Of a DNA stretch of 64,000 bases, positions 1 to 64,000 are shown piece after piece. Within the stretch, counting starts at the first letter, position 1. Every line of letters starts with the position of its first letter. This stretch comes from Thalia democratica (Eukaryota). The stretch is taken from assembly GCA_965202585.1 (NCBI GenBank), contig CBDBBG010000245.1:1-64000 (forward strand), in the 5' to 3' direction. The translations under genes and the position numbers were made by a program. The notes beneath the pieces were generated by a model. That model was not told the DNA's origin, ran no database searches, and saw only the letters and a list, made by a program, of their open reading frames with translations.

Positions 1-219
1 AACATAAGACAACTATTAGGTCAATTTACTATTTCTTGTTTTAAAACACTTCGTATCAGTAAAGAGTTTATCGTATTTGCTACCGTAGACTCTTGTAGTA
101 GTCTTGAGTTGTATGTGTACAACATCTTTAAGAATAAATTGGTTTCCGAAGATAATCTACTGAATGACAATTTCAATTTTCCAGCTTACTGTAGTTTTGA
201 AAAGCTTCCCAAACTATAA
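1..219 (+). CDS. 3' end of a Kelch-repeat (KLHL-like) gene, truncated by the window edge
   Basis: Frame 1 is open from base 1 to TAA at 217-219 (NIRQLLGQFTISCFKTLRISKEFIVFATVDSCSSLELYVYNIFKNKLVSEDNLLNDNFNFPAYCSFEKLPKL*). It aligns at DNA level with the 3' end of the Kelch pseudogene at 15.9-16.1 kb. Confidence 0.6.
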   Translation, partial: NIRQLLGQFTISCFKTLRISKEFIVFATVDSCSSLELYVYNIFKNKLVSEDNLLNDNFNFPAYCSFEKLPKL

Positions 220-600
220 AAAAAAACTTAAAAAACACACAGATAATTTCAAATATAAGTTTTGTAAAATTACGTTTTATATTATAAGTGACAATTAAGT
301 TTATTATGATTTTAAATTTTTTTTGTTGTATCGAAATCCTTTTGTTGTAATAAAAACGCTTTAGTAGTAAGTTTCTTTTCATATCGTAATATAGCTAACT
401 TGAACAACTTTTTCTATCACTATTTCTTTTGGAGAATATATTATTATGCAAAATACTTAAATTATTGATGTTTTCTTTTTTATAAAAAGGATTATAATTT
501 GAATTTATTCTTTATTTAATAGATGGGAAATTATTAATTACATCATCGAGATTTCTCATTTCATCATTTCATCAGACTTAAAGCTATTAAAACAATAACT
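1..600 (+). repeat. Segmental duplicate (Kelch 3' end + 3' flank), paralogous to ~15910-16490
   Basis: Shared blocks include taggtcaatttactatt, ttgtatgtgtacaac, taagtgacaattaagttt, cgctttagtagtaagtttctttt and agacttaaagctat. Confidence 0.9.
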
Positions 601-2699
601 TTTCATCTATATAATTTTAAGTCGAAGATAATACTTAAAGACACATAAAATACTATGTTATTAAGTTTGTATTTAAGATTTTTACTTTATTAATGATATT
701 AATCATGCATGTTAGATTATCATCTATAAATCTCTGTTTTTTTAAGTAGTTTTTTTATTTTAATATAATAGTTAAAATTTAAAAAAACGATTTCATTCAT
801 ATAAATTTCACTATAGGTTTTCCATTTTTAAAATTTTAAATGCGTCTTATTATATGTTTACTTTTTAATATACAAACCATTGGATCACTTCTAATATTTA
901 GGTAAAAAAATAACTTAATTTTACTTGAATTTCTATATTCACAAATTTTTATATCAAATCTATTTTTTTGGCCATCGCACAAGAGTGTATAACTGCGTGG
1001 AAAAAAATTAATAAATTTAAGCTTTAAAATAAATTGTTAAATCATAGACCAACATATTACTTACCGAAAAAAATAAAAGTGTTATGAATAATAGTTAAAC
1101 AAATATAATGTATTTCAGCGAGTAATTTTATTAAAAAAAATATCATTAAAAAAAAAATCATTTAGGATAGTTATAAATGTGTAATGAAACTTATGACAAG
1201 TTGAAATTCTAGTAAAATAATTAAAAAATAGCTAGTTATCTTAAACTAGATAATTATTTAAATTTTAAGTAATTTAAATAATTAAATGACTTGTAAATTA
1301 ATTAACAATGAAACTACTATTGTTCAAAAACTTTTTAAACCTTATAAAAATAATTACTCAGAGGTAATAGTAGAAAAGATACATGCAAATTTCATTTCAA
1401 CAATGTTTGTTGGCAAAATAATGTTTTCTATCGTTCGGTAAAAATGTGGACCGAACTTCCAAATAAACTAGTATCTTGCAAAAATCTTGAACATTTTCGA
1501 TTAAAGTTTTAAAAATTTGAATTGAATAGAATATTTACCAGTAAATTTTATGAGTAATTATTTTTGTTTATTTCTTTAACCATTGATTTGGTATGTGGTA
1601 TGTAGTTTATTGGTAGTTTAATTTGTAAGCAAAAACTTCCCCTTATAGATCTTAAGTACATCATATTTTTGTTTTTTTTTGCCGTCTATTGTTAATGTGC
1701 TTGGGGCTTTAGATTCTAAAATTATTGGATGCTCAGTTGATTTGTAAGCTAGATTTGTGAATTGTTGCTGCCACATGTTTGAAGTGATTTTTGACTGAAT
1801 TTGCTGTGGTGAAACTTTGAAAACATGATGAATGGCGAATAATTCTTGAGATCAATGTTCTGCAAGATAAAAATTTCTGTCTAAAGTTGAAAATGAATGC
1901 CGTTTGGAAAATTCTTGTTTGATGAAGAGTGGTTTTCAAGATGGTTCCTAGAATTTCGAGCCAGGTTCTGAAAAATTTGACAAAAGACGCTTGTTTCAAA
2001 GATTTGTTCTTGTGGAATGTACAATTGGAGATTGGTGGCTTTTGAATCGTTGAATATTTTTGTTGTGAAAGTTTGAATTTTTTTAGTTTGTGCCTTGTAT
2101 GGATTTTATGTTTGTTTTAACACTGTAATTTATTTTTTTATTTTTATTTTAGTGTCTTTGAATTTAAGTGGTTTAGGTTTGAATGCCTAGGTCGTTCGTT
2201 TGACAAAAAATTCAATAATAATAAATAACATTAAATACTCTGTATACAAATTATTACAATATTTCATACCAGAACATAAAATTTTATTAATTTTATTAAC
2301 CACGTTTTCGTGGTTTAAAAATAATTAACCTAGAAGTAGGTCGACATATATTTCCATTATTATTTAAATACGAGAAATAAAACAGGCTTTACTTTTTGTA
2401 GCCACGTACGTCACAAGTTAAAAAAGTATTGTTTTTCATCATAGTTTTTATTTAATTTCTGCAATTTGAAATGTTTCATGCATTTTATGTTATAGTTTTA
2501 TTAGTGATTATAACTGTAGCACCACAACAAAAATGTGTTTTAGTTTACATAACAAGCTCTTTATCAAACTTAAGAAAATGTGCTATTTTTAGATTATATT
2601 GTAAAAAATATTTATTTATAAACTGAACTTTTTTTTATTACTATGTAGTTATGTAAATGTTAGTTATTAATATTTCAATTAATGATTAAAACTAGCCTG

Positions 2700-2813
2700 T
2701 GTAGGATAATTAGACTATAGCTCATTTTAGTGTTTATGTTTATACTTGTTTTCTTTTCAGATTTTACATTGTTAATAAATTATTAAACTAAATTGACAAG
2801 GAGTTATTTTTCA
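2700..2813 (+). repeat. 5' LTR
   Basis: TGTAGGATAATTAG...GAGTTATTTTTCA; 112/114 identical to 7196-7309; AATAAA at 2774-2779. Confidence 0.97.
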
Positions 2814-2823
2814 TGTAAAATCT
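2813..2823 (+). promoter_or_regulatory. Primer-binding-site position, self-complementary to LTR 2759-2769 (candidate self-priming site)
   Basis: ATGTAAAATCT is the exact reverse complement of AGATTTTACAT in the LTR; there is no TGG-type tRNA PBS. Confidence 0.65.
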
Positions 2824-2847
2824 TATCAACAATCTGAGAAAAGTAAA

Positions 2848-4209
2848 ATGGTTATAGTAAAGTGCCCAATTCGTGGATGCGAGTTCCAGACGCCAGATCT
2901 ATCCGGTGATGTTGTGAGTAGCCTTCTCAACCTCCACAAAGTGGAGCATCAGCAAAATTCTGAGTTATCCAATATTGGAGTAATGCCAAATGCACCTCAA
3001 TTGATTCGACCAAGGGTTGACCGGGGGATCAGCTAAGAAACATGGCTTGCTTTCATTCGGAGGTGGGAAGCATTCAAGATTGGTTCGAATATAAGCAACC
3101 AAAACGCAAGCATACAGCTTTTTCAGTGTGCGCAGGACAAGCTTGGCGATCTTATGTTAGCAAGTGATCCTCGACTGATGGCCAAATCAGAAAGTTACGT
3201 TGCTAAACTGATGGAGTCGATTGCAGTCATAAAAGTTGCTATTGGTGTAAAGAGAGCAGAACTTATGAACCTACATCAGGACCATGATGAACCGTTCAGA
3301 ACGTTTGCCAAACGTGTACGAAGCAAAGCAGAAACCTGCAATTTCACTACAGTCAGTGAGTGTGACTGTGGGAAAAGCAATGTGACGAGCTACACAGAAG
3401 AAGCAATAAAAGACGTCATGCTCGCTGGCGTTGGGGATGATGACATAAGAAGAGAAGTTCTCAGTACTGAAGATATCTTATCCAGGTCATCATTTGATAT
3501 AATTTCCTTTATTGAAAGTAAAGAAATGGGACGCCATGCAACTGAGAATTCGCGGACCATATCTGCAGTCTCTTCCTTTCAACGTCAGAAGAAGGGACGT
3601 GTCAATATAGGAGATAAGTCCCAACATGTTCCGTGCCAGAACTGTAAAAGGCTTTTCTATCCTTTCAACGAAAAAGGTAACCAAAATAAAAAGCCTTTCA
3701 GATATTGTCTATCTTGTTGGCGTAGTCGATCAAAAAGGGTTAATGCTGTTCAAATCCAAGCTGATCGTTCGGATTTTATGCAACAAGATACCCAAATAAT
3801 GTCACTACACGCAAGTAAAAGAATCATGTTAAATAACACCATATTCAGCAAGAAGTCCTTGCGTAAAGCCAAGGCAACGACTGATCATCCTCGTGCATCA
3901 GTCAAGATTGCTAGACATGGCACAAACAAGTTTGCATGGGTAAGTGCTTTAGCTGATACTGGAGCACAGTCGAACCTTTGGGGGTGGAAAAACTTTCAGG
4001 AGGCTGGTTTTTGTAAGAAGGATTTAATGCCTGTATCCATCACAATTCGGGCTGCCATTAAAATTCCTATTAACATTCTAGGGGCTTTTAAAGCAACTTT
4101 CAGCGGAATGTCTCCAAAGAAGGAGGTTATCAGATGTGATGGAATTGTTTATGTAAGCGATTCAGTGACCGGATTCTTTCTCTCCTATGAAACCATGGTG
4201 ACCTCCTGA
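2848..4209 (+). pseudogene. gag: Retrotransposon Gag + aspartic protease (one original frame, premature TAA at 3034-3036)
   Basis: ORFs 2848-3036 and 3154-4209 are in the same frame. Gag-like AELMNLHQDHDEPFRTFAKRVRSKAETCNF; protease motif ALADTGAQSNLWG. Confidence 0.9.
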
Positions 4210-4775
4210 TTATTAATAAGGATTTTCCCACCATTGGATCTCAACTGCCTCATCAGCATTCTGAAGTTGCTGTAAGTTCAAATGAAAATGATCCGAATAG
4301 ACTGGAATCGCATAAAGATGTGCGCTTTATCACTCCGTTTGGCAGGTTCCCATGTACTAGAGCACCTCAAGGCTTTGTATCATCTGGTGACGGTTACAAT
4401 CGACGATTTGCAGCTATTTTATCTGATTTTGAAAAAAAGGAGAGGTGTGTTGATGACACCATATTTTTTGATTCAGAATTAGAGTGTCACTGGTGGCGAA
4501 CAATAGATTTTCTGTCAAAAGTTGGCAATGCAGGCATCATTCTAAATCCAAAGAAGTTCCAGTTTTGTCAAAAGTCCGTTGACTTTGCTGGATTTAGAAT
4601 TTCTGATGAACGTATAGAACCTTTGCCCAAATATCTGGATTCCATTCGCAATTTCCCAACCCCAAAGTCTGCCACAGATATACGCAGCTGGTTTGGTCTG
4701 ATAAATCAAGTCGCAAATTATGCCAAACTTCGTAAAATCATGGCACCGTTTAGAGATTTTCTCAGTCCAAAATGA
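4200..4775 (+). pseudogene. pol: Reverse transcriptase, C-terminal half only (N-terminal half deleted)
   Basis: FITPFGRF..APQGFVSSGDGYNRRF..RCVDDT..GIILNPKKFQF..VDFAGF..RSWFGLINQV. The upstream RT motifs are absent between the protease linker and FITP. Confidence 0.9.
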
Positions 4776-4819
4776 AAGTTTATGTGGACAGAAAAATTAA
4801 ACCAATCATTTAATGAATC

Positions 4820-5461
4820 ATTGACGCAATAAAGAGCGGTGTTCAAATTTTTGATCTTGGAAAACTGACTTGTCTTAGACCAGACTGGTCAAAGCAAGGA
4901 TTGGGCTACTTCCTTATGCAGAAACACTGCAAATGCAATAGCCGGTTACCAGATTGCTGCACCACCGGCTGGAAAGTGACGCTTGCAGGTTCAAGGTTTC
5001 TGAATGGGGCAGAAAAGAATTATGCTGCCATAGAAGGGGAGTCGCTTGCTATTGCTTGGTCATTAGAACAGACAAAGTATTTCACTAAGGGCTGCAAAGA
5101 TCTTGTGGTTGTTACGGATCATAAACCACTGGTAAAGATTTTTGGTGATCGCACCTTAAACGAAATTCACAACACGCGCATTTTTAGGCTCAAACAACGT
5201 ACTTTGCCATGGTTTTTTCAAGTGCATTACATGCCAGGTAAAACTAATCTATCGGCAGATGATGCATCGCGTTATCCAAGCTCGATTAGTGTAGTTAATT
5301 CATATGATAATGATTTGACTAACGAATCACTTCTAATTGCTTCATTGAGTAATGAAGTATGCCATTCAATGGCAATCACTTGGGAGGAAATTGTAGAAGA
5401 GACACTAAATGACAAAGTTCTTTCAAGAGTATCCAGGTGTATTGAGGAAGGTCGAAGCTAG
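4820..5461 (+). pseudogene. pol: RNase H domain
   Basis: RPDWSKQGLGYFL..YAAIEGESLAIAWSL..VVTDHKPL..ADDASRYP. Small deletion near 4820; stop at 5459-5461. Confidence 0.9.
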
Positions 5462-6866
5462 AAACATGATGAATCTTTGTCAGCGTATTTTAGATACGAT
5501 GATGCATTGTACTTAAGTGATGGGGCTATACTTTACAATGACAGAGTTGTAATCCCCGTCAGTTTACGATATCGGGTCCTCAACAAGTTACACTCGGCGC
5601 ACCAAGGAGTCACATCAATGCATAGTCGTGCCCAACAGATTGTCTTCTGGCCTGGTATTACACAAGACATTGTAGCAATTCAGGCCAATTGTCAAAGCTG
5701 CAACCGCAATTCACCTTCTCAACCATCATTGCCACAAGAAGCATCTGATCCTCCTACAAACCCTTTTGAAAAAATATTCGCAGATTTTTTTCAGTTTGCC
5801 CTAAACAATTTTTTGGTAGTCGGTGACAGGTTGCCGGGTTGGTCGGAAATATTTTCCACACCCAGCGGAACCTCTCAGGCAGGTTCGCGTGGGTTGATTA
5901 AGTGCCTACGAGTTTTGTTTTCCAGGTTTGGAGTACCCGAGGAAATATCGAGTGATGGTGGACCGGAATTTACGTCCAGTGCAACAAAGGAATTTCTTAA
6001 AACCTGGGATGTCACGCATCGAATATCTTCAGCTTACTATCCAAGATCAAACGGCAGAGCGGAAGTAGCCGTCAAACAGGTAAAAAGGTTGCTAAGATCA
6101 AATGTTGACGCTTCAGGAAGTCTGGACAATGACAAGTTTTTAAGTGCGTTGCTCCATCTGAGAAATACTCCTGATAGCGATTGTCAAGTGTCTCCAGCCG
6201 AGATCATATATGGACGTCAGCTGCGAGATAGTTTTTCATTCTTGAACAAACTTGACAAATTCTCCAATCCTAATGTGCGACCCATGTGGAGAAAAGCGTG
6301 GAAGCTTAAAGAAGAGGCGCTCCGTACAAGATTTGTTAAGAATTCTGAAGTACTTAACCAAAGAGCCAGGAATTTGCGGCCTCTCCATGTTGGCAGTAGG
6401 TGTTTACTACAGAACCAGAGTGACACTCATCCACGTAAATGGGACAGAAGCGGAGTGATAATGGAGGTGCTTCCACATGATCAGTATGTAGTCAGAGTTG
6501 ATGGTTCACGGAGACTTACTCGGAGGAACAGAAAATTTTTAAGGATGTACAACCCAGCCTCAACAAGCATTGAAGCAAAAACTTCCCATAGTTGGAGCAG
6601 TAATCTACCAAGCTCACATGAGTGCAATGTTGGTCCTCAACGTCCTGATTCTTCTGTAAAGATTACAGAGGATTCCAGCAGTGCCAATAGTGGTAAAACC
6701 AGTGAGGTTGAAGCGGATCATGAAGAGGTTGAGGAAGAGTACATTCCTGCTCCTATAGTTCCCAAAAAAAAATAAGGTGCCGCTTGCTTTGCGTAGGTTG
6801 AAAGACTTCAATGCGCCAGGGAGGCTTGAAAGTGGAGTACTCCAAAGTAGAAATCACCGTAAGTGA
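5462..6866 (+). pseudogene. pol: Integrase (HHCC-DDE + C-terminal domain)
   Basis: LHSAHQG..CQSC zinc finger; FADFF / ISSDGGPEF / SNGRAEVAVK catalytic motifs. After a +1 shift in the A-run at ~6770 it continues KVPLALRRLKDFNAPG.. to TGA at 6864-6866. Confidence 0.92.
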
Positions 6867-7187
6867 AGTCTGTTTGTTCCTGTTTATACAAAATGTTTGT
6901 GCTGAGTGTTCAATTGATGCTGATAGTGATGATTGCTGAGCCAGGAAGGATTCAGCGTGAAATAGCATGAATTTGTATTGTTTTTGATTTATTTAGTGTG
7001 TTTTATTGCAGTTTTGATTTTCTTCAAATAAATCCCTTGTTTAAAGATTTTTTATTTAAGTCAATTGAGTTTTTTTTTAATGCATAAAATTTAGTTTCAT
7101 CTTAGTAAAATATTTTTGTTACTCGTTTAAATCCCCTCTTGACGAGCTATGTCATTGCCTTAAACTTGTTATTATCTTTAATGAGCT

Positions 7188-7195
7188 GGAGGGGA
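7188..7195 (+). promoter_or_regulatory. Polypurine tract
   Basis: GGAGGGGA immediately upstream of the 3' LTR TG. Confidence 0.85.
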
Positions 7196-7309
7196 TGTAG
7201 GATAATTAGACTATAGCTCATTTTAGTGTTTATGTTTTTACTTGTTTTCTTTTCAGATTTTACATTGTTAATAAATTATTAAACTAAATTGACAAGGAGT
7301 TATTCTTCA
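7196..7309 (+). repeat. 3' LTR
   Basis: Copy of 2700-2813, followed by TSD GCCTG. Confidence 0.97.
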
Positions 7310-10300
7310 GCCTGTTTATTAACAAAAGTTTTTATTGTTATTTAAGCTGCATACATCACAATGGTCTTTAAGTTGTATCCAACTATTTTTCATAATTATA
7401 AGAAAATCAGAAAAAAATATTATATAAATATATATATAAATTACGTAAATTTAATAAATTTTAATTCATAAACTAATAACGTTGTTGAATATATTTAGGT
7501 ACTTAAAGTAATTTAGAAGTGTTTTTATTTTAAGTATCCAATATAATTAAAATTCTAATACAAAACACTGAGCAAAAAGAAATAGACTTAAGGTAACTTT
7601 CACATTATTTTGTATCCGTATTTTTAATAATTAAGTATACCCTTAAATAAAGGAAAATTTAAAATCGACTTATATGAAATAGATAAAATTAGAGTTTTAA
7701 AAGAAAAAAAAAGTTAATGAGAGTAAGAAATAAAAATAAACAAACTTATTAAGTTTATCACCAACATGTACTAAAATTTTTACTGTTGTGAATTTAAAAA
7801 TCAGTAATGTGAAAATTTGTTTTTTTTTTTTAGGAAAACAATACTACTAAAAAATTTAAGTTTTTTAACCACATTTCAGTGGATTTTAAATGACAGATAA
7901 TTCATATGTAAAACTTATAAATAGCAAAGTTGTTACGTGAACAATACCTTTCAGTTTAAGCTTTTTAAGTCACAAAAAAACTAAAATTACTATTTATCTT
8001 TTAAAAGTTTATTTTTTGCATAAAATTTCAAATAAGCTATAATGCTCAATACTTGTTATGAAATTATTTAGAAAAAACTTTAGCTTAGTGGATATATATT
8101 ATTGAAGTTCACTTTTGTAAATATTTAAAAACAAACATTATGTTTTTAAAGTTTGTTTTTAGCCTGAAATTTCAATAAAATTTTAATGTTAAGTTATTGT
8201 AATGAAATGATAAAAAAAACTTTTGCTTAGTGGTAATAATGCCTAAAAATTAACTTTTGTAAAGAGGTTTAAAAACACACAGAAAAAACAAAAGCTTCAA
8301 ACAAAGCTGATAAAAGTCACTTCAAAGAATATTTTTATAATAATTAAACATAAAACTTTGTTTTTGTAAATATTTTTTCAGAAATTAAATAAATCGCAAG
8401 TTCGTAACTTTTTATTTAAATATTTTAATACTTTCTCATTTAAGTATAGATCTAACTTAAATTCAGTAATTTTAAATAGTTAGGTTCAAAGGCTGAAACT
8501 TATGGTTATAAAAATATAATAAATTGTTAACAATCTTAACTTATAGCATTTTGTAGAAAGTTTGTAAAAATTTGGATAAAATCAAATGTTTTAATTATAA
8601 ATTTTTGTATTTGTTTTGCAACATAATTGTTAAAGTGCAAAAAAAGTAATAAACTTTTTAATGACTTAAATATTATTCTATAATTTAGCCACGTTATGTT
8701 GGCTGCTAAAAATCTACTTCTACCGTTTTAAAAACTAGGACATAATGTTAAAATATAATTTAATACATTTTTTAAAAACCTAAAATGATCATTTGCGAGG
8801 TAAATACTGTGACGTTACTATGGTACTTACGGCTTGTTTTTGTGTTTATTTTTGCTACTTAGTGAATAACCAATAACTTGCTTTCTTTTTTTCGTAATAG
8901 TTAAAAAATGAGTTTCAACTATACTAATTATTTATATCATAACCACAATTTTGAGTGCTCACCTTAAGTTAAATAGTACTAGCTTTTGTATTATACAACA
9001 ATAAAAGTAACTTAAAATAAAATAGTTCTATGTTTATCAAGTCAGCTATTTAGGGAAAAAATAGTATTTCAGAATTTGCCTGTAAAAATAATAGTTACAA
9101 TTTTAATTTTAACTCTTTTTTTTAATTAAACTATATTTTAGTGGCTTTTAAACTACAAATTTTACCTCGTTTAGGTTCGAGTTTTCACAGGATATTTTCT
9201 CTTAGCTAATTTATATTTTTTTAATAATATAACAATGAATGTTTGCTATTAACATGACATCACTGCGATTTTGTGGCTTTAGTTAAAATAACATCAAGAA
9301 ACTATTTTAAAACTTTGAATTATTTAAACATGTTAGTATATACTGTAGATTATTCATACTTCTTAGAACTACTCATACAATTTACTTAATATGTAGCTTT
9401 TTTAATTTACCATCATGAAATTTTAATAACTGCTTTTATTAACAATAAAATAATATTAAATAAACAATAGTATATAATGCTTGCTATTTACAATATTTTA
9501 ATATATTTAAAGAATTATATACTTTGATGCTAAAAATATGTCAATACTAAATGGTTTACGTGATTGGAAACTTTTTTGAATTATAATTAATGAATAATTA
9601 CACACTTAAATCTTATTATGTGACAAGTAACTTTTCTGAAGTAGGTTATAATTATTAAGTTAATTGTAACAAGTAGTACTAAAAGAAAGTTCTCACGTAA
9701 AAAAAAGAGTGTTTTTTTTTAATTTATGTTTTAGCAACATTATAATGGCTTTTTCATTTTGAAAAGAAATGGCTTAAATTTATATAAAAAAATCTGTAAT
9801 GAATATTTAGAGGAAAAATAATGTGACGTCACTATGAATTTTAGCGTTCATTTAGGTTTTTGTTTTTATAAAAACAGATAAGCCGTTTTGGTTTTTAGTT
9901 TTTAAACCTTCTAAAAAGCTCATACTTTTCGAAAGTACCAAGCGAGAAGAAAGACTGTTTAGTTTTTAAGCTGTAATAAAGAACATTTGTGTAAAACAAT
10001 ATACTAAAAACCATAATCTGTGTTTACATTATATTAAAAGTATTTAACATTATTTAAGTTTGAATGAAATTGGCATAAGTAAAAAGGAAACCTTAACTAG
10101 TTTTTAATTACAGATTGATTAATAAGATTGATTAATAAGATAAAATATAAAAATACATTTATGTACTAACTAGATAGTATGATGTATATGACTAAAACTG
10201 AACTTAGATGTGTTTATGTTTCATTTGTATTTAACTTAAATTTGATCGAAATACATAAAAAGATTTAAACTTAGAATCAAAGTTGTGATAATTTAGAGTA

Positions 10301-13300
10301 TCTACAGTTTAAAGATGTATCTTAAACAGGTTCTTTGCAAAACAACAAAAAGTAATTTAAATGATTTTTTATAAATTTTCTTATAAATCTTAAAAAAATC
10401 AACTATATAGTTTACAGTAAATTAAATTTTTCATACTAAGACTAATATTTTTTGAAAATGAATACATTTTGTTAAACTACAAAATTGCTAGTTAAATAAG
10501 AGCAGTTTTACTTAACAACTTAAATTTGTATATAATATAGGTTTAAACGAAAACTAATAGTAGCTCTTTTTGAAGTATACCAAAAATAAAATAACTTTTT
10601 GAGATACAGGTAAAACTAGATAAACATTAGCAGAATTGTATTGATAGTTTTAGCCACTTTTTAGTAGCTTTTAAATCGGTCGTTTAGCGACTGAAATGGA
10701 AACAGAGTCATTTATACTTTGAAAGCAAATTAATATAAAAGAAATGCTGCAAAAAACGTTTGTGGTAAGAATAGTGTGACGTCACTACGAGGTTTATCGT
10801 TTTTGATTTGGTTATTAATTTTTGTTTATCATTAGTTTTCCACCTACGTGAAACTATTTATTAAATACTTTTTTTATCTAATACTATTTGTTTTTAGTAT
10901 AAACTCTATTTATTTGCTATCCATTAAAAATTCAACCAAATTTTCTTATTATCTACATTACAAAAAAAAAAGCATATTTTGCAACATATTAGTAAATGAA
11001 CAAATATATTTTCTACATAAAAATGATTTACTTATGTACAAAATATTTAATATTTCAATAAAGTGTTTATTACAAGTGATATTTTTATTAATCTCATTAA
11101 TGGAGTGAAATTTTTTTTTTATTAATAAGTTTACGAATTAACAATCTTGTAATTTTTAATAATTATTTTCTGATTTTTTTTTCCTTAGCTTTAATTTCCT
11201 TAGTTGTAATTCAAAGTCACTATGTTTAAATGAAGTCTAAATCTTTACTTGATTAGGCAAGTTGAAATGTTTTCAGATATTTATAATTTTTGGTAATTAT
11301 GAAAAACAAGTTATACTTGTACTAACTGTTGATAGACTTGTACATTTTTTATAACCATATTTATAATAAAGTCTAATTCATTACTTTATTAGGCAAATTG
11401 AAATAGGTTTAAGATCATTAAAATTTTTTTTAATCATAAAAAAGCAGTTATCTTGTACTAACTGAAAATAGATTTATAGAATTTTGCAACCACATTTTAA
11501 TGGTTATTAAATAAAAATGCAGCCGGATGGCAGAATGATACAAATCTACAAAAAATTAACAATATGTATATATTAGAAAATGAAACATGGATTTGCTTTT
11601 TGTAGGCAATTACGTCACAAGAAGTAAAACAATTATTTAGAATTTTGTTATTAGCCCTAACATTTATGCTAATTAACACTGTTATACAGACAAGAATAAT
11701 AACTTTTTGACTTAAAACACAATATTAAAAAAAAAGAATATCACAGCATTTACAATTCGAACATTGTCACATAACATTAAGAATAGAACGCACTATGTAT
11801 TTTTGGTTTATATTACCAGCAATTCCTTCTTAAATCATTTATATTGTTAAACGTAGTTAGAACTTGATTAGAAAATCCAGTTAAAGTAGTTACTGTATTT
11901 TTTAGTTTAACTAATCATAATAAAAAAACTTAAAACAAAATTGACTTCATCTACTTTTATTTTGTTTTTGGATAATAATAATCGATTTTAAATGTGAATC
12001 TTCAACAACTATCGACAATATCAAGATAATGAAGATTAATTTTAATGGAAATGGTAAAAGAAAATATAATATGTATTGCTGCTTGTATTCAATTACAACG
12101 CAAGTAGCTTTTTTTTTTACTGTCTTAATTTCTGAATTTAATTTTACTAAGCATAAAAATACACACTAAAATAGTTGTTTTAATTTTATTTTGAAACTTA
12201 ACATTTTTTTTTATTTTGTTTCAATAATATATTTAAAGTTAATTTTTATATAAGTATTAACATTCTATGGATTGGTTCTCACTTTTAAGAAGATAAAACA
12301 ACATTACTATTTATTTTAGTTTAATAACTGTACTTATATGTATTACTGTTTAATAAAATTTCATAAAAACAAAAACCTCATAGCTTTTTACTAAACGGAG
12401 TTGTTATAAGGAAAGTAATATTTGTTAGCCAAAGCCATATCTTTCTACCACAATATATTTAATAAAACATAGAAACTTCACAAAAATAAATATAATAAAC
12501 ATTAAAACTTATTGTTGCAAAACTTTTAACTTGGTGATGTGACGTCAGTTGAATTGAAGCAATATTTTATGATAACTTTTATTTACACTTTAATTTTAGT
12601 TCAGAACACTTTTAGGTCAAATATTTGCAACTGTTTTTACACTTTTTATAACATTAAAGAACCTAAAAGTATACTAAAAATTGACAGCTTAAAAACTTTA
12701 TTTTTATTTTTTAGTAGTGACTAAAAAACTTGGTAAACATAGCATTAGATTAAAGACTTTACTAGATTATAAACTTAATCATATTACTCAAAAATAGTTT
12801 AACAACAACCATGATTATGGTAACAAAAAAAAACTGATGCAAAATTAATTAATTGTTTTATAAAATATATTAAAAGAGGAAATAAAAGTAATTTAAATAA
12901 TTATTTTACTAGTTTTTACATTCTAAAAACTTAAATAAAAGAAACTTCATATCTTTGAATTTTACACCAGTTGTTAAAATAGTTGCTGTTGTATAAAATG
13001 AGAAAGAATTATTTTATTTATATTAATTTTTTATAGTTTTTATACAAACACTCCGTATAATACTGGTTAATTAAATTTGATTAAAAACTTGAGTATTATA
13101 ACATTTATAAGTTTATAAATAAAACTAGCGTTTATTGATTTAAAAAAATTACGTTTTAAGTAGCAAAATTCTATTATTTATTATTGTCCAATTTTCATGC
13201 TGTTTTGTCGATTAAATTTGTATTCAAGTATTTTTTTTACTTATTAAGTATTTTATTTAATATTTTCTTTAGACGTTTTATATCTTAGTTTTATTGCATT

Positions 13301-15229
13301 ACTTGTTTTTAATAGACTTATAATTTTATTTATTTGATAATTCTTAATCATTTTTCTTAAAAACAAAACTCAAGTGTTAATAGATTTTGACTTGAGTCTA
13401 ATCAAAGTAGTTGTATTATTTTCTAATGAAACTATTATTCAAACGATAGTCTAAAATTTAGTTTGTTGAAAAATTTTATATTACTACGTTACAGTGGTTT
13501 CCATATTAGAAAATTCATGTTAATCTACTATGTAATTACTATAAATAGGCAATGTTTAATTACAAGAAAATACAACGAAAGTTCTTATCAATGACGTCAC
13601 AAGTTGCATTAAAAATTTGATGTTTTTATAAATAACTTCCGAAATATGTATTTTTAAACATTACCATTTTTATTGAAATTAATGTTTAAACTTTGTTTAA
13701 GTATTATACTATATTTAAACATATATTGTTTTTAAAAGCAAGTCACTAGTTGCAAAATAATGATTACTACTTGTTGTTTTTTAATTTTATCTTCAACGTA
13801 TATATAAAGTTATATGTATAAAATATAGTTATATTTATAAAACACATTTAAAAAGTTATTAAAATTTCCAAAAAAAGCGTTATTAAAGGTTTTAAACTTT
13901 ATAATTGTACTTCCTTGCTCTATTTTTTACAAAGGCTATCTGTCAAATACTAATCTATATTGTTGCATTTAAATTGTGGTGCAACTACTTAAACTATGTA
14001 TCATTTCACATATTGTATAAATCATTTTACGAGTAAGAACTTAATTAAATAGTTTATTCAAACTCGCATATGCAATAAAACTGAACCACCGTAAATTTTA
14101 TTTTTTAACTAACTTTTCCTCAATTTATTATATTTTAGATCAAATAAAACACTTTTAATTGTGTTAGTAAAAGCTATTTTTTAATTTTTATTCAACTTGT
14201 CAATATATCTTAATTTAGTAAGCTCAAGAAATCTTAAACTAATATATAATTATAAAGGACCTATTTAAGTAATTTAATAATCAAATAGACTTTGTTTTTA
14301 TTTAATTATGTTAGTTTTTATGTTAGAATTTAATTTTTGAAAAGCTCTAGGACACATCATAACATAAGTATCTTTAAAGCTTTATTTTTAGATTAAAAAA
14401 TATATACACTAGGAATTCTTGATTAGGCACTTTTTGGATGTCTTTAAGAGTAAGAATACTTTTTATTTGAAATAATTTTTATGTGGACATCATAAAAAAC
14501 TTTTTCTGCACTAGAGCTTAATATATAAAATTAATAATTTTGTTAAGAAAATGGTCTAAAGTATAATAGTATGAGGTGTGAAAAAAAATATTAGTTAATT
14601 TAGTGTAGTTTTAAAAAAAGTTGTTAATTTAATTAAAGTTATAATGTTTAATAACTAAAAACATCACAAAATGATAATAGAAATATTAACATCTCTAAAA
14701 TAATAATTAACAAGGTATTCAAAGTCTCAAATTAACTAATTATAGTTGCTATAAAATCTAAAAACGCCCCGATATCGTTGTAAGCAAAGATTGTTAGTCT
14801 CTACATAATTGTTGTTTTTATTTAAGCTTGTAAAGTATCTAAATTTTACTGTAAACAGTATAAATTAAGTTCAAGGCTAGGTTAACTTTTTAAACAATTA
14901 ACTAAAATATACATCAAAAACATAGAAATTTAACAATAGTTTAGATTTTAGTTCTCTATAAAAATTTTCATTTTAAAGACAAGCAATAAAAAAAGTAGTA
15001 ATATCAAATTCATATAAAGTACATATTTGAAATAACATAAAATGTGTTAAGTTATTAAAATGGTAGTTTTTAGTTTAATAACTTAAGTTTAACAGTTTAT
15101 AGACCTATAGTATAACATAAAATATAATCTTCTAAAAGGTTATTAAATTTTTGCTTATTAAGATTAAAAATAGTTTTCAGTTTATAATTATGATCTTACA
15201 TTGTCAAGAGATATCTTCAACTTTGTATG

Positions 15230-16126
15230 AAAATCGTTTTTGCAATTAGGATGAGTTTAAGATTGTTTTGTTTTTAGGAAGAAAATGTTATTATTCTGCT
15301 ACAAATGAAGTTATTAAACTAAAAGTTTCTAAATTTTAAATCCTTATAAATTGACTCCTATGTTAACACCTAGATTCTTTCAGCAGAACAGCTGTTATTT
15401 GTTCCGATATTTATGTACTTGGAGGATATAATGGAAATTATGATTGGACATCTTCTTTTGAAATGATTTCTTCAGAGACAAAACAATGGAAAAGTTAACA
15501 TCTTTTTTTGATGAAACAGTTCATTACAGTTTTTGTTCGTTTATGAAACGTATATATGCATTTGGTGGTTATATTAGAAATTCTATATATAGAAACAAAT
15601 GTTAAATGTATAAGATCAAAGGCAATAAGTGGTATTAAGTAGAAAGTTTACAAACAGAAAGAAGTGATTCAGCTTGTACAGTTTTTGAAGGTAATATTGT
15701 TTTTACTAGAGGTTTTAGTAAAAATGTTATTTGAAATCAGTTGAATCATATGATCATCATGAAAACAAATAGATTTTTTTATCTGATATGATTGCAGTTA
15801 AAAAATACCATTCTGCAATTAGTATGGGTAACAAAATGTTTGTAATAGATGTTGCACGTTCTGAAGAGTATGAAAATATTTTTAGAAAATTTACCTTGTT
15901 TAGTTTTAAACGACTAATAGGTCAATTTACTATTACTTATTTTAAAACACTTTTTATCAGTAACAAGTTGATCATACTTGATGACGTAGACTTTTGTAGT
16001 CAAGAATTGTATGTGTACAACGTCGATAAGAATAAATTGGAATCCGAAATCAATCTACTGAAAGACAATTTTAATTTCCAGCTTAATGTAGTTTTAAAAA
16101 ACTTCCCAAACTTCAGAGAAACCTAA
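15230..16126 (+). pseudogene. Kelch-repeat (KLHL-like) pseudogene
   Basis: Across stops and frameshifts: IYVLGGYNG..FEM..TKQW, IYAFGGY..KW, SACTVFEGNIV..LKSVESYDHHENK, HSAISMGNKMFVI, i.e. successive Kelch blades. No convincing BTB/BACK region is readable upstream. Confidence 0.85.
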
Positions 16127-17589
16127 AATAAGATAAAGTTAATTTTAAATACAAGTTATGTAAAATTAAGTTTTATATTTTAAGTGACAATTAAGTTTGT
16201 TATGATTTTAATTTTATAGTTTTTTTGTGTTGTATGGAAATCCTTTCGTTGTAATAAAATCGCTTTAGTAGTAAGTTTCTTTTTCATATCGTAATATTAT
16301 TGCTAACTTGAATATCTTTTTCTATCATTATTATTTTGACAATATAATTTTTATGCAAAATAATAAAATTATATTTTTTTTTAAAGGATTATAGGTTGAA
16401 TGTATTCTTTATTAATAGATAGGAAATAATTTAATTACATCATCAAGATTTATCATTTCTTTAGACTTAAAGCTATAAAAACATTAACTTAGTACTTTTT
16501 AGTACAATTTGTACTTAGTAAACAAGTAAGTCATTTTAAAACTATCTAAAATTATTTTATTTCTACCTTGTCCGACCATTTAATATACAGATTTGAAGAT
16601 TATCAAAATTATCATTACATGAATAACAATACTTAGCTTAATAGGCTTCAAAAAAGATAAAATCGAGTTTTTAAAATGATATAAGATTAACAAAGAACAA
16701 AGGCTTACCTTAATCTGGTCACTTTTGAGTATTTTATTAATAATTATTTTTAGAAACAGTTTACTAGTCATTCTAATTAATAACAAACTTATTGAATACT
16801 ACATAAATATCTTTGATTGCAGTTGTTACTTATACGTCTCAGTGTAATAATTAACTAAAATTTTGTAGTATTTAACAAATCCAAAAAAAATTTTGAGATA
16901 GTTTTAAGATTTGTAGTCTTTTCGACTTACTTTATCTGAAAAAGCTTAAACAAAGTTAAAGTGGTTTACAAGCTCCAAGTTTTGACCATTAATAGGATTG
17001 TTTTTTCAGTAAACATTTATTACGACTGAAATTAACATAAAAGATTATTCTAACTTTACCTGTCATTAAGCAGACCTAGTTTGGAAACACTAACTCTATA
17101 GTCTCAAAAAATTAGGCATTCAGTGAAAAAGTAATTTATTTCAAAAATAAACAAAACTGATATTTATAGCTTGTACAGTTCAAGTTTGTATAAGTACAAG
17201 GTATTTTAAGTCCTTTTTATTTAAGAGCTTTATAATTTTTAATAATAGGTATGGATACGCCCTGTTACTTATTCAACTTGCTTCAGAACGTATGTATGTA
17301 ATTAAATGATGCCTTACAATGCATACTTTTTTCAAAAACCTCACACAACACATGACCATTGAATCACAAACCAAAGTTTTCAACAATATTTTTTACTTCT
17401 GAGTTTAATACCGTAAAAAAGAATTATTTTATGATCAAAATATCAAGTTATTTCTAGTTTTAAAAACTTGCAATGAAAAGTTTTAAGCAATGTTGAGGAA
17501 GTATTTCAAATAAAGATCAGATTAACAGTGTGGACCAACTACTTGTATTTACAAATATAATCTAACGTACAATAAAAACTTTTAAACTA

Positions 17590-17730
17590 AAAGATATTCT
17601 TAAATCTTATATTAATGATAAAATAAATTATTAACGATAATGTTGAACAGCTGAACTATTTATTTAACTCAAGAGCTAACTTTACTTTTATTGCTATACT
17701 TACTGAGTCTTTAATTTTTTTAAACATTAT
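17590..17730 (+). mobile_element. Possible remnant of a CR1/L2-type LINE endonuclease N-terminus
   Basis: FLNL..NVEQLNYLFNSRANFTFIAILTES resembles the APE hLNxxS...fdiIalTEtW motif; short and degenerate. Confidence 0.3.
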
Positions 17731-20700
17731 TTCTACATCTAAATTAAAATTTTTTTAATTTTTTTCAAGCCAAGTTCTGTGACTTATACTTAATAATAAT
17801 AAAAAATTAACATAAAAAAATTCCCATAAAAAATACCACATAGTACAGTGGTTAAAAACATTTTACCGCCCAATTCATGGAAATATGGTTGAAGATCCAG
17901 TTTATTATATACAGATATAGTGTACGGCATTTTGTGATTTTGTTCAATGACCTCACCACAAAAGAGAACTCGGTTGGTTCTCGCTTTTTTAAACGTTTTG
18001 CTTTTTAAATTCTTTATGTTTAAACGACAAAAATAATGGTTAGCAAATTCGTAACATAGCAGGACTAACAAAAAGATAACACTTTTGTTTAAAACTGGTT
18101 TAAAATATTTAATTGTAGAGCACAAAACTTAGCGATTTTGTTTAATTACATCACTACAAAAAAGGACTCAGGTAGTGAAAGTTCAAGTGAAGATTAATAA
18201 AAACTGTACAGCACAAAAGAAGTAGGAATGACTGTTCCAAGAATTAGGGGTTCGAGCAAAAGAATAATGAAATTTAATAAAAGAAACAACTCCCTGTCTC
18301 GGATTAGTGATGAATAATTACCTAATATACAGATAGACATTTTAACTTAATTACAAATATGATTTTTATTTTTAAACCACGTAACACGGTGGTCTTGAAA
18401 TATTCACAAATTAGAACACAACAAAATGATTTGGTAGATCTGGTTTATAATATATTGATAATGTACAAGATATTGCAATTTTTTTCAATTACATCACTAC
18501 TAAAGAGAATTCAGATATCGATTATATCTTTTTAAAGTTAATGTTTTTAGATCATTCAAAAAATTGTGATCAATACATATAAAAACCTTTAATAATCTAA
18601 TTATGTAACATAATTGTTGATAGTAAAACACTTTGATAGATAAACCGAGCGCCACTCTAAACTTTAAACCTTTTAATTGCGATTAAAACGCAATGCAAAA
18701 ACTAAATGTAAGAAACGTGGATTCAACTAAAAGATTAATTAAAATAAATAAAGGTAACAATTCCTTGTTTAGGATTAGTAATTAATAACCACCTACAATT
18801 AAGATACGCGTATGAATTCTGGTTCAGTAAAATCAGCTTCAAGTTTAAACCACTTATTACATTACAGTGGTGTGCAAATACTCAAAAACTGGATTGGTAA
18901 TTATTGTCAATGGAACAGGTTTTCATATACAATTATAGATTACAAGTTTTTGTGATTTTGTTCAACAACGTCACTCCAAAAGAGAAACAAAATGATTCTC
19001 TCTTTTTATTTTTATTTTTTAAACTGTATGTGATCAGTAGATACATGTATAATATCTACAAATGTATAATTATACAGCAGAATTGTTGGTAGAGTAAAAG
19101 ATGTTGAAAATTTTAAGATGTTTTAGTTTAAAGATGATAAGAACCATTGTATTGAGTACAAGCTACTACAAACAAAAGAAAAACAATCATCATAAAATCA
19201 ACACTGATGTAGTTGTTTAACTTTATAAGTGACAGTAATATTCAACATGCACAATGAACAGCAACACCAGCGTGTTTATTTGCGTATTTGGTAGTTGATA
19301 AAACAAACTATGTGCAAAACAACTTTTAAATTAGAGTGTTAGAATGTTAACTAACTCGAGTTCCTTTTTATCAACTTGTTATTCGAGGAAAGATTGACAA
19401 AATTTTTTCTGTAGAGCACAAAAGAGTAGGATCCATTAGATCTAAGAATTGATATTTAAGCAAAAGACTACTGTACTAGAATAGATGTAACAAATCCTCG
19501 TCTCGGATGAACAGTTACCTAGCATGCATACACGCATGTTAACTTTTTGCTTTCAAGGATGATTTTCATGTTTTTAACCACATAACACAGTGGTCTGCAA
19601 ATTTTCACAAATTCTCATAGAACATTGTATTTAGTTGATCTGGTTTATTATATACAAATATAATGTACAATATGTTTTCATTTTGTTCAATTACGTCATT
19701 ACAAAAGAGAAATCACTAGGTTATTTATTTTCAATTTTTTACTTTTCAAATTGTATGTGCTCAGTAAATACATGCATAAAAATCAACAACAAAAAAAGAA
19801 ACTGCATGCATTAATTATAGTTGAATAGGTATCTGCCTAATAGTTAAGCTCACTTTATATTTGTATAAAAATATTCTAAAACGAAACTGAAAGCTACCTA
19901 CGTCACTAAAACTTCAAAATGATCAATTTATCAAAATCTTCTACCAATGAATACTTACAATATATGAATATATCTTCTACAAGTACTTTCAATACAAAGA
20001 AAGATATTTACCAGTATAGTTTTCGAATTTTCCACAACAAATCTTTAAATCAAACGTAGTTGAAAAACAAGTAAAATAATTTAAAATCCTTTTGTTAGCT
20101 GGTTAAAATAAATTTATCAGCATGTTTTGAGTTGTTAAACATAAAGGAAATGCTTAAATTAAAACAATTTAACAATAATAGATACAATTATATTACAGTT
20201 TTAGAGGAAATAAAAGTTTTAGTGAAGATTAAGTAAACATTGAAGAAATTGTTTCAGTAACAAGTCAGAATAAGTACCAATTGTTAACCTTTATAATGAG
20301 TTTTGACTTTTATGATGAGTTTTCTGTTAAAAATAACACTATCCTTAATCTGAATAACTAATTTGGTGTGTACAATAGTTTTACCTGAGATTTATGCACA
20401 TTAATTTACACAATGTAAACGTTTACAAGAGTTATTTTTATGTTTAAACCAAATGAAATAAAGGGTTGTAAATTACTACGGTGGTTGGTAGAGCCATTTC
20501 TAGAACAATATAATGACTCGAGTGTTTAAAAAAAAATTAACATGCATGGCTTACAAGACAGGGCTTAACCCGGAATCAAACAAGTGTTGTTTAAGCAAAG
20601 ATTACTGAGTATGAACTTAGTGGAAAACTATGCTACTTGCCATAAAGGGATAAGTATTAATTTTCCGTTTACAAGAAAGTACTGAATATTTTAGCCACAT

Positions 20701-21221
20701 GACACAGTGGCTTGCAAATAAGAGTAGCATGAAACATAAATAGTAAGCTCTGACTAATCTGTTTTATATATACAGTTATGGAGTACGAGGTTTTGCGGTT
20801 TTGTTTAATTACGTCATGAAAAAGATAAACTAGTAGATTCTCTCTTTTAAATGTTATTTAAAAATTTAAACATTCAAAATATCGTGAATAGTGAATTTGT
20901 GTGCAAATATTAAAAAAATATTTTTACGAAGTACAACTGTTGACAGAGTAAATGAAATTCGAGAACTGAAAGATTAAATATTCGCATGTTAACTACCTCG
21001 AGTTCGTTTTTATCAACTGGTTGGTCGTAAAACTTCGAGTAATGATTGACAAAAATAAAGTAAAAAGATTAGGATTAACTGGATCTAGTAAACGTGGATT
21101 CAACCAAAAGCTTATTGATTTTTAAACAATGGTGGCATACTCCTTGCTTCGGATGAGTGATGAACAGTAAACTCAGCATGCAGACACGCATGTTAACTTT
21201 TTGAAGACGATTTTTATGGTT

Positions 21222-21274
21222 AAACCACATAACACAGTGGTCTGCAAATATTCTCAACCTATTCCATAGCTAAT
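21222..21274 (-). ncRNA. Representative predicted small RNA unit (unique 5' segment + Sm-like motif + stem-loop)
   Basis: Predicted AUUAGCUAUGGAAUAGGUUGA-GAAUAUUUGCAG-ACCACUGUGUUAUGUGGU; TATA and GTGACGTAATTGAAC lie upstream on the minus strand. Inferred only. Confidence 0.4.
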
Positions 21275-21379
21275 GGTATTATTTATCCAGTTTCTATAAA
21301 AAGATATAGTGTACAATATTTTGTGATTTCGTTCAATTACGTCACTACAAAAGAGAATTCGGTTGGTTCTCTCTTTTTT

Positions 21380-23037
21380 CAGGGTTGCCACTCTTTGAGC
21401 CAAAAAATCTTCCCTGAGTGACCAAAAATTTCCCTGAGTAACCTTAAATTTCCCTGAGTTTCCCTGAGTATTTTTTCAAATCTTAAAAAAAAAAATTTCT
21501 CTTCTAACACAAATTATTAATACCTCATTCTCATTTTTCTTCTTTAATAATAAAAGGAAGGTTGTATGTGTATGCTTCTGCATTAAATTTATGAAAAACT
21601 GTTTTCAAAACTCAATCTTAAAAGGTTTAAACCAATTTAAAATTTGAAACTAAATTTTTGCACAACTTTGTGTAAACTTGTTAGTTAACTTTCTACATAA
21701 AAGAATAAAGTTTAATTTGTTTAAAATTTTAATTGACAAAATTTCTTAAGCTATAACAATAATTTCACATGAAGAACTCACTTAAATGCATACATAATAA
21801 CTTCATTATGATTTGTATGTCTTTCCTAGCAACTGTTCTGAATGCAGTAAATAAAACTTAAAAGCTTAACATTATTGTAAAAAAACCTGCAAAAAGAAAG
21901 TTTAAAGAAATAGCTTAAGAAATATCTCATATCAAAGTACAACTTAATACCTAACAACTGATACAAAATAATCTAAAATTAAATTTTTTTTATGTCTTTT
22001 AGATGTTCATACACAATCTGTTTTAAATAATTGAAAACATAATTTTGATTTTAAAAGAATTTCACATTACCTAATAAAAAAATCTTAATACTGTTTTTTT
22101 AAGTATGCAATTTCTAAATCAATAGTTTTAATTTTATTTTCAAGTTTATTTGCTTTGTCCTTAGCAGCTATTCCTCTTGCTAACAATTCTTTCATTGCTT
22201 CTAAAATCAGACTGTTTGTTGGCATCTGCAGTATATTTGTCATAGTCTTCATTCAAACATTTGAGTTGCTTTGTAAGTTTACTTTTTTGTTCTCCTAACT
22301 TGCTCAAAGCATCACCTTTATTTGGAACATTTTTAGCAAAGCGCTGTTGCTCAAGATATGCAAAATATTGGGCCCTAGAAGATTTTACAAATGTTAACAA
22401 TTCAGAACTTAGTTCAACTGTGCTTGGTTCTAGACTGTTTGCATATAGATGATCTTTGATCATTCTTAGGGACCTTATTGTCATCTCTCCCATATTAGTT
22501 GATATTACTTCCTTATTTAAGCTAAAGCCCCGTTCAACACTTGCCTGGCCATTGTGAAGCACAAAAACAGCCTCAAGGACTCTTGTTAAATCTGTATACT
22601 TGCTTGGGATATCGAGTGTGTCAAAATAAAAGGTGTCTAAACTGTGACTTTTTTCAAGAAAATTTTCAAAAAGTATTTGAGTGTTAGAAGAACTTAAAAA
22701 TCAATGTATTGATTTATGCTGTCATCAACCTCTTTTGCTTTTAGTATCTTCATGCTGACAAGTTGTTGGACCAACCTTGTAAAGTTTCTGACACAACGGT
22801 CTTTACCCATTCCAATTAGACATGCTGGATTTTTTAACAAAAGTAATACAACACTAATCTGTATTCATTTTAATTTTTTTACTGAAAACAAGTAGTTGTA
22901 AACAAATAACAAATAACTTCCCTGAGTTTCCCTGAGTTAAAAGAAAAATGCCAAAATTCCCTGAGTTTCCCTGAGATTTTCTACAGTTTGAAAATTTCCT
23001 GAGATTCCCTGAGTTCCCTGAGTGTGTGGCAACCCTG
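21380..23037 (-). mobile_element. Internally deleted hAT-related DNA transposon (probably hAT5-like)
   Basis: TIR CAGGGTTGCCAC/GTGGCAACCCTG; many subterminal TTCCCTGAG repeats; T-run duplicated on both sides relative to empty sites in sister units. Minus-strand remnant LDTFYF..VLHNGQASVERGFSLNK (22161-22820). Confidence 0.85.
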
Positions 23038-23479
23038 TTTTTTAAAGGTTTTACTTTTGAAATCGTATGTGATCAATAGATATATGTATAAAAATCTACA
23101 AAAATATATATTTAGCAGAACTATTCATAGAGAAAAAAAAACTTGAAAAACTTAAAAATCTTACAGTATTACTTGCAAAACTTATAATAAAAAAGTCATT
23201 TTCAAAAACATATAGAACATTTATGAACATATAAATATAGAAGCAGAAAAGCTAATAGCTTCGAGTTTCTACTTAAATATGTAAAACAAAACACCTGGTA
23301 ATAAATTAACTACGATGAATTTATAAGTACTTTTTTCTATATGTTTAGTATTGAACACATAATCTGTCTTTGATAACCATCAAGACACAAATTCAAAGAT
23401 AAATAAAAATCACAGCATTATACAGAGTATCACACTTAATAATTGATAGCCCTTGTATGTTAACACAAACAAATACTAA

Positions 23480-23794
23480 TTAACTTATTTTAAAGTTTAG
23501 TTTTTTTATAAATTCCAACATTCAAAGTCTTTTAAACTATAAAAGGAACATTTTCTGAAAGTTTGAGGTCTCTACCTTAAAAAATAAAGGAGAAAATAAA
23601 TTTTTAATTATTCTTTAAATTTCCGAGAAAATTGACCCCAAAAAACTTGCTGTCTATACGTTTGTATCAGAAAATTTTTGTTAAAGTTACAATATCTCAA
23701 AAGTTAGATAAGATTTTTTAATTCTATGAAAACTGGCTTGTAGCTTTCATTTAAGATCAAATTTTATTTTTAGTAAAAATATGTCGGACCGCCC
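23480..23794 (-). mobile_element. TTAA-ended non-autonomous element fragment (Kolobok-like), related to 48565-49171
   Basis: Ends GCCC|TTAA. It is reverse-complement similar to 48565-48790 (ctacaagccagtttt, ggggtcaattttctc, ctcaaactttc) and interrupts a spacer that is intact at ~26880. Confidence 0.55.
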
Positions 23795-26700
23795 TTAAGT
23801 CCTTAAACAAAAAACAACCATCATAAAATCAGCACTAATGTAGTTGTTTAACTTTACAAGTAACAGTAATATTTTACATGCAGATTTAACAGCAACACCA
23901 GCGTTTATTTATTTGGTAGTTAATACAAAACAACTTTTGATTTGATAATATTTTAAGACTGTTAGAATGATATCTAACTCGAGTTCGTTTTTATCAAACT
24001 GTTGGTCGAGTAAAAATTGAGAAAGAATTTTTCTGTACAGCAAAATCGGATGTGATAATTGGGGTTCAAGCAAAAGATTACTGATTTTTAAGCAATGGTG
24101 ACAAACTCCTTGCTTCAGATGAGTTATGAACAGTTACCCACCATGAAGACACGCATGCTAACTTTTTGATTACAAAGATGATTTTATGTTTAAACCACAT
24201 AACACAGTGGTCAGCAAATAATTCTATGGACTTGCAAATGCATTTGAATCCATGATCCGGTTTTTATATACGAATATCGTGTAAAATATTTTGTGATTTT
24301 GGGGAATGACGTCACCACAAATAAGAATTCGGTTGGTTCTCTCTTTTTTAAACGTTTTGCTTTTTAAACTCTTTATGTTTAAACGACAAAAATAATGGCT
24401 AGCAAATTAGTAACATAGCAGGACTAACAAAAAGATAAAACTTTGGATTACAACTGGATTAAAATATTTAATTGTAGAGCACGAAACTTAGCGATTTTGT
24501 TTAATTATGTCATTACAAAAATAACTCAGGTAGTTAAAGTTCGAGTTAAGATTAATAAAAACTGTACAGCACAAAAGAATTAAGAAATAAATAAGATCTA
24601 AGAATTAAGGGTTCGAGCAAAAGAATAATGTAATTTAATAAAAGAACAACTCCCTGTCTCGGATTAGTGGTGAATAATTTTACCTTATTTACAGATAGAC
24701 ATAATAACCTTTAATTTACAAATATAATTTTCATGTTTAAACCACGTAACACAGTGATCTTGAAATATTCACAAATTAGAACACAATATAATGATTTGGT
24801 AGATCTGGTTTATAATATAGTGATAATGTACAAGATATTGCAACTTTGTTTAATTACATCACTACTAAAGAGAATTCAGATATCGATTATATCTTTTTTA
24901 AAGTTAATGTTTTTAGATCATTCAAAAAACTGTGATCAATACATATATAAACCTTTATGATCTAATTATGTAACATAATTGTTGATAGTAAAACATTTTG
25001 ATAGATAAATCGAGAGCAACTCTTAACTTTAAACTTTTTAATTGCGATGAAACGAATTGCAAAAACTAAATGTAAGAAACGTGGATTCAACTAAAAGATT
25101 AATTGAAATAAATAAAGGTAATGATTCCTTGTTTAGGATTAGTAATTAATAATCACCTACCATAAAGATACGCGTATTAACATTTTGTTCAGTAAAATCA
25201 GCTTCACGTTTAGACCACTTAATACAGTGGTGTTCAAATACTTAAAAACTGGATTGGTAACTATTGTCAATGGAACTGGTATTTCATATACACTTATAGA
25301 TTACAAGATTTTGTGATTTTGTTCAATTACGTCACTAAAAGAGAAACAAGTAGATTGTTTAATATTTTAAATTTAAAACATTCAAAACGTTGTAAACAGT
25401 GAAGCTGTGTGAAAATATTTTCAAAAAATTAATTTACGAAGTAGAATAGTTGACAGAGTAAAAGAAATTTGAAAACTTTATGATTAAGTATTCGCATGTT
25501 TACTAATTCAAGCTCGTTTTTACCAACCTGTTGGTCGTTTTAGTTTGAGTAAACAGGTTGATAAAAAGGAAAGTTTTCTGTACAGCAGAAATAAGGGGGA
25601 CACTAACTGGATTTAAGAAAAGTAAATTCATGTAAAACATATTTTATATACACTTATAAAGTACAAGATTTTGTGATTTTGTTCAACTACGTCACTACAA
25701 ATGAGAAACAAGATGATTCTCTCTTTTTATTTTTACTTTTTAAATTGTATGTGATCAGTAGATACATGTATAATATCTACAAATTTATAATTATACAGCA
25801 GAATTGTTGGTATAGTGAAACATGTTGAAAACTTAAGGATGTTTTAGTATATAGATGATAATAACCATTGTATTGAGTGCAAACTACAACAAACAAAACG
25901 AAAAACAATAATAAAAAAAGCAGTACTGATGTAGTTGTTTCAGTTTACAAGTAAAAGTAATATTAAACATGCACAATAAACAACAACACCAGCGTGTTTA
26001 TTTGCGTATTTAGTAGCTGATAAAACAACTATATGCAAAACAACTTTTAAATTAATAATATTTTAAGTTCTAACTCGAGTTCGTTTTTATCAGACTTTTA
26101 GTCAAGAGAAGAGCCAAGATTGACAAAAGTTTTCTGTACAGCATAAAAGAGCGGGATCTGAGAATTGGAGTTCAAGCAAATTTCTTACTTCTGTTTCTGA
26201 TTGTTAAACAATGATGACAAGCTCCGGACTAGCGATGAACAATTACATACAGACACGCATTTTAACTTTTTGCTTACAAAGATAATTTTCACGTCTAAAC
26301 CACATAACACATTAGTCTAAAAATAATCCTATAGACTTGTGAACTCACTGATTACCTTAGAAGAGTTTTTTATAAACACATACAGTGTACAATATTTTGT
26401 GATTTTGTTCAATTACGTCACTACAAAAGAGAATTTAGTTGGTTCTCTCTTTTATAAATGTTTTACTTTATAAATTGTACGTGATCAATAGATATATGTA
26501 TAAAAATCTACAAAAATATGTACATATTTAGCAGAACTGTTCATAGAGAAAACATGTTGAATAACTAAAATCTTACAGTCTAACTTGCAATACTTGTAGT
26601 AAAAAAGTCATTTTAAAAAACATCTAGAATATTTCTGAGTACATAGAAGCAGAATAACTAATAGGTTCTAGCTTCTACTTTCTACTCAAATAGGTAAACC

Positions 26701-29700
26701 TGGTAATAAATTAGCTACAATGGTTTTAAAACTACTTTTTTCTATATGTTTAGTATTGAACACATAATCTGTTTTTAATAACTACCAAGAAACGACTTCA
26801 AATAAAAATACAAATTACATATTTTCAGAGTATCACACTTATAGCGTAATTGATAGTATTTGTATGTTAACACAAACAAATGCTAATTAATTTAGTTCGA
26901 AAAAATTATCGTTTTTAGTAATAAAATATTATAGCTATGCAATCTTTATATTATGTTAATCATAGTACAGAGCACACTTTACAAAAAAGACACCACATAA
27001 AAGAACAGTTTGATTATTTTAAGTTTAATAAATTTAAGTTGTATTTTTAGGTGTACATCGTAAAAATAAATTAAATTTATTGGAATTAAGACTTAACAAT
27101 AAACAACAAAGACAAGGTTACGATTTGACAAACTATTAGATTAATAAGCAAATTAAACTGATTAAATATGTCTAAAGTATATAAATTTTTGTATTTCAAT
27201 AGAACTACTCTACTTAAATAAACAAACAATGTTTTCACCATAATTTTGAAGAAAACATTTCTTTTTATGTACAGCCACTAAGTAATGGATTACATATTAA
27301 TTACAACGAGGTTTAAATCATGCAAGTCTATCGGTGGCTTTATATTTGTATCAAGTTTTTTCTTCTTAAAATACTTTCAATAACTCACGTCATTAAACTG
27401 TTCTAAACGAATTTTCATAAATATCAACAGCATAGTTGCTCGGGGATTAGAAATGTTCATATTAATTTATTTGAACAAATTTCCAGCGCAGACTTTAAAG
27501 TTTGTTTCGACCACACAACAGAATTTGAAAAAATGTAATAACTGCGTGTTTATATTAAGCGGTAGGTAATTAACTAGGTAACTTGCTTACATACCATTCA
27601 GCATACTTTTCTATTATTAAGACAAGGTTATTACTGGTTTTGAATAGTTCTTTGTTTTTAGTATCTGAAGTAAAAAAGTTTTCATTCCACATGTTAGTTC
27701 TAAAATGTAAGGAAATGTTTTAACAGAACAGAACTTAGATTTAAATGAATGATAGTGCACAAGAATTTGCAGTTTCGTTCAATTACGTCACTAAAAAGAG
27801 AATTCGTTCGATTCTCTTTATTTTTGTTTCAATTCAATGTTTTTTAAAAACATTCAAAACATTGTGTAAAGTAAATTTGTGTGCAAATAATTTCAAAAAA
27901 AAAATTACGAAGTAGAATTGTTGACAGAGTAAAAGGAATTTGGAAACTTAAAGATTAAGTATTCGCGTAAAAACTGACGCAACTATGTTTTATCAACCGG
28001 TTGGTCGTAAAAGTTCAAGTAATGATTAACAAAAATAAAGTTTTCTGTAGAGCATAAAAAAGTGGGATTAACTGGATCTAAGAAACGTGGATTCACAAAA
28101 AAGATTTAAGAAATTAAATAAAGGGAACAACTGCTTGTTTCGGGTTAGTAATGAATAGTCATCTACCATAAAGATGTTCGTATTAACTTTTTGTTCAGAA
28201 AGATGAGCTTCATGTTTAAACCACGAAATACAATGGTGTGCAAATTTTAATAAAATGGCTGAGGAACTGGTATCTAGTATTAACTTATAGATTACAAGGT
28301 TTTGTGATTTTGTTTAACTACGTCACTACAAAAGAGAAACCGAATGATTTTTTCTTTAAAATTTTTGTAGTTGTTTAACTTCACCAGTGTTTTTTTGCGT
28401 ATTTGATAGCTAATACAAAACAACTTTTAATTCAATAATATTTCAAAGAACGTAATCATGTTAAATAACTCAAGCTAGTTTTAATCAACCTGTTATTTGA
28501 GTAAAGATTGACAAAAAGGTTTCTGAACAAAAGAGTAGGATCCATTGGATCTAAGATTTTGAAGTTTGATCAAAAGATTATTGTATTTTAAACAAATTTG
28601 ACAAGCTCATTATTTCGGATTAGTGATTGGCAGATACCTTATATGCAGACACGCATGTTTGCTTACAAAAGTGATTTTCATGTTTTAACCACATAACACA
28701 GTGGTCAGCAAATATTCCCCTCGAGTCTTTAATTATAAATAATTAATTGCACTTTTCATAAACAGATATAGTGTACAACATTTTGTGATTTCGTTCAATT
28801 ACGTCACTACAAAAGAGAATTCGGTTGACTCTCTCTTTTTTAAATGTTTTACTTTTTAAATTGTATGTGATCGATAGATATATGTATAAAAATCTACAAA
28901 AATATGTATTTAGCAGAACTATTCATAGAGAAAAAATGTTAAGAAACTTGGAAATCTTACAGTCCAACTTGCAATACTTCTAGTGAAAAAGTCATGGTTA
29001 AAAATATCTAGAATACTTATAAATATATAGAATATGTATATTTATATATAACTACGTTTAAACCACATAACACAGTGGTCGGCAAATACTTACACTAGGA
29101 GAGGAGTTTCATGATTTGTAGATCTGGTTTTATATAAAGTGATAATGTACGAGATTTTGCGATTTTGTTCATCTACGTCACTACAAATGAGAATTCACAT
29201 ATCGATTTTATCATTTTTAATTTTAATTTTTTTGGAAGATTTAAAAACCTGTGATCAATAGACATAATAATCTTATTATGTAACATAACTGTTAAGAGTA
29301 AAATATTTTGAAAGATCAACCGAGGATAACTCTAAACTTCAAACGTTTAATTGTGATGGAACAAATAATGAATTAAGAGAGTAAAACATGTTAAAAATCT
29401 ATGTATGGTATAGTTCATCTTGCAATAATTTTAGTAAGGAATTAAAATGTAAAAACAACTAGTTTTCAATACAAATCAAATTCTATTATATTTTTTATCG
29501 AATTACTTTAATTAATTTGTTTAATATTGAGCATATACATCTCACTAATCAGTACTTTAAACAATAGGCACTACTCTGTACTTAAGAATTTAAAACAATA
29601 AAGCTGGTAACAATTTAACTACAATCATTGAATTTTTTTCTATATCTTAAGTATTATATACATAATTTCTATTTAATGACCATAAAAGTTACTGCTACCC

Positions 29701-31474
29701 ACCTTAAAATAAAATAGAAAATTTTATATTTTTAACACAAGTTTCACTGTTGTTGACATAATAAATATTGACTAATTAACAGCTTTTTTAGTGAACTAGC
29801 ATGTAATCATTTTTTTTATTTTTACACAAATAAATTCCAAGTAACTTATTTCGAAAATAACGTTTTTTTCAATAATAAATTTTCAAACAAAATGCTTTAT
29901 AGAAAATAACAACTGTTGTATTGAGCGCAAACTATAACAAATTAAACAAAAACAGTCATCATAATATCAACACTGATGTAGTTGTCTAACTTTACAAGTA
30001 ACATTAATATTCAACATGCATATTGAACAAGAACTTCAGTGTTTTTTTTTTGCGTACTTGATAGTTAATACAAAACAACTTTTGATTTAATAATATTTTT
30101 TATTAAAGTTAGCATGTTAACTAACTCAAGCTCATTTATATGAACCTGTTAGTCGTAAAAGATCTAGCAAAGATTAACGAAAGTTTTCTGTAAAAAAACA
30201 ACTTTTGATTTAGTAATGTTTTAAGAGACTTCGCATGTTAACTCGAGTTTGTTTTTATCAACCTGTTGGTCGAGTAAAGATTAATAAAAAGAAAGTTTTA
30301 TGTACAGCATAAATGAGCAGGGTCCATTGGATCTGAGAATTCAAGCAAAAGATTACTGATTTTAAACAATGATTACAAAATTCTTACTCTGATGAACAGT
30401 AACCCAGCTTACTGACACGCGCATTAACTTTAACGCTTACAAAGATGAGTATCATGTTTAAACCACATAACACAGTGGTCAGCAAATGTCATCCTGTCTA
30501 TGAAAATATTGAATTTTTGATTCCGGTTTAATATATACAAATATAGTGTAATATATTTTCTTATTTTGATCAATTACGTCACTACAAAAGAGAATTCGGT
30601 TGGTTCTCTCTTTTTAAACGTTTTGCTTTTCAATTTCTTTATGTTTAAACGACAAAAATAATGGCTAGAAAATTAGTGGCATAACAGGACGAATAAAAAG
30701 ATTACACTTTTGTTTACAGCTGGTTTAAAATATTTAATTGTAGAGCACAAAGGTTTAGCAATTTTGTTCAATAAGTCATTGCAAAAAAGAACTCAGTTAC
30801 TAAAAGTTCGAGTAAAGATTAATAAAAATCTGGACAGGAAAAAGAAGTAGGATTGACTGTTCTAATAATTAGGGTTTAGAGCAAAAGAATAATTAAATTT
30901 AATAAGAGAAACAATTCCCTGTCTCGGATTAGTGATGAATAATTACATAATATACAGATAGACATATCAACCTTTTAAATTACAAATAAGATTTTCATTT
31001 TTAAGCCAAGTAACACAGTGGTCTTGAAATGTTCATAAATTGGAACACAATAAAATGATTCGGTAGATCTGGTTTATAATATAGTGATAATGTACAAGAT
31101 ATTGCAATTTTGTTCAATTACATCACTACTAAAGAGAATTCAGATATCGATTATATCTTTTTTAAAGTTAATGTTTTTAGATCATTCAAAAAACTGTGAT
31201 CAATACATATAAAAACCTATAATAATCTAATTATGTAACATAATTGTTGATAGTAAAACATTTTGATAGGTAAATCGAGCGCAACTCTAAACTTAAATCT
31301 TTTTAATTGCGATGAAACGCAATGCAAAAACTAAATGTAAGAAACGTAGGTTCAACTAATATATTAATCAAAATAAATAAAGGTAACAATTCCTTGTTTA
31401 GGATTAGTAATTAATAATCACCTACCCATACAGACGCGCACATTAACTTTATGATTACACCTATTAGTTTCATG

Positions 31475-31531
31475 TTTAGACCACATAACACAGTGGTCTA
31501 GAAATATTCACCGCATGAAAAGGAATGTCAT
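31475..31531 (-). ncRNA. Representative predicted small RNA unit
   Basis: Predicted AUGACAUUCCUUUUCAUGCGGU-GAAUAUUUCUAG-ACCACUGUGUUAUGUGGUCUA; perfect 8-bp stem TAGACCAC/GTGGTCTA (31477-31500). Inferred only. Confidence 0.4.
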
Positions 31532-32157
31532 GGTTAGGTAGATCTGGTTTTTATGCTAGTGTACAAGGTTTTGCGATTTCGTTCAAATACGTTACCATAT
31601 AAAATTATTCAGGTCGTAAAAATTCAGGTGAATATTAATAAAAAAATGTACATCACAAAAGAGTGGGATCCAATGGACCTAAGAATTGGGGGTTTGAACG
31701 AAAAAATACTGAATTATAAAAAACAAAATTAATAAACTCGTTGTCGCAAATGAACAGTTACCTACCATACAAACATGCATATTAACTTTTAGATTACAAT
31801 GATGATGTTATAACCACATAACATAGTAGTCGTTTAATAATCTTATCGAATTGCAAACGCACTGATAACCTTGATCCGGTTTTTAATATACATATACAGT
31901 GTACAACATTTTGCGATTTCGTTCATCTACGTCACTATATAAAAATATTCAGGTCGTAAAAGTTCAGGTAAATTTTAATAAAAAAATGTACAGCACAAAA
32001 GAGTGGGATCCATTGGACCTAAGAACTGGGATTCAAGCGAAATATTACTGATTGTTAAACAAAGGTAAACAACTCATAATTTCGGATGAGTGACGAACAG
32101 TACCTGCCATACAGACACGAATATTATCTTTTCGCTTACAAAGATCATTTTCATGTT

Positions 32158-32212
32158 TTAATCACATAACACAGTGGCCAGTAAATATTCTTGCCCATGG
32201 CCAAAGTTAATT
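32158..32212 (-). ncRNA. Representative predicted small RNA unit
   Basis: Predicted AAUUAACUUUGGCCAUGGGCAA-GAAUAUUUACUG-GCCACUGUGUUAUGUGAU; the stem is imperfect. Inferred only. Confidence 0.33.
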
Positions 32213-33169
32213 GCATTATTGATCCAGTTTAATATGAACAGATATAATGTACAACTTTAAATTTTTATTCAATTACGTCACCACAAATAAGATTTCGGTT
32301 GATTCTCTCTTTTTTTCTACTAGAGCCACATAACATAGTAATTTGTAAATTTAAGCAACTGCTGTTATAATAATGCAATATATAACTTATTTATTAAACT
32401 AGTTTTTAATATACAATTAAAAAGAGAAACATTTTACGATTTTGTTCGATTAAGTTAATACAAATTCAGTCGATTCTTTTTTTATTTAAAGTTTTGAAGT
32501 TGTATGTGATCAGCATATTAATTACATATTTTTAAATGTTGAAGAGTCTACAAATATTTGAATATTTTACAGAACTTTTACAGATATTTTTGAAAGCAAA
32601 ACTGTTCAATTAGATTAAGTGTTGAATGACTTTAAATAATTTGTTTAGTTATTAGCTGATAATTAGATGATGATACGTCTCACATTGGTATATTGAATAT
32701 ATATTATAAGGTCTTAGTCTCTAGTTAAAAAGTTAAAACAAAGTTAAATAACTTGTTTAGTGTTTAGCATATACATCTCACCAAAGAGGTAAATTGAATA
32801 TATAAGAGCAGAAAAATTATCTCTAATTAAGAAGTTAAGACAAAAAAGGTGGTAATAATTTAACAACAATCATTGTATAATTTTTGTTTTACTTTATCTT
32901 AATAATTGAATACATAAATTTTGATTAATGACCATCAAGATTAGTGATAACCAACTTAAAATAAAAAAGAACATACTTAATTGTCACTGTTGAAATAATT
33001 AATAATGACTGACTAATAGCTTTTATATTGAACTAGCATGATTTATTTTTGTTCACAAATAAATTCCAATTAACCTATAGCGAAAATAACTTTTTCTTTT
33101 AATAATAAAATGCCAGAGCAAACAAAAAACTTTAAAGATAATAACAAACATGTTGTATTGAGTGCAAAC

Positions 33170-36100
33170 CAGTGGCGTCGCGTGGTACTTTTGTTAGGGG
33201 GTGCTGCAGATTGAGTCGTCAACTCAAAAAAATCCCCTAATTTGAAACATTAAAATAAAACTCAAGAAGTTAAAGAGAATAGGGAAAATTTTAAGCTAAA
33301 AGTCTTTAAGATATTAGCTTAAATGCTTTTTAATATGAATATAAAAAAAAAACATGATATACTTAAAAATATATAGTTTTTACTTTTATACTTAAATTCA
33401 AATATACGAGAAATTTATTTAAAAGTACTTAATGAAGGAAATAGATTACTAAGTTGCTAAAAATGTTTATCATAATACATAAATTTACAATATATCATAC
33501 ATTGATAAAAAGTTTGTATGTATTAACAAAACTTAATTATAAGAGCAAAATAAGTTTTATTTTTACAGATTAACAAAATATTTTTTTTTTCATGTTTAAA
33601 TAACTTCTCACAATACAACTTTTAAAAAGATTTAAAAACTACGTATTTAACTATTCAAACATCAATTCTTTTATAAACAACAAAAAGAAAATATGTCTAC
33701 CAAAATGAAATTGAGGATCAGAAAATATTATTATAACTATTTTGTAGATTTTAAAGTTAACTCAAAAAGTAAAGTAACTTTTAAAGCAATTAAAAAAAAA
33801 TTGCTTTAAACAGTAACTTTGTTTCTTTTGAGTTACTTACTTATGTTTCATTAGTAAAAAATAACATGATAATTGAAAAAAAATCACACTAGAAGGAATT
33901 TTCTTTTAAAACTTTTACAATGCAACACAAAAGTATTGAAAAAGTTATAAATATTACAGCAGCAAAAAAAAATTGACTTTATTCTTAAATTAGTTTTACA
34001 CACTAAAAAAATTAAATAAAATTCTACATACGTTTTGAAGCATATATAATTTTATATCACTTATAAAAAAATAAAAAGCAAAATTTAGTCAGAGTTAGCT
34101 TTCAATATAGATAATTAACAAACAAAACAAAACTTGTTTAAAAGGTCTTTGTTTGCAAATTAAATAACTATAAGTTGTAAAATAACCTTTAAAAATTTAT
34201 AACTAGGATCAAAAAACAATTATCTAAAACAACTTAGTTCTACTAAAAACATAATTAAAGTTAAGTCAGAAGTCTGTTCATGATAATAAGAAAACTATTT
34301 TTTACTTATATAGGTAAAATGCATCCTTCTTTCTTTATTCTAACAAACATTTCTAATACCTTCGAATTAAAACCATCACAGTCACTAACTAGACCTCGAC
34401 CAATTGCTAATACACTCAAAGAATTAAGTCTTGTCTGGCCTAAAACCTCTTGGGTAATTGAAATATCTGGTGTTGGTCTGCTGTTTTTAACTTAAGCTTT
34501 TCAAATTCAGACAAAGCATTTATATCAATGCGTTTAAGCTGATCCACAGTCCATTCACTATAAATTGTAGTTTGCATGTTATTATTTTTAAAAATAACCT
34601 AAAAAATTAATTATGCTTTTGTTAAACTATTTGTGAAATTTTTACAAGGTACTGATATTTCAAAGCTAATATTTTTTTAAAAATAAAGTATCTTGTAATA
34701 TATAAGTAACGATTTCATATAATTTCTAATGTTAATTTTTGTTATAAAAAAATTATAGACCCCCTATGTCCTTAACACACTTTCTATATACTTTATATTA
34801 AATATTTTTTTCATTTAGAATAAATAGATGAAACTTGTTAGTTTTAATACAAATTGATATAAGTTTAACTATGAGAATTGTATTTTGTTGTGTAAGTAAG
34901 TTTATCTAAAAACTTTAATGTATTTGCCTAAAAATCAAATAAAGATAAACAATTAGTTTGTTTTTTGTTAAGTCAGTTTGTACTTCCCTCTCATTATAAA
35001 ATTTTAGTACTCTCCAACTTTAATTAACTATATGTCAAAATTCAATTCAAAGAGCAATTCAAAACAATTTATAGTTTACTTAAAAGTTTACAAATGTAGC
35101 TCAAGCTGTATAAACTTATGCATTAATATCAATTTAAATTTTATGTCAACCATACAGAAATCATGGAGTGGTATCATAGTTCATTAAAAAATGTTTTTGT
35201 TATTTTGATCAGAATCACATAAATGCTTAAAATAAAAATAAAGCAACAACTTAATGTAAGGAATTTTACAGAAAAAAAAACTATTTCACTATATCTTACC
35301 TTTTCAATTTTTATCAGCAATTGTTAGCAAAGTTTTTTAACAAAATAATTAATATTTTTATTTTTTAAGAACAGAATTTTTAATTTTTGAGTTTTTTTTT
35401 AGTTTAAAACAATTTTTTTTTATATCTTTCATCATAATATTGTTCTAAATATTTTTACACTAAGTTGAGAAAACTTTAGGTTGTAGATCTCAAATAAAAA
35501 ATTTTAATTTTTTATGCACATTTTATTATCAATATAAGGCAGTTACATTTAAAACTTGCATATAACTTGTTAGCTACATATTGCTTATTTCAATACTAAA
35601 ATTATTAAAAAACAAAATTAGTAATATTAAAAAGAAATTCAATTATTTTATGTAAATAAGATAGGTAGAATTTGATTTCTTTTACTTTAAAGTAATCTGG
35701 AATAAAGAATTATGATGTATGAAAATAAATTCTTAATGACCATTTTTTAAAGAATTATCAATAAAACACACACAAATTTATTGAGTTTTGAATTTTTTTA
35801 AATAATGTCCTTTAAAAACTTATTAGAACTTTTGACTTGTATAGTTTTTTTTTGTATATGTGTTGACCATTGGGTTTTGATCTTGCACTTTCATCTCAAA
35901 TACTAAACTTTACTTTCACTGTATTCAAGTTGTTTACATTTAGTAGTTATTTCAATGTATAATGTTCACAAACTAATTAACAGTGTATTCATATTCACTA
36001 TATTCTTAATATTCAGTTTAAATAAACATAGCGCTGCATTGAATGCAGCTCTAAAAATAAGCTTTTAAACAACATTTTGTATAGGAAGTTTGTATATGTT

Positions 36101-36314
36101 TAAAATGCAGCTCACACTGTTTTAGCTTGCAGCGCCAGCGATTTAACGAATATTTGAAAATTGAATGTAAAATTTGAAAAACTAACAAATTTATGGTTAA
36201 GTTCAATGAAAAAAAGAAGGAAACTGAAACAAAGGGTAATTTTCTTTTTTCTTCTTTTTCTTTTTGAATAGGTGGGACTGCAGCTCCATTGTGCCACCCC
36301 ACGCGACGCCCCTG
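33170..36314 (-). mobile_element. Non-autonomous hAT element (3145 bp)
   Basis: TIR CAGTGGCGTCGCGTGG / CCACGCGACGCCCCTG (15/16 match); perfect 8-bp TSD GTGCAAAC; the flanks rejoin into the array spacer ttgtattgagtgcaaac..aacaaa. Confidence 0.95.
34295..34577 (-). pseudogene. hAT transposase remnant: N-terminus fused to the C-terminal dimerisation region
   Basis: MQTTIYSEW..EFEKLKLK(N)SRPTPDISITQ is joined directly to EVLGQTRLNSLSVLAI..FNSKVLEMF..KERRMHF; the catalytic core is absent. Confidence 0.7.
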
Positions 36315-36322
36315 GTGCAAAC

Positions 36323-37690
36323 AACAAAAAATGAAAAATGAAACAATCATCACAAAATCAACATTGATGTAGTTGTTCAACTTTATAAGTAACAATAATA
36401 TCCAACACGCGTATTGAACAACAACACCAGTGTTTTATTTTAATTAGTACTTAATACAAAACAACTTTTAATTTGATAATGTTTTAAGAGACTTCGCATG
36501 TTAACTAACTCGAGTTCGTTCTTATCAACCTGTTAGTCGAGTAAAACTTGACAAAAGTTTTCTGTACAGCATAAAAGAGTGGGATCCATTGGATCTTAGA
36601 ATTGGGGTTTAATCGAAATATACAAAGATTTTATACAAAGGCAACAACTTCTGTCTTGGATGAACGATTACCAACCATGAAGACACGCATGATGACTTTT
36701 TTCTTACAAAGATGAGTTTTATGTTCAAACCACATAATACATTGGCCTGCAAATATCCTCTAAACTTAAAAGTATACAAAATTATTGATTCCGGTTTAAA
36801 AGATACAAATATAGTGTACAATATTTTGTGATTTTGTTCAACTACGTCACTACAAAAAAGAATTCTGTTGATTTTTTTTTTAACGTTTTACTTTTTAAAT
36901 TGTATGTGATCAATAGATATATGTATATACAAAACTACAAAATTATATAAAAATACAAAAGAAATTGTATGCATTAATTATAGTTGAGTAAGTATCTGTC
37001 TAAGAGTCAAGCTCACAATATTTTGTATAAAAACTTATACAATTTTTTACCAATGAATATTTACAAAATATGAATATATCTCTTACTTTAAGTATTTTCA
37101 ATGCAAAGAAAGATATTTACTAGTATAGTTTTTAAATTTTCACAACAAATACTTAAATGAAACGTAGTTGAAAAACAAATACAACAATTTAAAGCCTTTT
37201 ATTGTTTGGTTATAAACATATTTAATAGCATATTTCGAGTTGTAAAACATTAAGGAGATGCTTAAATTAAAGCAACTTAACAATAATAGAAACAATTATT
37301 TTACATTTTAGAAGAAATAAAACGTGTTAGTGAAAATCAAGAAAGCAATTGAAGAAAGTATTTCAGTAACAAATTGTATATAAATATCATTTTTTAACCT
37401 TAATGATGAGTTTTGAATTTTAGATAAGTTTTCTATTTAAAATAACACAATGCTAAATCTGAATAAAGTGTTTTGTGTGTACAATAGTTTTACCTAATGC
37501 AGATTAATTTACACAATGTAAACGTTTAGAAAGTTATTTTTATGTTTAAACCACATGAAATAAACGCTTGCAAATTACTACGGTAGTTGGTAGAGCCTTT
37601 CTTAAAACAATATGATGAATCGAATTATTATATAAGTATTTAAGGCCCACTAAATATATAGATTTAAAAAAAAATTACTAGGTTCTAATC
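36323..37690 (-). repeat. Distal segment of the cassette array
   Basis: One full unit (cassette 36759-36786, ACGTCAC at ~36844) plus a spacer duplicating ~19740-20500. Confidence 0.88.
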
Positions 37691-40600
37691 CAGGGGTCGG
37701 CAAACTGCGGCCCGCGGGCCAATTGCGGCCCGCGAAGGGTAAATCTGCGGCCCGCGAGCATGTTATTTTTTTGAATGGAATGCGGCCCGCGAAAGAAAAT
37801 TTTGTGGCCCGCGAGCATGTAAATGTGGCCCGCTGATCAAAAATTTATTTTAAGTTAAATTTTTTTCGGTAATTCGACTTATTTTGATTAGTTTGGTTTT
37901 AAGTCTCTCTATAACATATTAAAATAATTTCAAGTAATTACTACTTTAGTTTGAAAATGTGAAAAAGACAGATTAGCGTTCTAATAGGATATGTTTCTCA
38001 GTTTCATAATTACTTCTTTTTTACAACAGTAACTAATTATCTGAAAAAAGAGTGTCAAGAGTGCTTGGATTTAATAAGTTGGTTATATAATACCTATTTA
38101 TTAAATAAACTTAATGCAAATATTTTCCATTTTGTACAAAAGTAATGCACAATAATTAACTAAAGTGTCATTTCTTTATAGCTTATATATTTCCTTTTCA
38201 ATGTTTTTAATACCTCAGTTTCTTTTATAATTTTTTTATTTGTAAATGTTATGTTTTAGTGTGAATACATTTAAAATAACATAGTAGTAAGAAATAAGGT
38301 TCATTTGATTTTTGTTTTGACACATTTTAATTTTTTATAAGTTTTCTATGCACACCAACTTAAAAAATGCTCATATTTTAAACCACTTTTTATTAAATAC
38401 TTTAGTTAGTTTAAGTTCAGTTTATGCATACTTTTCTAAGATTGTTATTTATACATGTCATATCTAAATTTTTACAGACACATTTAAAACAATATATATA
38501 ACATAAGTTAATATAGTTTTTGTTAGGTATACATTCCATTTTTCAAACATTGTTTTTATCACGCTTAGTTAATTTTTATGCCTTGCATATCAATACACAC
38601 AATTGCTGTTTTTTCGAGCTACCTATTTAATATAAATTATATATAGGGATGGTAAATTTATAAAGTTTCTACATTGTTAATCAAAATAGTTCAAATTCAA
38701 GCAAATAAACAACTAAACATTGCCACACACTCAGACTATAACTATTTGAAGACTTCAAATCTCTGGCCAACTAAGCAATTTTTTAAGTTTTTGGCTAGAA
38801 TTGCTTTTTGTATACAAAAATATCAGGAATGTTTTTGTTGACTCAGGCTGGCTTTTTTGCTTGAAAGAGTGGAAAATTAAACTTTTAATGTATGTTTTGC
38901 TCAATGCACAGTGTTAGTGTGAGTTTTAATATATGTTAAACTTTAAGTCTTGCAGCTGATATAATTCAAAATATTATTTATATTATTGTGTACATTAAAG
39001 AATGAACAATCATTGTTGCCAAAAAAGTTGAATCCCGGAAAAGCTTTGAATTTGTGAATTTACGGTTAAAAATTCTAGAAAAAAACTTGAATTTGAAAAT
39101 TTTTTGAAAAAACCACAATTTTTACATTTAAAGTAATGAAATTTCGATTTGACTCAAAAAAATTACCAAATAAATGTTTTTTAATTTAAAAATATATTAT
39201 AGTAGCTAAACAGTATTTTTTAATATTGATAAATGTTTTAAGACATTTTTTAAAACTTTAATTAAACTTTATACTAAAAAAAAGAAGGAATTGTACTTCA
39301 AAAAACTCCGTAATGGTACATTGCACCTTTACTTGAAAAGTTTCACCGATTGTTGTGCTTCGCGTTGGAACTAAACCAAGAAATTCTACTAAAATGTCAA
39401 AGTTAGTAAAAACATCTCTTATAAAAATTCTCAGATGAGCAATAGTTTTTCTATCAGTGCTCTCATGTTAACAGTTTGATTAAAGTCCTAATTTGATTTA
39501 TGCGACTTTATAACCTTATTGCATTTCCTAAACACGACTTCATTTTGTCATTGAAGAAATAAACAAAAGTTTTTCATTACCGCCAACATCAATTCTTTAT
39601 AAAAGTTTTCAATTATAAACGATAACTTTTTTTAGGTAATAAATTTTGCTACTTTATTACTTGCCTTAACAATTTTTTCTGATTATTCTGTAGTTACTGA
39701 AGATAATAATGTGCTTTGTCGGAAATGACTTTGGTGATTTTTTTATTGTTTCTCGCAATAACTCCTAACTAACGCTTTTTTTATTCTTGTAGCTCGTCTA
39801 TTATTTTACAATTAATGTTTTTGAATGCAATATTCTTATTGCAAATAAAGAATTGCTATCATGCTTAATAAAAAAAAAATTCTACTTCGCTAATGACTCA
39901 ATAAAATTTTATACTTTTGTTAAACTCGTTTAAGAAACTCAATTGTCCATTCCAGCTGACTTATATATTTTTGGCATGTAATTTATTTACTGTTAATAAC
40001 CTTTTTTGTTTCTTTATGTTGTGAACTTTATATTAACTGGATTGCTACACAAACGGGCTATTTCAAAAGCTTGAAAACTCAGGTGTGTGTGGAGCTTTAA
40101 TTTCAAACACTTTAAAGAAATCTTCCAATTCTCAGATTAGTTTTTATGACTGTTGTGTAGTTTACTAATTAATTTTTTTTTCTTGTTTTCCTACACTTTG
40201 TTTACTTTTTGATAATGATGATATTTCAACTAGGTATTTAAGCTTTATTAACAACTATTTATTAGCTTTTTCAAATTTTATTAAATTTAAGCTGGTTTGA
40301 TACATCTCAGACATTTTTGCTTTTTAGTGGCAACCATGTAAAAGTCTAATTACTAATAAAATATTTTATTAAAGTATGAATTAATTATGTTATATCATTT
40401 GTTTTAGCTTTCTGGAATACAAACAGGTATTAATTTTATTATGTTAACTAATTACTAAATTTCTTAATGAGTGTAAACTATTTAACTCGCAAAAACTTTT
40501 TTCAAAGTAAATATTCTTAGAAATATGAAAAAGTGTTGATGATATAACAAATGTATAAAAGTAACCCATAAATTGTCTTTCAAGTTAGGTTTTTATAGAA

Positions 40601-40934
40601 AGTTAGGTTGTAAGTAAAATTAAAAAAGTATTAAGTTTAACATAATAAGTGCTTATGAAAGTACATATTTTATTAACAACATTAGTACATATTTATTAAA
40701 GTATATTAGTCAATGTAAATCATAATCTAATGAATATTAATTTGAATAGGCATTCTATGTATAGCTAAAAGTCATTTTAAATAATAAGGTGAATAAAAGT
40801 AAAACTTTTCTCTAGTGTGACTAAAACTAAAACCATAAGATTATTAAAATGTCACTAAAACTAAAACTGCGGCCCGCGAAGACTTTGGAAACTTGAAATT
40901 TGGCCCACGACCACGAACTGCCTGCCGACCCCTG
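37691..40934 (-). mobile_element. Charlie/SPIN-type hAT element, defective (3244 bp)
   Basis: TIR CAGGGGTCGGCA/TGCCGACCCCTG; perfect TSD TTCTAATC; GGCCCGCG subterminal repeats. Decayed minus-strand transposase at ~39290-39960 (LICNKNIA..IVKASNKVA..KELMLAV..ESTDRKTIAHL.IFIR..EFLGLVP..TT.GE). Confidence 0.95.
39011..39280 (-). mobile_element. Degenerate CAGGGTTGC-family MITE nested in the Charlie element
   Basis: Begins cattgttgccaaaaaag and is reverse-complement similar to 44820-45110. Confidence 0.5.
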
Positions 40935-40994
40935 TTCTAATCCCTACTTCATACGTAAGAGTGTAAAACAAAAAAGATAGTAATAGTTTAACTA

Positions 40995-41070
40995 CAGTAA
41001 CCTCTCGCATCTTTACGCACTCGTAACGTTACGCACTCTCGTTTAGTTACGCATTTTAGAATTCTAAAAA
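40995..41070 (+). mobile_element. Lone left end of a Tc1/pogo-like element
   Basis: TA|CAGTAACCTCTCG start with three TTACGCA subterminal repeats; no right end found. Confidence 0.35.
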
Positions 41071-43239
41071 ATTCTAAAAATAAAAGTTTCAATTTTTATA
41101 AATATTGCACAAGTTTGGTTTATTTTATATTTATAATTTAAAAATTTTATATATTTTTTGCATGAAATTTTAAATAATGTATAATACTTGTAATGAAGTT
41201 ATTTGAACTTGTTTAAAGTCAGTCAAAACAACATTTTACTTTAATGCAACTAATGCAGCAATTTGTTTGCAATGTAATAAGCGAAGCTTTTTTTTTCAGA
41301 TCAAAAATTTGCAGTTTTTTCATAAAGTATATAATTTAAACACCTTAAAGTAAAAAAATTGTTATATTTAGTTAAAAATAAAGTAATAACTTTACTTTTT
41401 CACAACAAATTTGTTAAAATTTAATCTAAAAATTTGTAACAGGTTTTAGACCTTACCAAACCTAGGCTTAGGTAGAACTATATTTCGTAATAGTCTTATA
41501 GAAAGATTTCACTATGTATTTTTTATCATAACTGTTTTATATTGTTTATAGTACTTACACATTTTTTTGATTACATAAACGTTTATTTTTTTCTTATTTA
41601 CATTAATGTAGTTAAAAATGGTAATTAAAATTCCATTTTAAAATGATTAGAAAAGCAAAATCCAAAATTATAATTAAAATTTTCCAAAAATAAAAACTTA
41701 TGTTAAACAATTAAAATCATACCTGGGTGTTTACTTGAATTAAAGGAATTATACTTGTAACCACATTCTAGTGGTTTTTAAATTGTTGGTTCTACCAATG
41801 GTTGAGCTTTTTAATTCTCCAAAAAATTCATATTTGATACAAGAAAATTAAACCTACATTTGCTGTTTTGTAGCCAGTTACGTCACGAGAAGACTAAATT
41901 GATGATGCTAACTGTTTAATTAACTCTGAATGGAAACATAAATACTTACATGTCTAAAACTTATACTGTTTATGAAATTATTTTTGCTTATAGAAATTAA
42001 AGTTCTATATAGTTTCTCACTCTTAAGATCATAAAACGACTTAATTAACTTTTAAGTTTTTATTTTTATTGTTGTTACTGTTTAATAAATATTTCTGCTA
42101 CACACTTATTTTATAACTTTTTTGAACTAATCTGTTTAAGGGATAGTATTATTTATTTTTTCAAATTCAATAGTAACAAGTCAAAAACTAACGTGTTATA
42201 AGATAAAATAAAATTTTGGGAAATTTTGAAAAATAAATATGATTAGTTCACTTTTTTTTTTAATTCCTGCATTCAATACTACTTAAATATAAAGTTCGTA
42301 AAATACTAACCAGTTAAATTATTTTTTTATTAGTCTTGTAATACTTATTTTATATTTTAGAATATTTAAAACGTTAAGATTAGTATTTTACGAGCTAAAA
42401 ATTGATGTTTTTACTCTTCTAGTTTAAATAAAATTTAATATACTTTAATGAAATTAAAAACTAATATACTTTTTTTTTTGATTAAGTTTAGTTCCAAATA
42501 AAAAAGTTTTAAAGAATGTTTCTGAATTTTAAGAACACGAAATAACTACAGTAAATTTTAAATTTTTGTTTTATAAATTTAATTTTATGCAGAAATTTAA
42601 TCACACTAGTTTAGTATCTTTTTATTTAAACAAATTGTTAAAAGGATAAAAATAACTGTTGGCGAAAGGTTTAACTTTTATCAAAAAAAAAAACAAAAAT
42701 CAGTTTAAGTTAATCAAAACTTCTAGAAATAATTTTAAAAGAAATTTTGTGAAAACTAAAATTTTTATACCAAATTTATTTAAGATACTAAAGTGACGTC
42801 AGTACAGTTGCAACAACTTTGTCGCAATCATAGTAATTTTGTAATTTTGCGATCTAATATGCCAAATTAAAAAAAGTTATATTTACTTCATTTTATGAAG
42901 TTTTTTAACAAAATATTTATTACGACTTTTATTTTGTCTTTTCCCGTAGTACTGCTTGCTTTTTTTTTTTCTTTTTATTGTGTTACACATAAAAACAAAT
43001 AAAATATTGAGTGATAAAATTTACTAATATGAATTGTGTCTATTAGTCATGGTTTTTCTATCTTTTTATGTTAATTAAATTTTCTTTTTGTACTTAAATT
43101 TAACGTGTTATAAATTTTATAAAATAATTTTACTTTAAAGTTAACTAAAATTATATTATAAGATTAGTGAAAATAAAAATTCTAAATAGCTAAATTCCTT
43201 TTTCTAACAGTTGAAATTTATATGGTTTTTGTAAAAAAA

Positions 43240-43339
43240 NNNNNNNNNNNNNNNNNNNNNNNNNNNNNNNNNNNNNNNNNNNNNNNNNNNNNNNNNNNNN
43301 NNNNNNNNNNNNNNNNNNNNNNNNNNNNNNNNNNNNNNN
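43240..43339. other. Assembly gap (100 N)
   Basis: Run of exactly 100 N. Confidence 1.
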
Positions 43340-43414
43340 AGACTTATATACAAAACCACGACTTTTGCATAAAAGAAGAGTCGGTGTTTTAATGCGACTA
43401 CAGTTGAATAACAA

Positions 43415-43667
43415 CAGGGATTCCAAACTAGGAAAAGTAGCCCCCTTGATGAACAATACATAAATTTAAGGGACCATGAGCAGCAACGGGGAGCTATGAG
43501 GCCATAATTTGGAACTAATATTATATCTAAATATTCTGGAGTTTATGATGAACAGCAAGAAAAAAATATGTCTTAAGCTTTTGTATTGAAAAATTTTGTT
43601 GGAAGGGTCCATAGCTTTTTTATTTTTTATTATAGGAGCCCTTTATTAAAAAGTTTGGGAATCCCTG
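43415..43667 (+). mobile_element. Charlie-type hAT MITE
   Basis: TIR CAGGGATTCCAAACT / AGTTTGGGAATCCCTG; the interior resembles 53072-53443; TSD not preserved. Confidence 0.75.
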
Positions 43668-43900
43668 CTTTAGAGAATGCTTAAAAGTGGAATGTAATAA
43701 CGTATAAAATAAACGGTTGTTTATGGAAAGTACCAAGTTTTACTAAAGTGCTTCTTGAGTAACTATAGCCAATAAAACATAGAATTTAACTATTTAGTGG
43801 ATTTTTTTAAATATCTTATTTATTTCAAAACTAAGTTTATTTTTATTCAAATTTACACATATTACATCAATCCTCAGAATTATTAAGGTCTTGAAAATTA

Positions 43901-44291
43901 GAACGGGTCAAAATTGCACGAAGACTAATTTGCAAGAGGGGACAAAATTGCACGAAGATAATTTAGCACCAAGAGTCAATTTTGCACGAGAGACAGTAAA
44001 AAAATTAAAAGATAAGTTAATAAAATACAAAAATAAAGTTACTGACTGAGAGTAAGAATGATAGTAATAGTAAAAAAAATATTAGAAAATATTTAAGTTA
44101 TCGACCGAGGGTAAGGGGTAACAGTGATTGTAAAAACAAACTTAATAAAAAAAAAAATAAAACTACCAAAACAATTATTAAAAAAAAATCAACCCGTGCA
44201 AAAATGTCTTCGTGCAATTTTATCCTGTCGTGCAAAAGAGTCTTCGTGCATTTGTGAAATTTTATACGCTTGTGCAAATTTGACAGCTACC
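43901..44291 (+). mobile_element. Unclassified MITE with TGCAC-rich long inverted ends
   Basis: GAACGGGTCAAAATTGCACG.. start and ..GTGCAAATTTGACAGCTACC end, TA on both flanks; relatives at 51619-52235 and 57368-58210. Confidence 0.75.
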
Positions 44292-44795
44292 TATTCACTT
44301 ATGTACTTGAAAATGATTTCAATATAAACTAGTATTCATCCAAACTTTAATATTCAACTGAAAGCTGTTAACGTGTCACACAAAACACTTATCATGCAAA
44401 AATATAAGCTACCAGTTTAAATATATTATACATAATTAGCTTTACTAAACTTATTTTTTGAAAAAACTTTTATGTGTATGAAATCTTAATGAAACAGTTT
44501 AGCAGTGAATTTTTAAGAAAAAATCCAATATTTAGTATGATTATTATATTTTGAAGTTGTATAAAGCCAAACTTTAAATTAAGTTTAACAGCAGATTTAA
44601 TAGCAGTAAACCCGGAATAAAACTAATTTTTTTATATGAGTCCAAGATTAGTTTTTATTAAGTACGAAAAACTGGCATTATAGGACAACTTGTACAGATT
44701 ATTGCTTTTTAATTGTAATTTAAATGTTTTAGTTTTTAAAAATGGGGTATATGACCTTATTATAAATGGAACAAATTTAACAAAACTACTAAAAT

Positions 44796-45110
44796 CAGGG
44801 TTGCTAAAGGTTTCTTGAATTTTTTTCCAGGTTTTCTATCTTTCTTCAAGGTTTTTGTCAACTTTTAGTATAAACTTAAGTTAAAAAAAAAACTTTCTTA
44901 AAAAGTGTAAAAATATTTAAAAAATACTGTAAAGCAACTTTAATTACGTTTTTGAATAAATTTAATGATTTTTTTTCTATGATATATTTTTTGCAACTAA
45001 TCTAAAATTCATTATTTTACATGTGAAAGTTCTTTAAATTTCCAGGTCTTAAAAAACTTGAAATATCAAATTTAAGCTTTTCCAGGATTCAAGGTTTTTT
45101 GGAAACCCTG
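44796..45110 (+). mobile_element. CAGGGTTGC-family MITE
   Basis: CAGGGTTGCT..GGAAACCCTG ends; TTCCAGGTT subterminal motifs. Confidence 0.75.
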
Positions 45111-46899
45111 TACAATATTTGGCTTGAAATTATTAAAGTTTTCAACAGTTTATGCCACTTCTCTAGAAATAAAATGTTAGTCTAAGAATTTACTTAAAAT
45201 TCATATAACTTTCAGTAAAAAGTTTACTAGCTTCTTTTTAATACTTTTCTACTTATTTATCTTTATTTTGCTCTTTTTCTATGTAAAAACGTAACACCTA
45301 TAAACTTCAATTTAAAATATTGTAAAACAATTACAGTAAGCACTAAACTTTATCTATTATGTAACTAACAAGTACTTAATACAAAAATTAATAATAAATC
45401 AATTTTTCAATCTTTCATCAGAAACAAAGACCACAGAAAAATATTTTGTGTTACATTGCAAAAATTTTTACTTTCAATAAATAAAATATATCTAAGTTTT
45501 GCACTACTTTAGTAATTTCTTCTACTGATATGAAAAATTGCAGCTGCTTAGTTAGAAATTGTTCTTTAAAAATTGAACTAAATATTTTTTCATCAGCAAA
45601 AGTTTCAATTATTTTAATTTTTAACTCACAACGATTAATTAAAAATTTTGCTTTGTCAGCACAATGAAATTAATACAGGTAAATATTTACAAAAGTATTT
45701 TTTTGTAATAATACTTTGAAAAACAGAGAGCTTTATAAAGTGAAACGTTGACTAAAATAATTAAATACAAAATACTTAAGACCAAAAAAAACTTTTTAGA
45801 AAATTGGCTACTTATAAAATACTTAATTAATAATTTAAACTAAAAATGAGCAAATAGTAAAAATTTTATGATCTTTAAAACAGGATGAAATAAATTATTG
45901 ACATTTTCTTTGCTGAGTTAGATCTTCCTCGTCAAGATTGAGACCTTCTATATAAAGAATGTATTAAATTTTATTATACTTTTTAAAAACTTAAATATCA
46001 AATAAAAATTAGACAACAAATCTTAGTGACAACGATTGACATAGATCTTTGGCTAAACGGAGCTATTATCAAAATAAAGAAAAATAAAAAAATTTGTGTA
46101 AATAATTTTTTTTTAACAAAAATCCTTTATTAAAAAACTTATATACCTATATTTCAGTACCTTGAACACAACTGTTAACGATTTCAATTAATTTCGAAAA
46201 TAGAAACAATGTTTACTTTTAGAACAAAAAATTATTTTACTTTTTAAATAACACTTGCAATAGTTATGATAATCTCTAGAGTTATAAATAAATCAAAATT
46301 TTATTTATCCTGTTTATTTGAATTTAACAACGTAAATAATGATTAATACTATAAAAAAGTATGATACTTAAACGTGTAACTTATTAAAAACTCCAAAATT
46401 TATAAAAACTACAATTAGCAAAAACAATTTTTAAGATGGTTTCAGATGGCTTAGAATTTAAATATTATACTTCTTAAAGTTTATAGCCTAATCAACAATA
46501 TACTAATAAGTAATGTCTATAGTCTAATCATTTTAAATTTAACTGTCTGTAAAACACCTATAAGTTTTAAGCTCTTGTTTAATACTTAATACTGTTTTTC
46601 TTAAATCTAAAATGATCATTTAGTGGAGAATAAGTTATAACAAAACAGTGTTTTTAGAGTTATGATAGTTTACTGTTTGTAAATACTGAGTCATAGATAG
46701 GATATTTAAGGTAACGTAAAAAAAGACTGGATTAAATAATAAAAATTAGGATTAAAAGTTTATAATAAGAATTATAGAATAACAGAGTTTCGAGGTAAAA
46801 ACTACTACCATTCTATAAATGACATTCTGAAATAATTACAGTTCTTAAAACTTACAAAAAAATTGAGTACTATATACAGAGTACTATATATTGAGTACT

Positions 46900-47259
46900 A
46901 CAAACATTTTTGGCAAATTTTCTCCAGGTTTTCAAAATTTCCTCCAGGTTTTTAAAAGTACAGATTTTTAAGTCTATTTTTAGTTCAAAGTTAAGTTTAA
47001 GGTAAGAAATTGTGTTAAATAGTATAAAATCATTGAAAAGATATTGTAAAGCTTCTTTAAATGTGTTTTTTAACAAAAAAAAATTGAGGATGACAAATAT
47101 AAATTATCTATATGATAGATTTTTTGTGTCAAATCGAAATTTAATACTTAACATGTTAAAGTTGTTAAAAATTCCAGTTTTTTTTCAAAATTTCTCAAAT
47201 TCCAGGTTTTTTAGCCTAAATTGTCAAACTTCAGGTTTCGAGGTTTTTTGGCAACCCTG
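46900..47259 (+). mobile_element. CAGGGTTGC-family MITE, left end lost
   Basis: Ends GGCAACCCTG; the body is closely similar to 56560-56895, which explains the look-alike ORFs at 47012 and 56662. Confidence 0.75.
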
Positions 47260-47868
47260 TATATATTCAAAAGAATTTAAATAATGTTTGTTAATCCACA
47301 ATGTTTCACTGTAAAAAAAAATCACTAGGATGTAAAAAAACACAAACTTTATAAAGTAATTTAGATTTGATTAAGTTTTAGTCAAAGGTTTAAATCTATA
47401 AAGCCAGTAGTTAAATTAGTAGTTATTTCAAAATTAACATTAGGTGATTTAGATTAAAAATTAAGGTAAGTAATTTATTCAATTGTGTTAAAACCTAAAA
47501 ATAAGGTAAGGGTTTTGTAAAGAGCGGAACTCGAGCAAAATTTACTATCCCTGCTAACTTTACACTTATCCTTATTAGAAAAGCAAAGAGTAGCTTTTAA
47601 ATTTACAGTATATCTTACGAATATCAGTAGAAAAACAAAATCAAGTTTAGTACTTGAAAAAAAAACTATGGGTATTATTTAAAAAACACTATAAATACTT
47701 CTTATTCTAAATTGTCAGTTAACAATGACAGATAGAATTTGAAAAGACCGACAAAAAAATATACACTGCCTTATTTTAAGTCTTATTTGAAAGAACTTAA
47801 ATTAGTTTACATATTATAAAAATTGCCAGTGTTTTAAAGTTTTTTTTTATTAAACTGCGTACATTTTA

Positions 47869-48172
47869 CAGGGTTGCTTAAAGTTTTTTTTTCAGGCCTT
47901 TTAAATAACTAGATTTTTGGTCCATTTTTAGTAAAAAATTAAATTTAAGGTAAAAAAAATGTCTTAATTAGTACAACAAAATTAAAAAGATGCTATAAGG
48001 TACTTAAAATGTACTTTTTAATTTATTTTTTTAGTAACAAAAAAAAATTTATATACTAGATTTTTTATCCTATTAAAATTTTATTACTTTACGTTTAAAA
48101 ATTCTAGGTTTTTTAAAGATTTTTATTTGAAACTTCAGGTTTTTTCAGGATTCAGGTTTTTTGGCAACCCTG
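47869..48172 (+). mobile_element. CAGGGTTGC-family MITE
   Basis: CAGGGTTGCTT..TTGGCAACCCTG ends. Confidence 0.75.
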
Positions 48173-48564
48173 TGAATAGTAAAGTATAGCTTACTTGACA
48201 CCAATAAGGTGTTAAACATGTTAAACCCTTAAAAAAGTTTAATAAAATGCGAAATAAATAAAAAATAACTCGTTCTGTGCAATCTTGTTACAAACTATTG
48301 GAGAAATTTTAAATTCTTTAGAAAAAATTTAAATGAAAATATTGTAAGACCAGTTATAGCCGCTAAATACTTATTTAAAGACTTTACTTGTTTTTAAACA
48401 GTGTATACGAAAGAGACACTCAGTGCAGTAAACCAAACATATTTCACGCTATTCTCGTCATTGAATACATAACAATCAATAAAAGATATATTTGAATTTA
48501 TATAACAACAGTAGTAGTCATATAAAAGCTACAAGAAGGCTCTTATATAAAAGTTTTAAGCACA

Positions 48565-49171
48565 AACTACAAGCCAGTTTTTATCGAGTTATTAAAAAAA
48601 TAACTTTTAAGATAATGTAACTTTTGTAAAAATTTTACAATACAAACGTATGGACCGCAAATTTTTTGGGGTCAATTTTCTCATAAATTTAAAAAAATAC
48701 TAAAAATCTATCTTCTCCTTCATTTTTTGAGTTAGAGGCCTCAAACTTTCAAGAAAAGTTCCTTTTATAATTTATAAGTCTTTGAGTTTTACGATTTGAA
48801 AAATAATAAAAAATAAAAATATTAAATACTAAATTTAATAACAGATGATTTTTTTTAAACTTTTTTTCAAGAATTAAAAAATTCTTGCAAATTGATATTT
48901 TTTAAGTTTAATAATGGACTTTCTGTGAAAATTTGAAAAAGATTGGTTGAAAAATGAAGGAGAAGATAGATTTTTAATGAAACAGTCTTTTTTCGCGTTT
49001 TTGGTTTGCGCTTTAGATTAGGAACCTATGGAGGAACCAACTTTAATCGTTTATATCTCAAAAATTTCTTTGGAAGTTTTTAAGCAGTTAAAAATTTCTG
49101 ATAGCTCAGATAAAACTCTCTAAAATAAGATCAACTTATAAAAATCAAGGTGGACTCCCCACCCTATGCCC
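48565..49171 (+). mobile_element. TTAA-ended non-autonomous element (Kolobok-like), left end lost
   Basis: Ends TATGCCC|TTAA; shares sequence with 23480-23794; a related end TTAA|GGGCATA starts at 50289. Confidence 0.5.
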
Positions 49172-51618
49172 TTAATTATTTGTAGACTTGGATTACTATT
49201 TTTCTATTAAATGTCCTAAAATTATTTCTAAACATTTACACAAGGTTTGCCACTTTTTGAAGTAAACAAGCTAGACTAAGTAAGTATGAGTTTTTTTAAA
49301 TACCATAAAGCATTTTGTGTTTCTCGCACACGTTAACTTACCCTTGTAATTTTATATTGTTATGTTGTATTTAATAATAATAAAATTTATAACTGTTAAC
49401 AAGTGCTTACATTTTGTATATTTACCAAATACTATGAAACATGCTTTTTTTAATGTGTAAAACTACTGTGTTAAAAACATTAAAGACTAATAAAGGTGTA
49501 TTAGGAAAATTTAGGATTAATTAACAATTTGCTTCATTTTTATTTTATATGACAGTACTCAGTCTTCAAAAAAAAATATTTTACCTATTCATTTAAGAGA
49601 CATTAAATTTTACGCATATAACTTACATAAAAAACAGCTTAGACTAAATTAGATCAAATTACAAAACAAAATTTTCAAATCTAAACTAACTTATAAATTT
49701 CAATTTAAACACTAAACGAAAAACTTTATTTGTTATTTTAAAGTAGTGATAGCCTCTTGATTAGCAAAAACTTAATTTAATTACGGAAATCAAAACAATA
49801 ATGTCAAAAATACTAATGGTAACACATAATTTGAACATAAAAAGAAAATTATTTGTACTAAAATTTTAATTGACTTATTACTAAACTGAGTTTAATAAAC
49901 TTTATGTCTTTATCTTTTTAATTTGTATTACAAAACACTTGCTTGAGTTTATCAATATATACAGACATACATTTTATTCTATCAAAATTTTAATATGTAA
50001 ACAAATGATTCTCCTATACAAGTAGAGATCTATACTTATTGTTTTTTAAAACACTAAAAAGTATAATATTAATAGTACACAGCAGATATTTTAAATTAAA
50101 TACAGATTATTGACTTCAATTATTCTTATTTTTAGCTTTATGTATAAACTAAGTAACAGCTTCACATAAATCACTTCATAAAAACTCAATACAAAGAACT
50201 GGTGAACAAAAAAGATTGTATAGACAAATCCTACAACTGCTAAAAAAGCAAACATGTCCCCTGCTGCAGAGAATAAAATGTAATTTAAGGGCATATGGAG
50301 GTAACAACTTTTTTAACAACTTTATCTTATTTTGTAATTTTTCAACATCACAGATTTTTTTTCACAGATTCTAAAAACTAAAAGTTATATTTGAGACATA
50401 GTACGCTAAAGTCAGAGAGTACACAAGGTTCCCTATGGGTGAAGAAAACTAAAACCAAGAATAAATTGGAATCACTAAAAATATTTTTTTGTTTTATGTT
50501 TCTATGTTTTTTTAAATAAACGCCTCAAATTTCAGGAAATATTTCTTACAATATTAAGGAAAATCTTTAGCGACAAAATTTAAAATTATTAATCATAAAA
50601 GTTTTTTATTAAAAACCAAGAAAAAATCTTTATTTTATTTTTATTAATTTTTTTAATAACTTTTAAACTTTGTTAATAGTAAAATAATATATAATGTTAC
50701 AAATACATCAAGCAATTAAGTTATGTCATAAAAACTTGAAATAGTATGTTTTTATTTTTTAGTTTTTTATTTTAAAGATAGCTGTAAAATTTTAGATGGT
50801 TTAATAAGTTAAGTTTTAAAACAGTATCAACTTACAGGAACTTTTAAAGTAATTATATGCGTTCTTGCACTACTTGGAGATTACCACTTTGCAATTTCTC
50901 GTTTCTGCTGTCATAGCATTGTGTCTTCTGCGCACCAAGTCTGTCTGCAACCATTCAACTGGTACTTGAGACTTGCAAGAATATATTCAGTTGCTTCACT
51001 GTTTTAAAATTTCAAAGTGAAACACTTGTTAACTAATATACATGTGTATTAAAAATATTTAGATTTAGTTACACATAGAGTCTAAAACTATTTTTGTTAG
51101 AACTGTTTATTTTTCTATTAACATTAGAAACTTTATTGTTTTACTAATACAATCTTGTTTAGAATACAGCAAAATAAAAATTAACAAAAGTTTTTATAAA
51201 TATAAATGATTAACTGTAGTACTTTAATTAAAGTGTTTGTTTTTATTACATTTTAATTTTATATCTATAAACACTACTACATGCGTCTGCATACTACTAT
51301 TATACACATGTGTCTCAAAACCTTTTTATAAAGTATTTTTTTCTGTTTTTGTAAAATTTATTCAAAGTTGCTTTTCTATTATTACTACCTGTTAAATTTT
51401 CAAATAAAGTATTATTTCAAAAAACTCTAAATTAAAAGAATATACCATATCAAACAAGAAGAAGTGCTTTTCCGGCTATCAACATTGATTTATCAAAAGA
51501 ACAACTTAAAAATACCTTATTGAAAGGTTTTGAAATGTTTATACATTAAAAACAAAACAAGTAACTATACTTACTTAATGATTAATACAAACTAAAATAA
51601 TATTAACTTTTTAATTCA

Positions 51619-52235
51619 AATTGTCCCTTGTGAAAACTTATTTGAACACAAGGGGACAAAATTGCACAAAAATACTTTTGCACAAGGGGACTAAATAGCA
51701 TGACTTGAACTTTTTTCTTTTTTTTAACTTTAATAATCATTTTAATTTTTTTTTTATATAAATTTAGTATTTTGATTTATTTTATTTAACTATTACCCCT
51801 AACCCTTACCCTTGGTCAGTAACTTTTTTTATAACTATCTTTTTTTTTTACTTTCACTGTTACCCCTAACCCTTGGTTGGTAGTTCTTTTGTTTTTATTA
51901 ATTTATTTAAATTTATTTGTTTTTCTTGTTTTTTTTTATAATAATAATGTTTATTAGTTATTTTTTTATTTTTAATATCACTGTTACTCCTAACCATTAC
52001 CCTTGGTCAATAATTTTTTTTTCTATTAATTTATCTTTTAGTTTTTTTTTTTTAACTTATTTTTAATTACTCTTTTTTCTGTCTTTTTTACACTTGTGCA
52101 AAAATGACCATTGGGTGCAAAACTATTTTTGTGCAGTTTTGTTATCATGTAATTTTGTCCCCTTGTGAAAATTTGTCATTGTGCAAAAATATCTTCGTGC
52201 AATTTAGTAACCTCATGCAATTTTGACCTGTTCCC
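51619..52235 (-). mobile_element. TGCAC-rich MITE copy
   Basis: Ends TGCAATTTTGACCTGTTCCC; three internal (TT)ACCCCTAACC(CTTA)CCCTTGGT-like motifs. Confidence 0.7.
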
Positions 52236-53071
52236 ATAGAACATATGTAAATATTTTTTTTTAATATAAAATAAAAATCTTTCATTTTTGCTTCAGTGAT
52301 TCAGAAGTTATGTTAGTTCAAGTGCGACCAGTTTTGCTATTTTAAGTTTAAAAACTTATCATATTTCTTCACTATTGTTGTCAAAAAGTGAAAGAACTGT
52401 AAACACTTCACTAAGTAAAACATAAAATATTAGACTTTTTCTTCAGTTTTATACATATAATTTCAATCAAAGGTGTTTTCAAAGATTTTAAGGGTTTATT
52501 CAAGGTAGTATAGCTTTAAAAAACCAGAAGTAAACATTTCCATACTTTTTTCAGGCTTTAGTAACAAAATACATTTAATTCTGTCTTGCAGTACAAAACA
52601 TTTTTAAAAACATATTTTAAGCAATATTTTGAAGATTACTATTTTAGGTATTAACTTTTAAGTAATAATTTTGATGAGACCTCTAAAAGTTTGAGTTTTC
52701 AATCAACTTATCTTGTTTTTTATAGACACTATACCATTCTTTAGAAAAAAAATAACAAAAAAAAATTCATTTATAAATAAGTGTTATTGCTTTTTTTGTG
52801 TAGTTCTAACAAATCACTGTTTTTGAAAAAAATTATGAATCATTTATAATAATTATAAATTGAAAAATACCAAAAACCGGTTGCATTTATACTCACATAA
52901 CTTTTGAAATCCTTAAAGCAATCAAAACGAATCAAAACCAGTTTTAAAAACAAGAAATAAAGTTCTATCAAACAACATTTTGTATCTTTTGACAATTTTT
53001 TTAGTTGATTGTCGGCTCCTTTTTAAGTCTACTGAGTATTATAGTATGACTAAAACACCTACTGTCAAAAT

Positions 53072-53443
53072 CAGGGTTTTCCAAAGTGGGCCAAGTGGCC
53101 CCCTTGGGGACTATGACAGATACTCAGCGGGCCACAAGCAGCAAAGGGGCTAGAGGGAGGCCATGAGCAGTAAAGGAGCCACAGGGGGGCCATGAAGTCA
53201 TATACTGAAATTTATACTAGATATTCTTGAGTTGCAGATGAAGAGCAAAAAAAAAAAGGTCTTAGGTGTATTTTATGGTAGTTTAGAAACTTACACTAGA
53301 TATTCTTGAGTTGCAGATGAAGAGCAAAAAAAAAGGTTTTTGGTGTTTTTTATTGTAGTTTATGAGTAATCTTGTTGAAGGGGGCTATAGATTTTTCAAT
53401 TTCTTTAAAGGGGGCCATTTGCAAAAAAGTTTGGAAAACCCTG
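53072..53443 (+). mobile_element. Charlie-type hAT MITE with an internal ~75-bp duplication
   Basis: TIR CAGGGTTTTCCAAA / TTTGGAAAACCCTG; flanks GTCAAAAT / ATCTAAAT (6/8); ctagatattcttgagttgcagatgaagagc occurs twice. Confidence 0.8.
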
Positions 53444-53710
53444 ATCTAAATTAATTAAATGTGTGATCAAAATTTAAAATTGCCTTTCTTATAAACAAAA
53501 AAAACTAGCCTATGTAACTTAAATTTATCATAAATAAAGTTGGCTTGAGGTAGTCTAAGTTTTTTATTTAGGTAATAGACATAAGACAAAAATTTAGTTA
53601 TTAATTTGGCTTAAATATCTTTTAAATCTTTTTAAAACAAGTTTTTAAAATTATAAATTTTACTCAAAAAAATGTAGACAATATATTGTATTTTTTGAAT
53701 TGTTCTATAC

Positions 53711-55437
53711 CAAGGTTTTCCAAAATGGACTGTTTTAGAAAATTAGAGGGCCATAATTTGCAAAGGGGCTGGGAGCATAGGTCTTAATTTTAAACTTTCA
53801 CTAGATATCCTGGAGTTGATGATGAGAGGCAAAAACAAGTATTTTGGTATTTAGGAGTAGTTTCAAAACCTATAGTAGATATTGAGTGAGAGTTTTAAAC
53901 TCACACTAGACCAGGGTTTCCCAAAGTGGGTCATGAGCTGGAGGGGTGCATAAGGACATAGTTTTAAACTTAGACTGAATATTCTGGAGTAAATTAAGAG
54001 AAAAGCAAAAAAAAAGTCCTGGGCAATTTTCAGTGGGCTGGCAATGGATATTGACAATTTTATGACTACACTGTTAATCCAAGAGTTTTATTAGATTGTT
54101 AAGAGCTGGGTGTCTTCTTTTAAAAACTCGGTTTAGTTATATTCTGCTTAAAGTATATTAAAAGTTACGTCTAGTTAAATATAGCAAAATTTTATCAAAA
54201 TAAAGGTCTTAGCAGCTGATAAAGAACACCTTAAACGCTTTTATAAAAATAGTTTTATTAGGTTTTTTCTTTTCTTTAGTTAAATTTAAAAATCAAAATT
54301 CTTTGAATATATAAAAAGAAAAGTGTATTATTGGTCATTTTTAAAAACTGCTATTCTTTCCCAAAATTCATAGGAGTTTTTAGGGCAAAATAGGATATGT
54401 TTAAGAGTTAAATATCTGAAAACACCCATCACAGACATATACTTTTTATTCTTTATCTTTTAGCTCACATGACAAGGAATCTATATACAAAATAACAATA
54501 TAGAGGGCAAAATAGGATATGTTTAAGAGTTAAATATCTGAAAACACCCATCACAGACATATACTTTTTATTCTTTATCTTTTAGCTCACATGACAAGGA
54601 ATCTATATACAAAATAACAATATATAGGGCAAAATAGGATATGTTTAAGAGTTAAATATCTGAAAACACCCATCACAGACATATACTTTTTTTTTTTTTA
54701 TCTTTTAGCTCACATGACAAGGAATCTATATACAAAATAACAATATATAGGGCAAAATAGGATATGTTTAAGAGTTAAATGTCTGAAAACACCCATTACA
54801 GACATATACTTTTTATTCTTTATCTTTTAGCTCACATGACAAGGAATCTATATACAAAATAACAAAAATTTTTATTCAAGAATTTTAACTTATTTTAGGG
54901 TTTATACAAACAAAATTTTAATTTCTATTTACTTTTTTTATAAATAAATGTTAAATAAAAAAAAATAAAAGTTCTAAGACTTTGAGTTTTTATATCACTT
55001 ATCTTATTTTCTAAATTCATTATATAAATTTTAATAAAAGTGGTAAAAAAAGTTAATTTAAATAAGTATTTCAAATATTTTTCTGTAACTTTCTGCAAGC
55101 AAATTTTTGACCAAAACTAGGAATAATTTTGAGTAGTTTATACATTGTAAAAGGTAAAAACTGACTAGATTTAAACTTACTTAACTTTAAAATAAGCATG
55201 AAAATAACAAAACCAATTTTAAAACAAAGAAATCAAGTTCTATCTAACTATGTTTTTCACTTAGTTTGATTTTATATTCAGCAAAATTATTCTTTTTCAG
55301 ACTATGGCCACTTGAACCTCATTTTCAGCCCACTGTGTATTTGAAGGGATTTTTTTTTGTGAAATCTTACAAGAAGAGGCCATTGTTTTATAATTTCTTC
55401 AAAGAGGCCTTAGGAAAAAATTTTTTGGGAAACCTTG
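53711..55437 (+). mobile_element. Composite Charlie-type element carrying a second MITE end and the 122-bp repeat
   Basis: Both ends have the CAAGG variant TIR (CAAGGTTTTCCAAA / TTTGGGAAACCTTG); flanks TTCTATAC / ATCTATAC (7/8); second left end CAGGGTTTCCCAAA at 53912. Confidence 0.6.
54382..54865 (+). repeat. Tandem repeat, 4 x ~122 bp, near-identical
   Basis: Unit AGGGCAAAATAGGATATGTTTAAGAG...CTATATACAAAATAACAA starts at 54382, 54504, 54626 and 54749. Confidence 0.97.
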
Positions 55438-56169
55438 ATCTATACCAATCTTTAAATTAAATTTCTTATAATATTGTAACAAAATACTTAATAACAAAAT
55501 TTTATTAAAGTTATATATTATTCTATTATATTACTTAATTTTTTCTCTATCGACTAATTTTGTGCTAAAACAATCTTAAAGTATCAAGCCTAAAGCATGT
55601 GTAAACTAATGTATGTTTTATAAAAAATGTATTTTTTTTTACTTAACAAACTTTACTTTAAGTTGTAAACAAAAATAATGAAACTAATGTAGAACTTTTA
55701 TATTAGTATTTCAAACAAAGCTGAACTATAAAAGATATATAAAAGTGTATCATATTACAGGATAACCAATTTTTGAAGCAAAAGAGCCAGCCTGTGTTAA
55801 ATAAAACATTAAAATAAAGAAAAAAAAATCTAATTAATGTTAATATCTATAAAACTTTGTGACTTAGATATAATATAATAATAAAAAAGTCCTTTTATCT
55901 AGAATTAAATACAGAAATTTTAATGAAAATATGTGGTTTAAATTTCATTAAAACTAGCTTAAGTTTTTCTAGAATTTCAAACAAACAATCTTGAATTATC
56001 ATTTGTGGCATGGTAAACAAGAATTTATGTTTCTTTAACTTGAGTATTTTTTAATTCTAAACAACTAGAGTTATCAAAAGAGTAGCAAATATAGATCATT
56101 ATTGGAGATTATTAAAAAAAATATAATTCATTTTGAATATTGATTTAGCAACAGATGTATATTCTAGAA

Positions 56170-56480
56170 CAGTGATTCTTAAACTGGCGTAAATTTAACC
56201 CTGGGAATAAATTTCCTTGTTTTAGGGGGTAAGTTTTCTTTATTACAAGTTACTTAAATCAATGTTTTTAATTGTTATTTTAATTAATTAGTTAATATTT
56301 TATTGTAATTTTTAAAAGTTAAACAAACTCTTAAAATTTTAGTACTTTTTAGATTCAAAAAATGCTTTAAGCTCAAAAAATCTATTATTTATCCCAAACT
56401 TATTACAATTTTGTATACTGGGGGTAAATTTGGTAATAATCTTCCAAAAAGGAGTAAAAAACAAGATTAAAAAACAACTG
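56170..56480 (+). mobile_element. Charlie-type hAT MITE
   Basis: Starts CAGTGATTCTTAAACT and ends ..CAACTG; perfect 8-bp TSD TTCTAGAA (Charlie NTCTAGAN preference). Confidence 0.75.
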
Positions 56481-56551
56481 TTCTAGAAGATAGTAAAAGT
56501 TATATAGGATGAAGATATCATAAAACTTCTATAATAATAATTAATTAAGTA

Positions 56552-56895
56552 CAGGGTTGCCTAATGTTTTTGGCAAATTTTCTCTAGGTTTTAATAATTT
56601 TCTCAAAGATTTTAGGGTTAGTCAAATTTTGAATTTAAAGTTAAATTAAGGGTAAGAAACTGTGTTAATTAGTATAAAAACATTTAAAAGATACTGTAAA
56701 GCTACTTTAAATGTGTTTTTTTTAATTCCAATGATAACAAAAATGTTCATCTATACAATAGATTTTTTGTGTCAAATTGAAATTTTACTATTAAACATGT
56801 TAAAATTGTTAAAAATTCCAGGTTTTATTGGTTTTTTTTTCAAAATTTCTCAAATTCCAGGTTTTTAAGCCTTAATTGTCAAATTTAGGATTTTA
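56552..56895 (+). mobile_element. CAGGGTTGC-family MITE, right end lost
   Basis: Starts CAGGGTTGCC; the body matches 46900-47230. Confidence 0.75.
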
Positions 56896-57367
56896 GGAGT
56901 AGCTTGAGTTTTATTAAACTTTATAACAGAGTGAACTAGACTAAACTATTGAATTTTATGTAGTATTTGTAAGTTTAAAGTTCTAAAAAGTAGCACAACA
57001 GAAAGTTATTACAAAAAAAATTATTGATTTTGAAACCTCATATAGTTCTACTAGCAAGTGGCCTTCTTGCTACCCTTCTTTAGTGCACAAAGAGCTTCCT
57101 TTACTTCATCAGATAGCATTACTGATGTCAGTGTTGTCTTTAGTGTCATCTTTGGTATTGGCAATATTAATTGTTTTTTTCTTAGCTTATGATCAACAGA
57201 AACTCTCAAAAGCAGACTTAGTCAAGATTAAAAATGTCCGACTTGACCACCAGGGGCTAGCTTGAGTAAGTTAAGACAATAAGCAGAAGTCAAAGTACTG
57301 CGAAGCGAAGTTGTAAAATTTAAACTGACAACATAGTATTTTGCGTTCAGAAAACTCTGTTAAAGTA

Positions 57368-58210
57368 GGAACGGGTTACTTTTACACGAGCGTCACTTTT
57401 TCACTGAGAAACTTTTGCACGAAAGGTCATTTTTGCACGAGAGTAAAAAAGTATATAAAAAGAAAAATAAATAAAAACTAATAAATGAATATAACCAAAA
57501 TATATACATAAAAAGATTAATTAAAAAAAAAAGTTACCAACCTATGGCAAGGGTTAGTGGTTATAGTGTTAGTAAAACTGTAAAAGAAAAATAACATAAA
57601 AAATTAAAACATAAAAAATAAAATAAACTAAAAAAAAAAAAAAAAAGGTAGAGAAATTACCGACCGAAGGTAAGGGTTAGGGTTAACAGTGATAGAAAAA
57701 AAAATGTATTTAATGAAAATTATTAATAAAAAAAAAATAACAGGAAAATAAAGAAAAACGTATAAAATTAATAAAAAAACTAGATATTCAAATTTTTATT
57801 CTTTCCATTCATAACTAAGTTAAAGTGTAATAATCCGTAACCCACAGAAACATATGTTGATACATTAAAAGGAAAATTACTGTATAATTAGTTTTTATAA
57901 AAAAAACTAAAAATTTAAAAAAAAAATTTACCCCACTTAAAGCAAGGTTAATAGTGATAAAAAAAACTAAAGTTAGTAAAAAATTAATAGATTTTTTAAC
58001 CTGTGCATAAGCGTCTTCGTGCAAAAGTGTCCCCTTGTGCTAAAAAGACGCTCGTGCAAAAGATTCGCCGTAAAAAATTGTCCACTCGTGCAAAAGTGAC
58101 CCTGCGTGCGACAGTGACGCCGTGCAAAAGTGTCCCCTCGTGCTAAATTGACGCTCGTGCAAAAGTTACCTTTCGTACATAATTCACGGTGTGCAAAAGT
58201 AACACACACC
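57368..58210 (+). mobile_element. TGCAC-rich MITE, long copy
   Basis: GGAACGGGTTACTTTTACAC / GTGCAAAAGTAACACACACC ends; expanded CGTGCAAAAG repeats at 58010-58200; internal GGTAAGGGTTAGGGTTA. Confidence 0.75.
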
Positions 58211-61200
58211 CCTGTTCAAGTAGACTCATCATTATTTACATGCTTTTTTTATATGAATAAACACAAAATAATTAACGTATAAAAATTCCTTAGTATGAAA
58301 AGTATATTTAAATGTCAGTTTTAGTCGAAAAAACTGAAAAAGCTTAGTCAGTAGATTTTTTTAAACCCTTTTTAAATACTTTTTTTATTTGTTCCGTTGT
58401 CCATAATTAATATTACGTAAACACACTAAAATTAATCAAAAAGTAGAGTTTAAATATTTAAAATTAAAAATGAAATAAAGAAAGCTTCTTCTTTTCTTAC
58501 TCAGCTTTTTTTTAGTTTTTATTAGCTCAGACAGAACTTTAAGCATACTAGTCATAATACTGTCGTACACTAATAACACCAAAACCCGTATTCTAATCAG
58601 ATTTACCTAAAATTTTTAGTATTCGCCTTTTCCCTAACCCACCTTACCCAAATTTATAGAAAATATATTGCAACAAATTTATGTTAATTAGAATATAAAT
58701 AAGTAAAGTATTAGGCAATCAGAAGCGTCTTAAATTTGCATATTACAATTTTAAAACTCTATTAGCAAAACTAAAGATATATACAAAATAAGCTCAGTAT
58801 AGTAATTTGCAGCATAATTTTGGTTGAAGTACATTTGGTTTAAAATAAAAACTGTTAAATTTATAAATAATTAGTTTATAAAATGACATATATTAACTAA
58901 AATAAAAAAACCCTAATTATGTTTTTGAGTTGCTTATTAACTTAAAAAATAAATTGTAAAAATATTGCAGCTTTCTAAGTTTACTTATGAACGTGCGACC
59001 CACCGACACCAATGTCTTGCCCGCTAAATAACTTTTAGCTTCAGAATAACTTGTGGGAATCAGATACAATATATTTTTTTATCTAACTATTATTAGTATA
59101 CTCTTACTTAGATTTTCAGAACAAGTTTTTTTATTTTAAACAACTCGTTAGGTACAATTTTGAATGAAATGCTTTTGTTATTCGTTAAAGTAAATGTTTT
59201 CAAGCAACTTATTTTTTAAATACCCGTCTTGCTATTAAATTTTTTGAGTACTTCGGCTGTAGATTTTTTTTTGGTTAGTATTGTCAGTAGACAAGAAAAT
59301 TTGCCTACCCCCTAGTCAAAAGCGATTATTTTAACTAAAACAACGTTTAAGGAAAGCATTGCCTACTTAAGAAGGTAATCAATTAAAAATAGAAAATGAG
59401 TCAGCAGTGAATAACAATTTTCACCTAAAATTAACGATATGCTACCTTTTTTGGGAAAACTTAGATCTTTTTTTAATAAAACAATGTTTTCAAGCATGAT
59501 AACAGCAATCTTTTGCTTGAATATGTGGTTTAAATATAACCCAAAAGTGCGTTTTCTAGTTAATCAGGTCCAAGTTATATACACCGCAAGTCACAAAGTA
59601 AATTATAAATTAATTTGTAGCAATAGATGATGATACTAGTCATATGTTCAAATATGAAGTTTGAAAAAACAAACAGTTTTTTAACAACAGCAAGCATCAT
59701 TTGAAAATGTGACATTAGATGAGCAAGAACAAATGAACATTGAAATAATTAGTCGATTGTTTCAATATAACAATGATATTTCATTCTAGAAAGGATACAT
59801 TCTTTAGAATAAATGCAAACTTCTGTCGGAAACAATTATGAAACAACTTATTTTAAATAATTGTTTAAGTTCTTGAAAAAGAATTTTTAACCTCAGAGGA
59901 GTCTGCTAAATCAAATCTAAAGGCATTTTTCTAGTTTTAAGTAAATGTTAAAAGCCCTGTTTCTTATTTTCGTTTATTAAAATTTAATATGGCTTAGAAA
60001 TTACTTTGAACATAGTACCATAGAAAACTGCTGTAATTTAGATATTTGTTTTAACTTTATATTTTTTAAATCAGCTCAAATGCCGATTCCGAATAAGCTT
60101 GACTAGTCAAACTTACCAAACCAGATGCTAATATATTCCGAAGAACCGAGACAGCCATTTTAATTGGACGAAAACCAACAAGGTATTAGTATATCTTTCA
60201 AAACAACATTTTTTATTCTTAAATATTTTTATTGGAATTTGTTTGAATAGATTTGATATAAAGAATTAAGTTTTGTCGTTCTGAAATTATAAAAGAAGAG
60301 CACAAAAAGAATTTATTTTTTTTAGAAATTATAAGCATACCGTTGTTTTTCTATGAAGATTTGATTTTAGTTTGTTTATAATTTGTAAAGTGTGTAAACG
60401 TTTTTTTGAACGACAAATGAAAAGTTTGGTCTAACGACCTGGTGTAAAAAGAAACCTTTCGGTTATCAATCAAAGACTATCTATTACAAGCATACTATTA
60501 CAACTTTTAAAATAACAGCTAAATGAATAGGAGAGTAAGACTGACAAACCAACTACAAAAAGACAAAATTGATAACATAGTTGTAAATTGGGAAGAGCAT
60601 CAATCAAGTTTTTATAGAAAAAAATTTCAAGGTAAAGTTCAATATTTTTATAATTATGAAACTTTACTTTGTAATTTTTCAAACCAACTGTTAATAAGAG
60701 AAAAAATATTTTTTTTTAGTTTAGAAATTAGTTTAAGATTGTTATAAAACCGCTTGCTTGGGAATAACTTTGAAACCTTGTTTTTATCTTATGAAAGATT
60801 TTTTGTGAACAAAAACTTTGAGAAATTTTGATTTGTAAAAATATTTTTAAACAATTAACCTCAAATTAGCATTACTGAATAGTTTTCACGATGTCTTACT
60901 TATTTTTAGTATTTTAAAATAAAAATAAATAGCTGATGAAAGAAGAACAGCAAGTCAGCTAACGGAAAAAAATCAAAAAATTAAAAAAACTCAAAACTTT
61001 GAGATTTTTGTTATCATATAACCGTTTCAACCAAAACCAAAGTTCGCCTTATTAGAAACAAAATGATAATAGTTTAACTTAAACAAAAATTTTAAACTTA
61101 ACTTTAGAATAAAGCAAACAGGAGTATAAACGAAAACTAAAAAACATCCTAGTTTGAGTAGTAAAAACTGTTCTTAGCATGACTTTTTTAACTAAAATTT

Positions 61201-63559
61201 CAGTGGAGTACCTGTCAAAAATGAAAAGGACCAATTTCTCATGGTGGCAGACCCCTATCTTATCGCCATCAACAACGAGGCTTTTGCGAAAGACCCCTAT
61301 CTTAAACCATCAACCACGAAGAACCAATAAACAAGTGTTAAATCAACAAGTTCCTATAATACTTGTAAACTTCCCGCACCTATTAGCCAAATCACCACGC
61401 ATCTCCACTGGTTGTGACTTAAGCCAATACTCTAACTAATTGCATGAGCTAAAAAAAAGACTCTTAGCTTTTTTACGTATTACAACTCAAACATAATGCG
61501 ATCAACTAAAAATGATAAATAAAATTGAGAAAAAATTAATAATTTTATTTTATCTGTTATCATACAGTTACATATTAATTACTTTAAGCGCAAAAAATTA
61601 AACTTTATAGTTTTAACTACTTTCAATGTGGCTTGACTCGTTTACTTTTTTTACTCTAACATTCAAAATTCTAAATTTTACTAGCTTAAGATTAGTTTAA
61701 CTTACAAAAAATTAATATAAATTATATTATTTGATTTTTAAGCTAAAAACAATTATGTGTATAGCATGTGAAAAAAAGTAATTACTAAAATAGTATGTCT
61801 TTTTTTTATGAAGCTACCTATACAGGAAGTGTTACAAAATTTAAAAATTAAAATTTTAAAAATTACTCTTAATGTTTTTACTGAAATCTATTTCAAACCT
61901 TATCTATAGTAATCTACCTAATCTACATAACAACCTTTGATCAGTATAACAGTTTCTTGATAATTCAAAATCTAATTATAAAAATTTTCAATGACCTTTG
62001 GAGCTGTATACTTAATAACAACTACAAAAAGTAATGCATTTGTAGCATTTTTCTACAATAATATTAAAGTTGAAAATAAAACTTATAAAATAAAACTAAA
62101 AAAAAAACGATCTAAGAAATTATATTAACTAAACTAACTATCCATTACGTCTGCTTAGTGCTTACTAAGTTTTGATAAAATACAAAGGTGCTAATACATT
62201 TCTAATTGTTGAAAACTTAGCTGCGGTAGATAAACTTTTATTTTACTCAAGACAAACAAAAAAAATCTTATTCCGATGAGTTCTGCATACTTTCTGTCTC
62301 TTTTATTTATTTAAACTGAGTTATTGACCAGTTAGGAACACTTTATTAAGCACTTAAAGTTACGAGTGTTTAGCTATTTGTTTGCTTTTTTATTACCAAA
62401 GCTTATATTAAGCAGGTAGAGCTTTTATTTCAATTTAGTAAGATTATACAATTCAACACAGTTATTGCAAGAAACATTTAATTTAATAACTAGAGGTTTG
62501 TAAATACTATTGGTTTTATTAAAATCAGCACTATAACTATTTCCTACTTAAATGGTTCTTATCATTCATTATTTGCGTTCCTTTCAAATTCGATCAATTA
62601 AGCTCGATTATGTCTAAAACTAGCACTAGTTAAGTTAAGTTTACAATTTTTCTATAATTTCAAAATAAATTGTTATAAAAAGTATCTTAAAGATAAAATA
62701 TTAAATAGATAAAAAAAACTTGTGTATAGATAATTTATTTAAACAACTACACGAAAAACAGAAGAAGTATATACATAAACGAATCAAAGTTTTAGTTTAG
62801 AGTTTGCTAAAAAGGTTTAATAAAAAAAGTTTTTATTTAAAACTGTTTTAAAATAATAAAAAAGTTAAGTTTTTTCATTACTAACTACAAAACTTTAATT
62901 AGTAACTAAACATAATACAACTTAATTATTGAGTGATTAAAAAAATTAAAACAAGTAACACTAAAAATATATTTTCTTCGTTTATGTGCCTTCAAGTTTT
63001 CGAATCTTTTTCTATTCTGCATGGAGCCTAAGAAAATATATTAGATATTAATTCACATTAGACCATAGTTTTAAATATTTGATAACAAAATATAAGTATA
63101 TTAATAAAAAAAATATTTATCAAACTATGAACTATAAAAGTTTAAAATAACAATTATATATCTACATATATATGAGTCTTTTTAAAAATTTTAGGTAAAG
63201 TAGTTTTGAACTTACTGTTCATACGTTTCCATTGTTTCATACGAGCCGTTGAAATGCTCATCTGCTTTTTGCTTAAGATTCATATAGGCTGCAATAAAAA
63301 GAAATAATAAATTTTAGCAAAGTTTAAGTATAAAAGGATTTGCTGAGACTCATTATACTCTAACCAAATAACTACAAAAGGAGTTGAGAAAAAAAAAACA
63401 GTTTACATTATGCTTGTCATTTACATTTACAAGCGTTTGCAAAAACTAATCGAGCATGAAATAATAGAGCCTGCTAAACTAAAACATTAAATCTAAACTG
63501 AAAAAGTAGGATTTATTTCAAAGCAGTTTTTCAACTAACTCAGTTTCAGCCTGAGACTA

Positions 63560-63715
63560 AAATGGCCGTCGGTCGAATGAAGTGGCTTCCCCGTCCTCTT
63601 CCTGGCGACCACGCTCATCATGACGTCGAACAGTGTGACGTCATGGGAAATCAGCGGGTCGCCTCGGCGCTCGTACCATTCGTTGTCCTGGTCAACGATG
63701 GCATCCACGTATTCT
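63560..63715 (-). other. GC-rich coding-like island of unknown origin
   Basis: About 59% GC over 150 bp (hand count 88/150) in a very AT-rich background. The minus frame EYVDAIVDQDNEWYERRGDPLISHDVTLFDVMMSVVARKRTGKPLHSTDGHF has G/C-rich third positions. Confidence 0.6.
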
Positions 63716-64000
63716 GTTTTATTTTTTTTCTTTTTCACTTTTTCAGTATTTGCTAATACTTGTTTTCTATAAAGTACAGGCGTTTAACTTGAAACACGAA
63801 AAAAAATTTGAAAAAATTTAACTCAGCTTTGGTCATAAAAACTAATCAAATGAATTTTAATAAACAAGTATATATGTTAATTAAAAAAAACATTACCATT
63901 TATTTTGAAAGCTTTGCAATAAATTTCTTCTATTTTAATAAACTTACGCGGCTTAAATTCTTTTACATCACCTAACGCCTCGAAAGTTTCGAACGTCGGT

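Follow-up and report, generated by a model that had tools for sequence, protein, structure and literature searches.

An old, diverged tandem array of candidate snRNA-type mini-genes in the genome of Thalia democratica

Introduction

The type-I piRNA (21U-RNA) loci of nematodes are organized as very many individually promoted mini-genes, each differing in sequence from the others, gathered in a megabase-scale domain on a single chromosome and served by snRNA-type transcription machinery (PMC6436959, PMC6317315, PMC7917550). In tunicates, the spliced-leader (SL) RNA of Ciona, 46 nt in length, is a very short RNA of the Sm class, encoded by many gene copies and carrying a single 3' hairpin (PMC7986045). 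Together with the Sm-class snRNA genes such as U7 and the ancient tandem gene arrays of 5S and snRNA repeats, these are the described systems closest to the locus reported here, which lies in a 64,000-nt stretch of the Thalia democratica genome (hereafter the window).

The units in the window are clustered and apparently individually promoted like the 21U-RNA loci, but carry a TGACGTCA box plus TATA instead of the Ruby motif, number hundreds instead of about 15,000, and are predicted to give an RNA that keeps a constant AUUU-hairpin tail. With the U7 gene they share an external box common with the U1 and U6 genes of the genome, and, in the short predicted RNA, a free 5' part, a single-stranded U-rich site and a 3' hairpin; U7 is, however, encoded by one or a few copies, whereas the units here form several hundred diverged members with differing heads, a loose Sm-like site, and a TATA-like element despite a box-start distance like that of TATA-less U1 genes. 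The U7 covariance model (RF00066) gave no match in the window, be it at the gathering score or with E values up to 5, and its best match in the genome (25.6 bits, below the 34-bit cut-off) was located elsewhere. Unlike tunicate SL RNA genes, the units show neither a constant leader nor conservation of a GU donor, and the presumptive SL RNA genes of T. democratica differ from them in promoter and in hairpin. Regular spacing, a conserved core and free spacers are shared with 5S and snRNA repeats, but the units are not homogenized, each position forming its own lineage across at least 10 block duplicates. In a few narrow text searches of the literature, no such organization was found beyond the nematode piRNA clusters.

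Results

Seven homologous units on the minus strand

As read from the sequence, the window at 2.3-13.7 kb AT-rich and apparently featureless, is a tandem array of seven candidate snRNA-type units, belonging to a family several hundred strong on one chromosome. An earlier note on this DNA had proposed eight ancient units, each marked by an ACGTCA-type motif and retaining nothing but a hairpin and a GACGT motif. ACGTCA was indeed found at 2408, 8810, 9824, 10777, 11612, 12540 and 13592, four of these seven sites being full TGACGTCA palindromes, while the eighth, 7966, reads GTGACTTA with one mismatch, its paralogues carrying GTGACGTA. Homologous minus-strand cores of about 150 nt were identified at all of these sites except 12540, for which membership of the family is not demonstrated, and thus seven of the eight proposed units stand. 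The core reads, 5' to 3' on the minus strand, TGACGT(C/A)A box, TATA-like element (43-50 nt downstream of the box), short head (about 15-25 nt, varying with unit type), AUUU (4-5 nt ahead of the stem), 6-bp hairpin (loop 6-8 nt) and A-rich tail; more is kept than hairpin and GACGT, namely the TATA-like element, the AUUU motif and the A-rich tail. The hairpins and GC-rich patches are present at the positions given earlier, with imperfect stems at 9824 and 13592 in this copy and no hairpin at 12540. The features are as follows.

2294-2425, minus strand: unit U1 (type A), apparently intact; GTGACGTA as box (2408-2415) and, 43 nt downstream, TATTTAAA; head equal to the GC-rich patch of the earlier note (2329-2345), then AAUUAUUUUU and a perfect 7-bp hairpin (2298-2315)
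2695-7314, plus strand: LTR retrotransposon insertion splitting the spacer between units U1 and U2; element 2700-7309, LTRs 2700-2813 and 7196-7309
7857-7985, minus strand: unit U2, type A, decayed; box GTGACTTA; box-to-TATA stretch with deletions relative to its paralogues; hairpin 7866-7884 with a U.U mismatch
8676-8832, minus strand: unit U3, type B, nearly intact; box GTAACGTCAC (one change); AUUUUU; 5-bp hairpin AGCCA/UGGCU at 8687-8704
9729-9867, minus strand: unit U4 (type B), in decay; intact box TAGTGACGTCACA and TATA; deletion ahead of the hairpin; C.U mismatch in the stem
10632-10811, minus strand: unit U5 (type B), apparently intact; TAGTGACGTCACA as box, with TATA 46-48 nt downstream; hairpin AGCUAC/GUGGCU with one G.U
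11476-11640, minus strand: unit U6 (type A), apparently intact; GTGACGTAATTG as box and, 44 nt downstream, TATATACA; GC-rich head 11518-11537, AUUUUU, hairpin 11488-11505
12055-12137, minus strand: decayed relic of a further unit; box TGCGTTGTAATTG; matched by the U1 profile (E 0.028)
12470-12560, minus strand: site 12540; CTGACGTCACA box; TATA-like element following 50 nt downstream, a distance similar to that in U6 snRNA genes (52 nt); no hairpin
13472-13608, minus strand: unit U8, type A, decayed; box GTGACGTCATTG intact; hairpin with two mismatches in this copy, intact in the L012 paralogue; further match at E 1e-3
41750-41898, minus strand: extra type-A unit beyond the range of the earlier note; box, TATA-like element and perfect hairpin AACCAC/GUGGUU

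A second weak trace was detected at 11807-11926, and the profile of the U7 region matches unit U1 at 0.031. This trace and the relic at 12055-12137 are probably the counterpart of a well-kept unit, 'U6b', of other block copies. With these one or two decayed relics at 11.8-12.14 kb in addition, the array is not strictly one of eight units. Site 12540 has a counterpart in one other block copy only (L009). A strict pattern of box plus hairpin matches only units U1 and U6, and is too narrow for counting units.

On the minus strand at 7.3-14 kb, every ORF is shorter than 80 aa. A search with ARAGORN gave no tRNA genes, and no Rfam family matched in the window, whether the gathering score or a relaxed limit of E 10 was applied. 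The window also includes a 100-N gap at 43240-43339.

Spacing of the units and the LTR insertion

The insertion between units U1 and U2 is flanked on both sides by the target duplication GCCTG, and the element has TG..CA ends, 114-nt LTRs that are 98% identical, and the domains RVT_1, RT_RNaseH, Integrase_H2C2 and rve in fragmented ORFs, as is characteristic of an LTR retrotransposon. Element plus target duplication amount to the 4615 bp given earlier. The empty site is found in four paralogous blocks (L011, L014, L015 and L018), where the alignment runs straight through. Removal of the insertion restores the register as was claimed, with spacings of 943, 844, 1014, 953, 835, 928 and 1052 bp (CV 0.079; unit distance about 0.94 kb), a regularity that was reached in 0 of 100,000 random placements. 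After removal of the LTR element, TGACGT occurs 11 times in the window at 1501-14115, against 1.08 (maximum 6) in 1000 dinucleotide shuffles.

Tandem Repeats Finder, which covers periods up to 500 bp, reported no array of about 0.94 kb. A local duplication was observed near 11.36 kb. By Smith-Waterman alignment against 100 dinucleotide shuffles, cores gave z up to 12.4, whereas spacers gave -1.7 to 1.8, with one spacer pair at 3.8; the remainder of each unit is thus unalignable, as had been noted by eye. Spacing is regular and the units agree in orientation and in core homology; the homology over the whole unit that is expected of a tandem repeat array is undetectable in the spacers.

Homology between units and link to the young array

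For each unit, a profile was made from its own paralogues, and cross-matches were collected by nhmmer together with unit-wise alignments. Matches between units were limited to the core of about 150 nt, the spacers remaining at chance, and reached E values of 1e-13 (U1 to U6), 2e-14 (U4 to U5), 3e-9 (U4 to U3), 3e-7 (U1 to U8) and 1e-4 (U2 to U6). Individual units in the window were recognized in the same way: unit U1 by the U6 (4e-7) and U8 (1e-5) profiles, unit U4 by the U5 (2e-8) and U3 (2e-5) profiles, and the hairpin part of unit U2 by the U1 profile (3e-4). The extra unit at 41750-41898 was matched by the profiles of U1 (9e-15), U6 (2e-10) and U8 (2e-8), with a further match at 2e-7, and by the covariance model at E 0.037.

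The layout was said to be the same as in the young array at 17.8-37 kb, and this agrees well with our analysis, the order of box, TATA, AUUU, hairpin and A-tail being identical and the distances agreeing within about 10 nt. The covariance model of the young array matches unit U1 over its full length (18.6 bits). When the model from young units was scored on the old units, as suggested in the earlier note, matches were obtained at E 0.055-0.7, which are individually weak. An intermediate type was identified, in seven block copies of which the young model matches at E 0.003-0.02, and its profile in turn matches both old and young units, always on the correct strand and in register. On these profile matches, the intermediate type is a bridge between the old units and the young array.

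Block copies and the genome-wide family

The whole block, with the order of units kept, was found in at least 10 copies on contig C1 at 13.4-14.9 Mb. Each unit forms its own lineage across the block copies, with paralogues 72-95% identical and in the same order (L009-L018). Eight paralogues of unit U1 lie among the block copies, and unit U5 has 30 paralogues in the genome. The composite pattern of box, TATA and hairpin gave 254 matches genome-wide against 0 in the control, and among the matches listed, 98 of the first 100 fall within C1:13.43-14.94 Mb. The array is not a private relic, its units being lineages of a family with multiple hundreds of members. In the 'U6b' type, high identity reaches about 0.9 kb upstream, and since this upstream stretch is equally alike, the identity points to recent copying and not to selection. 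Unit types group by position and not by block, and thus there is no sign of conversion between neighbouring units.

Promoter and predicted RNA

The sequence TGACGTCA(C/T)A was found upstream of the genome's own snRNA genes, at -83 of the U6 genes (TATA at -31) and at -73/-75 of the U1 genes (no TATA). This upstream element is thus shared with snRNA genes: the same TGACGTCA(C/T)A box heads units U3, U4, U5 and U8 as well as site 12540, and in units U1 and U6 its place is taken by the variant TGACGTAA. TATA follows the box after 43-50 nt in the units and after 52 nt in the U6 snRNA genes. We infer the start site, the polymerase and the 3' end of the candidate RNA: transcription would start about 31 nt past the TATA-like element, which would put the box near -75, as in the U1 snRNA genes. 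The product would then be an RNA of 45-60 nt. Its head would be specific to the unit type and often form a small hairpin at the 5' end; a single-stranded U-rich Sm-like site would follow, and then a hairpin at the 3' terminus. The predicted RNAs fold into a head hairpin, a single-stranded U-rich site and a 3' hairpin (fold z -3.0 for unit U1 and -3.1 for unit U5). AUUU, predicted to be unpaired, is more than 90% conserved 4-5 nt ahead of the stem in all types, but its flanks are variable (AUUUAAAAG, AUUUUUAGC, AUUUGCAG), and the Sm-like site amounts only to AUUU plus purines, as compared with RAU3-6GR. The 20-nt head of unit U6 is identical in three paralogues, and a target search with this GC-rich head yielded only its own paralogues and one sense-strand match with two mismatches.

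Conservation of the elements and covariation in the stem

Element identities were determined for 4-10 paralogous copies of six unit types, using pooled columns that are not phylogenetically independent: 0.80 in both the box and the stem arms, 0.79 in the AUUU region and 0.83 in the loop, against 0.65 for the spacer and 0.61 just downstream (conservation excess by Mann-Whitney test, p 4e-4 for the box, 6e-4 for the AUUU region and 2e-5 for the stem arms). The excess among block copies is moderate. Its limits, the box on one side and the hairpin's 3' arm on the other, are sharp, and an excess so bounded fits the proposed 45-60-nt transcript. Bins of 20 nt showed no excess constraint, and landmark-based segments were needed to reveal it; in units U3 and U4 it is invisible at 20-nt resolution, core identity within the type being equal to spacer identity.

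Standard pairs make up 91.4% of the stem, against 85.3 +/- 0.8 after shuffling and 20-43% when the arms are slid. Double changes were found in 28 cells against 8.7, and in four of the six pairs, and the covariation score was reached by 0 of 500 shuffles. At pair 10-27, for example, A-U occurs 26 times, G-C 16, C-G 5 and G-U 8. Wherever a non-Watson-Crick state is shared by a whole type, it reads as G.U on the minus strand, and A.C was seen in singletons only. The units thus have, as expected for an snRNA-type gene, a structured 3' end with covariation support.

The proposal of purifying selection on a small unit holds in that these elements are conserved above the spacers, but not for every copy, since the window copies at 7966, 9824 and 13592 are decaying. 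In many copies the CpG of the box is lost or the stem is broken. Judged by their elements, units U1, U5 and U6 appear to be functional and unit U3 is a borderline case, while units U2, U4 and U8 have the look of pseudogenes, as do the relics near 12 kb.

Discussion

Taken together, the window at 2.3-13.7 kb is probably an old, diverged part of a large, clustered minus-strand family of candidate snRNA-type mini-genes. The units form a tandem array with a period of about 0.94 kb, the spacers of which diverged beyond recognition; the array of seven or eight units was later block-copied at least 10 times within C1:13.4-14.9 Mb, and after the block copying, the LTR retrotransposon entered between units U1 and U2 of the window copy. 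Our best guess is that the candidate RNA is Sm-class and guide-like, the head giving specificity. By analogy, the 1.5-Mb domain of several hundred individually promoted snRNA-type genes might even be a chordate counterpart of the nematode 21U-RNA system, encoding a large guide-RNA repertoire, but this we regard as unlikely. Under that 21U-like reading, and with as little likelihood, the genes would encode short Sm-class-like RNAs, with diversification of the heads alongside retention of promoter, U-rich site and hairpin, and the repertoire would be of such an age that entire sub-arrays no longer show any spacer similarity.

That most or all of the window units are dead relics, their cores being recognizable by descent and by occasional gene conversion from active copies elsewhere, is improbable. 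Disabling changes in units U2, U4 and U8 and in the 12-kb relics, the equality of core and spacer identity in units U3 and U4, and frequent loss of the box CpG among paralogues all favour such decay, but units U1, U5 and U6 retain all elements, the U6 head is identical in three copies of which the overall identity is 88-95%, the pooled elements stand above the spacers within sharp limits at box and 3' arm, and the position-wise grouping of types speaks against neighbour conversion. The box TGACGTCA is the classical CRE palindrome, and no clear terminator or 3' box was identified in the units. Both facts would suit regulatory modules at the DNA level, in which a CRE/ATF-type TGACGTCA plus TATA forms the promoter of a longer non-coding transcript and the inverted repeat is a protein-binding palindrome. 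This explanation we hold to be slightly less probable again than the decay of most or all units: the identical box lies at a fixed distance upstream of genuine U1 and U6 snRNA genes, and conservation goes no further than the hairpin's 3' arm. In addition, the stem stays paired while A-U, G-C and C-G replace one another, and G.U states, unlike A.C, are long-lived, as is expected of an RNA from the minus strand and not of a DNA palindrome.

Tunicates trans-splice, and polymorphic SL RNA genes like those of Trichinella or Hydra, with variable heads donated to mRNAs, might also be considered. The predicted length of 45-60 nt and the arrangement of head, U-rich site and 3' hairpin do resemble the 46-nt SL RNA of Ciona (PMC7986045), but a GU donor between head and AUUU is conserved neither within nor between types, and the Ciona-type leader plus GUAAGU was found elsewhere in the genome, in tandem 15-kb repeats with a different hairpin and upstream region and no TGACGT box within 120 nt. 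Since the heads vary from type to type and also inside a type, the GU is not conserved and the presumptive leader genes lie elsewhere, we rejected this very improbable candidate. The least credible explanation is that short motifs meet by chance in AT-rich DNA, or that the sites are SINE or MITE copies. Short hairpins and TATA-like strings are indeed common in DNA of 22% GC, but the profile cross-matches, Smith-Waterman shuffles and spacing and motif tests exclude chance, and the cores, which keep their places throughout at least 10 colinear copies of the block, have an external promoter and neither terminal repeats nor target duplications; chance and mobile elements were thus tested and rejected.

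For the preferred reading as candidate snRNA-type mini-genes, the old array shows that the family is not a recent amplification, and delimits the constrained part, which begins with the box and closes with the hairpin's 3' arm. In addition, it supplies independent lineages for tests of covariation, together with the intact copies U1, U5 and U6 for RNA detection, and illustrates that profiles from paralogous copies can recover gene arrays in featureless-looking DNA. Should the units be expressed, they would make up a large and ancient family of snRNA-type small RNAs, in which the heads are specific to each type and diversification is still under way.

Spacing of the motif sites and the LTR insertion

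All eight ACGTCA-type sites that the earlier note had listed in the window (GC content about 22-28%; whole assembly 802 Mb) are present, the one at 7966 being a variant with one mismatch, and TGACGT is ten-fold enriched (11 observed against 1.08 in dinucleotide shuffles, 0 of 1000 shuffles reaching 11). Paralogous copies of the region continue unbroken through the LTR insertion point, direct proof that the LTR element is an insertion. Its RT, RNase H and integrase domains sit on fragmented frames, and together with the duplication it accounts for 4615 bp. As had been proposed, its removal restores a regular spacing of 835-1052 bp (CV 0.079), and none of 100,000 random placements was as regular.

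Features of the old array (U1 to U6 and U8 are array units, distinct from the U1 and U6 snRNA genes)
2408, minus strand: U1, type A, apparently intact
2700-7309: LTR retrotransposon, 114-nt LTRs 98% identical, TG..CA ends, GCCTG duplication
7966, minus strand: U2, type A, decayed (box change, deletions, stem mismatch)
8810, minus strand: U3, type B, nearly intact (single box change)
9824, minus strand: U4, type B, decayed (deletion, stem mismatch)
10777, minus strand: U5, type B, apparently intact
11612, minus strand: U6, type A, apparently intact
12055-12137 and 11807-11926: one or two decayed relics
12470-12560, minus strand: orphan site 12540, CTGACGTCACA box, TATA-like element 50 nt downstream, without the family hairpin
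13592, minus strand: U8, type A, decayed (two stem mismatches)
41750-41898: additional good unit (41.8-kb unit), type A

Homologous cores in unalignable spacers

At every site but 12540, the minus strand carries, in this order, the box, a TATA-like element, a head, AUUU, a hairpin and an A-rich tail; two promoter types are distinguished, type A with TTGTGACGTAATTGgCTACAAA and type B with ATAGTGACGTCACAnTATT. Paralogues of each unit are 72-95% identical, and all lie in C1:13.4-14.9 Mb or in small unplaced contigs. For comparison, ten 10-kb block copies were taken, which are colinear with the window across U1 to U6 and partly beyond, and profiles were built from each unit's own paralogues. The cross-matches between units were significant and confined to about 150 nt (U1 to U6, E = 1e-13; U1 to U8, 3e-7; U6 to U1, 4e-7; U8 to U1, 1e-5; U2 to U6, 1e-4; U4 to U5, 2e-14; U4 to U3, 3e-9). 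In Smith-Waterman comparisons with 100 dinucleotide shuffles, the cores reached z values up to 12.4 against -1.7 to 1.8 for the spacers, with a single exception at 3.8, so that the remainder of each unit is indeed unalignable. Since profile matches and Smith-Waterman scores agree, seven of the eight supposed ancient units are homologous cores, but site 12540 consists of box and TATA-like element alone. This orphan has a counterpart in just one other block copy, and its box-TATA distance of 50 nt nearly equals that of U6 snRNA genes (52 nt); it may be the promoter of another kind of small RNA, whose end would be a run of five U about 95 nt farther downstream.

A 144-bp tandem duplication (7994-8281; 2 copies, 75% identical) adjoins the decayed U2 box on its upstream side. 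Unrelated repeats are found at 54381-54865 (122 bp x 4, 97% identity) and at 58017-58170 (18/34 bp, containing TCGTGCAAAAGTGAC).

Relationship to the young array

The layout of the young array (17.8-37 kb), rederived from 18-20 of its units, begins with the TGACGTAATTG box, followed at a distance of about 44 nt by TATA and then by about 30 variable nt, AAUAUUUGCAG, the hairpin ACCAC-8 nt-GUGGU, and UAAA. Under the covariance model built from young units, the old units gave marginal scores in a 17.5-kb search (E 0.055-0.7), and U1-type sites of six block copies were among the 40 best matches in a 200-kb search space. The best match outside the arrays was U6b (E 0.003-0.02), a type of which the window holds decayed relics alone and which is well preserved, with about 95% identity, in five block copies (L011:7432-7575, L015:7370-7513, L013:7406-7549, L014:8419-8563 and L017:3757-3900), where it shows the stem ACCCAC/GUGGGU and the site AAUUAUUUGA. 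U6b looks like a recently copied sub-block, because about 0.9 kb upstream of it is equally alike between copies. Its core profile matched the 41.8-kb unit (2e-7), U6 (3e-4), U8 (1e-3) and U1 (5e-3), and then five young units (E 0.1-0.65), all on the correct strand and near full length in 6 of the 10 matches listed. The claimed identity of layout holds in the order of elements. With U6b as a bridge, old and young units thus belong to one superfamily, weak as the individual scores are.

Conservation and structure of the unit

At 20-nt resolution the block copies look uniform (64-69% identical). Landmark-based segmentation, with six unit types pooled, gave the following identities.

Identity per segment
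40 nt upstream of box: 0.67
Box: 0.80
Box to TATA: 0.73
TATA: 0.75
Head: 0.73
AUUU region: 0.79
Stem arms: 0.80
Loop: 0.83
8-nt tail: 0.68
Next 50 nt downstream of tail: 0.61
Spacers: 0.65

These identities, set against the spacers, place the constrained interval between the box and the 3' arm of the hairpin (Mann-Whitney p, box 4e-4, AUUU region 6e-4, stem 2e-5, to be read as indicative, the columns being phylogenetically non-independent). The purifying selection suggested earlier is thus supported for box, AUUU and stem, but the copies U2, U4 and U8 have decayed; three paralogues share one and the same U6 head. Eight copies of the U1 type are also about 80% conserved over a downstream stretch of about 70 nt beyond the hairpin (AAAATTTTATGTTCTAGTATGAAATATT..., 2215-2290), which could be a 3'-end signal or chance; other unit types have no conserved downstream extension.

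Among 64 hairpins of all types, standard pairs occupied 91.4% of cells against 85.3 +/- 0.8 after shuffling and 20-43% with slid partners, and double-change cells numbered 28 against 8.7 expected. The second pair from the outer stem end was A-U in 26, G-C in 16, C-G in 5 and G-U in 8. Non-Watson-Crick states persisting type-wide were all G.U on the minus strand, whereas A.C states were singletons, a pattern more in keeping with an RNA stem transcribed from the minus strand than with a palindrome in DNA. For U1, U5, U6 and U6b, the predicted RNA would have a small hairpin in the head, then a U-rich single-stranded stretch, then the 3' hairpin; against shuffles, fold z was -3.0 for U1, -3.1 for U5 and -0.7 for U6, the last no better than shuffles. 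For U3, a weak head helix alone was predicted (z -0.2).

A promoter box shared with snRNA genes

In the U6 snRNA genes of this genome, aTGACGTCACAAg lies at -83 and TATATATA at -31, and the U1 snRNA genes have the same box at -73/-75 but no TATA. In the mini-gene units, a TATA-like element follows this box at a distance of 43-50 nt. A transcription start 31 nt beyond the element, on the pattern of U6 genes, would place the box near -75, much as in U1 genes. Runs of five U precede the hairpin in several units and would stop Pol III; Pol II is therefore the favoured candidate. Within C1:13.43-14.94 Mb, many type-A members have CAAACGCTCGTTTTATTTT and many type-B members TCGCAAAnATTCnTTGCAGATTTTC between box and TATA; neither occurs in the U1 and U6 snRNA promoters, and they could be the sign of a factor particular to this family.

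Family size and block history

The composite pattern of box, TATA-like element and hairpin with a 6-nt loop gave 254 genomic matches against 0 in the reversed control, a lower bound in which hairpins with other loop lengths are uncounted; of the first 100 matches listed, 98 fall in C1:13.43-14.94 Mb. In block copy L009 (position 4573; window 8820-9684) exactly one unit is missing, and U3 runs directly into U4 through their common TGACGTCAC box. This looks like unequal crossing-over of neighbouring units; a similar skip, 8967 to 9636, was seen in a contig of run X3. Window segments 25-1303 and 15746-16559 align, with 80-84% identity, to one common part of L013, L017 and L018, so that copies of a single sequence flank the old block. 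With the LTR element removed, this points to a higher-order period of about 11 kb.

Identity of the units

No Rfam family matched the units, U7 was not found, and the minus strand showed no coding potential. A mobile element was rejected because the units keep fixed positions in colinear blocks. SL RNA genes were rejected as well, since heads and GU donors are unconserved and the presumptive SL RNA genes have other flanks, lacking a TGACGT box in the 120 nt upstream of them. With the Ciona spliced leader (PMC7986045) as query, leader plus GT occurred 1048 times in the genome against 22 in the reversed control, as would fit a tunicate. The presumptive SL RNA genes (G000:C26, every ~15.1 kb; C9:9868; C10:9275; loci L034, L035, L038 and L039) carry the Ciona-type 16-nt leader, GUAAGU and a 6-bp hairpin AAGGAA/UUCCUU; they are located within 15-kb tandem repeats and close to contig ends. 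The 16-nt leader followed by GTTTT is dispersed over about 1000 sites (e.g. L033, L036, L037 and L041), and several copies are paired in opposite orientation (L041, L033), as though a MITE-like element had the leader as its terminal inverted repeat.

Narrow literature text searches found no description of a comparable family, and the closest documented organisation is that of nematode piRNA clusters (PMC6436959, PMC6317315, PMC7917550). The observation of the earlier note is confirmed and its interpretation supported with corrections; expression, start, polymerase and 3' end are predictions from sequence. Added here are an old multi-lineage layer, the block structure on C1, the extent of the constrained interval and the covariation of the stem.

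Follow-up and report, generated by a model that had tools for sequence, protein, structure and literature searches.

The array of repeated units at positions 17835-36881 of a 64,000-nt stretch of DNA from Thalia democratica (GCA_965202585.1 CBDBBG010000245.1:1-64000, referred to here as the window) is probably a cluster of about 23 independently promoted snRNA-type small-RNA genes, which are read on the minus strand, start ~12 nt into a variable cassette and form a branch of a larger superfamily. An iterated nhmmer profile gave 27 unit matches in the window, all of them plus-strand hits and all within these limits, with a unit length of ~160-390 bp; 23 of the 27 hold a cassette. The initial annotation, which had described ~20 conserved units with a variable cassette, was right in this respect, and the 12 cassette positions and sequences that it quoted all agree with the window sequence and the unit table. 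Its reading of the unit on the plus strand has to be reversed: the genes read on the minus strand. The left flank of the cassette occurs six times at ≤3 mismatches, against none expected by chance.

The predicted gene would comprise, in minus-strand order, an A-run with a GAGAG inverted repeat, a TGACGTAA box, ~36 nt, TATATAA, ~48 nt, AUUUGC and a 5-7 bp hairpin (CCAC..GUGG). In the canonical unit, the inverted repeat AGAGAA..TTCTCT, with its A-run on the minus strand, lies at 21352-21372, the CRE-like TGACGTAA box at 21337-21344, and a TATA-like box, which is TATATAA in most units, at 21293-21303, ~44 nt after the TGACGT box. The cassette (21254-21283) is followed by GAAUAUUUGC (21244-21253), a U-rich motif adjoining the hairpin, of which AUUUG alone is conserved, and by the hairpin itself, AGACCAC-UGUGUUAU-GUGGUUU (21222-21243). 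Downstream of the predicted RNA is a conserved block of about 230-235 bp (20995-21221), rich in short palindromes, for which no consensus RNA fold was obtained and which is absent in short units.

The promoter elements match those in front of the host's snRNA genes. In this genome, U6 has an A-run and a GAGAG..CTCTC repeat, then TGACGTCA, with its GACGT 82 nt before the start, and a TATA box at 31 nt from the start; U1 has TGACGTCA with GACGT 72-74 nt before the start. The array units show the same minus-strand element order as U6 with near-identical spacing; their GAGAG..CTCTC repeat, TGACGT(C/A)A and TATA match U6, and the box matches U1 too, which places them in the snRNA-type promoter class. 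Because the A-run and GAGAG..CTCTC of U6 stand just upstream of TGACGTCA, the AGAGAA..TTCTCT repeat is assigned here as a putative distal promoter element and not as an RNA terminator. A TAACCGACG-like box, which adjoins TATA in U6 and lies ~40 nt before the start in U1, is absent from the units, leaving the use of snRNA-specific factors there only putative.

Transferring the U6 and U1 spacing to the units places the predicted start ~12 nt into the cassette, with TATA+31 and GACGT+73 both putting it 17-19 nt before GAAUAUUUGC. As the start would fall within it, the cassette would be made up of a TATA-to-start spacer of ~12 nt (21272-21283 in the canonical unit) and a paralogue-specific variable 5' end of ~17 nt (21254-21270). 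The U6 TATA-to-start spacer, too, keeps its length while its sequence varies. The product would be an RNA of ~50-55 nt (predicted at both ends to span 21220-21271, from U6/U1 spacing and the hairpin), with ~17 variable 5' nucleotides, a short U-rich motif and a terminal hairpin. Transcription, the RNA ends and the polymerase are all predictions from sequence; the metatranscriptome contigs that touch the region are confined to an inserted transposon. Pol II seems a better candidate than Pol III, as the hairpin is not followed by a T-run and runs of T4 or longer occur in the predicted 5' segment of 17/95 units.

Hairpin pairing on the minus strand holds in 85.5% of cells, many of them G.U, a value reached by one of 500 shuffles, and among the non-Watson-Crick cells there are 81 G.U on the minus strand vs 21 on the plus strand. 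This strand bias could stem in part from mutational asymmetry and shared ancestry of the copies. Covariation is weak: 17 cells have changed on both sides, as many as are reached by 55 of 500 shuffles. By its sequence the GAAUAUUUGC motif is not a canonical Sm site, since RAU(3-6)GR is present in one of 95 array units; AAUUUGA occurs, on our own reading, in three of eight listed diverged members.

The units, all on the minus strand, were placed by nhmmer and entered in a unit table. The short T7 unit at 17835-17988 consists of promoter, cassette (17865-17893) and hairpin. It is followed by a degenerate T3 unit with a broken hairpin and a 38-nt cassette (17993-18171, cassette 18054-18091), a T1 unit (18169-18532, cassette 18406-18436) and a T2 unit (18686-19006, cassette 18884-18912); further copies lie at 24352-24529 and 30618-30797 (T3), 24527-24897 and 30794-31161 (T1), and 25049-25360 (T2). 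Full units are found at 19352-19730 (cassette 19607-19636), 26071-26453 (a T4 variant, cassette 26329-26359), 27977-28357 (with a short 21-nt cassette, 28250-28270), 28466-28839 (cassette 28718-28744), 30239-30614 (T6, cassette 30490-30518) and 36506-36881 (cassette 36759-36786). The full T4 unit at 23975-24347 is a chimera of a T4 cassette (24224-24253) and T7-type promoter DNA, and the unit at 31314-31612, known from the unit table, joins a T2-type downstream block to a different cassette (31510-31540). The remainder comprise a unit of the AGCCAC..GUGGCU hairpin subgroup (20530-20848, cassette 20724-20755), a short unit (29053-29214, cassette 29092-29120), a T4 unit with a weakened hairpin (31613-31952, cassette 31843-31872), a unit at 31952-32313 (cassette 32191-32220) and a short degenerate one with a 41-nt cassette (32324-32482, cassette 32355-32395).

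The array was first described as a repeat-spacer architecture, and this part of the initial annotation does not stand. Each unit has what appears to be its own minus-strand promoter, and the units are not contiguous: the gaps between them are irregular (0 to ~4 kb) and contain unrelated DNA and a transposon. Nor are the cassettes all unique, as the 23 cassette units represent ~16 cassette types, several of them copied by 6.3-kb segmental duplications. Short units of ~160 bp, holding promoter, cassette and hairpin, stand alone, and the chimeric units indicate that flanks have been shuffled by recombination. The units have spread through segmental duplication and unequal recombination. The repeated sequence is AT-rich and non-coding and lies amid genuine transposons.

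Variability is concentrated in the cassette. Its columns (profile columns ~261-300) have entropies of 1.15-1.70 bits, the rest of the 390-column unit staying at 0.38-0.96, and in pairs drawn from 96 genome-wide units whose flanks are 75-85% identical, cassettes are 36-39% identical, which is about random for AT-rich DNA. The entropy peak and the near-random identity uphold the earlier claims that a hypervariable ~30-nt cassette lies between alignable flanks, that it diverges more than the rest of the properly aligned unit, and that ordinary satellite drift is not what is seen here. Cassette lengths in the 23 units are 29, 38, 31, 29, 30, 32, 30, 30, 38, 31, 29, 31, 21, 27, 29, 29, 38, 31, 31, 30, 30, 41 and 28 nt; intact units hold 27-32 nt and the outliers sit in degenerate units. 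The further proposal that the cassette encodes specificity survives in part: the variable segment occupies the place expected of a 5' end that gives a small RNA its specificity, but ~12 nt of it are most simply a TATA-to-start spacer.

The array has many relatives. A generic signature (TGACGTMA, ~100 nt, CCAC-loop-GTGG) has 621 genomic matches vs three for a reversed control, and ~72 of the occurrences, among the matches listed, are at C1:13.39-14.29 Mb, mostly on the minus strand. The array-type hairpin has 64 genomic occurrences at ≤2 mismatches, and all but one chance match lie in C1:13.47-14.81 Mb or on three unplaced contigs, including this one. Within the window, diverged members on the minus strand at 9100-13600, with TGACGT boxes at 9262, 9831, 10784, 11617 and 13599, retain nothing but the box, followed by a TATA after ~45 nt and a hairpin of the CCAC/GUGG type after ~110 nt. 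Another, at 41750-41885 on the minus strand, has TGACGTAA at 41885, AAUUUAAA, and the hairpin AACCAC-UAGAAU-GUGGUU 109 nt later. Diverged members on C1 also keep only box, TATA and hairpin, at the same distances. Judged from these matches, the array is a young, homogeneous branch of a putative superfamily of several hundred genes.

A guide function for the predicted RNAs is plausible. It is rather unlikely that the several hundred individually promoted RNAs, with a U-rich motif and hairpin as handle and a 5' head of 17-35 nt, constitute a genome-encoded library of antisense guides on an snRNA/U7-type scaffold. The heads might then guide many different RNAs to cleavage, 3'-end formation or silencing, and the library would be an independently evolved functional analogue of nematode 21U-RNAs or of U7. 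A minority case can be made for the same genes having a 5' end free of specificity, a spacer and dispensable leader under no constraint; the RNAs might all do one job via the constant AUUUGC-hairpin, or be mostly decaying duplicates kept alike through gene conversion. Within types, cassettes diverge 1.3-1.5 times faster than promoter and hairpin (0.195-0.23 vs 0.15), and columns vary in 59% of the spacer, 48% of the 5' segment and 34% of the body. The 5' segment is kept no significantly better than the spacer (52/109 vs 41/69 columns vary, p=0.17) and is more variable than the RNA body (p=0.02). Its accessibility is close to that of shuffled versions (0.64 vs 0.63), and the chimeric units fit a reshuffling of flanks. 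Complements of two cassettes were found nowhere outside the family in a genome search, and those of all cassettes gave no excess of matches in 290 kb of local DNA, transposons included. Absence of constraint fits less well with the older types T6 and T7, which keep 15-18 nt beside AUUUG and scramble the ~12 nt on the TATA side (13/13 columns vary vs 10/18 beside AUUUG in T6, 7/11 vs 5/18 in T7), with a T4 cassette difference of 0.25 vs ~0.5 for DNA outside the unit, or with the tightly held cassette length of intact units. One-job families, moreover, normally keep the entire RNA, as do the identical U6 copies here.

Two further readings dispense with minus-strand genes altogether. A plus-strand gene would yield a ~125-155 nt RNA that starts near the CCAC hairpin or the cassette and runs through a U-rich AUUUUGUGA site to AGAGAA..TTCTCT, the T-run behind it serving as a terminator of Pol III type. 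On the plus strand, nearly every full unit does have a hairpin with T4-T8 behind it, conserved sequence extends for 235 bp upstream of the CCAC hairpin on that strand, and the wobble cells of the second hairpin slightly favour it (about 37 vs 23). Yet the 'terminator' is the reverse complement of the U6 upstream A-run and GAGAG..CTCTC element, and the plus strand has no upstream TGACGT/TATA pair. Pairing in the CCAC hairpin is better on the minus strand, and the 235-bp 'promoter' is missing from short units and diverged members, which nevertheless retain box, TATA and hairpin in minus-strand order; we regard this reading as improbable. A degenerate satellite or non-autonomous transposon with a fast-evolving internal segment seems more improbable still, even for a sequence that is repeated, co-oriented, AT-rich, non-coding and set among real transposons. 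Tandem Repeats Finder reported no array in the region, where spacing is irregular; no terminal repeats or target-site duplications of the units were seen; non-sister copies are unalignable beyond the unit boundaries; and the unit holds a host snRNA promoter architecture. Confinement of array-type copies to one 1.35-Mb region and three unplaced contigs does not fit a transposon either.

If transcribed as predicted, the minus-strand genes would represent an undescribed small-RNA class, with hundreds of genes, snRNA-type promoters, a shared hairpin handle and paralogue-specific 5' ends in one ~1.4-Mb chromosome region. Outside nematode piRNAs, we know of no large set of individually promoted small-RNA genes with different heads described in animals. 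U7 is a scaffold engineered for antisense therapy, and the family, again if transcribed, would provide a natural case of its layout serving something besides histone mRNAs. Even if the 5' ends are unconstrained, two results hold: the family defines the code of this genome's snRNA promoters (GAGAG repeat, TGACGTCA, TATA), and >600 loci that annotation pipelines and Rfam now miss can be picked up with a simple signature.

The initial view that no described element has this layout agrees with the Rfam search, in which no curated family matched the array family. CRISPR arrays and kinetoplastid guide-RNA cassettes resemble it in having conserved flanks around a variable segment of fixed length. A CRISPR-like array was rejected, as a single transcript driven from a leader and short identical repeats are both lacking; instead the units are 160-390 bp long, irregularly spaced and equipped with their own predicted promoters, and segmental duplication has copied the variable segments, without signs of acquisition. 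SL RNA genes are also multi-copy, clustered and of snRNA type, and their short RNA likewise combines a 5' part with a U-rich site and a hairpin. In the array, however, variability is highest in the would-be leader, neither a conserved leader nor a fixed GU donor is present (GU is at the cassette boundary in 27/95 units), one diverged member lacks GU in its predicted 5' part, and no Rfam SL model matched. The U6 and U1 genes of the same genome share with the array GAGAG..CTCTC (U6), the TGACGTCA box (both) and TATA (U6) at similar distances; their RNAs are unrelated to it, and the units lack the TAACCGACG-like box and the U6 T-run terminator. Whereas U6 copies have identical RNAs and diverged flanks, array units differ most at the start of the predicted RNA.

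Nematode type-I piRNA (21U-RNA) genes are likewise many mini-genes in Mb-scale clusters, each with its own motif related to snRNA promoters and each giving a different short RNA (PMC6436959, PMC7917550). Clustering on this scale is found here too, given the 621 signature matches against 3 in the control. A nematode-type piRNA identity was nevertheless rejected: the Ruby motif CTGTTTCA, expected ~40 nt upstream of a 5' U, is present in 0/95 units, and there is no strong 5' U position, the strongest T column of the cassette reaching 58%. In the family described here, a conserved U-rich motif and a hairpin come after the variable part, members number hundreds as opposed to >15,000, and the two cassettes searched have no near-perfect genomic match.

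A close structural parallel is with U7, whose genes form clusters in sea urchins, frogs and zebrafish (PMC5054213). The genome has histone 3' stem-loops and should therefore have a U7 system. The units themselves were rejected as U7 genes. The U7-specific Sm site RUUUNUCYNG (PMC5054213) is found in 0/95 units, where the consensus is (G/A)AAUAUUUGCAG; UCUUU is in the last 20 nt of 4/95 units vs 5.7 expected by chance; two pattern tests gave 0 and 1 matches; and Rfam RF00066 had no match at E≤10 in 17800-37000, the best genome-wide score for this model being 25.6 bits against a cut-off of 34, with no matches in the cluster. In place of one conserved anti-histone sequence, the family has 5' parts of dozens of unrelated types, and it has hundreds of members. 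The layout is nonetheless that of U7 genes: an snRNA-type promoter and a short RNA whose single-stranded 5' part precedes a U-rich site, with a terminal hairpin immediately after it, here with a 5-7 bp stem. By analogy, our guess is that the variable 5' ends may pair with other RNAs in the manner of the U7 5' end.

The array lies in AT-rich DNA (G+C 24–29% across 17.8–37 kb of the window), where the left flank described in the initial annotation occurs six times at ≤3 mismatches, against a chance expectation of 0. A profile seeded with one unit and then iterated by nhmmer returned 27 matches at 17835–36881, on the + strand without exception, and the cassette, a hypervariable segment within the unit, is present in 23 of them. 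In the 390-column unit alignment, entropy is 1.15–1.70 bits at columns ~261–300 and 0.38–0.96 in all others. Cassettes measure 27–32 nt in intact units, with lengths of 21, 38 and 41 nt occurring only in degenerate copies. The feature is real and non-trivial; the nhmmer units and the cassette lengths bear out the proposed fixed-length hypervariable segment between conserved flanks, the anticipated entropy peak is present, and all twelve cassettes originally given as examples are correct. A tRNA scan of the window detected no tRNA, and Rfam, at gathering and permissive thresholds, gave no relevant family in the window, the array or the 9–14 kb stretch. Internal duplication within the unit was not significant (score 44 versus 32 ± 6 in shuffles).

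The assembly is 801 Mb in size, and the window belongs to its unplaced contig C254. A DNA search of the genome located the unit at 13.47–14.81 Mb of the chromosome-scale sequence C1 and on the unplaced contigs C192, C254 and C368. The profile yielded 127 matches in ~300 kb taken from these places, and a cassette is present in 96. Of 64 matches to the array-type hairpin (20 nt, ≤2 mismatches), 63 lie within C1:13.47–14.81 Mb and the three small contigs, with none for the control. The 96 units contain ~50 mutually unalignable cassette groups. Unit pairs with flanks 75–85% identical have cassettes that are 36–39% identical, about the level of chance, and at 90–95% flank identity cassette identity is 70%. 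Six segmental duplicates of ~1.2 kb, three in the window and three on C1, carry the same three or four cassettes in unchanged order, and their inter-unit spacers are conserved as well as the units. Cassettes are copied with the duplicated blocks, and are not created afresh in each unit. Chimeric units at 24190–24350 and 31314–31612 of the window, with breakpoints inside the unit, combine a cassette with a promoter or downstream block that belongs to a different type, and show directly that units have undergone unequal recombination or conversion with one another. A CRISPR-like reading of the array is ruled out by the anatomy of the units.

The + strand had been assumed for the array, wrongly, as both the pairing of the hairpin and a comparison with snRNA gene promoters point to the minus strand. 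The CCAC..GTGG hairpin beside the cassette discriminates between strands. Across 96 units, 81 of its non-Watson–Crick cells are A·C on the + strand, equivalent to G·U on the minus strand, versus 21 of the reverse kind. On the minus strand 85.5% of hairpin cells are paired, a level reached by 1 of 500 shuffles; true double changes number only 17 cells, a count that 55 of 500 shuffles also reach. Comparison with the genome's own snRNA genes is the stronger argument. U6 and U1 genes were located by Rfam models and their flanks then read, giving four distinct U6 and four U1 loci; the U6 genes are often in inverted pairs, 0.7–6 kb apart, and U1 starts with AAACUUACCUG. Upstream of U6, an A-run and a GAGAG..CTCTC inverted repeat are followed by TGACGTCA, whose GACGT precedes the start by 82 nt, and then by a TATA box at 31 nt. 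In U1, which lacks a TATA, the GACGT of TGACGTCA is 72–74 nt from the start on the upstream side. The promoter code of these genes comprises the inverted repeat (U6), TGACGTCA at about −80, a TAACCGACG/TAACCATCG-like box and TATA (U6 only). Array units on the minus strand read A-run, AGAGAA..TTCTCT, TTTTGTAG, TGACGTAA, 36 nt and TATATAA. Because this matches the U6 order, the ‘hairpin plus T-run’ of the + strand is rejected as a terminator; it is the reverse complement of the promoter element shared with U6.

When the TATA-to-start spacing of U6 (31 nt) and the box-to-start spacing of U1 (~73 nt) are transferred to the units, both predict a start that precedes the conserved GAAUAUUUGC by 17–19 nt and lies ~12 nt inside the cassette as measured from its GGATC side. 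With its start here, the cassette would be composite, its first ~12 nt being the TATA-to-start spacer and the other ~17 nt the 5' end of the RNA. Among the four distinct U6 loci this spacer keeps its length while its sequence varies, and by analogy the variability of the spacer part of the cassette would be ordinary. The predicted RNA, ~50–55 nt long, would comprise a variable head, AUUUGC, a 5–7 bp hairpin and UUU/AAAC. The hairpin loop, of 8 nt, is well conserved, and when whole minus-strand units were folded as a consensus, the CCAC hairpin was the sole structure predicted. Since no T-run follows the hairpin and T4+ occurs inside the head in 17 of 95 units, Pol II seems likelier than Pol III for the predicted genes, despite the U6-like TATA. 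A ~230-bp block 3' of the predicted RNA is conserved as well as the promoter and contains many short palindromes (AACTCGAGTT, GGATCCA..TGGATC, TGTACA and GTTAAC); folding of minus-strand units gave no consensus fold in it. The block, which may be an enhancer or 3'-processing region, is absent from short units (promoter, cassette and hairpin only) and from diverged members. By eye, a coding reading was rejected, as a 36-codon minus-strand frame in this block is broken by indels and in many copies is missing its start codon; so was CACAGTG as a V(D)J-type signal, its spacer and orientation being unsuitable.

None of the RNA runs contains a unit. When two marine metatranscriptomes and two DNA-like runs were aligned to 18000–23999, contigs of the RNA libraries fell only on 21380–23040, with traces at 23400–23800; as the covered stretch is a very high-copy transposon, they are no evidence for transcription of the array. 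This repeat, at 21380–23240 and 23400–23800, is inserted between two units and opens with 20-bp TTCCCTGAGT-type repeats at 21403–21459. Summed contig depth on it reaches at most ~5 × 10^5, versus a few hundred on its flanks. Marine metatranscriptome contigs match it closely (in one 2.5-kb contig, 13 differences over ~1 kb), so the species or a near relative was present in the ocean plankton samples and expressed the element. A Pfam search of the window found retrotransposon domains only. The remnant of a Ty3/gypsy-type LTR retrotransposon at 3154–6775 (+) has reverse transcriptase, RNase H and integrase domains, and since these fall in four separate open frames its pol region is broken up. A 122-bp tandem repeat at 54381–54865 has four copies, 97% identical. 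Arrays of 16–34 bp units at 43907–44250 and 57378–58170 share a CGTGCAAAA(G)TG core, and could be the termini of a further repeat family; a 100-N run at 43240–43339 is an assembly gap or masked stretch.

Six diverged members in the window were missed by the unit profile, keeping only the box (the TGACGT element), TATA and hairpin, at fixed distances. In these, TGACGT(C/A)A lies on the minus strand at 9262, 9831, 10784, 11617, 13599 and 41885, with TATA ~45 nt later and, ~110 nt later, a CCAC/GUGG-type hairpin preceded by AAUUUGA or AAUUUAA. More diverged members are carried by the C1 stretches around units. Genome-wide, the signature TGACGTMA-N88-112-CCAC-N6-8-GTGG has 621 matches (254 + 367), versus 3 for the reversed control. 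Among 100 of these matches listed, ~72 lie at C1:13.39–14.29 Mb, mostly on the minus strand, and ~27 form a dispersed set at C1:2.3–5.8 Mb, all on the plus strand. The loci of the dispersed set have a common start, TGACGTCACCAAACAATTTCTAGC..., and are tens to hundreds of kb apart. That box, TATA and hairpin persist with constant spacing in copies that otherwise cannot be aligned is the best evidence for the three forming a working unit. The putative superfamily, of more than 600 loci, matches no curated family, and two patterns found no relatives in metagenome contigs.

Evidence that the head is functional is mixed. In cassette types T6 and T7 the sequence is preserved over the 15–18 nt adjoining AUUUG but scrambled over the ~12 nt towards the TATA, and in T4 the cassette difference is 0.25 versus ~0.5 in the DNA just outside the unit; these types argue for function. 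Against it, T8 and T9 have the opposite pattern. With six types pooled, the head is not significantly better kept than the spacer (variable columns 52 of 109 versus 41 of 69, p=0.17). In the same pooled types, variability in the head exceeds that in the RNA body (p=0.02). Heads are mostly unpaired by prediction, at a fraction (0.64) that does not differ from that of shuffled heads (0.63). Perfect-match targeting of genomic repeats is unlikely, because two cassettes searched have no near-perfect match elsewhere in the genome and excess complementarity is lacking: a 23-nt cassette at ≤3 mismatches matched only itself, the 16-nt T7 core, searched at ≤2 mismatches, matched family members alone at 0–1 mismatches and had fewer two-mismatch matches than its control, and cassettes showed no excess of complementarity to 290 kb of local DNA, transposons included. 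About 67 histone stem-loops are listed for the genome; patterns that joined the histone stem-loop to a downstream element gave 0 and 1 match, and these pattern tests are uninformative. A guide function for the variable heads is possible.

The array is rather likely to be a minus-strand cluster of predicted small-RNA genes of the snRNA type, whose heads are variable. The confined distribution of the units and their host-type promoter exclude a satellite or transposon. A spliced-leader RNA is rejected as well, because variability is highest in what would be the leader and a fixed GU donor is absent. The predicted RNA has the same layout as U7, for which the criteria include a RUUUNUCYNG site and a UCUUU box (Marz et al., PMC5054213), but U7 identity fails on both and on the Rfam model: none of 95 units has the site, the box is at chance level (4 of the 95, versus 5.7 expected), and the Rfam U7 model has no match in the array and nothing above cut-off in the whole genome. 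Nematode 21U-RNA genes are individually promoted mini-genes in Mb-scale clusters, with snRNA-related promoters (PMC6436959, PMC7917550), and the array units are like them in organisation, being many, individually promoted and clustered on the Mb scale. Unlike the nematode loci, the units show neither a Ruby motif nor a 5' U bias, and they carry a conserved handle, AUUUGC with the CCAC..GUGG hairpin, which the nematode loci lack.

Follow-up and report, generated by a model that had tools for sequence, protein, structure and literature searches.

What kind of gene is repeated, always in one direction, in this part of the Thalia democratica genome? The window, by which we mean the whole 64,000-nt stretch that was analysed, contains 25 units, all on the minus strand and spanning 17.8–36.9 kb. 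Genome-wide, at least 74 promoter cores were counted, nearly all of them within 1.4 Mb of one contig (C1:13.39–14.81 Mb) and on three small contigs. On the minus strand, the elements of a unit follow one another as a CRE-like upstream element, a TATA box, a variable cassette of fixed length, AUAUUUGC(A/U)G, a CCAC-N8-GUGG hairpin and TTTAAACAT. The distance from unit start to hairpin is nearly fixed (117–122 nt), and the repeat of ~600 nt can be aligned over its entire length. About half of the window's units are defective, with a mismatched stem, a degenerate block or a missing RNA body. The initial annotation had proposed a U7-like multigene family. Of that proposal, the snRNA-type promoters, diversified 5′ segment, U-rich motif, terminal hairpin, 3′-box-like element and U7 layout stand, while membership in U7 failed four tests. 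The best reading is that snRNA-type genes here encode what may be small guide-like RNAs of an undescribed class, and we hold with moderate confidence that they form a clustered family of snRNA-type mini-genes for guide RNPs built like U7 but not U7.

The features are collected in Table 1. The order claimed for the minus strand, a variable part followed by GAAUAUUUGCAG, ACCAC-N8-GUGGU and GTTTAAACATGA, was recovered, as were the variants of the U-rich motif (...UUUCUAG in the unit whose upstream motif starts at 31594, ...UUUCAAG at 18496). The stem AGCCAC/GTGGCT was located at 20693–20712 and the 8-bp stem at 31477–31500, and the units described as old were found with AACCACG/CGTGGTT at 2315, AGCCA/TGGCT at 8704 and AACCAC/GTGGTT at 41776. 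The suspicion that some units carry stem mismatches was borne out, and other units have no RNA body.

Table 1. Elements of the exemplar unit and units of the family in the window. Position 0 of the family coordinates is the start of the upstream CRE-like motif (21344 in the exemplar unit).
Feature	Position	Strand	Remarks
Exemplar, upstream TTCTCTTTTGTAG block	21345..21359	-	family-conserved; resembles ctctc block upstream of host U6 genes
Exemplar, CRE-like proximal element	21319..21344	-	TGACGTAATTGAAC then ..TCACAAAA
Exemplar, TATA-like box	21294..21301	-	family consensus GTATATAAAA at +43..+52
Exemplar, variable cassette +62..+88	21256..21282	-	inferred transcription start near +75 (about 21269)
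Exemplar, semi-conserved GAG and U-rich motif ("Sm-like" block)	21244..21255	-	AAUAUUUGC
Exemplar, hairpin	21221..21243	-	AGACCAC-UGUGUUAU-GUGGUUU
Exemplar, 3′-box-like element	21208..21223	-	TTTAA(A/C)CATAAAAATC
Unit	17835..17969	-	upstream-motif variant TGAGGTCA; hairpin intact; U-rich block degenerate; 3′ flank replaced
Unit, divergent-body type	17993..18166	-	AAUUUGCUAACC; no CCAC/GUGG hairpin
Unit	18327..18510	-	intact; U-rich block GAAUAUUUCAAG
Unit	18801..18986	-	hairpin loop longer by 5-nt insertion
Unit	19523..19712	-	intact
Unit	20641..20824	-	intact; stem AGCCAC/GUGGCU
Unit (exemplar)	21177..21358	-	intact
Unit	24142..24328	-	hairpin intact; upstream-motif variant TGACGTCATTCC
Unit, divergent-body type	24352..24520	-	
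Unit	24690..24875	-	stem mismatch (GAUCAC)
Unit	25161..25345	-	intact
Promoter-only unit	25633..25707	-	RNA body absent
Unit	26246..26434	-	stem mismatch (GACUAAUG)
Promoter-only unit	27748..27803	-	
Unit	28167..28338	-	cassette shortened; stem CCAU/GUGG
Unit	28643..28820	-	intact
Unit	29053..29194	-	intact through hairpin; AT-rich repeat in place of 3′ flank
Unit	30409..30595	-	intact
Degenerate unit	30619..30792	-	42 bits
Unit	30952..31139	-	stem mismatch (CUUGGC)
Unit	31427..31604	-	8-bp stem UAGACCAC/GUGGUCUA and AAUAUUUCUAG; upstream motif degenerate; TATA region shortened
Unit	31766..31944	-	U-rich block and stem degenerate
Unit	32108..32293	-	stem mismatch (GUGAUU)
Degenerate unit	32318..32463	-	
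Unit	36676..36863	-	stem mismatch (GCCAAU)
Older-subfamily unit	41759..41885	-	GTGACGTAACTGGCTACAAAA, TATA-like box, A/U-rich stretch, hairpin AACCAC-N6-GUGGUU
Older-subfamily unit	11488..11618	-	GTGACGTAATTGCCTACAAAAAGCAAA ... AACCAU-N6-GUGGUU
Older-subfamily unit	2298..2414	-	GTGACGTACGTGGCTACAAAAAGTAAA ... AACCACG-AAAA-CGUGGUU

The promoters of the units are related to those of the host's own snRNA genes. Host U1 genes carry GTGACGTCATAA 75 nt upstream of the start, and host U6 genes carry ctctc..TGACGTCA(C/T)AA at −82, CACAA 20 nt further on and GTATATATA with G at −32. Family units have a CTCT.. block and TGACGT(C/A)A in the orientation seen in host U1 and U6, where the element stands at about −75 to −82. 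These correspondences establish promoter kinship with both genes, and the units appear to possess the upstream block of a SNAPc-dependent snRNA-type promoter. The start was placed at +75, a position given alike by the spacing in U1 and by the TATA spacing in U6. The predicted product is a ~50-nt RNA with a variable arm of 14–20 nt. Counted from this start, what had been described as a ~21-nt unique part consists of ~14 fully variable and 7 semi-variable bases. The initial 13 nt of the cassette precede this predicted start.

In the model that we favour, RNA polymerase II with SNAPc would initiate ~75 nt after TGACG, and the RNA 3′ end would be made at the 3′ box, TTTAAACAT, just past the terminal hairpin. 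The resulting RNA would consist of the 5′ arm, a single-stranded AUAUUUGC(A/U)G and a hairpin of 5–8 bp with a conserved 8-nt loop. Its constant part would most likely bind a protein core, either an Sm/LSm-like ring or another hairpin-binding protein, and the arm, fixed in length and different in each gene, would most likely base-pair with different RNAs.

Comparison of units showed which parts are held constant. In 13 independent recent pairs, divergence was 13.8% in the promoter and 16.2% in the RNA body versus 21.6% in spacers (p = 3e-8 and 0.003, respectively), and the promoter and RNA body are thus under purifying selection. The cassette is saturated at fixed length: its identity between groups is 0.32, the random level, whereas spacer identity is 0.51–0.58 against a shuffled-alignment baseline of 0.34–0.37, and many pairs with a spacer identity of 80% or more have unrelated cassettes. 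Between recent duplicates, cassette divergence is about that of the spacers (25.6% vs. 21.6%, p = 0.06), hence the individual arms show no sign of purifying selection. For three cassettes searched against the genome, no match over 28 nt with up to three mismatches was obtained apart from their own paralogues.

These observations bear on the alternative that survives best, a decaying tandem array derived from one snRNA-type gene. It would contain few or no working copies, and the cassette, rather than being a selected guide, would be sequence free of constraint between TATA box, start and conserved body. The spacer-like rate of the cassette fits this account, as do the many defective units, the 13 nt of cassette upstream of the inferred start, stem covariation that is not significant and the failure to find a target, either in histone flanks or for the three cassettes in the genome. 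However, decay does not sit easily with purifying selection on promoter and RNA body across many independent pairs, with a cassette length that stays nearly constant despite saturated sequence, with the lack of relationship between cassettes even when the spacers on either side share at least 80% identity, or with an architecture kept in a much older subfamily. We consider it rather unlikely.

We also asked whether the inverted repeat acts as RNA or as DNA. CCAC-N8-GTGG occurs 11 times versus 0.07 expected, a count reached in 0 of 100 shuffles. The hairpin folds in single sequences, where CCAC-N8-GUGG extends to 5–8 bp; the 8-bp stem at 31477–31500 has a folding energy of −13.9 kcal/mol (z = −3.1). 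The outer pairs of the family hairpin are mostly G-U, and these can form only in minus-strand RNA. In the older subfamily the stem is kept with a loop of 6 nt rather than 8, which is more easily reconciled with an RNA hairpin than with a DNA palindrome. The compensatory stem changes of the initial annotation did not exceed chance: 8 cells were changed on both sides versus 4.9 ± 1.7 in shuffles, 33 of 500 of which reached 8. The four core pairs are almost invariant, A-U to G-C replacement affects one pair only, in 3 related units, and RNAalifold predicted no consensus helix for the unit stems.

A function at the DNA level, or another kind of feature, either alternative promoters or first exons arrayed ahead of a downstream gene, or repeated modules for protein binding, is improbable. 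It would account for the common direction of all units of a cluster, for alignability over the full ~600-nt repeat, and for a splice-donor-like GGTAGGTAA in the consensus, with a GGTAG|GTAAC-like donor ~75 nt past the hairpin. Yet the donor-like site is conserved no better than its neighbours, neither coding potential nor a common downstream exon was seen, the spacing of the palindrome half-sites varies between subfamilies, and promoter kinship is specifically with U1 and U6.

Which polymerase would transcribe the units? A TATA box within an animal snRNA-type promoter is the usual mark of Pol III genes, and its presence here counts against the Pol II reading. If the units were U6-type Pol III genes directed by the TATA box, transcription would be expected to stop at the earliest T4 run, ~165 nt downstream of the start (CTTTTG in the consensus, near +240), and the RNA would be longer, with a variable 5′ end. 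The promoter is indeed closer to U6 than to U1: the ctctc block is present, CACAA follows TGACG by 20 nt and the TATA box is strongly conserved. Sequences downstream of the hairpin are moderately conserved. This conservation, however, declines smoothly with no edge at the T4 run, and the upstream motif lies 44 nt from the TATA box versus 51 nt in host U6. Moreover, runs of four T in the arm are not avoided (10 of 29 group representatives vs. 19% expected), which argues against Pol III; for runs of four or more in the arm or before the hairpin, the tally is 10 of the 29 cassette types and 21 of the 48 units. Transcription by Pol III seems to us very unlikely.

The U-rich motif, termed Sm-like in the initial annotation, matches neither the textbook Sm pattern nor that of U7 (0 of 48 units each). 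The textbook pattern, RAU(3-6)GR with structure on its flanks, discriminates poorly in this genome, since host U1 itself has an Sm site, AAUUUCUCC, that does not match it. The U7 Sm motif is RUUUNUCYNG, and UCUUU is the histone-binding box (PMC5054213); the core UUUNUC was found in 1 of 48 units and UCUUU in 1 of 48 cassettes, versus 7% expected by chance. The Rfam U7 covariance model RF00066 gave no match in the window at the gathering score, nor at E ≤ 10 over 15–38 kb, and none above the cut-off genome-wide among 65 scored of about 400,000 candidates; no Rfam family matched the units. As in U7, a terminal 3′ hairpin directly follows the U-rich motif, and the units have the upstream element common to U1 and U6 and the 3′-box-like TTTAAACAT, but also a TATA box. 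Host histone genes have stem-loops but share no element in their downstream flanks, which are very diverse. In a partial sample of histone genes and units, pairing of arms to 21–28 distinct histone 3′ flanks did not exceed shuffles (mean best energy −12.0 vs. −11.6 ± 0.35 kcal/mol), and the longest complementary runs likewise showed no excess. With no Rfam match, no U7 Sm motif, a UCUUU box no commoner than by chance, no excess of histone pairing in the sample and no significant stem covariation, U7 identity is not supported.

The same data weigh on the idea of diversified tunicate U7 genes, in which every arm would base-pair to a different histone gene's downstream element, directing its 3′ cleavage. 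Layout and length agree with U7, AAUAUUUCUAG in the unit at 31594 comes near the U7 site, the histone genes have stem-loops before diverse flanks, and tunicates have so far yielded no U7 (PMC8704543), with none above the Rfam cut-off among the candidates scored here. Nevertheless, the motif counts, the failure of the U7 model to find any unit at E ≤ 10, and pairing runs and energies at shuffled levels leave this proposal highly improbable. Spliced-leader RNA genes with diversified leaders are extremely unlikely and that identity was rejected. Tunicate spliced-leader (SL) RNAs do have similar size and layout (about 46 nt, with leader, Sm site and hairpin), and the host uses a Ciona-type leader, with 358 genomic sites for the 16-mer plus GT. 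However, neither the window nor the cluster loci examined contain this leader, only about 11 of 37 junction types, as judged by eye, have GU at the fixed position, and the Ciona Sm site, AGCUUUGG (PMC7986045), is unlike the unit motif.

Beyond the favoured model of U7-like guide RNPs, we tentatively suggest a chordate library of 75–100 or more snRNA-type guide RNAs, in which a constant module (U-rich motif and hairpin) would carry arms that are kept different, yielding programmable RNPs for cleavage, processing or silencing of many RNAs, a natural counterpart of engineered U7 antisense RNAs. If expressed, the units would represent a small nuclear RNA class so far undescribed in animals, with one scaffold, many short 5′ arms and the promoter machinery of spliceosomal RNAs. 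They would show that the U7-like design of arm, ring site and hairpin can be multiplied into a natural guide library, and would bear on the fate of tunicate U7, so far unfound. If silent, they still illustrate clearly how one 27–33 nt segment of a tandem array can lose all similarity while its surroundings stay similar.

With host U1 and U6 the units share the TGACGT(C/A)A element, orientation included; the ctctc block, CACAA and TATA box are shared with U6, and the 9-mer TTTAAACAT occurs in the 3′ flank of one U1 copy. The transcribed part is unrelated to either, and no T-run terminator directly follows the RNA. Like U7 (RF00066), the units would be snRNA-type genes with a putative 3′ box and a predicted RNA of ~50–60 nt, in which a single-stranded 5′ arm leads to a U-rich single-stranded motif and a terminal hairpin; the fixed arm length would suit a "ruler". 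They differ in the TATA box, the shorter stem (4–8 bp) and their tens of different arms, U7 usually being described as one functional gene or small cluster (PMC5054213). The SL RNA of Ciona, a 46-nt Sm-class RNA from a repeated gene family, has a 5′ segment, Sm site and hairpin (PMC7986045). The predicted unit RNAs resemble it in brevity, in repetition of their genes within a tunicate and in the order of parts, but they have no leader sequence and no conserved GU donor, a different U-rich motif and a 5′ segment that varies by gene.

The type-I piRNA (21U-RNA) loci of nematodes, transcribed by Pol II with SNAPc and terminated in an Integrator-dependent manner (PMC6436959, PMC6317315, 10.1101/2020.05.01.072298), offer a further parallel. 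Those loci number about 10^4 versus about 10^2 here, where conservation extends over the entire ~600-nt repeat, the U-rich motif and hairpin are constant parts of the predicted RNA, and three unit cassettes tested had no near-perfect genomic match elsewhere. In both systems many autonomous mini-genes lie in a few megabase-scale clusters, each with an upstream motif derived from snRNA promoters and each with a different short product. If expressed, the Thalia units would be a second case, beside the nematode piRNA loci, in which snRNA promoters have been reused for arrays of tiny genes.

A search of the window (contig C254, from an 802-Mb, AT-rich animal genome) with a profile built from the family located 25 units, each a minus-strand mini-gene composed of an upstream element, a TATA box, a variable cassette, a U-rich motif, a hairpin and a 3′-box-like element. 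The best-supported reading, which we hold with moderate confidence from sequence, is that they constitute an snRNA-type gene family that would encode a so far undescribed class of small guide-like RNAs. The initial annotation was largely right in what it observed: the order of parts was as it described, and its coordinates and motif variants proved correct, while the compensatory changes it saw in the stem did not hold up. The window has 11 copies of CCAC-N8-GTGG where 0.07 would be expected.

Parts of a unit (signed positions, counted from the T of TGACG) and features of the window (unsigned positions)
Feature	Position	Strand
5′ blocks: TTCTCTTTTGTAG, then TGACGTAATTGAAC, then AAAATCACAAAA	5′ part of unit	minus
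GTATATAAAA	+43	minus
AAACCGGATC	+52 to +61	minus
Variable block (cassette)	+62 to +88	minus
Semi-conserved (U/G)G(U/A)GAA(U/A)	+89 to +95	minus
AUUUGC(A/U)G	3′ of the +89 to +95 block, 5′ of hairpin	minus
Hairpin (A/G)ACCAC-UGUGUUAU-GUGGU(U/C)	after AUUUGC(A/U)G	minus
TTTAAACATGAAAATCATC	after hairpin	minus
25 units	17,835-36,863	minus
Older subfamily, three sites	2298-2414, 11488-11618, 41759-41885	minus
LTR-retrotransposon pol remnants (Pfam RNase H 4901-5461, integrase 5477-6775)	2700-7000	plus
C/D-box snoRNA-like candidate between two units	20307-20396	plus
Transposon-like insertion between two units	~21381-23036	
122-nt tandem repeat, four copies	54381-54865	

The 28-nt promoter core has 74 matches genome-wide at ≤3 mismatches, confined almost wholly to 13.39-14.81 Mb of contig C1 and to the small contigs C254, C192 and C368; a first pass with BLAST gave 91 candidates. 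A single match, at C6:7119142-7119169 (+), lies away from the C1 cluster and its satellite contigs; it may be a founder or a copy put to a different use. The "old units" of the initial annotation are real and form a second subfamily of like layout, with GTGACGTAAYTGSCTACAAAAAGCAAA (a different upstream-element tail), a TATA-like box, an A/U-rich stretch and AACCAC-N6-GUGGUU; in one copy, with its hairpin at about 8704, the TAACGTCA is degenerate. Metagenome scans with the hairpin and with the promoter core found no relatives, and no Rfam family covered the units, either at the gathering score or at E≤10. Among sequencing runs, a search listed none from RNA; the two runs found consist of genomic DNA contigs with coverage in every bin.

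Other elements lie among the units. The transposon-like insertion has 12-bp inverted ends (CAGGGTTGCCAC ... GTGGCAACCCTG) and CTCAGGGAA subterminal repeats, and a related insertion breaks up a unit (at 1124) in L061, another locus of the genome. The C/D-box candidate (UGAUGA ... CUGA, with a terminal stem) scored 26.5 bits against RF00535 (E 1.2), below threshold. Copies of the 122-nt repeat are 97% identical.

The units carry the same promoter blocks, in the same orientation, as the U1 and U6 genes of this genome. In U1 genes, which lack a TATA box, GTGACGTCATAA lies exactly 75 nt upstream of the start. In U6 genes, ctctc..TGACGTCA(C/T)AA at -82 is followed 20 nt on by a CACAA block and then by GTATATATA, whose G falls at -32; these genes also possess a T-run terminator. 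The palindromic TGACGTCA is found upstream in both kinds of gene (at -75 in U1, loci L009-L016, and at -82 in U6). Applied to the units, the U1 spacing places the start at +75, and alignment of GTATATA with U6 gives +43+32, again +75; the two yardsticks agree on this inferred start. The predicted RNA would then measure ~50 nt, AUUUGC would be preceded by some 14 fully variable bases and 7 semi-variable ones, and the variable block would have its initial 13 nt upstream of the start. In the columns from +75 to +78, T is over-represented just 3′ of the inferred start, at +77 (19 of 29 cassette types) and +78; this may point to the true 5′ end or to a preferred initiator.

In 21 of 48 units a T4 run lies ahead of the hairpin's 3′ end, and 10 of 29 cassette types have one within the arm (the part of the predicted RNA 5′ of the U-rich motif), compared with about 19% expected. 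Such runs are incompatible with a Pol III gene, so transcription by Pol II with a 3′ box appears more likely, despite the TATA box, and the alternative that these are Pol III genes is weakened by the position of the T-runs in the arms. The TTTAAACAT of the units is also present in the 3′ flank of one U1 gene.

The analysis of selection drew on 110 kb of the C1 clusters and covered 65 units, including 48 in which the hairpin is well placed. The whole ~600-nt repeat can be aligned. Identity between cassette groups was 0.75-0.76 in the promoter, 0.68-0.72 in the RNA body, 0.51-0.58 in the spacers and 0.32 in the cassette, for which composition predicts 0.29. Pairwise gapped identity of 33-nt windows has a baseline of ~0.57 and is uninformative, and spacers that had been shuffled and realigned (baseline 0.34-0.37) served as the control in its place. 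Spacer homology, which exceeds this baseline, is therefore real, and cassette homology is gone; over the long term, the cassette is the only part that retains no similarity. Many pairs of units have spacers ≥80% identical and wholly unrelated cassettes, and cassette identity is bimodal (≥0.7 or ≤0.48).

Across 13 independent recent pairs, divergence was 13.8% in the promoter, 16.2% in the body, 21.6% in the spacers and 25.6% in the cassette. Promoter and body diverged less than the spacers (p 3e-8 and 0.003, respectively), so purifying selection acts on both; cassette divergence did not differ significantly from that of the spacers in these pairs (p 0.06). The main rival explanation, that the array is largely decaying and the variable block merely unconstrained, has to be weighed here. 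In redundant copies the cassette drifts at the neutral rate or a little faster; its length is nonetheless held, with the hairpin starting 117-122 nt into nearly every unit, and together with the signature of selection in promoter and body we consider this rival unlikely. The cassette pattern could arise from concerted evolution of the flanks combined with selection against overwriting cassettes, or from cassette replacement. No near-perfect targets or sources of the cassettes were found with three 28-mers, which at ≤3 mismatches matched their own paralogues alone; for these three the result counts against a piRNA-like or source-derived cassette. A 13-mer scan of 339 kb of genome sequence gave cassette matches in family members only.

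The hairpin folds in single sequences (stem about -5 to -9 kcal/mol), and its core pairs are near-invariant across the 48 units. The paired stem swaps reported earlier are not borne out as compensatory: double changes filled 8 cells compared with 4.9 ± 1.7 in shuffles (33 of 500 shuffles reach this value), which is no excess, and RNAalifold predicted no consensus helix. Weaker points favour a minus-strand RNA helix. Most of the outer pairs are G-U and would become C-A on the opposite strand, and the older subfamily keeps the CCAC/GUGG stem around a loop of 6 nt, a shift incompatible with a dimeric DNA-binding site. CACTGTG in the hairpin resembles a recombination-signal heptamer; from the sequence, the likeness was judged accidental and due to the palindrome, as the upstream A-rich block has the wrong orientation and lies at the wrong distance.

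The proposal that the RNAs are U7-like stands as a description of shape and fails as a statement of membership. U7 is defined by a deviant Sm site, RUUUNUCYNG, by a UCUUU box through which it base-pairs to the histone downstream element, by its terminal hairpin and by a promoter of the Pol II snRNA kind that is accompanied by a 3′ element (PMC5054213). Tunicates have yielded no U7 to date (PMC8704543). Among the 48 units, none has RUUUNUCYNG, one has its core and one has a UCUUU box. No unit matched the Rfam U7 model even at E≤10, and genome-wide that model gave just AT-rich, sub-threshold matches that lack the upstream motif (65 of about 400,000 candidates scored). The idea that one unit might be the real U7 has no support. 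The textbook Sm pattern is likewise matched by 0 of 48 units; this says little about Sm binding, because the U1 Sm site of this genome, AAUUUCUCC (L009-L016), also fails the pattern and is not of the AAUUUGUGG type.

Histone genes of this genome end in stem-loops (GGCTCTTTTAAGAGCCACC; GGCTCTTTTAAGAGCC or GGCCCTTTTAAGGGCC at loci L025-L054), and the 50 nt 3′ of these at L025-L054 contain no evident purine-rich downstream element common to gene types. The downstream flanks are highly diverse, which makes the idea of one arm per histone gene attractive; histone targeting was rejected, as between 29 arms and 21-28 distinct flanks neither the longest stretches of complementarity, exact or with G-U pairs, nor the duplex energies improved on shuffles.

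Among known systems, spliced-leader RNA, whose Sm site in Ciona is AGCUUUGG (PMC7986045), was rejected for the units: the leader is absent from the window and the cluster loci analysed, and the junction lacks a fixed GU. The Ciona-type leader sequence with GT directly after it is present in 358 copies in the genome. The nearest parallel in organization to the unit array is the piRNA clusters of nematodes, whose mini-genes number in the thousands and are driven by a motif of snRNA origin (PMC6436959, PMC6317315).

What the first reader, a model, noticed from the sequence alone, without database searches (positions are those of the whole stretch)
21240..36860. Each cassette sits downstream of an snRNA-like promoter on the minus strand (PSE/CRE-like motif, TATA, initiator)
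Minus-strand consensus: GTAGTGACGTAATTGAAC-AAAATCACAAAATATTGTACAC-TATAT..TATATAAAA-CCGGATC-[cassette]. GTGACGTAATTGAA resembles the human U6 PSE (CTTACCGTAACTTGAAAG) and also a bZIP CRE/ATF site. It starts ~62 nt before the cassette, with TATA ~37 nt in, close to U6 spacing (PSE about -66, TATA about -31). Within the first 8-11 nt of most cassettes there is a YCA initiator-like motif (TCAGT in 26330 and 31843; TCATT 18406; CCATT 21254; TCAAT 30491; GCAAT 32191) ~32 nt after the first TATA. That leaves 20-22 truly unique nucleotides as the transcript 5' end. The CpG of ACGTCA is kept in at least 16 of ~25 copies and is lost in the cassette-less copies (~18146, ~24503, ~30770). One promoter per ~21-nt unique sequence also recalls nematode SNAPc-driven 21U piRNA mini-genes. 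The polymerase cannot be decided from sequence.
Basis: partly seen in the sequence, partly recalled or inferred. Interest (0 to 1): 0.85.

Follow-up and report, generated by a model that had tools for sequence, protein, structure and literature searches.

The report
snRNA-type promoters before variable mini-gene cassettes
About twenty tandem units in this AT-rich marine-animal genome each carry the same upstream signals, at the same spacing, as the animal's own U1, U4 and U6 snRNA genes. They therefore look like a large undescribed family of individually promoted small-RNA genes with a free-to-vary 5' segment, but no RNA evidence could be obtained.

Summary
GTGACGTAATTGAAC occurs 24 times on the minus strand, against 1.7 expected. 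Nineteen units hold the full layout: motif, TATA, a ~30-nt variable patch, a U-rich block and a short hairpin. Motif and hairpin lie 103-107 nt apart in most units.

Host U1, U4 and U6 genes carry TGACGTCA at -72 to -83, with a pyrimidine run before it and CACAAA(C) 10-12 nt after it. U4 and U6 also have a TATA-like box near -30. The units share all of these parts. Their octamer-to-TATA spacing is 44, close to U4 (43) and unlike U6 (52), which favours a Pol II snRNA-type geometry.

The initiator claim holds only weakly. A CANT motif peaks 68-72 nt after the octamer in about 10 of 27 independent cassettes.

Promoter and hairpin evolve more slowly than the patch and the far flank. No ORF is conserved. 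Three cassettes have no other genomic match. The stem shows almost no covariation.

Four marine metatranscriptomes gave no contig on any unit, so transcription is unproven.

This scan noted similar mini-gene arrays elsewhere in this genome (s1-291863, s1-287050). A bipartite motif count (1875 matches against 183 in the control) fits a genome-wide superfamily.

The parts
21221..21357 (-). Complete unit (G of GTGACG at 21345): promoter block, variable patch 21253-21282, U-rich block plus hairpin 21221-21252
21337..21344 (-). Exemplar unit 21345: octamer TGACGTAA. It matches the TGACGTCA found at -72 to -83 of host U1/U4/U6 genes and is preceded by TCTCTTTTGTAG (21345-21356).
21319..21325 (-). 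Exemplar unit: CACAAAA box, 11 nt after the octamer. Host U6, U1 and U4 genes have CACAAA(C)/GCAAAC 10-12 nt after theirs.
21285..21308 (-). Exemplar unit: TATAT, then a TATA-like box about 44 nt after the octamer's T, then AAACTGGAT. Compare U4 TTTATAAAC at -29 and U6 AAACCGACGCG-TATATATA.
21271..21275 (-). Exemplar unit: predicted start region (CCATT, with A 70 nt after the octamer's T). This is inferred from host spacing and the CANT peak; it was not observed.
24191..24327 (-). Complete unit with the full TGACGTCA octamer (24307-24314); hairpin at 24210
24738..24874 (-). Complete unit, GTGATG variant (CpG lost). It shares its cassette with units 18497 and 31126.
25211..25347 (-). Complete unit; shares its cassette with unit 18974
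25633..25707 (-). Promoter block only; the downstream part is replaced by unrelated sequence
26296..26433 (-). Complete unit (TCAGT at the predicted start)
27729..27803 (-). Promoter block followed by a fragment of a dispersed repeat instead of a cassette and hairpin
28217..28338 (-). Unit with a shortened variable patch (hairpin 90 nt after the motif)
28685..28819 (-). Complete unit
29059..29193 (-). Complete unit. Its cassette has no other match in the genome at up to 3 mismatches.
30459..30594 (-). Complete unit (TCAAT at the predicted start). Its cassette cluster has 7 paralogues.
31002..31138 (-). Complete unit, GTGATG variant
31477..31607 (-). Complete unit (hairpin 99 nt after the motif). 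Its cassette is found elsewhere only in the duplicate contig C192.
31810..31947 (-). Complete unit
32158..32293 (-). Complete unit. Its cassette is found elsewhere only in the duplicate contig C192.
36726..36862 (-). Complete unit
17832..20829 (-). Five further complete units of the same family outside the stated range (G of the motif at 17956, 18497, 18974, 19699, 20817), plus a decayed cassette-less copy at 18154

Best explanation
Each unit is, or recently was, a small non-coding RNA gene driven by this animal's own snRNA-type external promoter.

The promoter has four parts: a pyrimidine run, the octamer TGACGTAA, a CACAAAA box 11 nt later, and a TATA-like box about 44 nt after the octamer followed by AAACCGGATC. 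Together the first three occupy the place of the proximal sequence element. They would recruit the snRNA-activating complex, perhaps with a bZIP factor on the octamer.

Host U4/U1 spacing puts the start about 70-75 nt after the octamer, inside the variable patch. On this reading the first ~8-10 nt of the patch are untranscribed spacer. The next ~20 nt are a unit-specific 5' arm of a ~55-nt RNA that continues into AAUAUUUGCAG and a 5-7 bp hairpin.

Shown: the motifs, their spacing, their match to host snRNA promoters, and slower evolution of promoter and hairpin than of the patch.
Inferred: transcription, the start site, Pol II rather than Pol III, the RNA's ends and any guide function.
For: - Motif copies far exceed chance.
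- The distance from motif to hairpin is nearly fixed.
- Host U6, U1 and U4 upstream regions show the same octamer, and many also the CACAAA box, at -72 to -83. U4 and U6 add a TATA-like box near -30.
- The unit-promoter profile hits exactly those regions of host snRNA loci, in the right orientation.
- Octamer-to-TATA spacing is 44 in units, 43 in U4 and 52 in U6.
- CANT peaks at offsets 68-72, next to the U4 start at offset 72, which is C|A or T|A.
- No fixed T-run follows the hairpin, as expected for a Pol II snRNA gene.
- Among paralogues that share a cassette, identity is 0.88 for the promoter, 0.87 for the hairpin block, 0.76 for the patch and 0.79 for the far upstream flank.
- Much older units in the same window (9.8-13.6 kb and 41.9 kb) keep the octamer. 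Most of them also keep a TATA-like box about 45 nt after it, and three show an ACCAC..GTGG(TT)-type hairpin or its first arm.
- No ORF is conserved on either strand.
- The bipartite motif is 10-fold over its control genome-wide.
Against: - There is no RNA evidence. No RNA run of this species was found. Four marine metatranscriptomes that hold the host's U1 words gave no contig on any unit.
- The hairpin is conserved by sequence, with almost no compensatory change.
- Predicted RNAs fold no better than shuffles, with z from -0.1 to -1.6.
- No Rfam family matches.
- Long units stay alignable for ~560 nt downstream, which a ~55-nt gene does not explain.
- Several copies are decayed or interrupted by transposons.
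- The initiator signal is present in only about a third of independent cassettes.
- The U5 copies found have no such promoter. U2 could not be examined.
Confidence: 0.6

Rival explanations
1. The promoter class is the same, but the units are read by RNA polymerase III, like U6. The strong TATATAA box directs Pol III, and the RNA runs through the hairpin and the conserved downstream block to a T-run about 100-140 nt past the hairpin. The product would be about 135-175 nt.
For: - The units have a better TATA box than U4.
- The block after the hairpin is conserved.
- In 24 of 50 units the first T4+ run lies 61-150 nt after the hairpin start.
- The long-unit consensus has a CTTTTG about 137 nt after the hairpin.
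Against: - Octamer-to-TATA spacing is 44, as in U4 (43), not 52 as in U6.
- 13 of 50 units have a T4+ run inside the variable patch and 7 more in the U-rich block or hairpin, which would stop Pol III early.
- The U6-specific AAACCGACGCG lies before the TATA box in U6, whereas the related AAACCGGATC lies after it in the units.
Confidence: 0.15
2. The array is a dead tandem repeat. An ancestral snRNA-type gene was amplified as a satellite-like block. The promoter motifs are fossils, and the variable patch is simply the least constrained stretch.
For: - No RNA evidence exists.
- Among paralogues that share a cassette, the patch is about as diverged as the far upstream flank (0.76 against 0.79).
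- Some copies have lost the CpG, and others are interrupted by transposons.
- The whole ~700-nt unit is alignable.
- Higher-order block duplications are present.
Against: - Promoter and hairpin columns are clearly better kept than the flanks, both within cassette clusters (0.88/0.87 against 0.79) and between them (0.77/0.78 against 0.60 and 0.37).
- The patch keeps its length while losing all sequence identity.
- Deeply diverged units keep the octamer and, in most cases, the TATA box and hairpin.
- 18 of 24 copies keep the mutable CpG.
Confidence: 0.2
3. The units are ordinary CRE/ATF plus TATA promoters of Pol II genes for mRNA or long non-coding RNA, for example genes for small peptides. The patch would be a variable 5' UTR or a short coding stretch.
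For: - TGACGTAA and the TGATGTAA variant are classic bZIP half-CRE/CARE sites (established knowledge).
- A good TATA box is present.
- Some units have short ORFs starting at AAACATGAAAATC.
Against: - No reading frame is open across units on either strand; median runs are 6-23 codons.
- The match to host snRNA promoters goes beyond the octamer, to the pyrimidine run, the CACAAA box and the spacing.
- No poly(A)-type contigs lie on the units in the metatranscriptomes.
Confidence: 0.07
4. The units are spliced-leader RNA genes with diversified leader exons. The variable 5' arm would be donated to mRNAs by trans-splicing, and the U-rich block would be the Sm site.
For: - Tunicates use very short SL RNAs transcribed from tandem gene arrays (established knowledge; background in PMC7986045).
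- Several units have GTGAAT or GTAAGT just before the U-rich block.
- An earlier scan note (s1-287050) raised the same idea.
Against: - A GT at the candidate donor position is present in at most 19 of 51 units.
- The leaders share no sequence at all, unlike every described SL family.
- No cassette was seen joined to other sequence in the metatranscriptome contigs.
Confidence: 0.05

Closest known systems
SNAPc-dependent snRNA gene promoters (PSE, with or without TATA; U1/U2/U4/U5 by Pol II, U6/7SK by Pol III)
   Same: The units have an external promoter with a conserved element at a fixed distance upstream. That element matches the host's own U1/U4/U6 upstream element in sequence, order and spacing. 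A TATA-like box sits about 30 nt before the expected start.
   Different: The octamer is a CRE-like palindrome (TGACGTCA in snRNA genes, TGACGTAA in the units), not the PSE sequences described in vertebrates, flies or plants. Both the Pol II (U4) and the Pol III (U6) genes of this host have a TATA-like box and differ by ~9 bp in spacing. The gene behind the unit promoter is not a known snRNA.
U7 snRNA
   Same: The predicted product has the same layout and size: a ~20-nt single-stranded 5' arm, a U-rich Sm-like block and a 3' terminal hairpin, ~55 nt in all, behind an snRNA-type promoter.
   Different: The Rfam U7 model does not match. The 5' arms differ from unit to unit, with no conserved arm of the kind U7 uses to pair with histone pre-mRNA. 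There are dozens to hundreds of genes rather than a few. The stem is short and shows no covariation.
Nematode 21U-RNA (piRNA) mini-genes driven by SNPC-4/USTC (PMC6317315, PMC6436959, PMC7917550)
   Same: There is one promoter per ~20-nt unique sequence. Units are clustered in a megabase-scale region of one chromosome (C1 13.47-14.81 Mb). The promoter machinery is of snRNA type. A CANT (YRNT-like) signal sits at the predicted start. The unique sequences have no near-perfect genomic targets.
   Different: The upstream motif is the host's full snRNA element, not the Ruby motif. A conserved U-rich block and hairpin follow the unique part, which 21U loci lack. The animal is not a nematode, and no small-RNA data exist.
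Tunicate spliced-leader RNA gene arrays
   Same: These are also tandem arrays of very short Sm-class RNA genes in a (probable) tunicate.
   Different: The units have no conserved leader sequence and no conserved GT donor.

Membership tests
snRNA-type (PSE-class) promoter of this host | Same upstream element as the host's bona fide snRNA genes | tested here: met
   The octamer is present in all but one of the U1/U4/U6 copies examined and in the units. The pyrimidine run and the CACAAA(C) box are shared with many of those copies. The unit-promoter profile lands on the -95 to -45 region of those genes.
snRNA-type (PSE-class) promoter of this host | Fixed distance from the element to a TATA-like box and to the transcribed body | tested here: met
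   Octamer-to-TATA spacing is 44 in units, 43 in U4 and 52 in U6. The octamer-to-hairpin distance is 103-108 in 44 of 51 units.
snRNA-type (PSE-class) promoter of this host | Transcription starts at a fixed distance (72-83 nt here) after the element | not testable with these tools
   No RNA run of the species was found and metatranscriptome contigs do not cover the units. The only indirect signal is a CANT peak at offsets 68-72.
snRNA-type (PSE-class) promoter of this host | A 3' box (Pol II) or a T-run terminator (Pol III) just after the RNA | tested here: inconclusive
   No fixed T-run follows the hairpin. ATCATCTTTG lies 10 nt after the hairpin and resembles ATCATCATTG, which lies 12-15 nt after U4 genes. 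U1 flanks show no common box.
snRNA-type (PSE-class) promoter of this host | Bound by SNAPc and TBP | not testable with these tools
   This needs ChIP or in vitro binding.
U7 snRNA | Match to the U7 covariance model | tested here: not met
   There is no U7 hit in the window at the gathering threshold, in one unit at E up to 10, or in the genome prefiltered search. In one search the control rang nowhere, so that result is weak.
U7 snRNA | 5' arm complementary to the histone downstream element | not tested
   Histone gene 3' flanks of this genome were not fetched. The arms differ in every unit, so at most a few could fit.
U7 snRNA | 3' hairpin supported by structure | tested here: inconclusive
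   The 4-5 bp core pairs in 49-51 of 51 units, but through unchanged bases. Only one or two compensatory changes are seen, and folding z-scores run from -0.1 to -1.6.
Nematode-type 21U piRNA mini-genes | Ruby motif (CTGTTTCA) about 40 nt upstream | tested here: not met
   The consensus upstream region carries the host snRNA element instead.
Nematode-type 21U piRNA mini-genes | YRNT at the start site | tested here: inconclusive
   CANT occurs in 9.8 of 27 independent cassettes at offsets 68-72, against a background of about 3.4. YRNT occurs in 19.6 of 27, against about 8-16 in windows further along the patch.
Spliced-leader RNA | GT donor directly after the leader exon | tested here: not met
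   G is present at -15 in 30 of 51 units and T at -14 in 19 of 51, measured from the hairpin. No position has a conserved GT.
Repeat-spacer array with captured spacers (CRISPR-like, or a piRNA cluster of transposon fragments) | Variable segments match other DNA (sources or targets) | tested here: not met
   Three cassettes were searched genome-wide at up to 3 mismatches and match only themselves and the duplicate contig C192. A local BLAST of 51 cassettes found nothing beyond paralogous units.

The most novel reading that the evidence does not exclude
A chordate relative (probably a pelagic tunicate) has turned its snRNA promoter machinery into a platform for hundreds to thousands of individually promoted mini-genes. 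Each would make a short RNA with its own ~20-nt 5' arm on a common U-rich-plus-hairpin scaffold. That would be a natural set of programmable U7-like antisense RNAs, or a convergent counterpart of the nematode 21U piRNA system.
Probability: 0.3. Interest if true: 0.9.

Novelty: new variant of a known kind. Interest (0 to 1): 0.7.

Why it matters
If the units are transcribed, snRNA-type promoters in this animal drive a large clustered family of short RNAs with unit-specific 5' arms, not just a handful of spliceosomal RNAs.

So far, one SNAPc-type promoter per unique ~20-nt sequence is known only from nematode piRNA genes. Replaceable 5' arms on a U7-like scaffold are known only from engineered U7 antisense RNAs.

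The work also defines the host's snRNA promoter: an octamer TGACGTCA plus a CACAAAC box, with Pol II and Pol III genes differing by about 9 bp in TATA spacing. That definition is useful for annotation and for building expression tools in this group of animals.

The question becomes directly testable with one small-RNA or cap-selected library from this species.

Tried and rejected
- **Organism.** The Hydra SL-B1 leader (taken from PMC7986045) has no match in the genome. That gives no support to my first guess of Hydra, though very common words are skipped by that search.
- **Coding potential.** ORF lists and frame-by-frame extension around the hairpin on both strands found no frame open across units.
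- **Known RNA families.** Rfam gave nothing at the gathering threshold on the window, and nothing at E up to 10 on one unit or on the 27.5-27.8 kb stretch.
- **C/D snoRNA idea.** A GUGAUGA on the plus strand gave only an insignificant SNORD29 hit at E 7.5. I dropped it.
- **Plain CA initiator.** It is not enriched once paralogous cassettes are collapsed.
- **RNA evidence.**
  - The first run search on 6 kb found only two DNA-like runs of one study.
  - The second search, with host U1, found marine metatranscriptomes.
  - Laying four of them on 26240-32239 gave contigs only at 27587-27697. That stretch proved to be a dispersed repeat with at least 40 genomic copies and no upstream octamer. It says nothing about unit transcription.
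- **Other host snRNA genes.** The U2 search failed twice. All U5 hits lie in one 15-kb tandem repeat without the octamer.
- **A shared 3' box** for U1 and U4 could not be derived.
Full report
**What is there**

The window is AT-rich (about 25% G+C). It is contig C254 of an 802-Mb genome. On its minus strand the 15-mer GTGACGTAATTGAAC occurs 24 times with up to 3 mismatches, against 1.7 expected. The following box ATCACAAAATATTGTACAC occurs 10 times against 0.07 expected.

Nineteen units in the window are complete. Reading the minus strand, each has:
- TTCTCTTTTGTA;
- GTGACGTAATTGAAC;
- AAAATCACAAAAT and then TTGTACAC;
- TATAT, three bases, TATATAA;
- AAACCGGATC;
- about 30 variable bases;
- AATATTTGCAG;
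- ACCAC, an 8-nt loop and GTGGT;
- TTAAACATGAAAATCATCTTTG and further conserved sequence.

The hairpin starts 103-108 nt after the G of the motif in 44 of 51 distinct units. So the patch keeps its length while losing its sequence.

**Extent of the family**

A whole-genome search with one unit finds relatives in only two kinds of place:
- chromosome-scale contig C1 between 13.47 and 14.81 Mb, almost all on one strand;
- three small contigs: C254 (this window), C368 and C192.

C192 carries the same cassettes in reverse orientation. It is probably a duplicate or allelic contig.

The 30 fetched loci yield 81 unit hits, 54 of them full length, with about 26 distinct cassettes. Several cassettes recur in different blocks. 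This fits the higher-order duplications seen in the window, for example 18154/18497/18974 matching 24513/24862/25335.

**Conservation pattern**

A profile of the 54 units has high information content through the promoter block, about 0 bits for ~32 columns, and high content again from AATATTTG onward.

| Region | Mean identity, all pairs | Identity within shared-cassette clusters |
|---|---|---|
| Far upstream flank | 0.60 | 0.79 |
| Promoter | 0.77 | 0.88 |
| Variable patch | 0.37 | 0.76 |
| U-rich block plus hairpin | 0.78 | 0.87 |
| Next 67 columns | 0.69 | 0.82 |

Promoter and hairpin are therefore under purifying selection relative to the flank. In recent history the patch changes about as fast as the far upstream flank, which I take as close to neutral. 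Its complete lack of identity between clusters, at fixed length, is the unusual feature.

No reading frame is kept open on either strand.

I located the host's own snRNA genes with Rfam models: U6, U1 and U4.

| Gene class | TGACGTCA position | Other upstream features |
|---|---|---|
| U6 | -83/-82 | CACAAA about 12 nt later, AAACCGACGCG, TATATATA at -31 |
| U1 | -75 to -72 | CACAAAC or GCAAAC box in some copies; no TATA |
| U4 | -72 (one copy -74) | Preceded by CTTCTTTTG; followed by CACAGCAAAC; TTTATAAAC or TTTATAT at -29 in most copies |

The units have the same parts in the same order: TCTCTTTTGTAG, TGACGTAA, 11 nt, CACAAAA, then TATATAA-T-AAACCGGATC.

I built a profile from the unit promoters alone and searched it against 130 kb of host snRNA loci. 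Individual E-values are weak (0.1 to 10). Even so, most of the best hits, including 12 of the top 13, lie 45-95 nt upstream of a U4, U1 or U6 gene in the correct orientation. One such hit lies before a second U1 gene inside locus L023. Such placement is very unlikely by chance for three unrelated gene classes.

**Polymerase and start site (inference)**

- The distance from the octamer's T to the TATA-like box is 43 in U4, 52 in U6 and 44 in the units. The units thus have the geometry of the Pol II gene.
- Host starts lie 72-75 nt (U1, U4) or 82-83 nt (U6) after the T. U4 starts with C|A or T|A.
- TATA plus 29-31 nt gives offsets 73-75 in the units.
- In the units a CANT motif peaks with its A at offsets 68-72. 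This holds in 9.8 of 27 independent cassettes, against a mean of about 3.4 in other windows.
- Plain CA is not enriched.
- No fixed T-run follows the hairpin. 13 of 50 units have T4 or more inside the patch. This argues against Pol III but does not exclude it.
- ATCATCTTTG lies 10 nt after the hairpin and resembles ATCATCATTG, which lies 12-15 nt after U4 genes. U1 flanks show no common box, so this is only a lead.

**The predicted product**

The RNA would start near offset 70 and end after the hairpin, about 52-55 nt in all. It would have a ~20-nt unit-specific arm, AAUAUUUGCAG and a 5-7 bp stem. For comparison, the host's Sm sites are CAAUUUCUGCAAG in U4 and CAAUUUCUCC in U1.

The layout is that of U7, but the support is weak:
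- Stem positions pair in 49-51 of 51 units through unchanged bases, with one or two compensatory changes at most.
- Folding energies are ordinary, with z from -0.1 to -1.6, and the hairpin appears in 4 of 6 minimum-energy folds.
- No Rfam family matches.
- Long units remain alignable for ~560 nt downstream, which a 55-nt gene does not explain.

**Targets or sources of the cassettes**

Three cassettes of good complexity were searched genome-wide at up to 3 mismatches. They match only themselves and the C192 copy, with empty controls. A local BLAST of 51 cassettes against all the sequence I hold found nothing beyond paralogous units.

The patches are therefore not captured fragments of other DNA. 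They have no near-perfect antisense targets either. Partial pairing cannot be judged this way.

**Expression**

No RNA run of the species is indexed. Using the host U1 as bait I found marine metatranscriptomes that hold up to half of its sampled words. That fits a planktonic animal.

Laying four of them on 26240-32239, which holds nine units, gave contigs only at 27587-27697. That stretch is a dispersed repeat with at least 40 copies on many contigs and no upstream octamer. It has replaced the body of the unit at 27791.

So there is no evidence for or against transcription of the units.

**Wider context**

The pattern TGACGTMA, 9-13 nt, CACAAA occurs 1875 times in the genome, against 183 for the reversed control. 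It catches only a third to half of known host snRNA promoters.

The listed hits include several other recurrent variants. One of them (TGACGTCACACTATTCTTACCACAAA) interleaves with these arrays on C1 and is present at 10784 in this window.

Older units at 9831, 10784, 11617, 12547 and 13599 (period about 0.95 kb) and at 41885 keep the octamer. Most keep a TATA-like box about 45 nt later. Three of them (11617, 13599, 41885) show an ACCAC..GTGG(TT)-type hairpin or its first arm, with a different loop.

Earlier notes of this scan on other parts of this genome reached the same reading. They are s1-291863 (thousands of snRNA-promoter mini-genes, called a tunicate) and s1-287050 (fourteen cassettes). 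I did not verify the taxon.

**Verdict**

The promoter interpretation is supported by the host's own snRNA genes.

The most likely reading is a family of snRNA-type small-RNA genes, most like U4 in promoter geometry, whose variable patch straddles the start site. I put this at about 0.6.

The rivals are:
- a Pol III version of the same idea;
- a dead tandem repeat derived from such a gene;
- an ordinary CRE/TATA promoter;
- spliced-leader RNA genes.

Function is unknown. A U7-like antisense role and a 21U-like short capped RNA are the two models worth testing. One small-RNA or cap-selected library from this animal would decide between them.

Noticed in passing
window 27567-27725 (minus strand): A fragment of a dispersed repeat has replaced the body of the unit whose promoter is at 27791. 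The repeat has at least 40 copies on many contigs at 75-89% identity. Its copies share an ATG-started exon-like stretch and have no upstream octamer. Marine metatranscriptome contigs cover 27587-27697 at depth about 190.
   Followed up: yes
window 9824-13599 and 41878-41885 (minus strand): Older, much more diverged units lie at about 0.95-kb spacing. They keep the octamer (mostly TGACGTCA). Most keep a TATA-like box about 45 nt later, and three show an ACCAC..GTGG(TT)-type hairpin or its first arm, with a different loop. The site at 10784 belongs to a variant (TGACGTCACACTATTCTTACCACAAA) that recurs across C1 13.7-14.9 Mb.
   Followed up: partly
G000, whole genome: The bipartite pattern TGACGTMA-N9-13-CACAAA has 1875 matches against 183 for the control. 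There are several recurrent variants besides this family, for example TGACGTAACAAACATACTAACACAAA, TGACGTAAGTTCAGAAATACCACAAA and TGACGTCACTAATGTTTGCACAAA on C1. What lies downstream of them could not be read.
   Followed up: partly
G000 contigs C26, C37, C79, C100, C141, C208 (loci L055-L062): All 48 scored U5 hits are identical copies inside a ~15-kb tandem repeat. The repeat has a G+C-richer upstream region and no TGACGTCA element, unlike U1, U4 and U6.
   Followed up: partly
This may bear on unusual splice sites reported in some tunicates (PMC13326754).
   Followed up: no
window 21400-23050 (minus strand): A transposon-like insertion lies between units. It has repeated ACTCAGGGAA motifs at both ends. 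By eye, one open stretch resembles a hAT-type dimerisation domain. It contains stops and was not searched.
   Followed up: no
window 3154-6775 (plus strand): LTR-retrotransposon pol remnants are present: ORFs with RT RNase H, integrase zinc-binding and integrase core domains.
   Followed up: partly
G000:C192:64054-66459: Contig C192 carries the same cassettes as window 31508-32281, in reverse orientation and with 0-1 mismatch. It is probably an allelic or redundant contig of the same region.
   Followed up: partly
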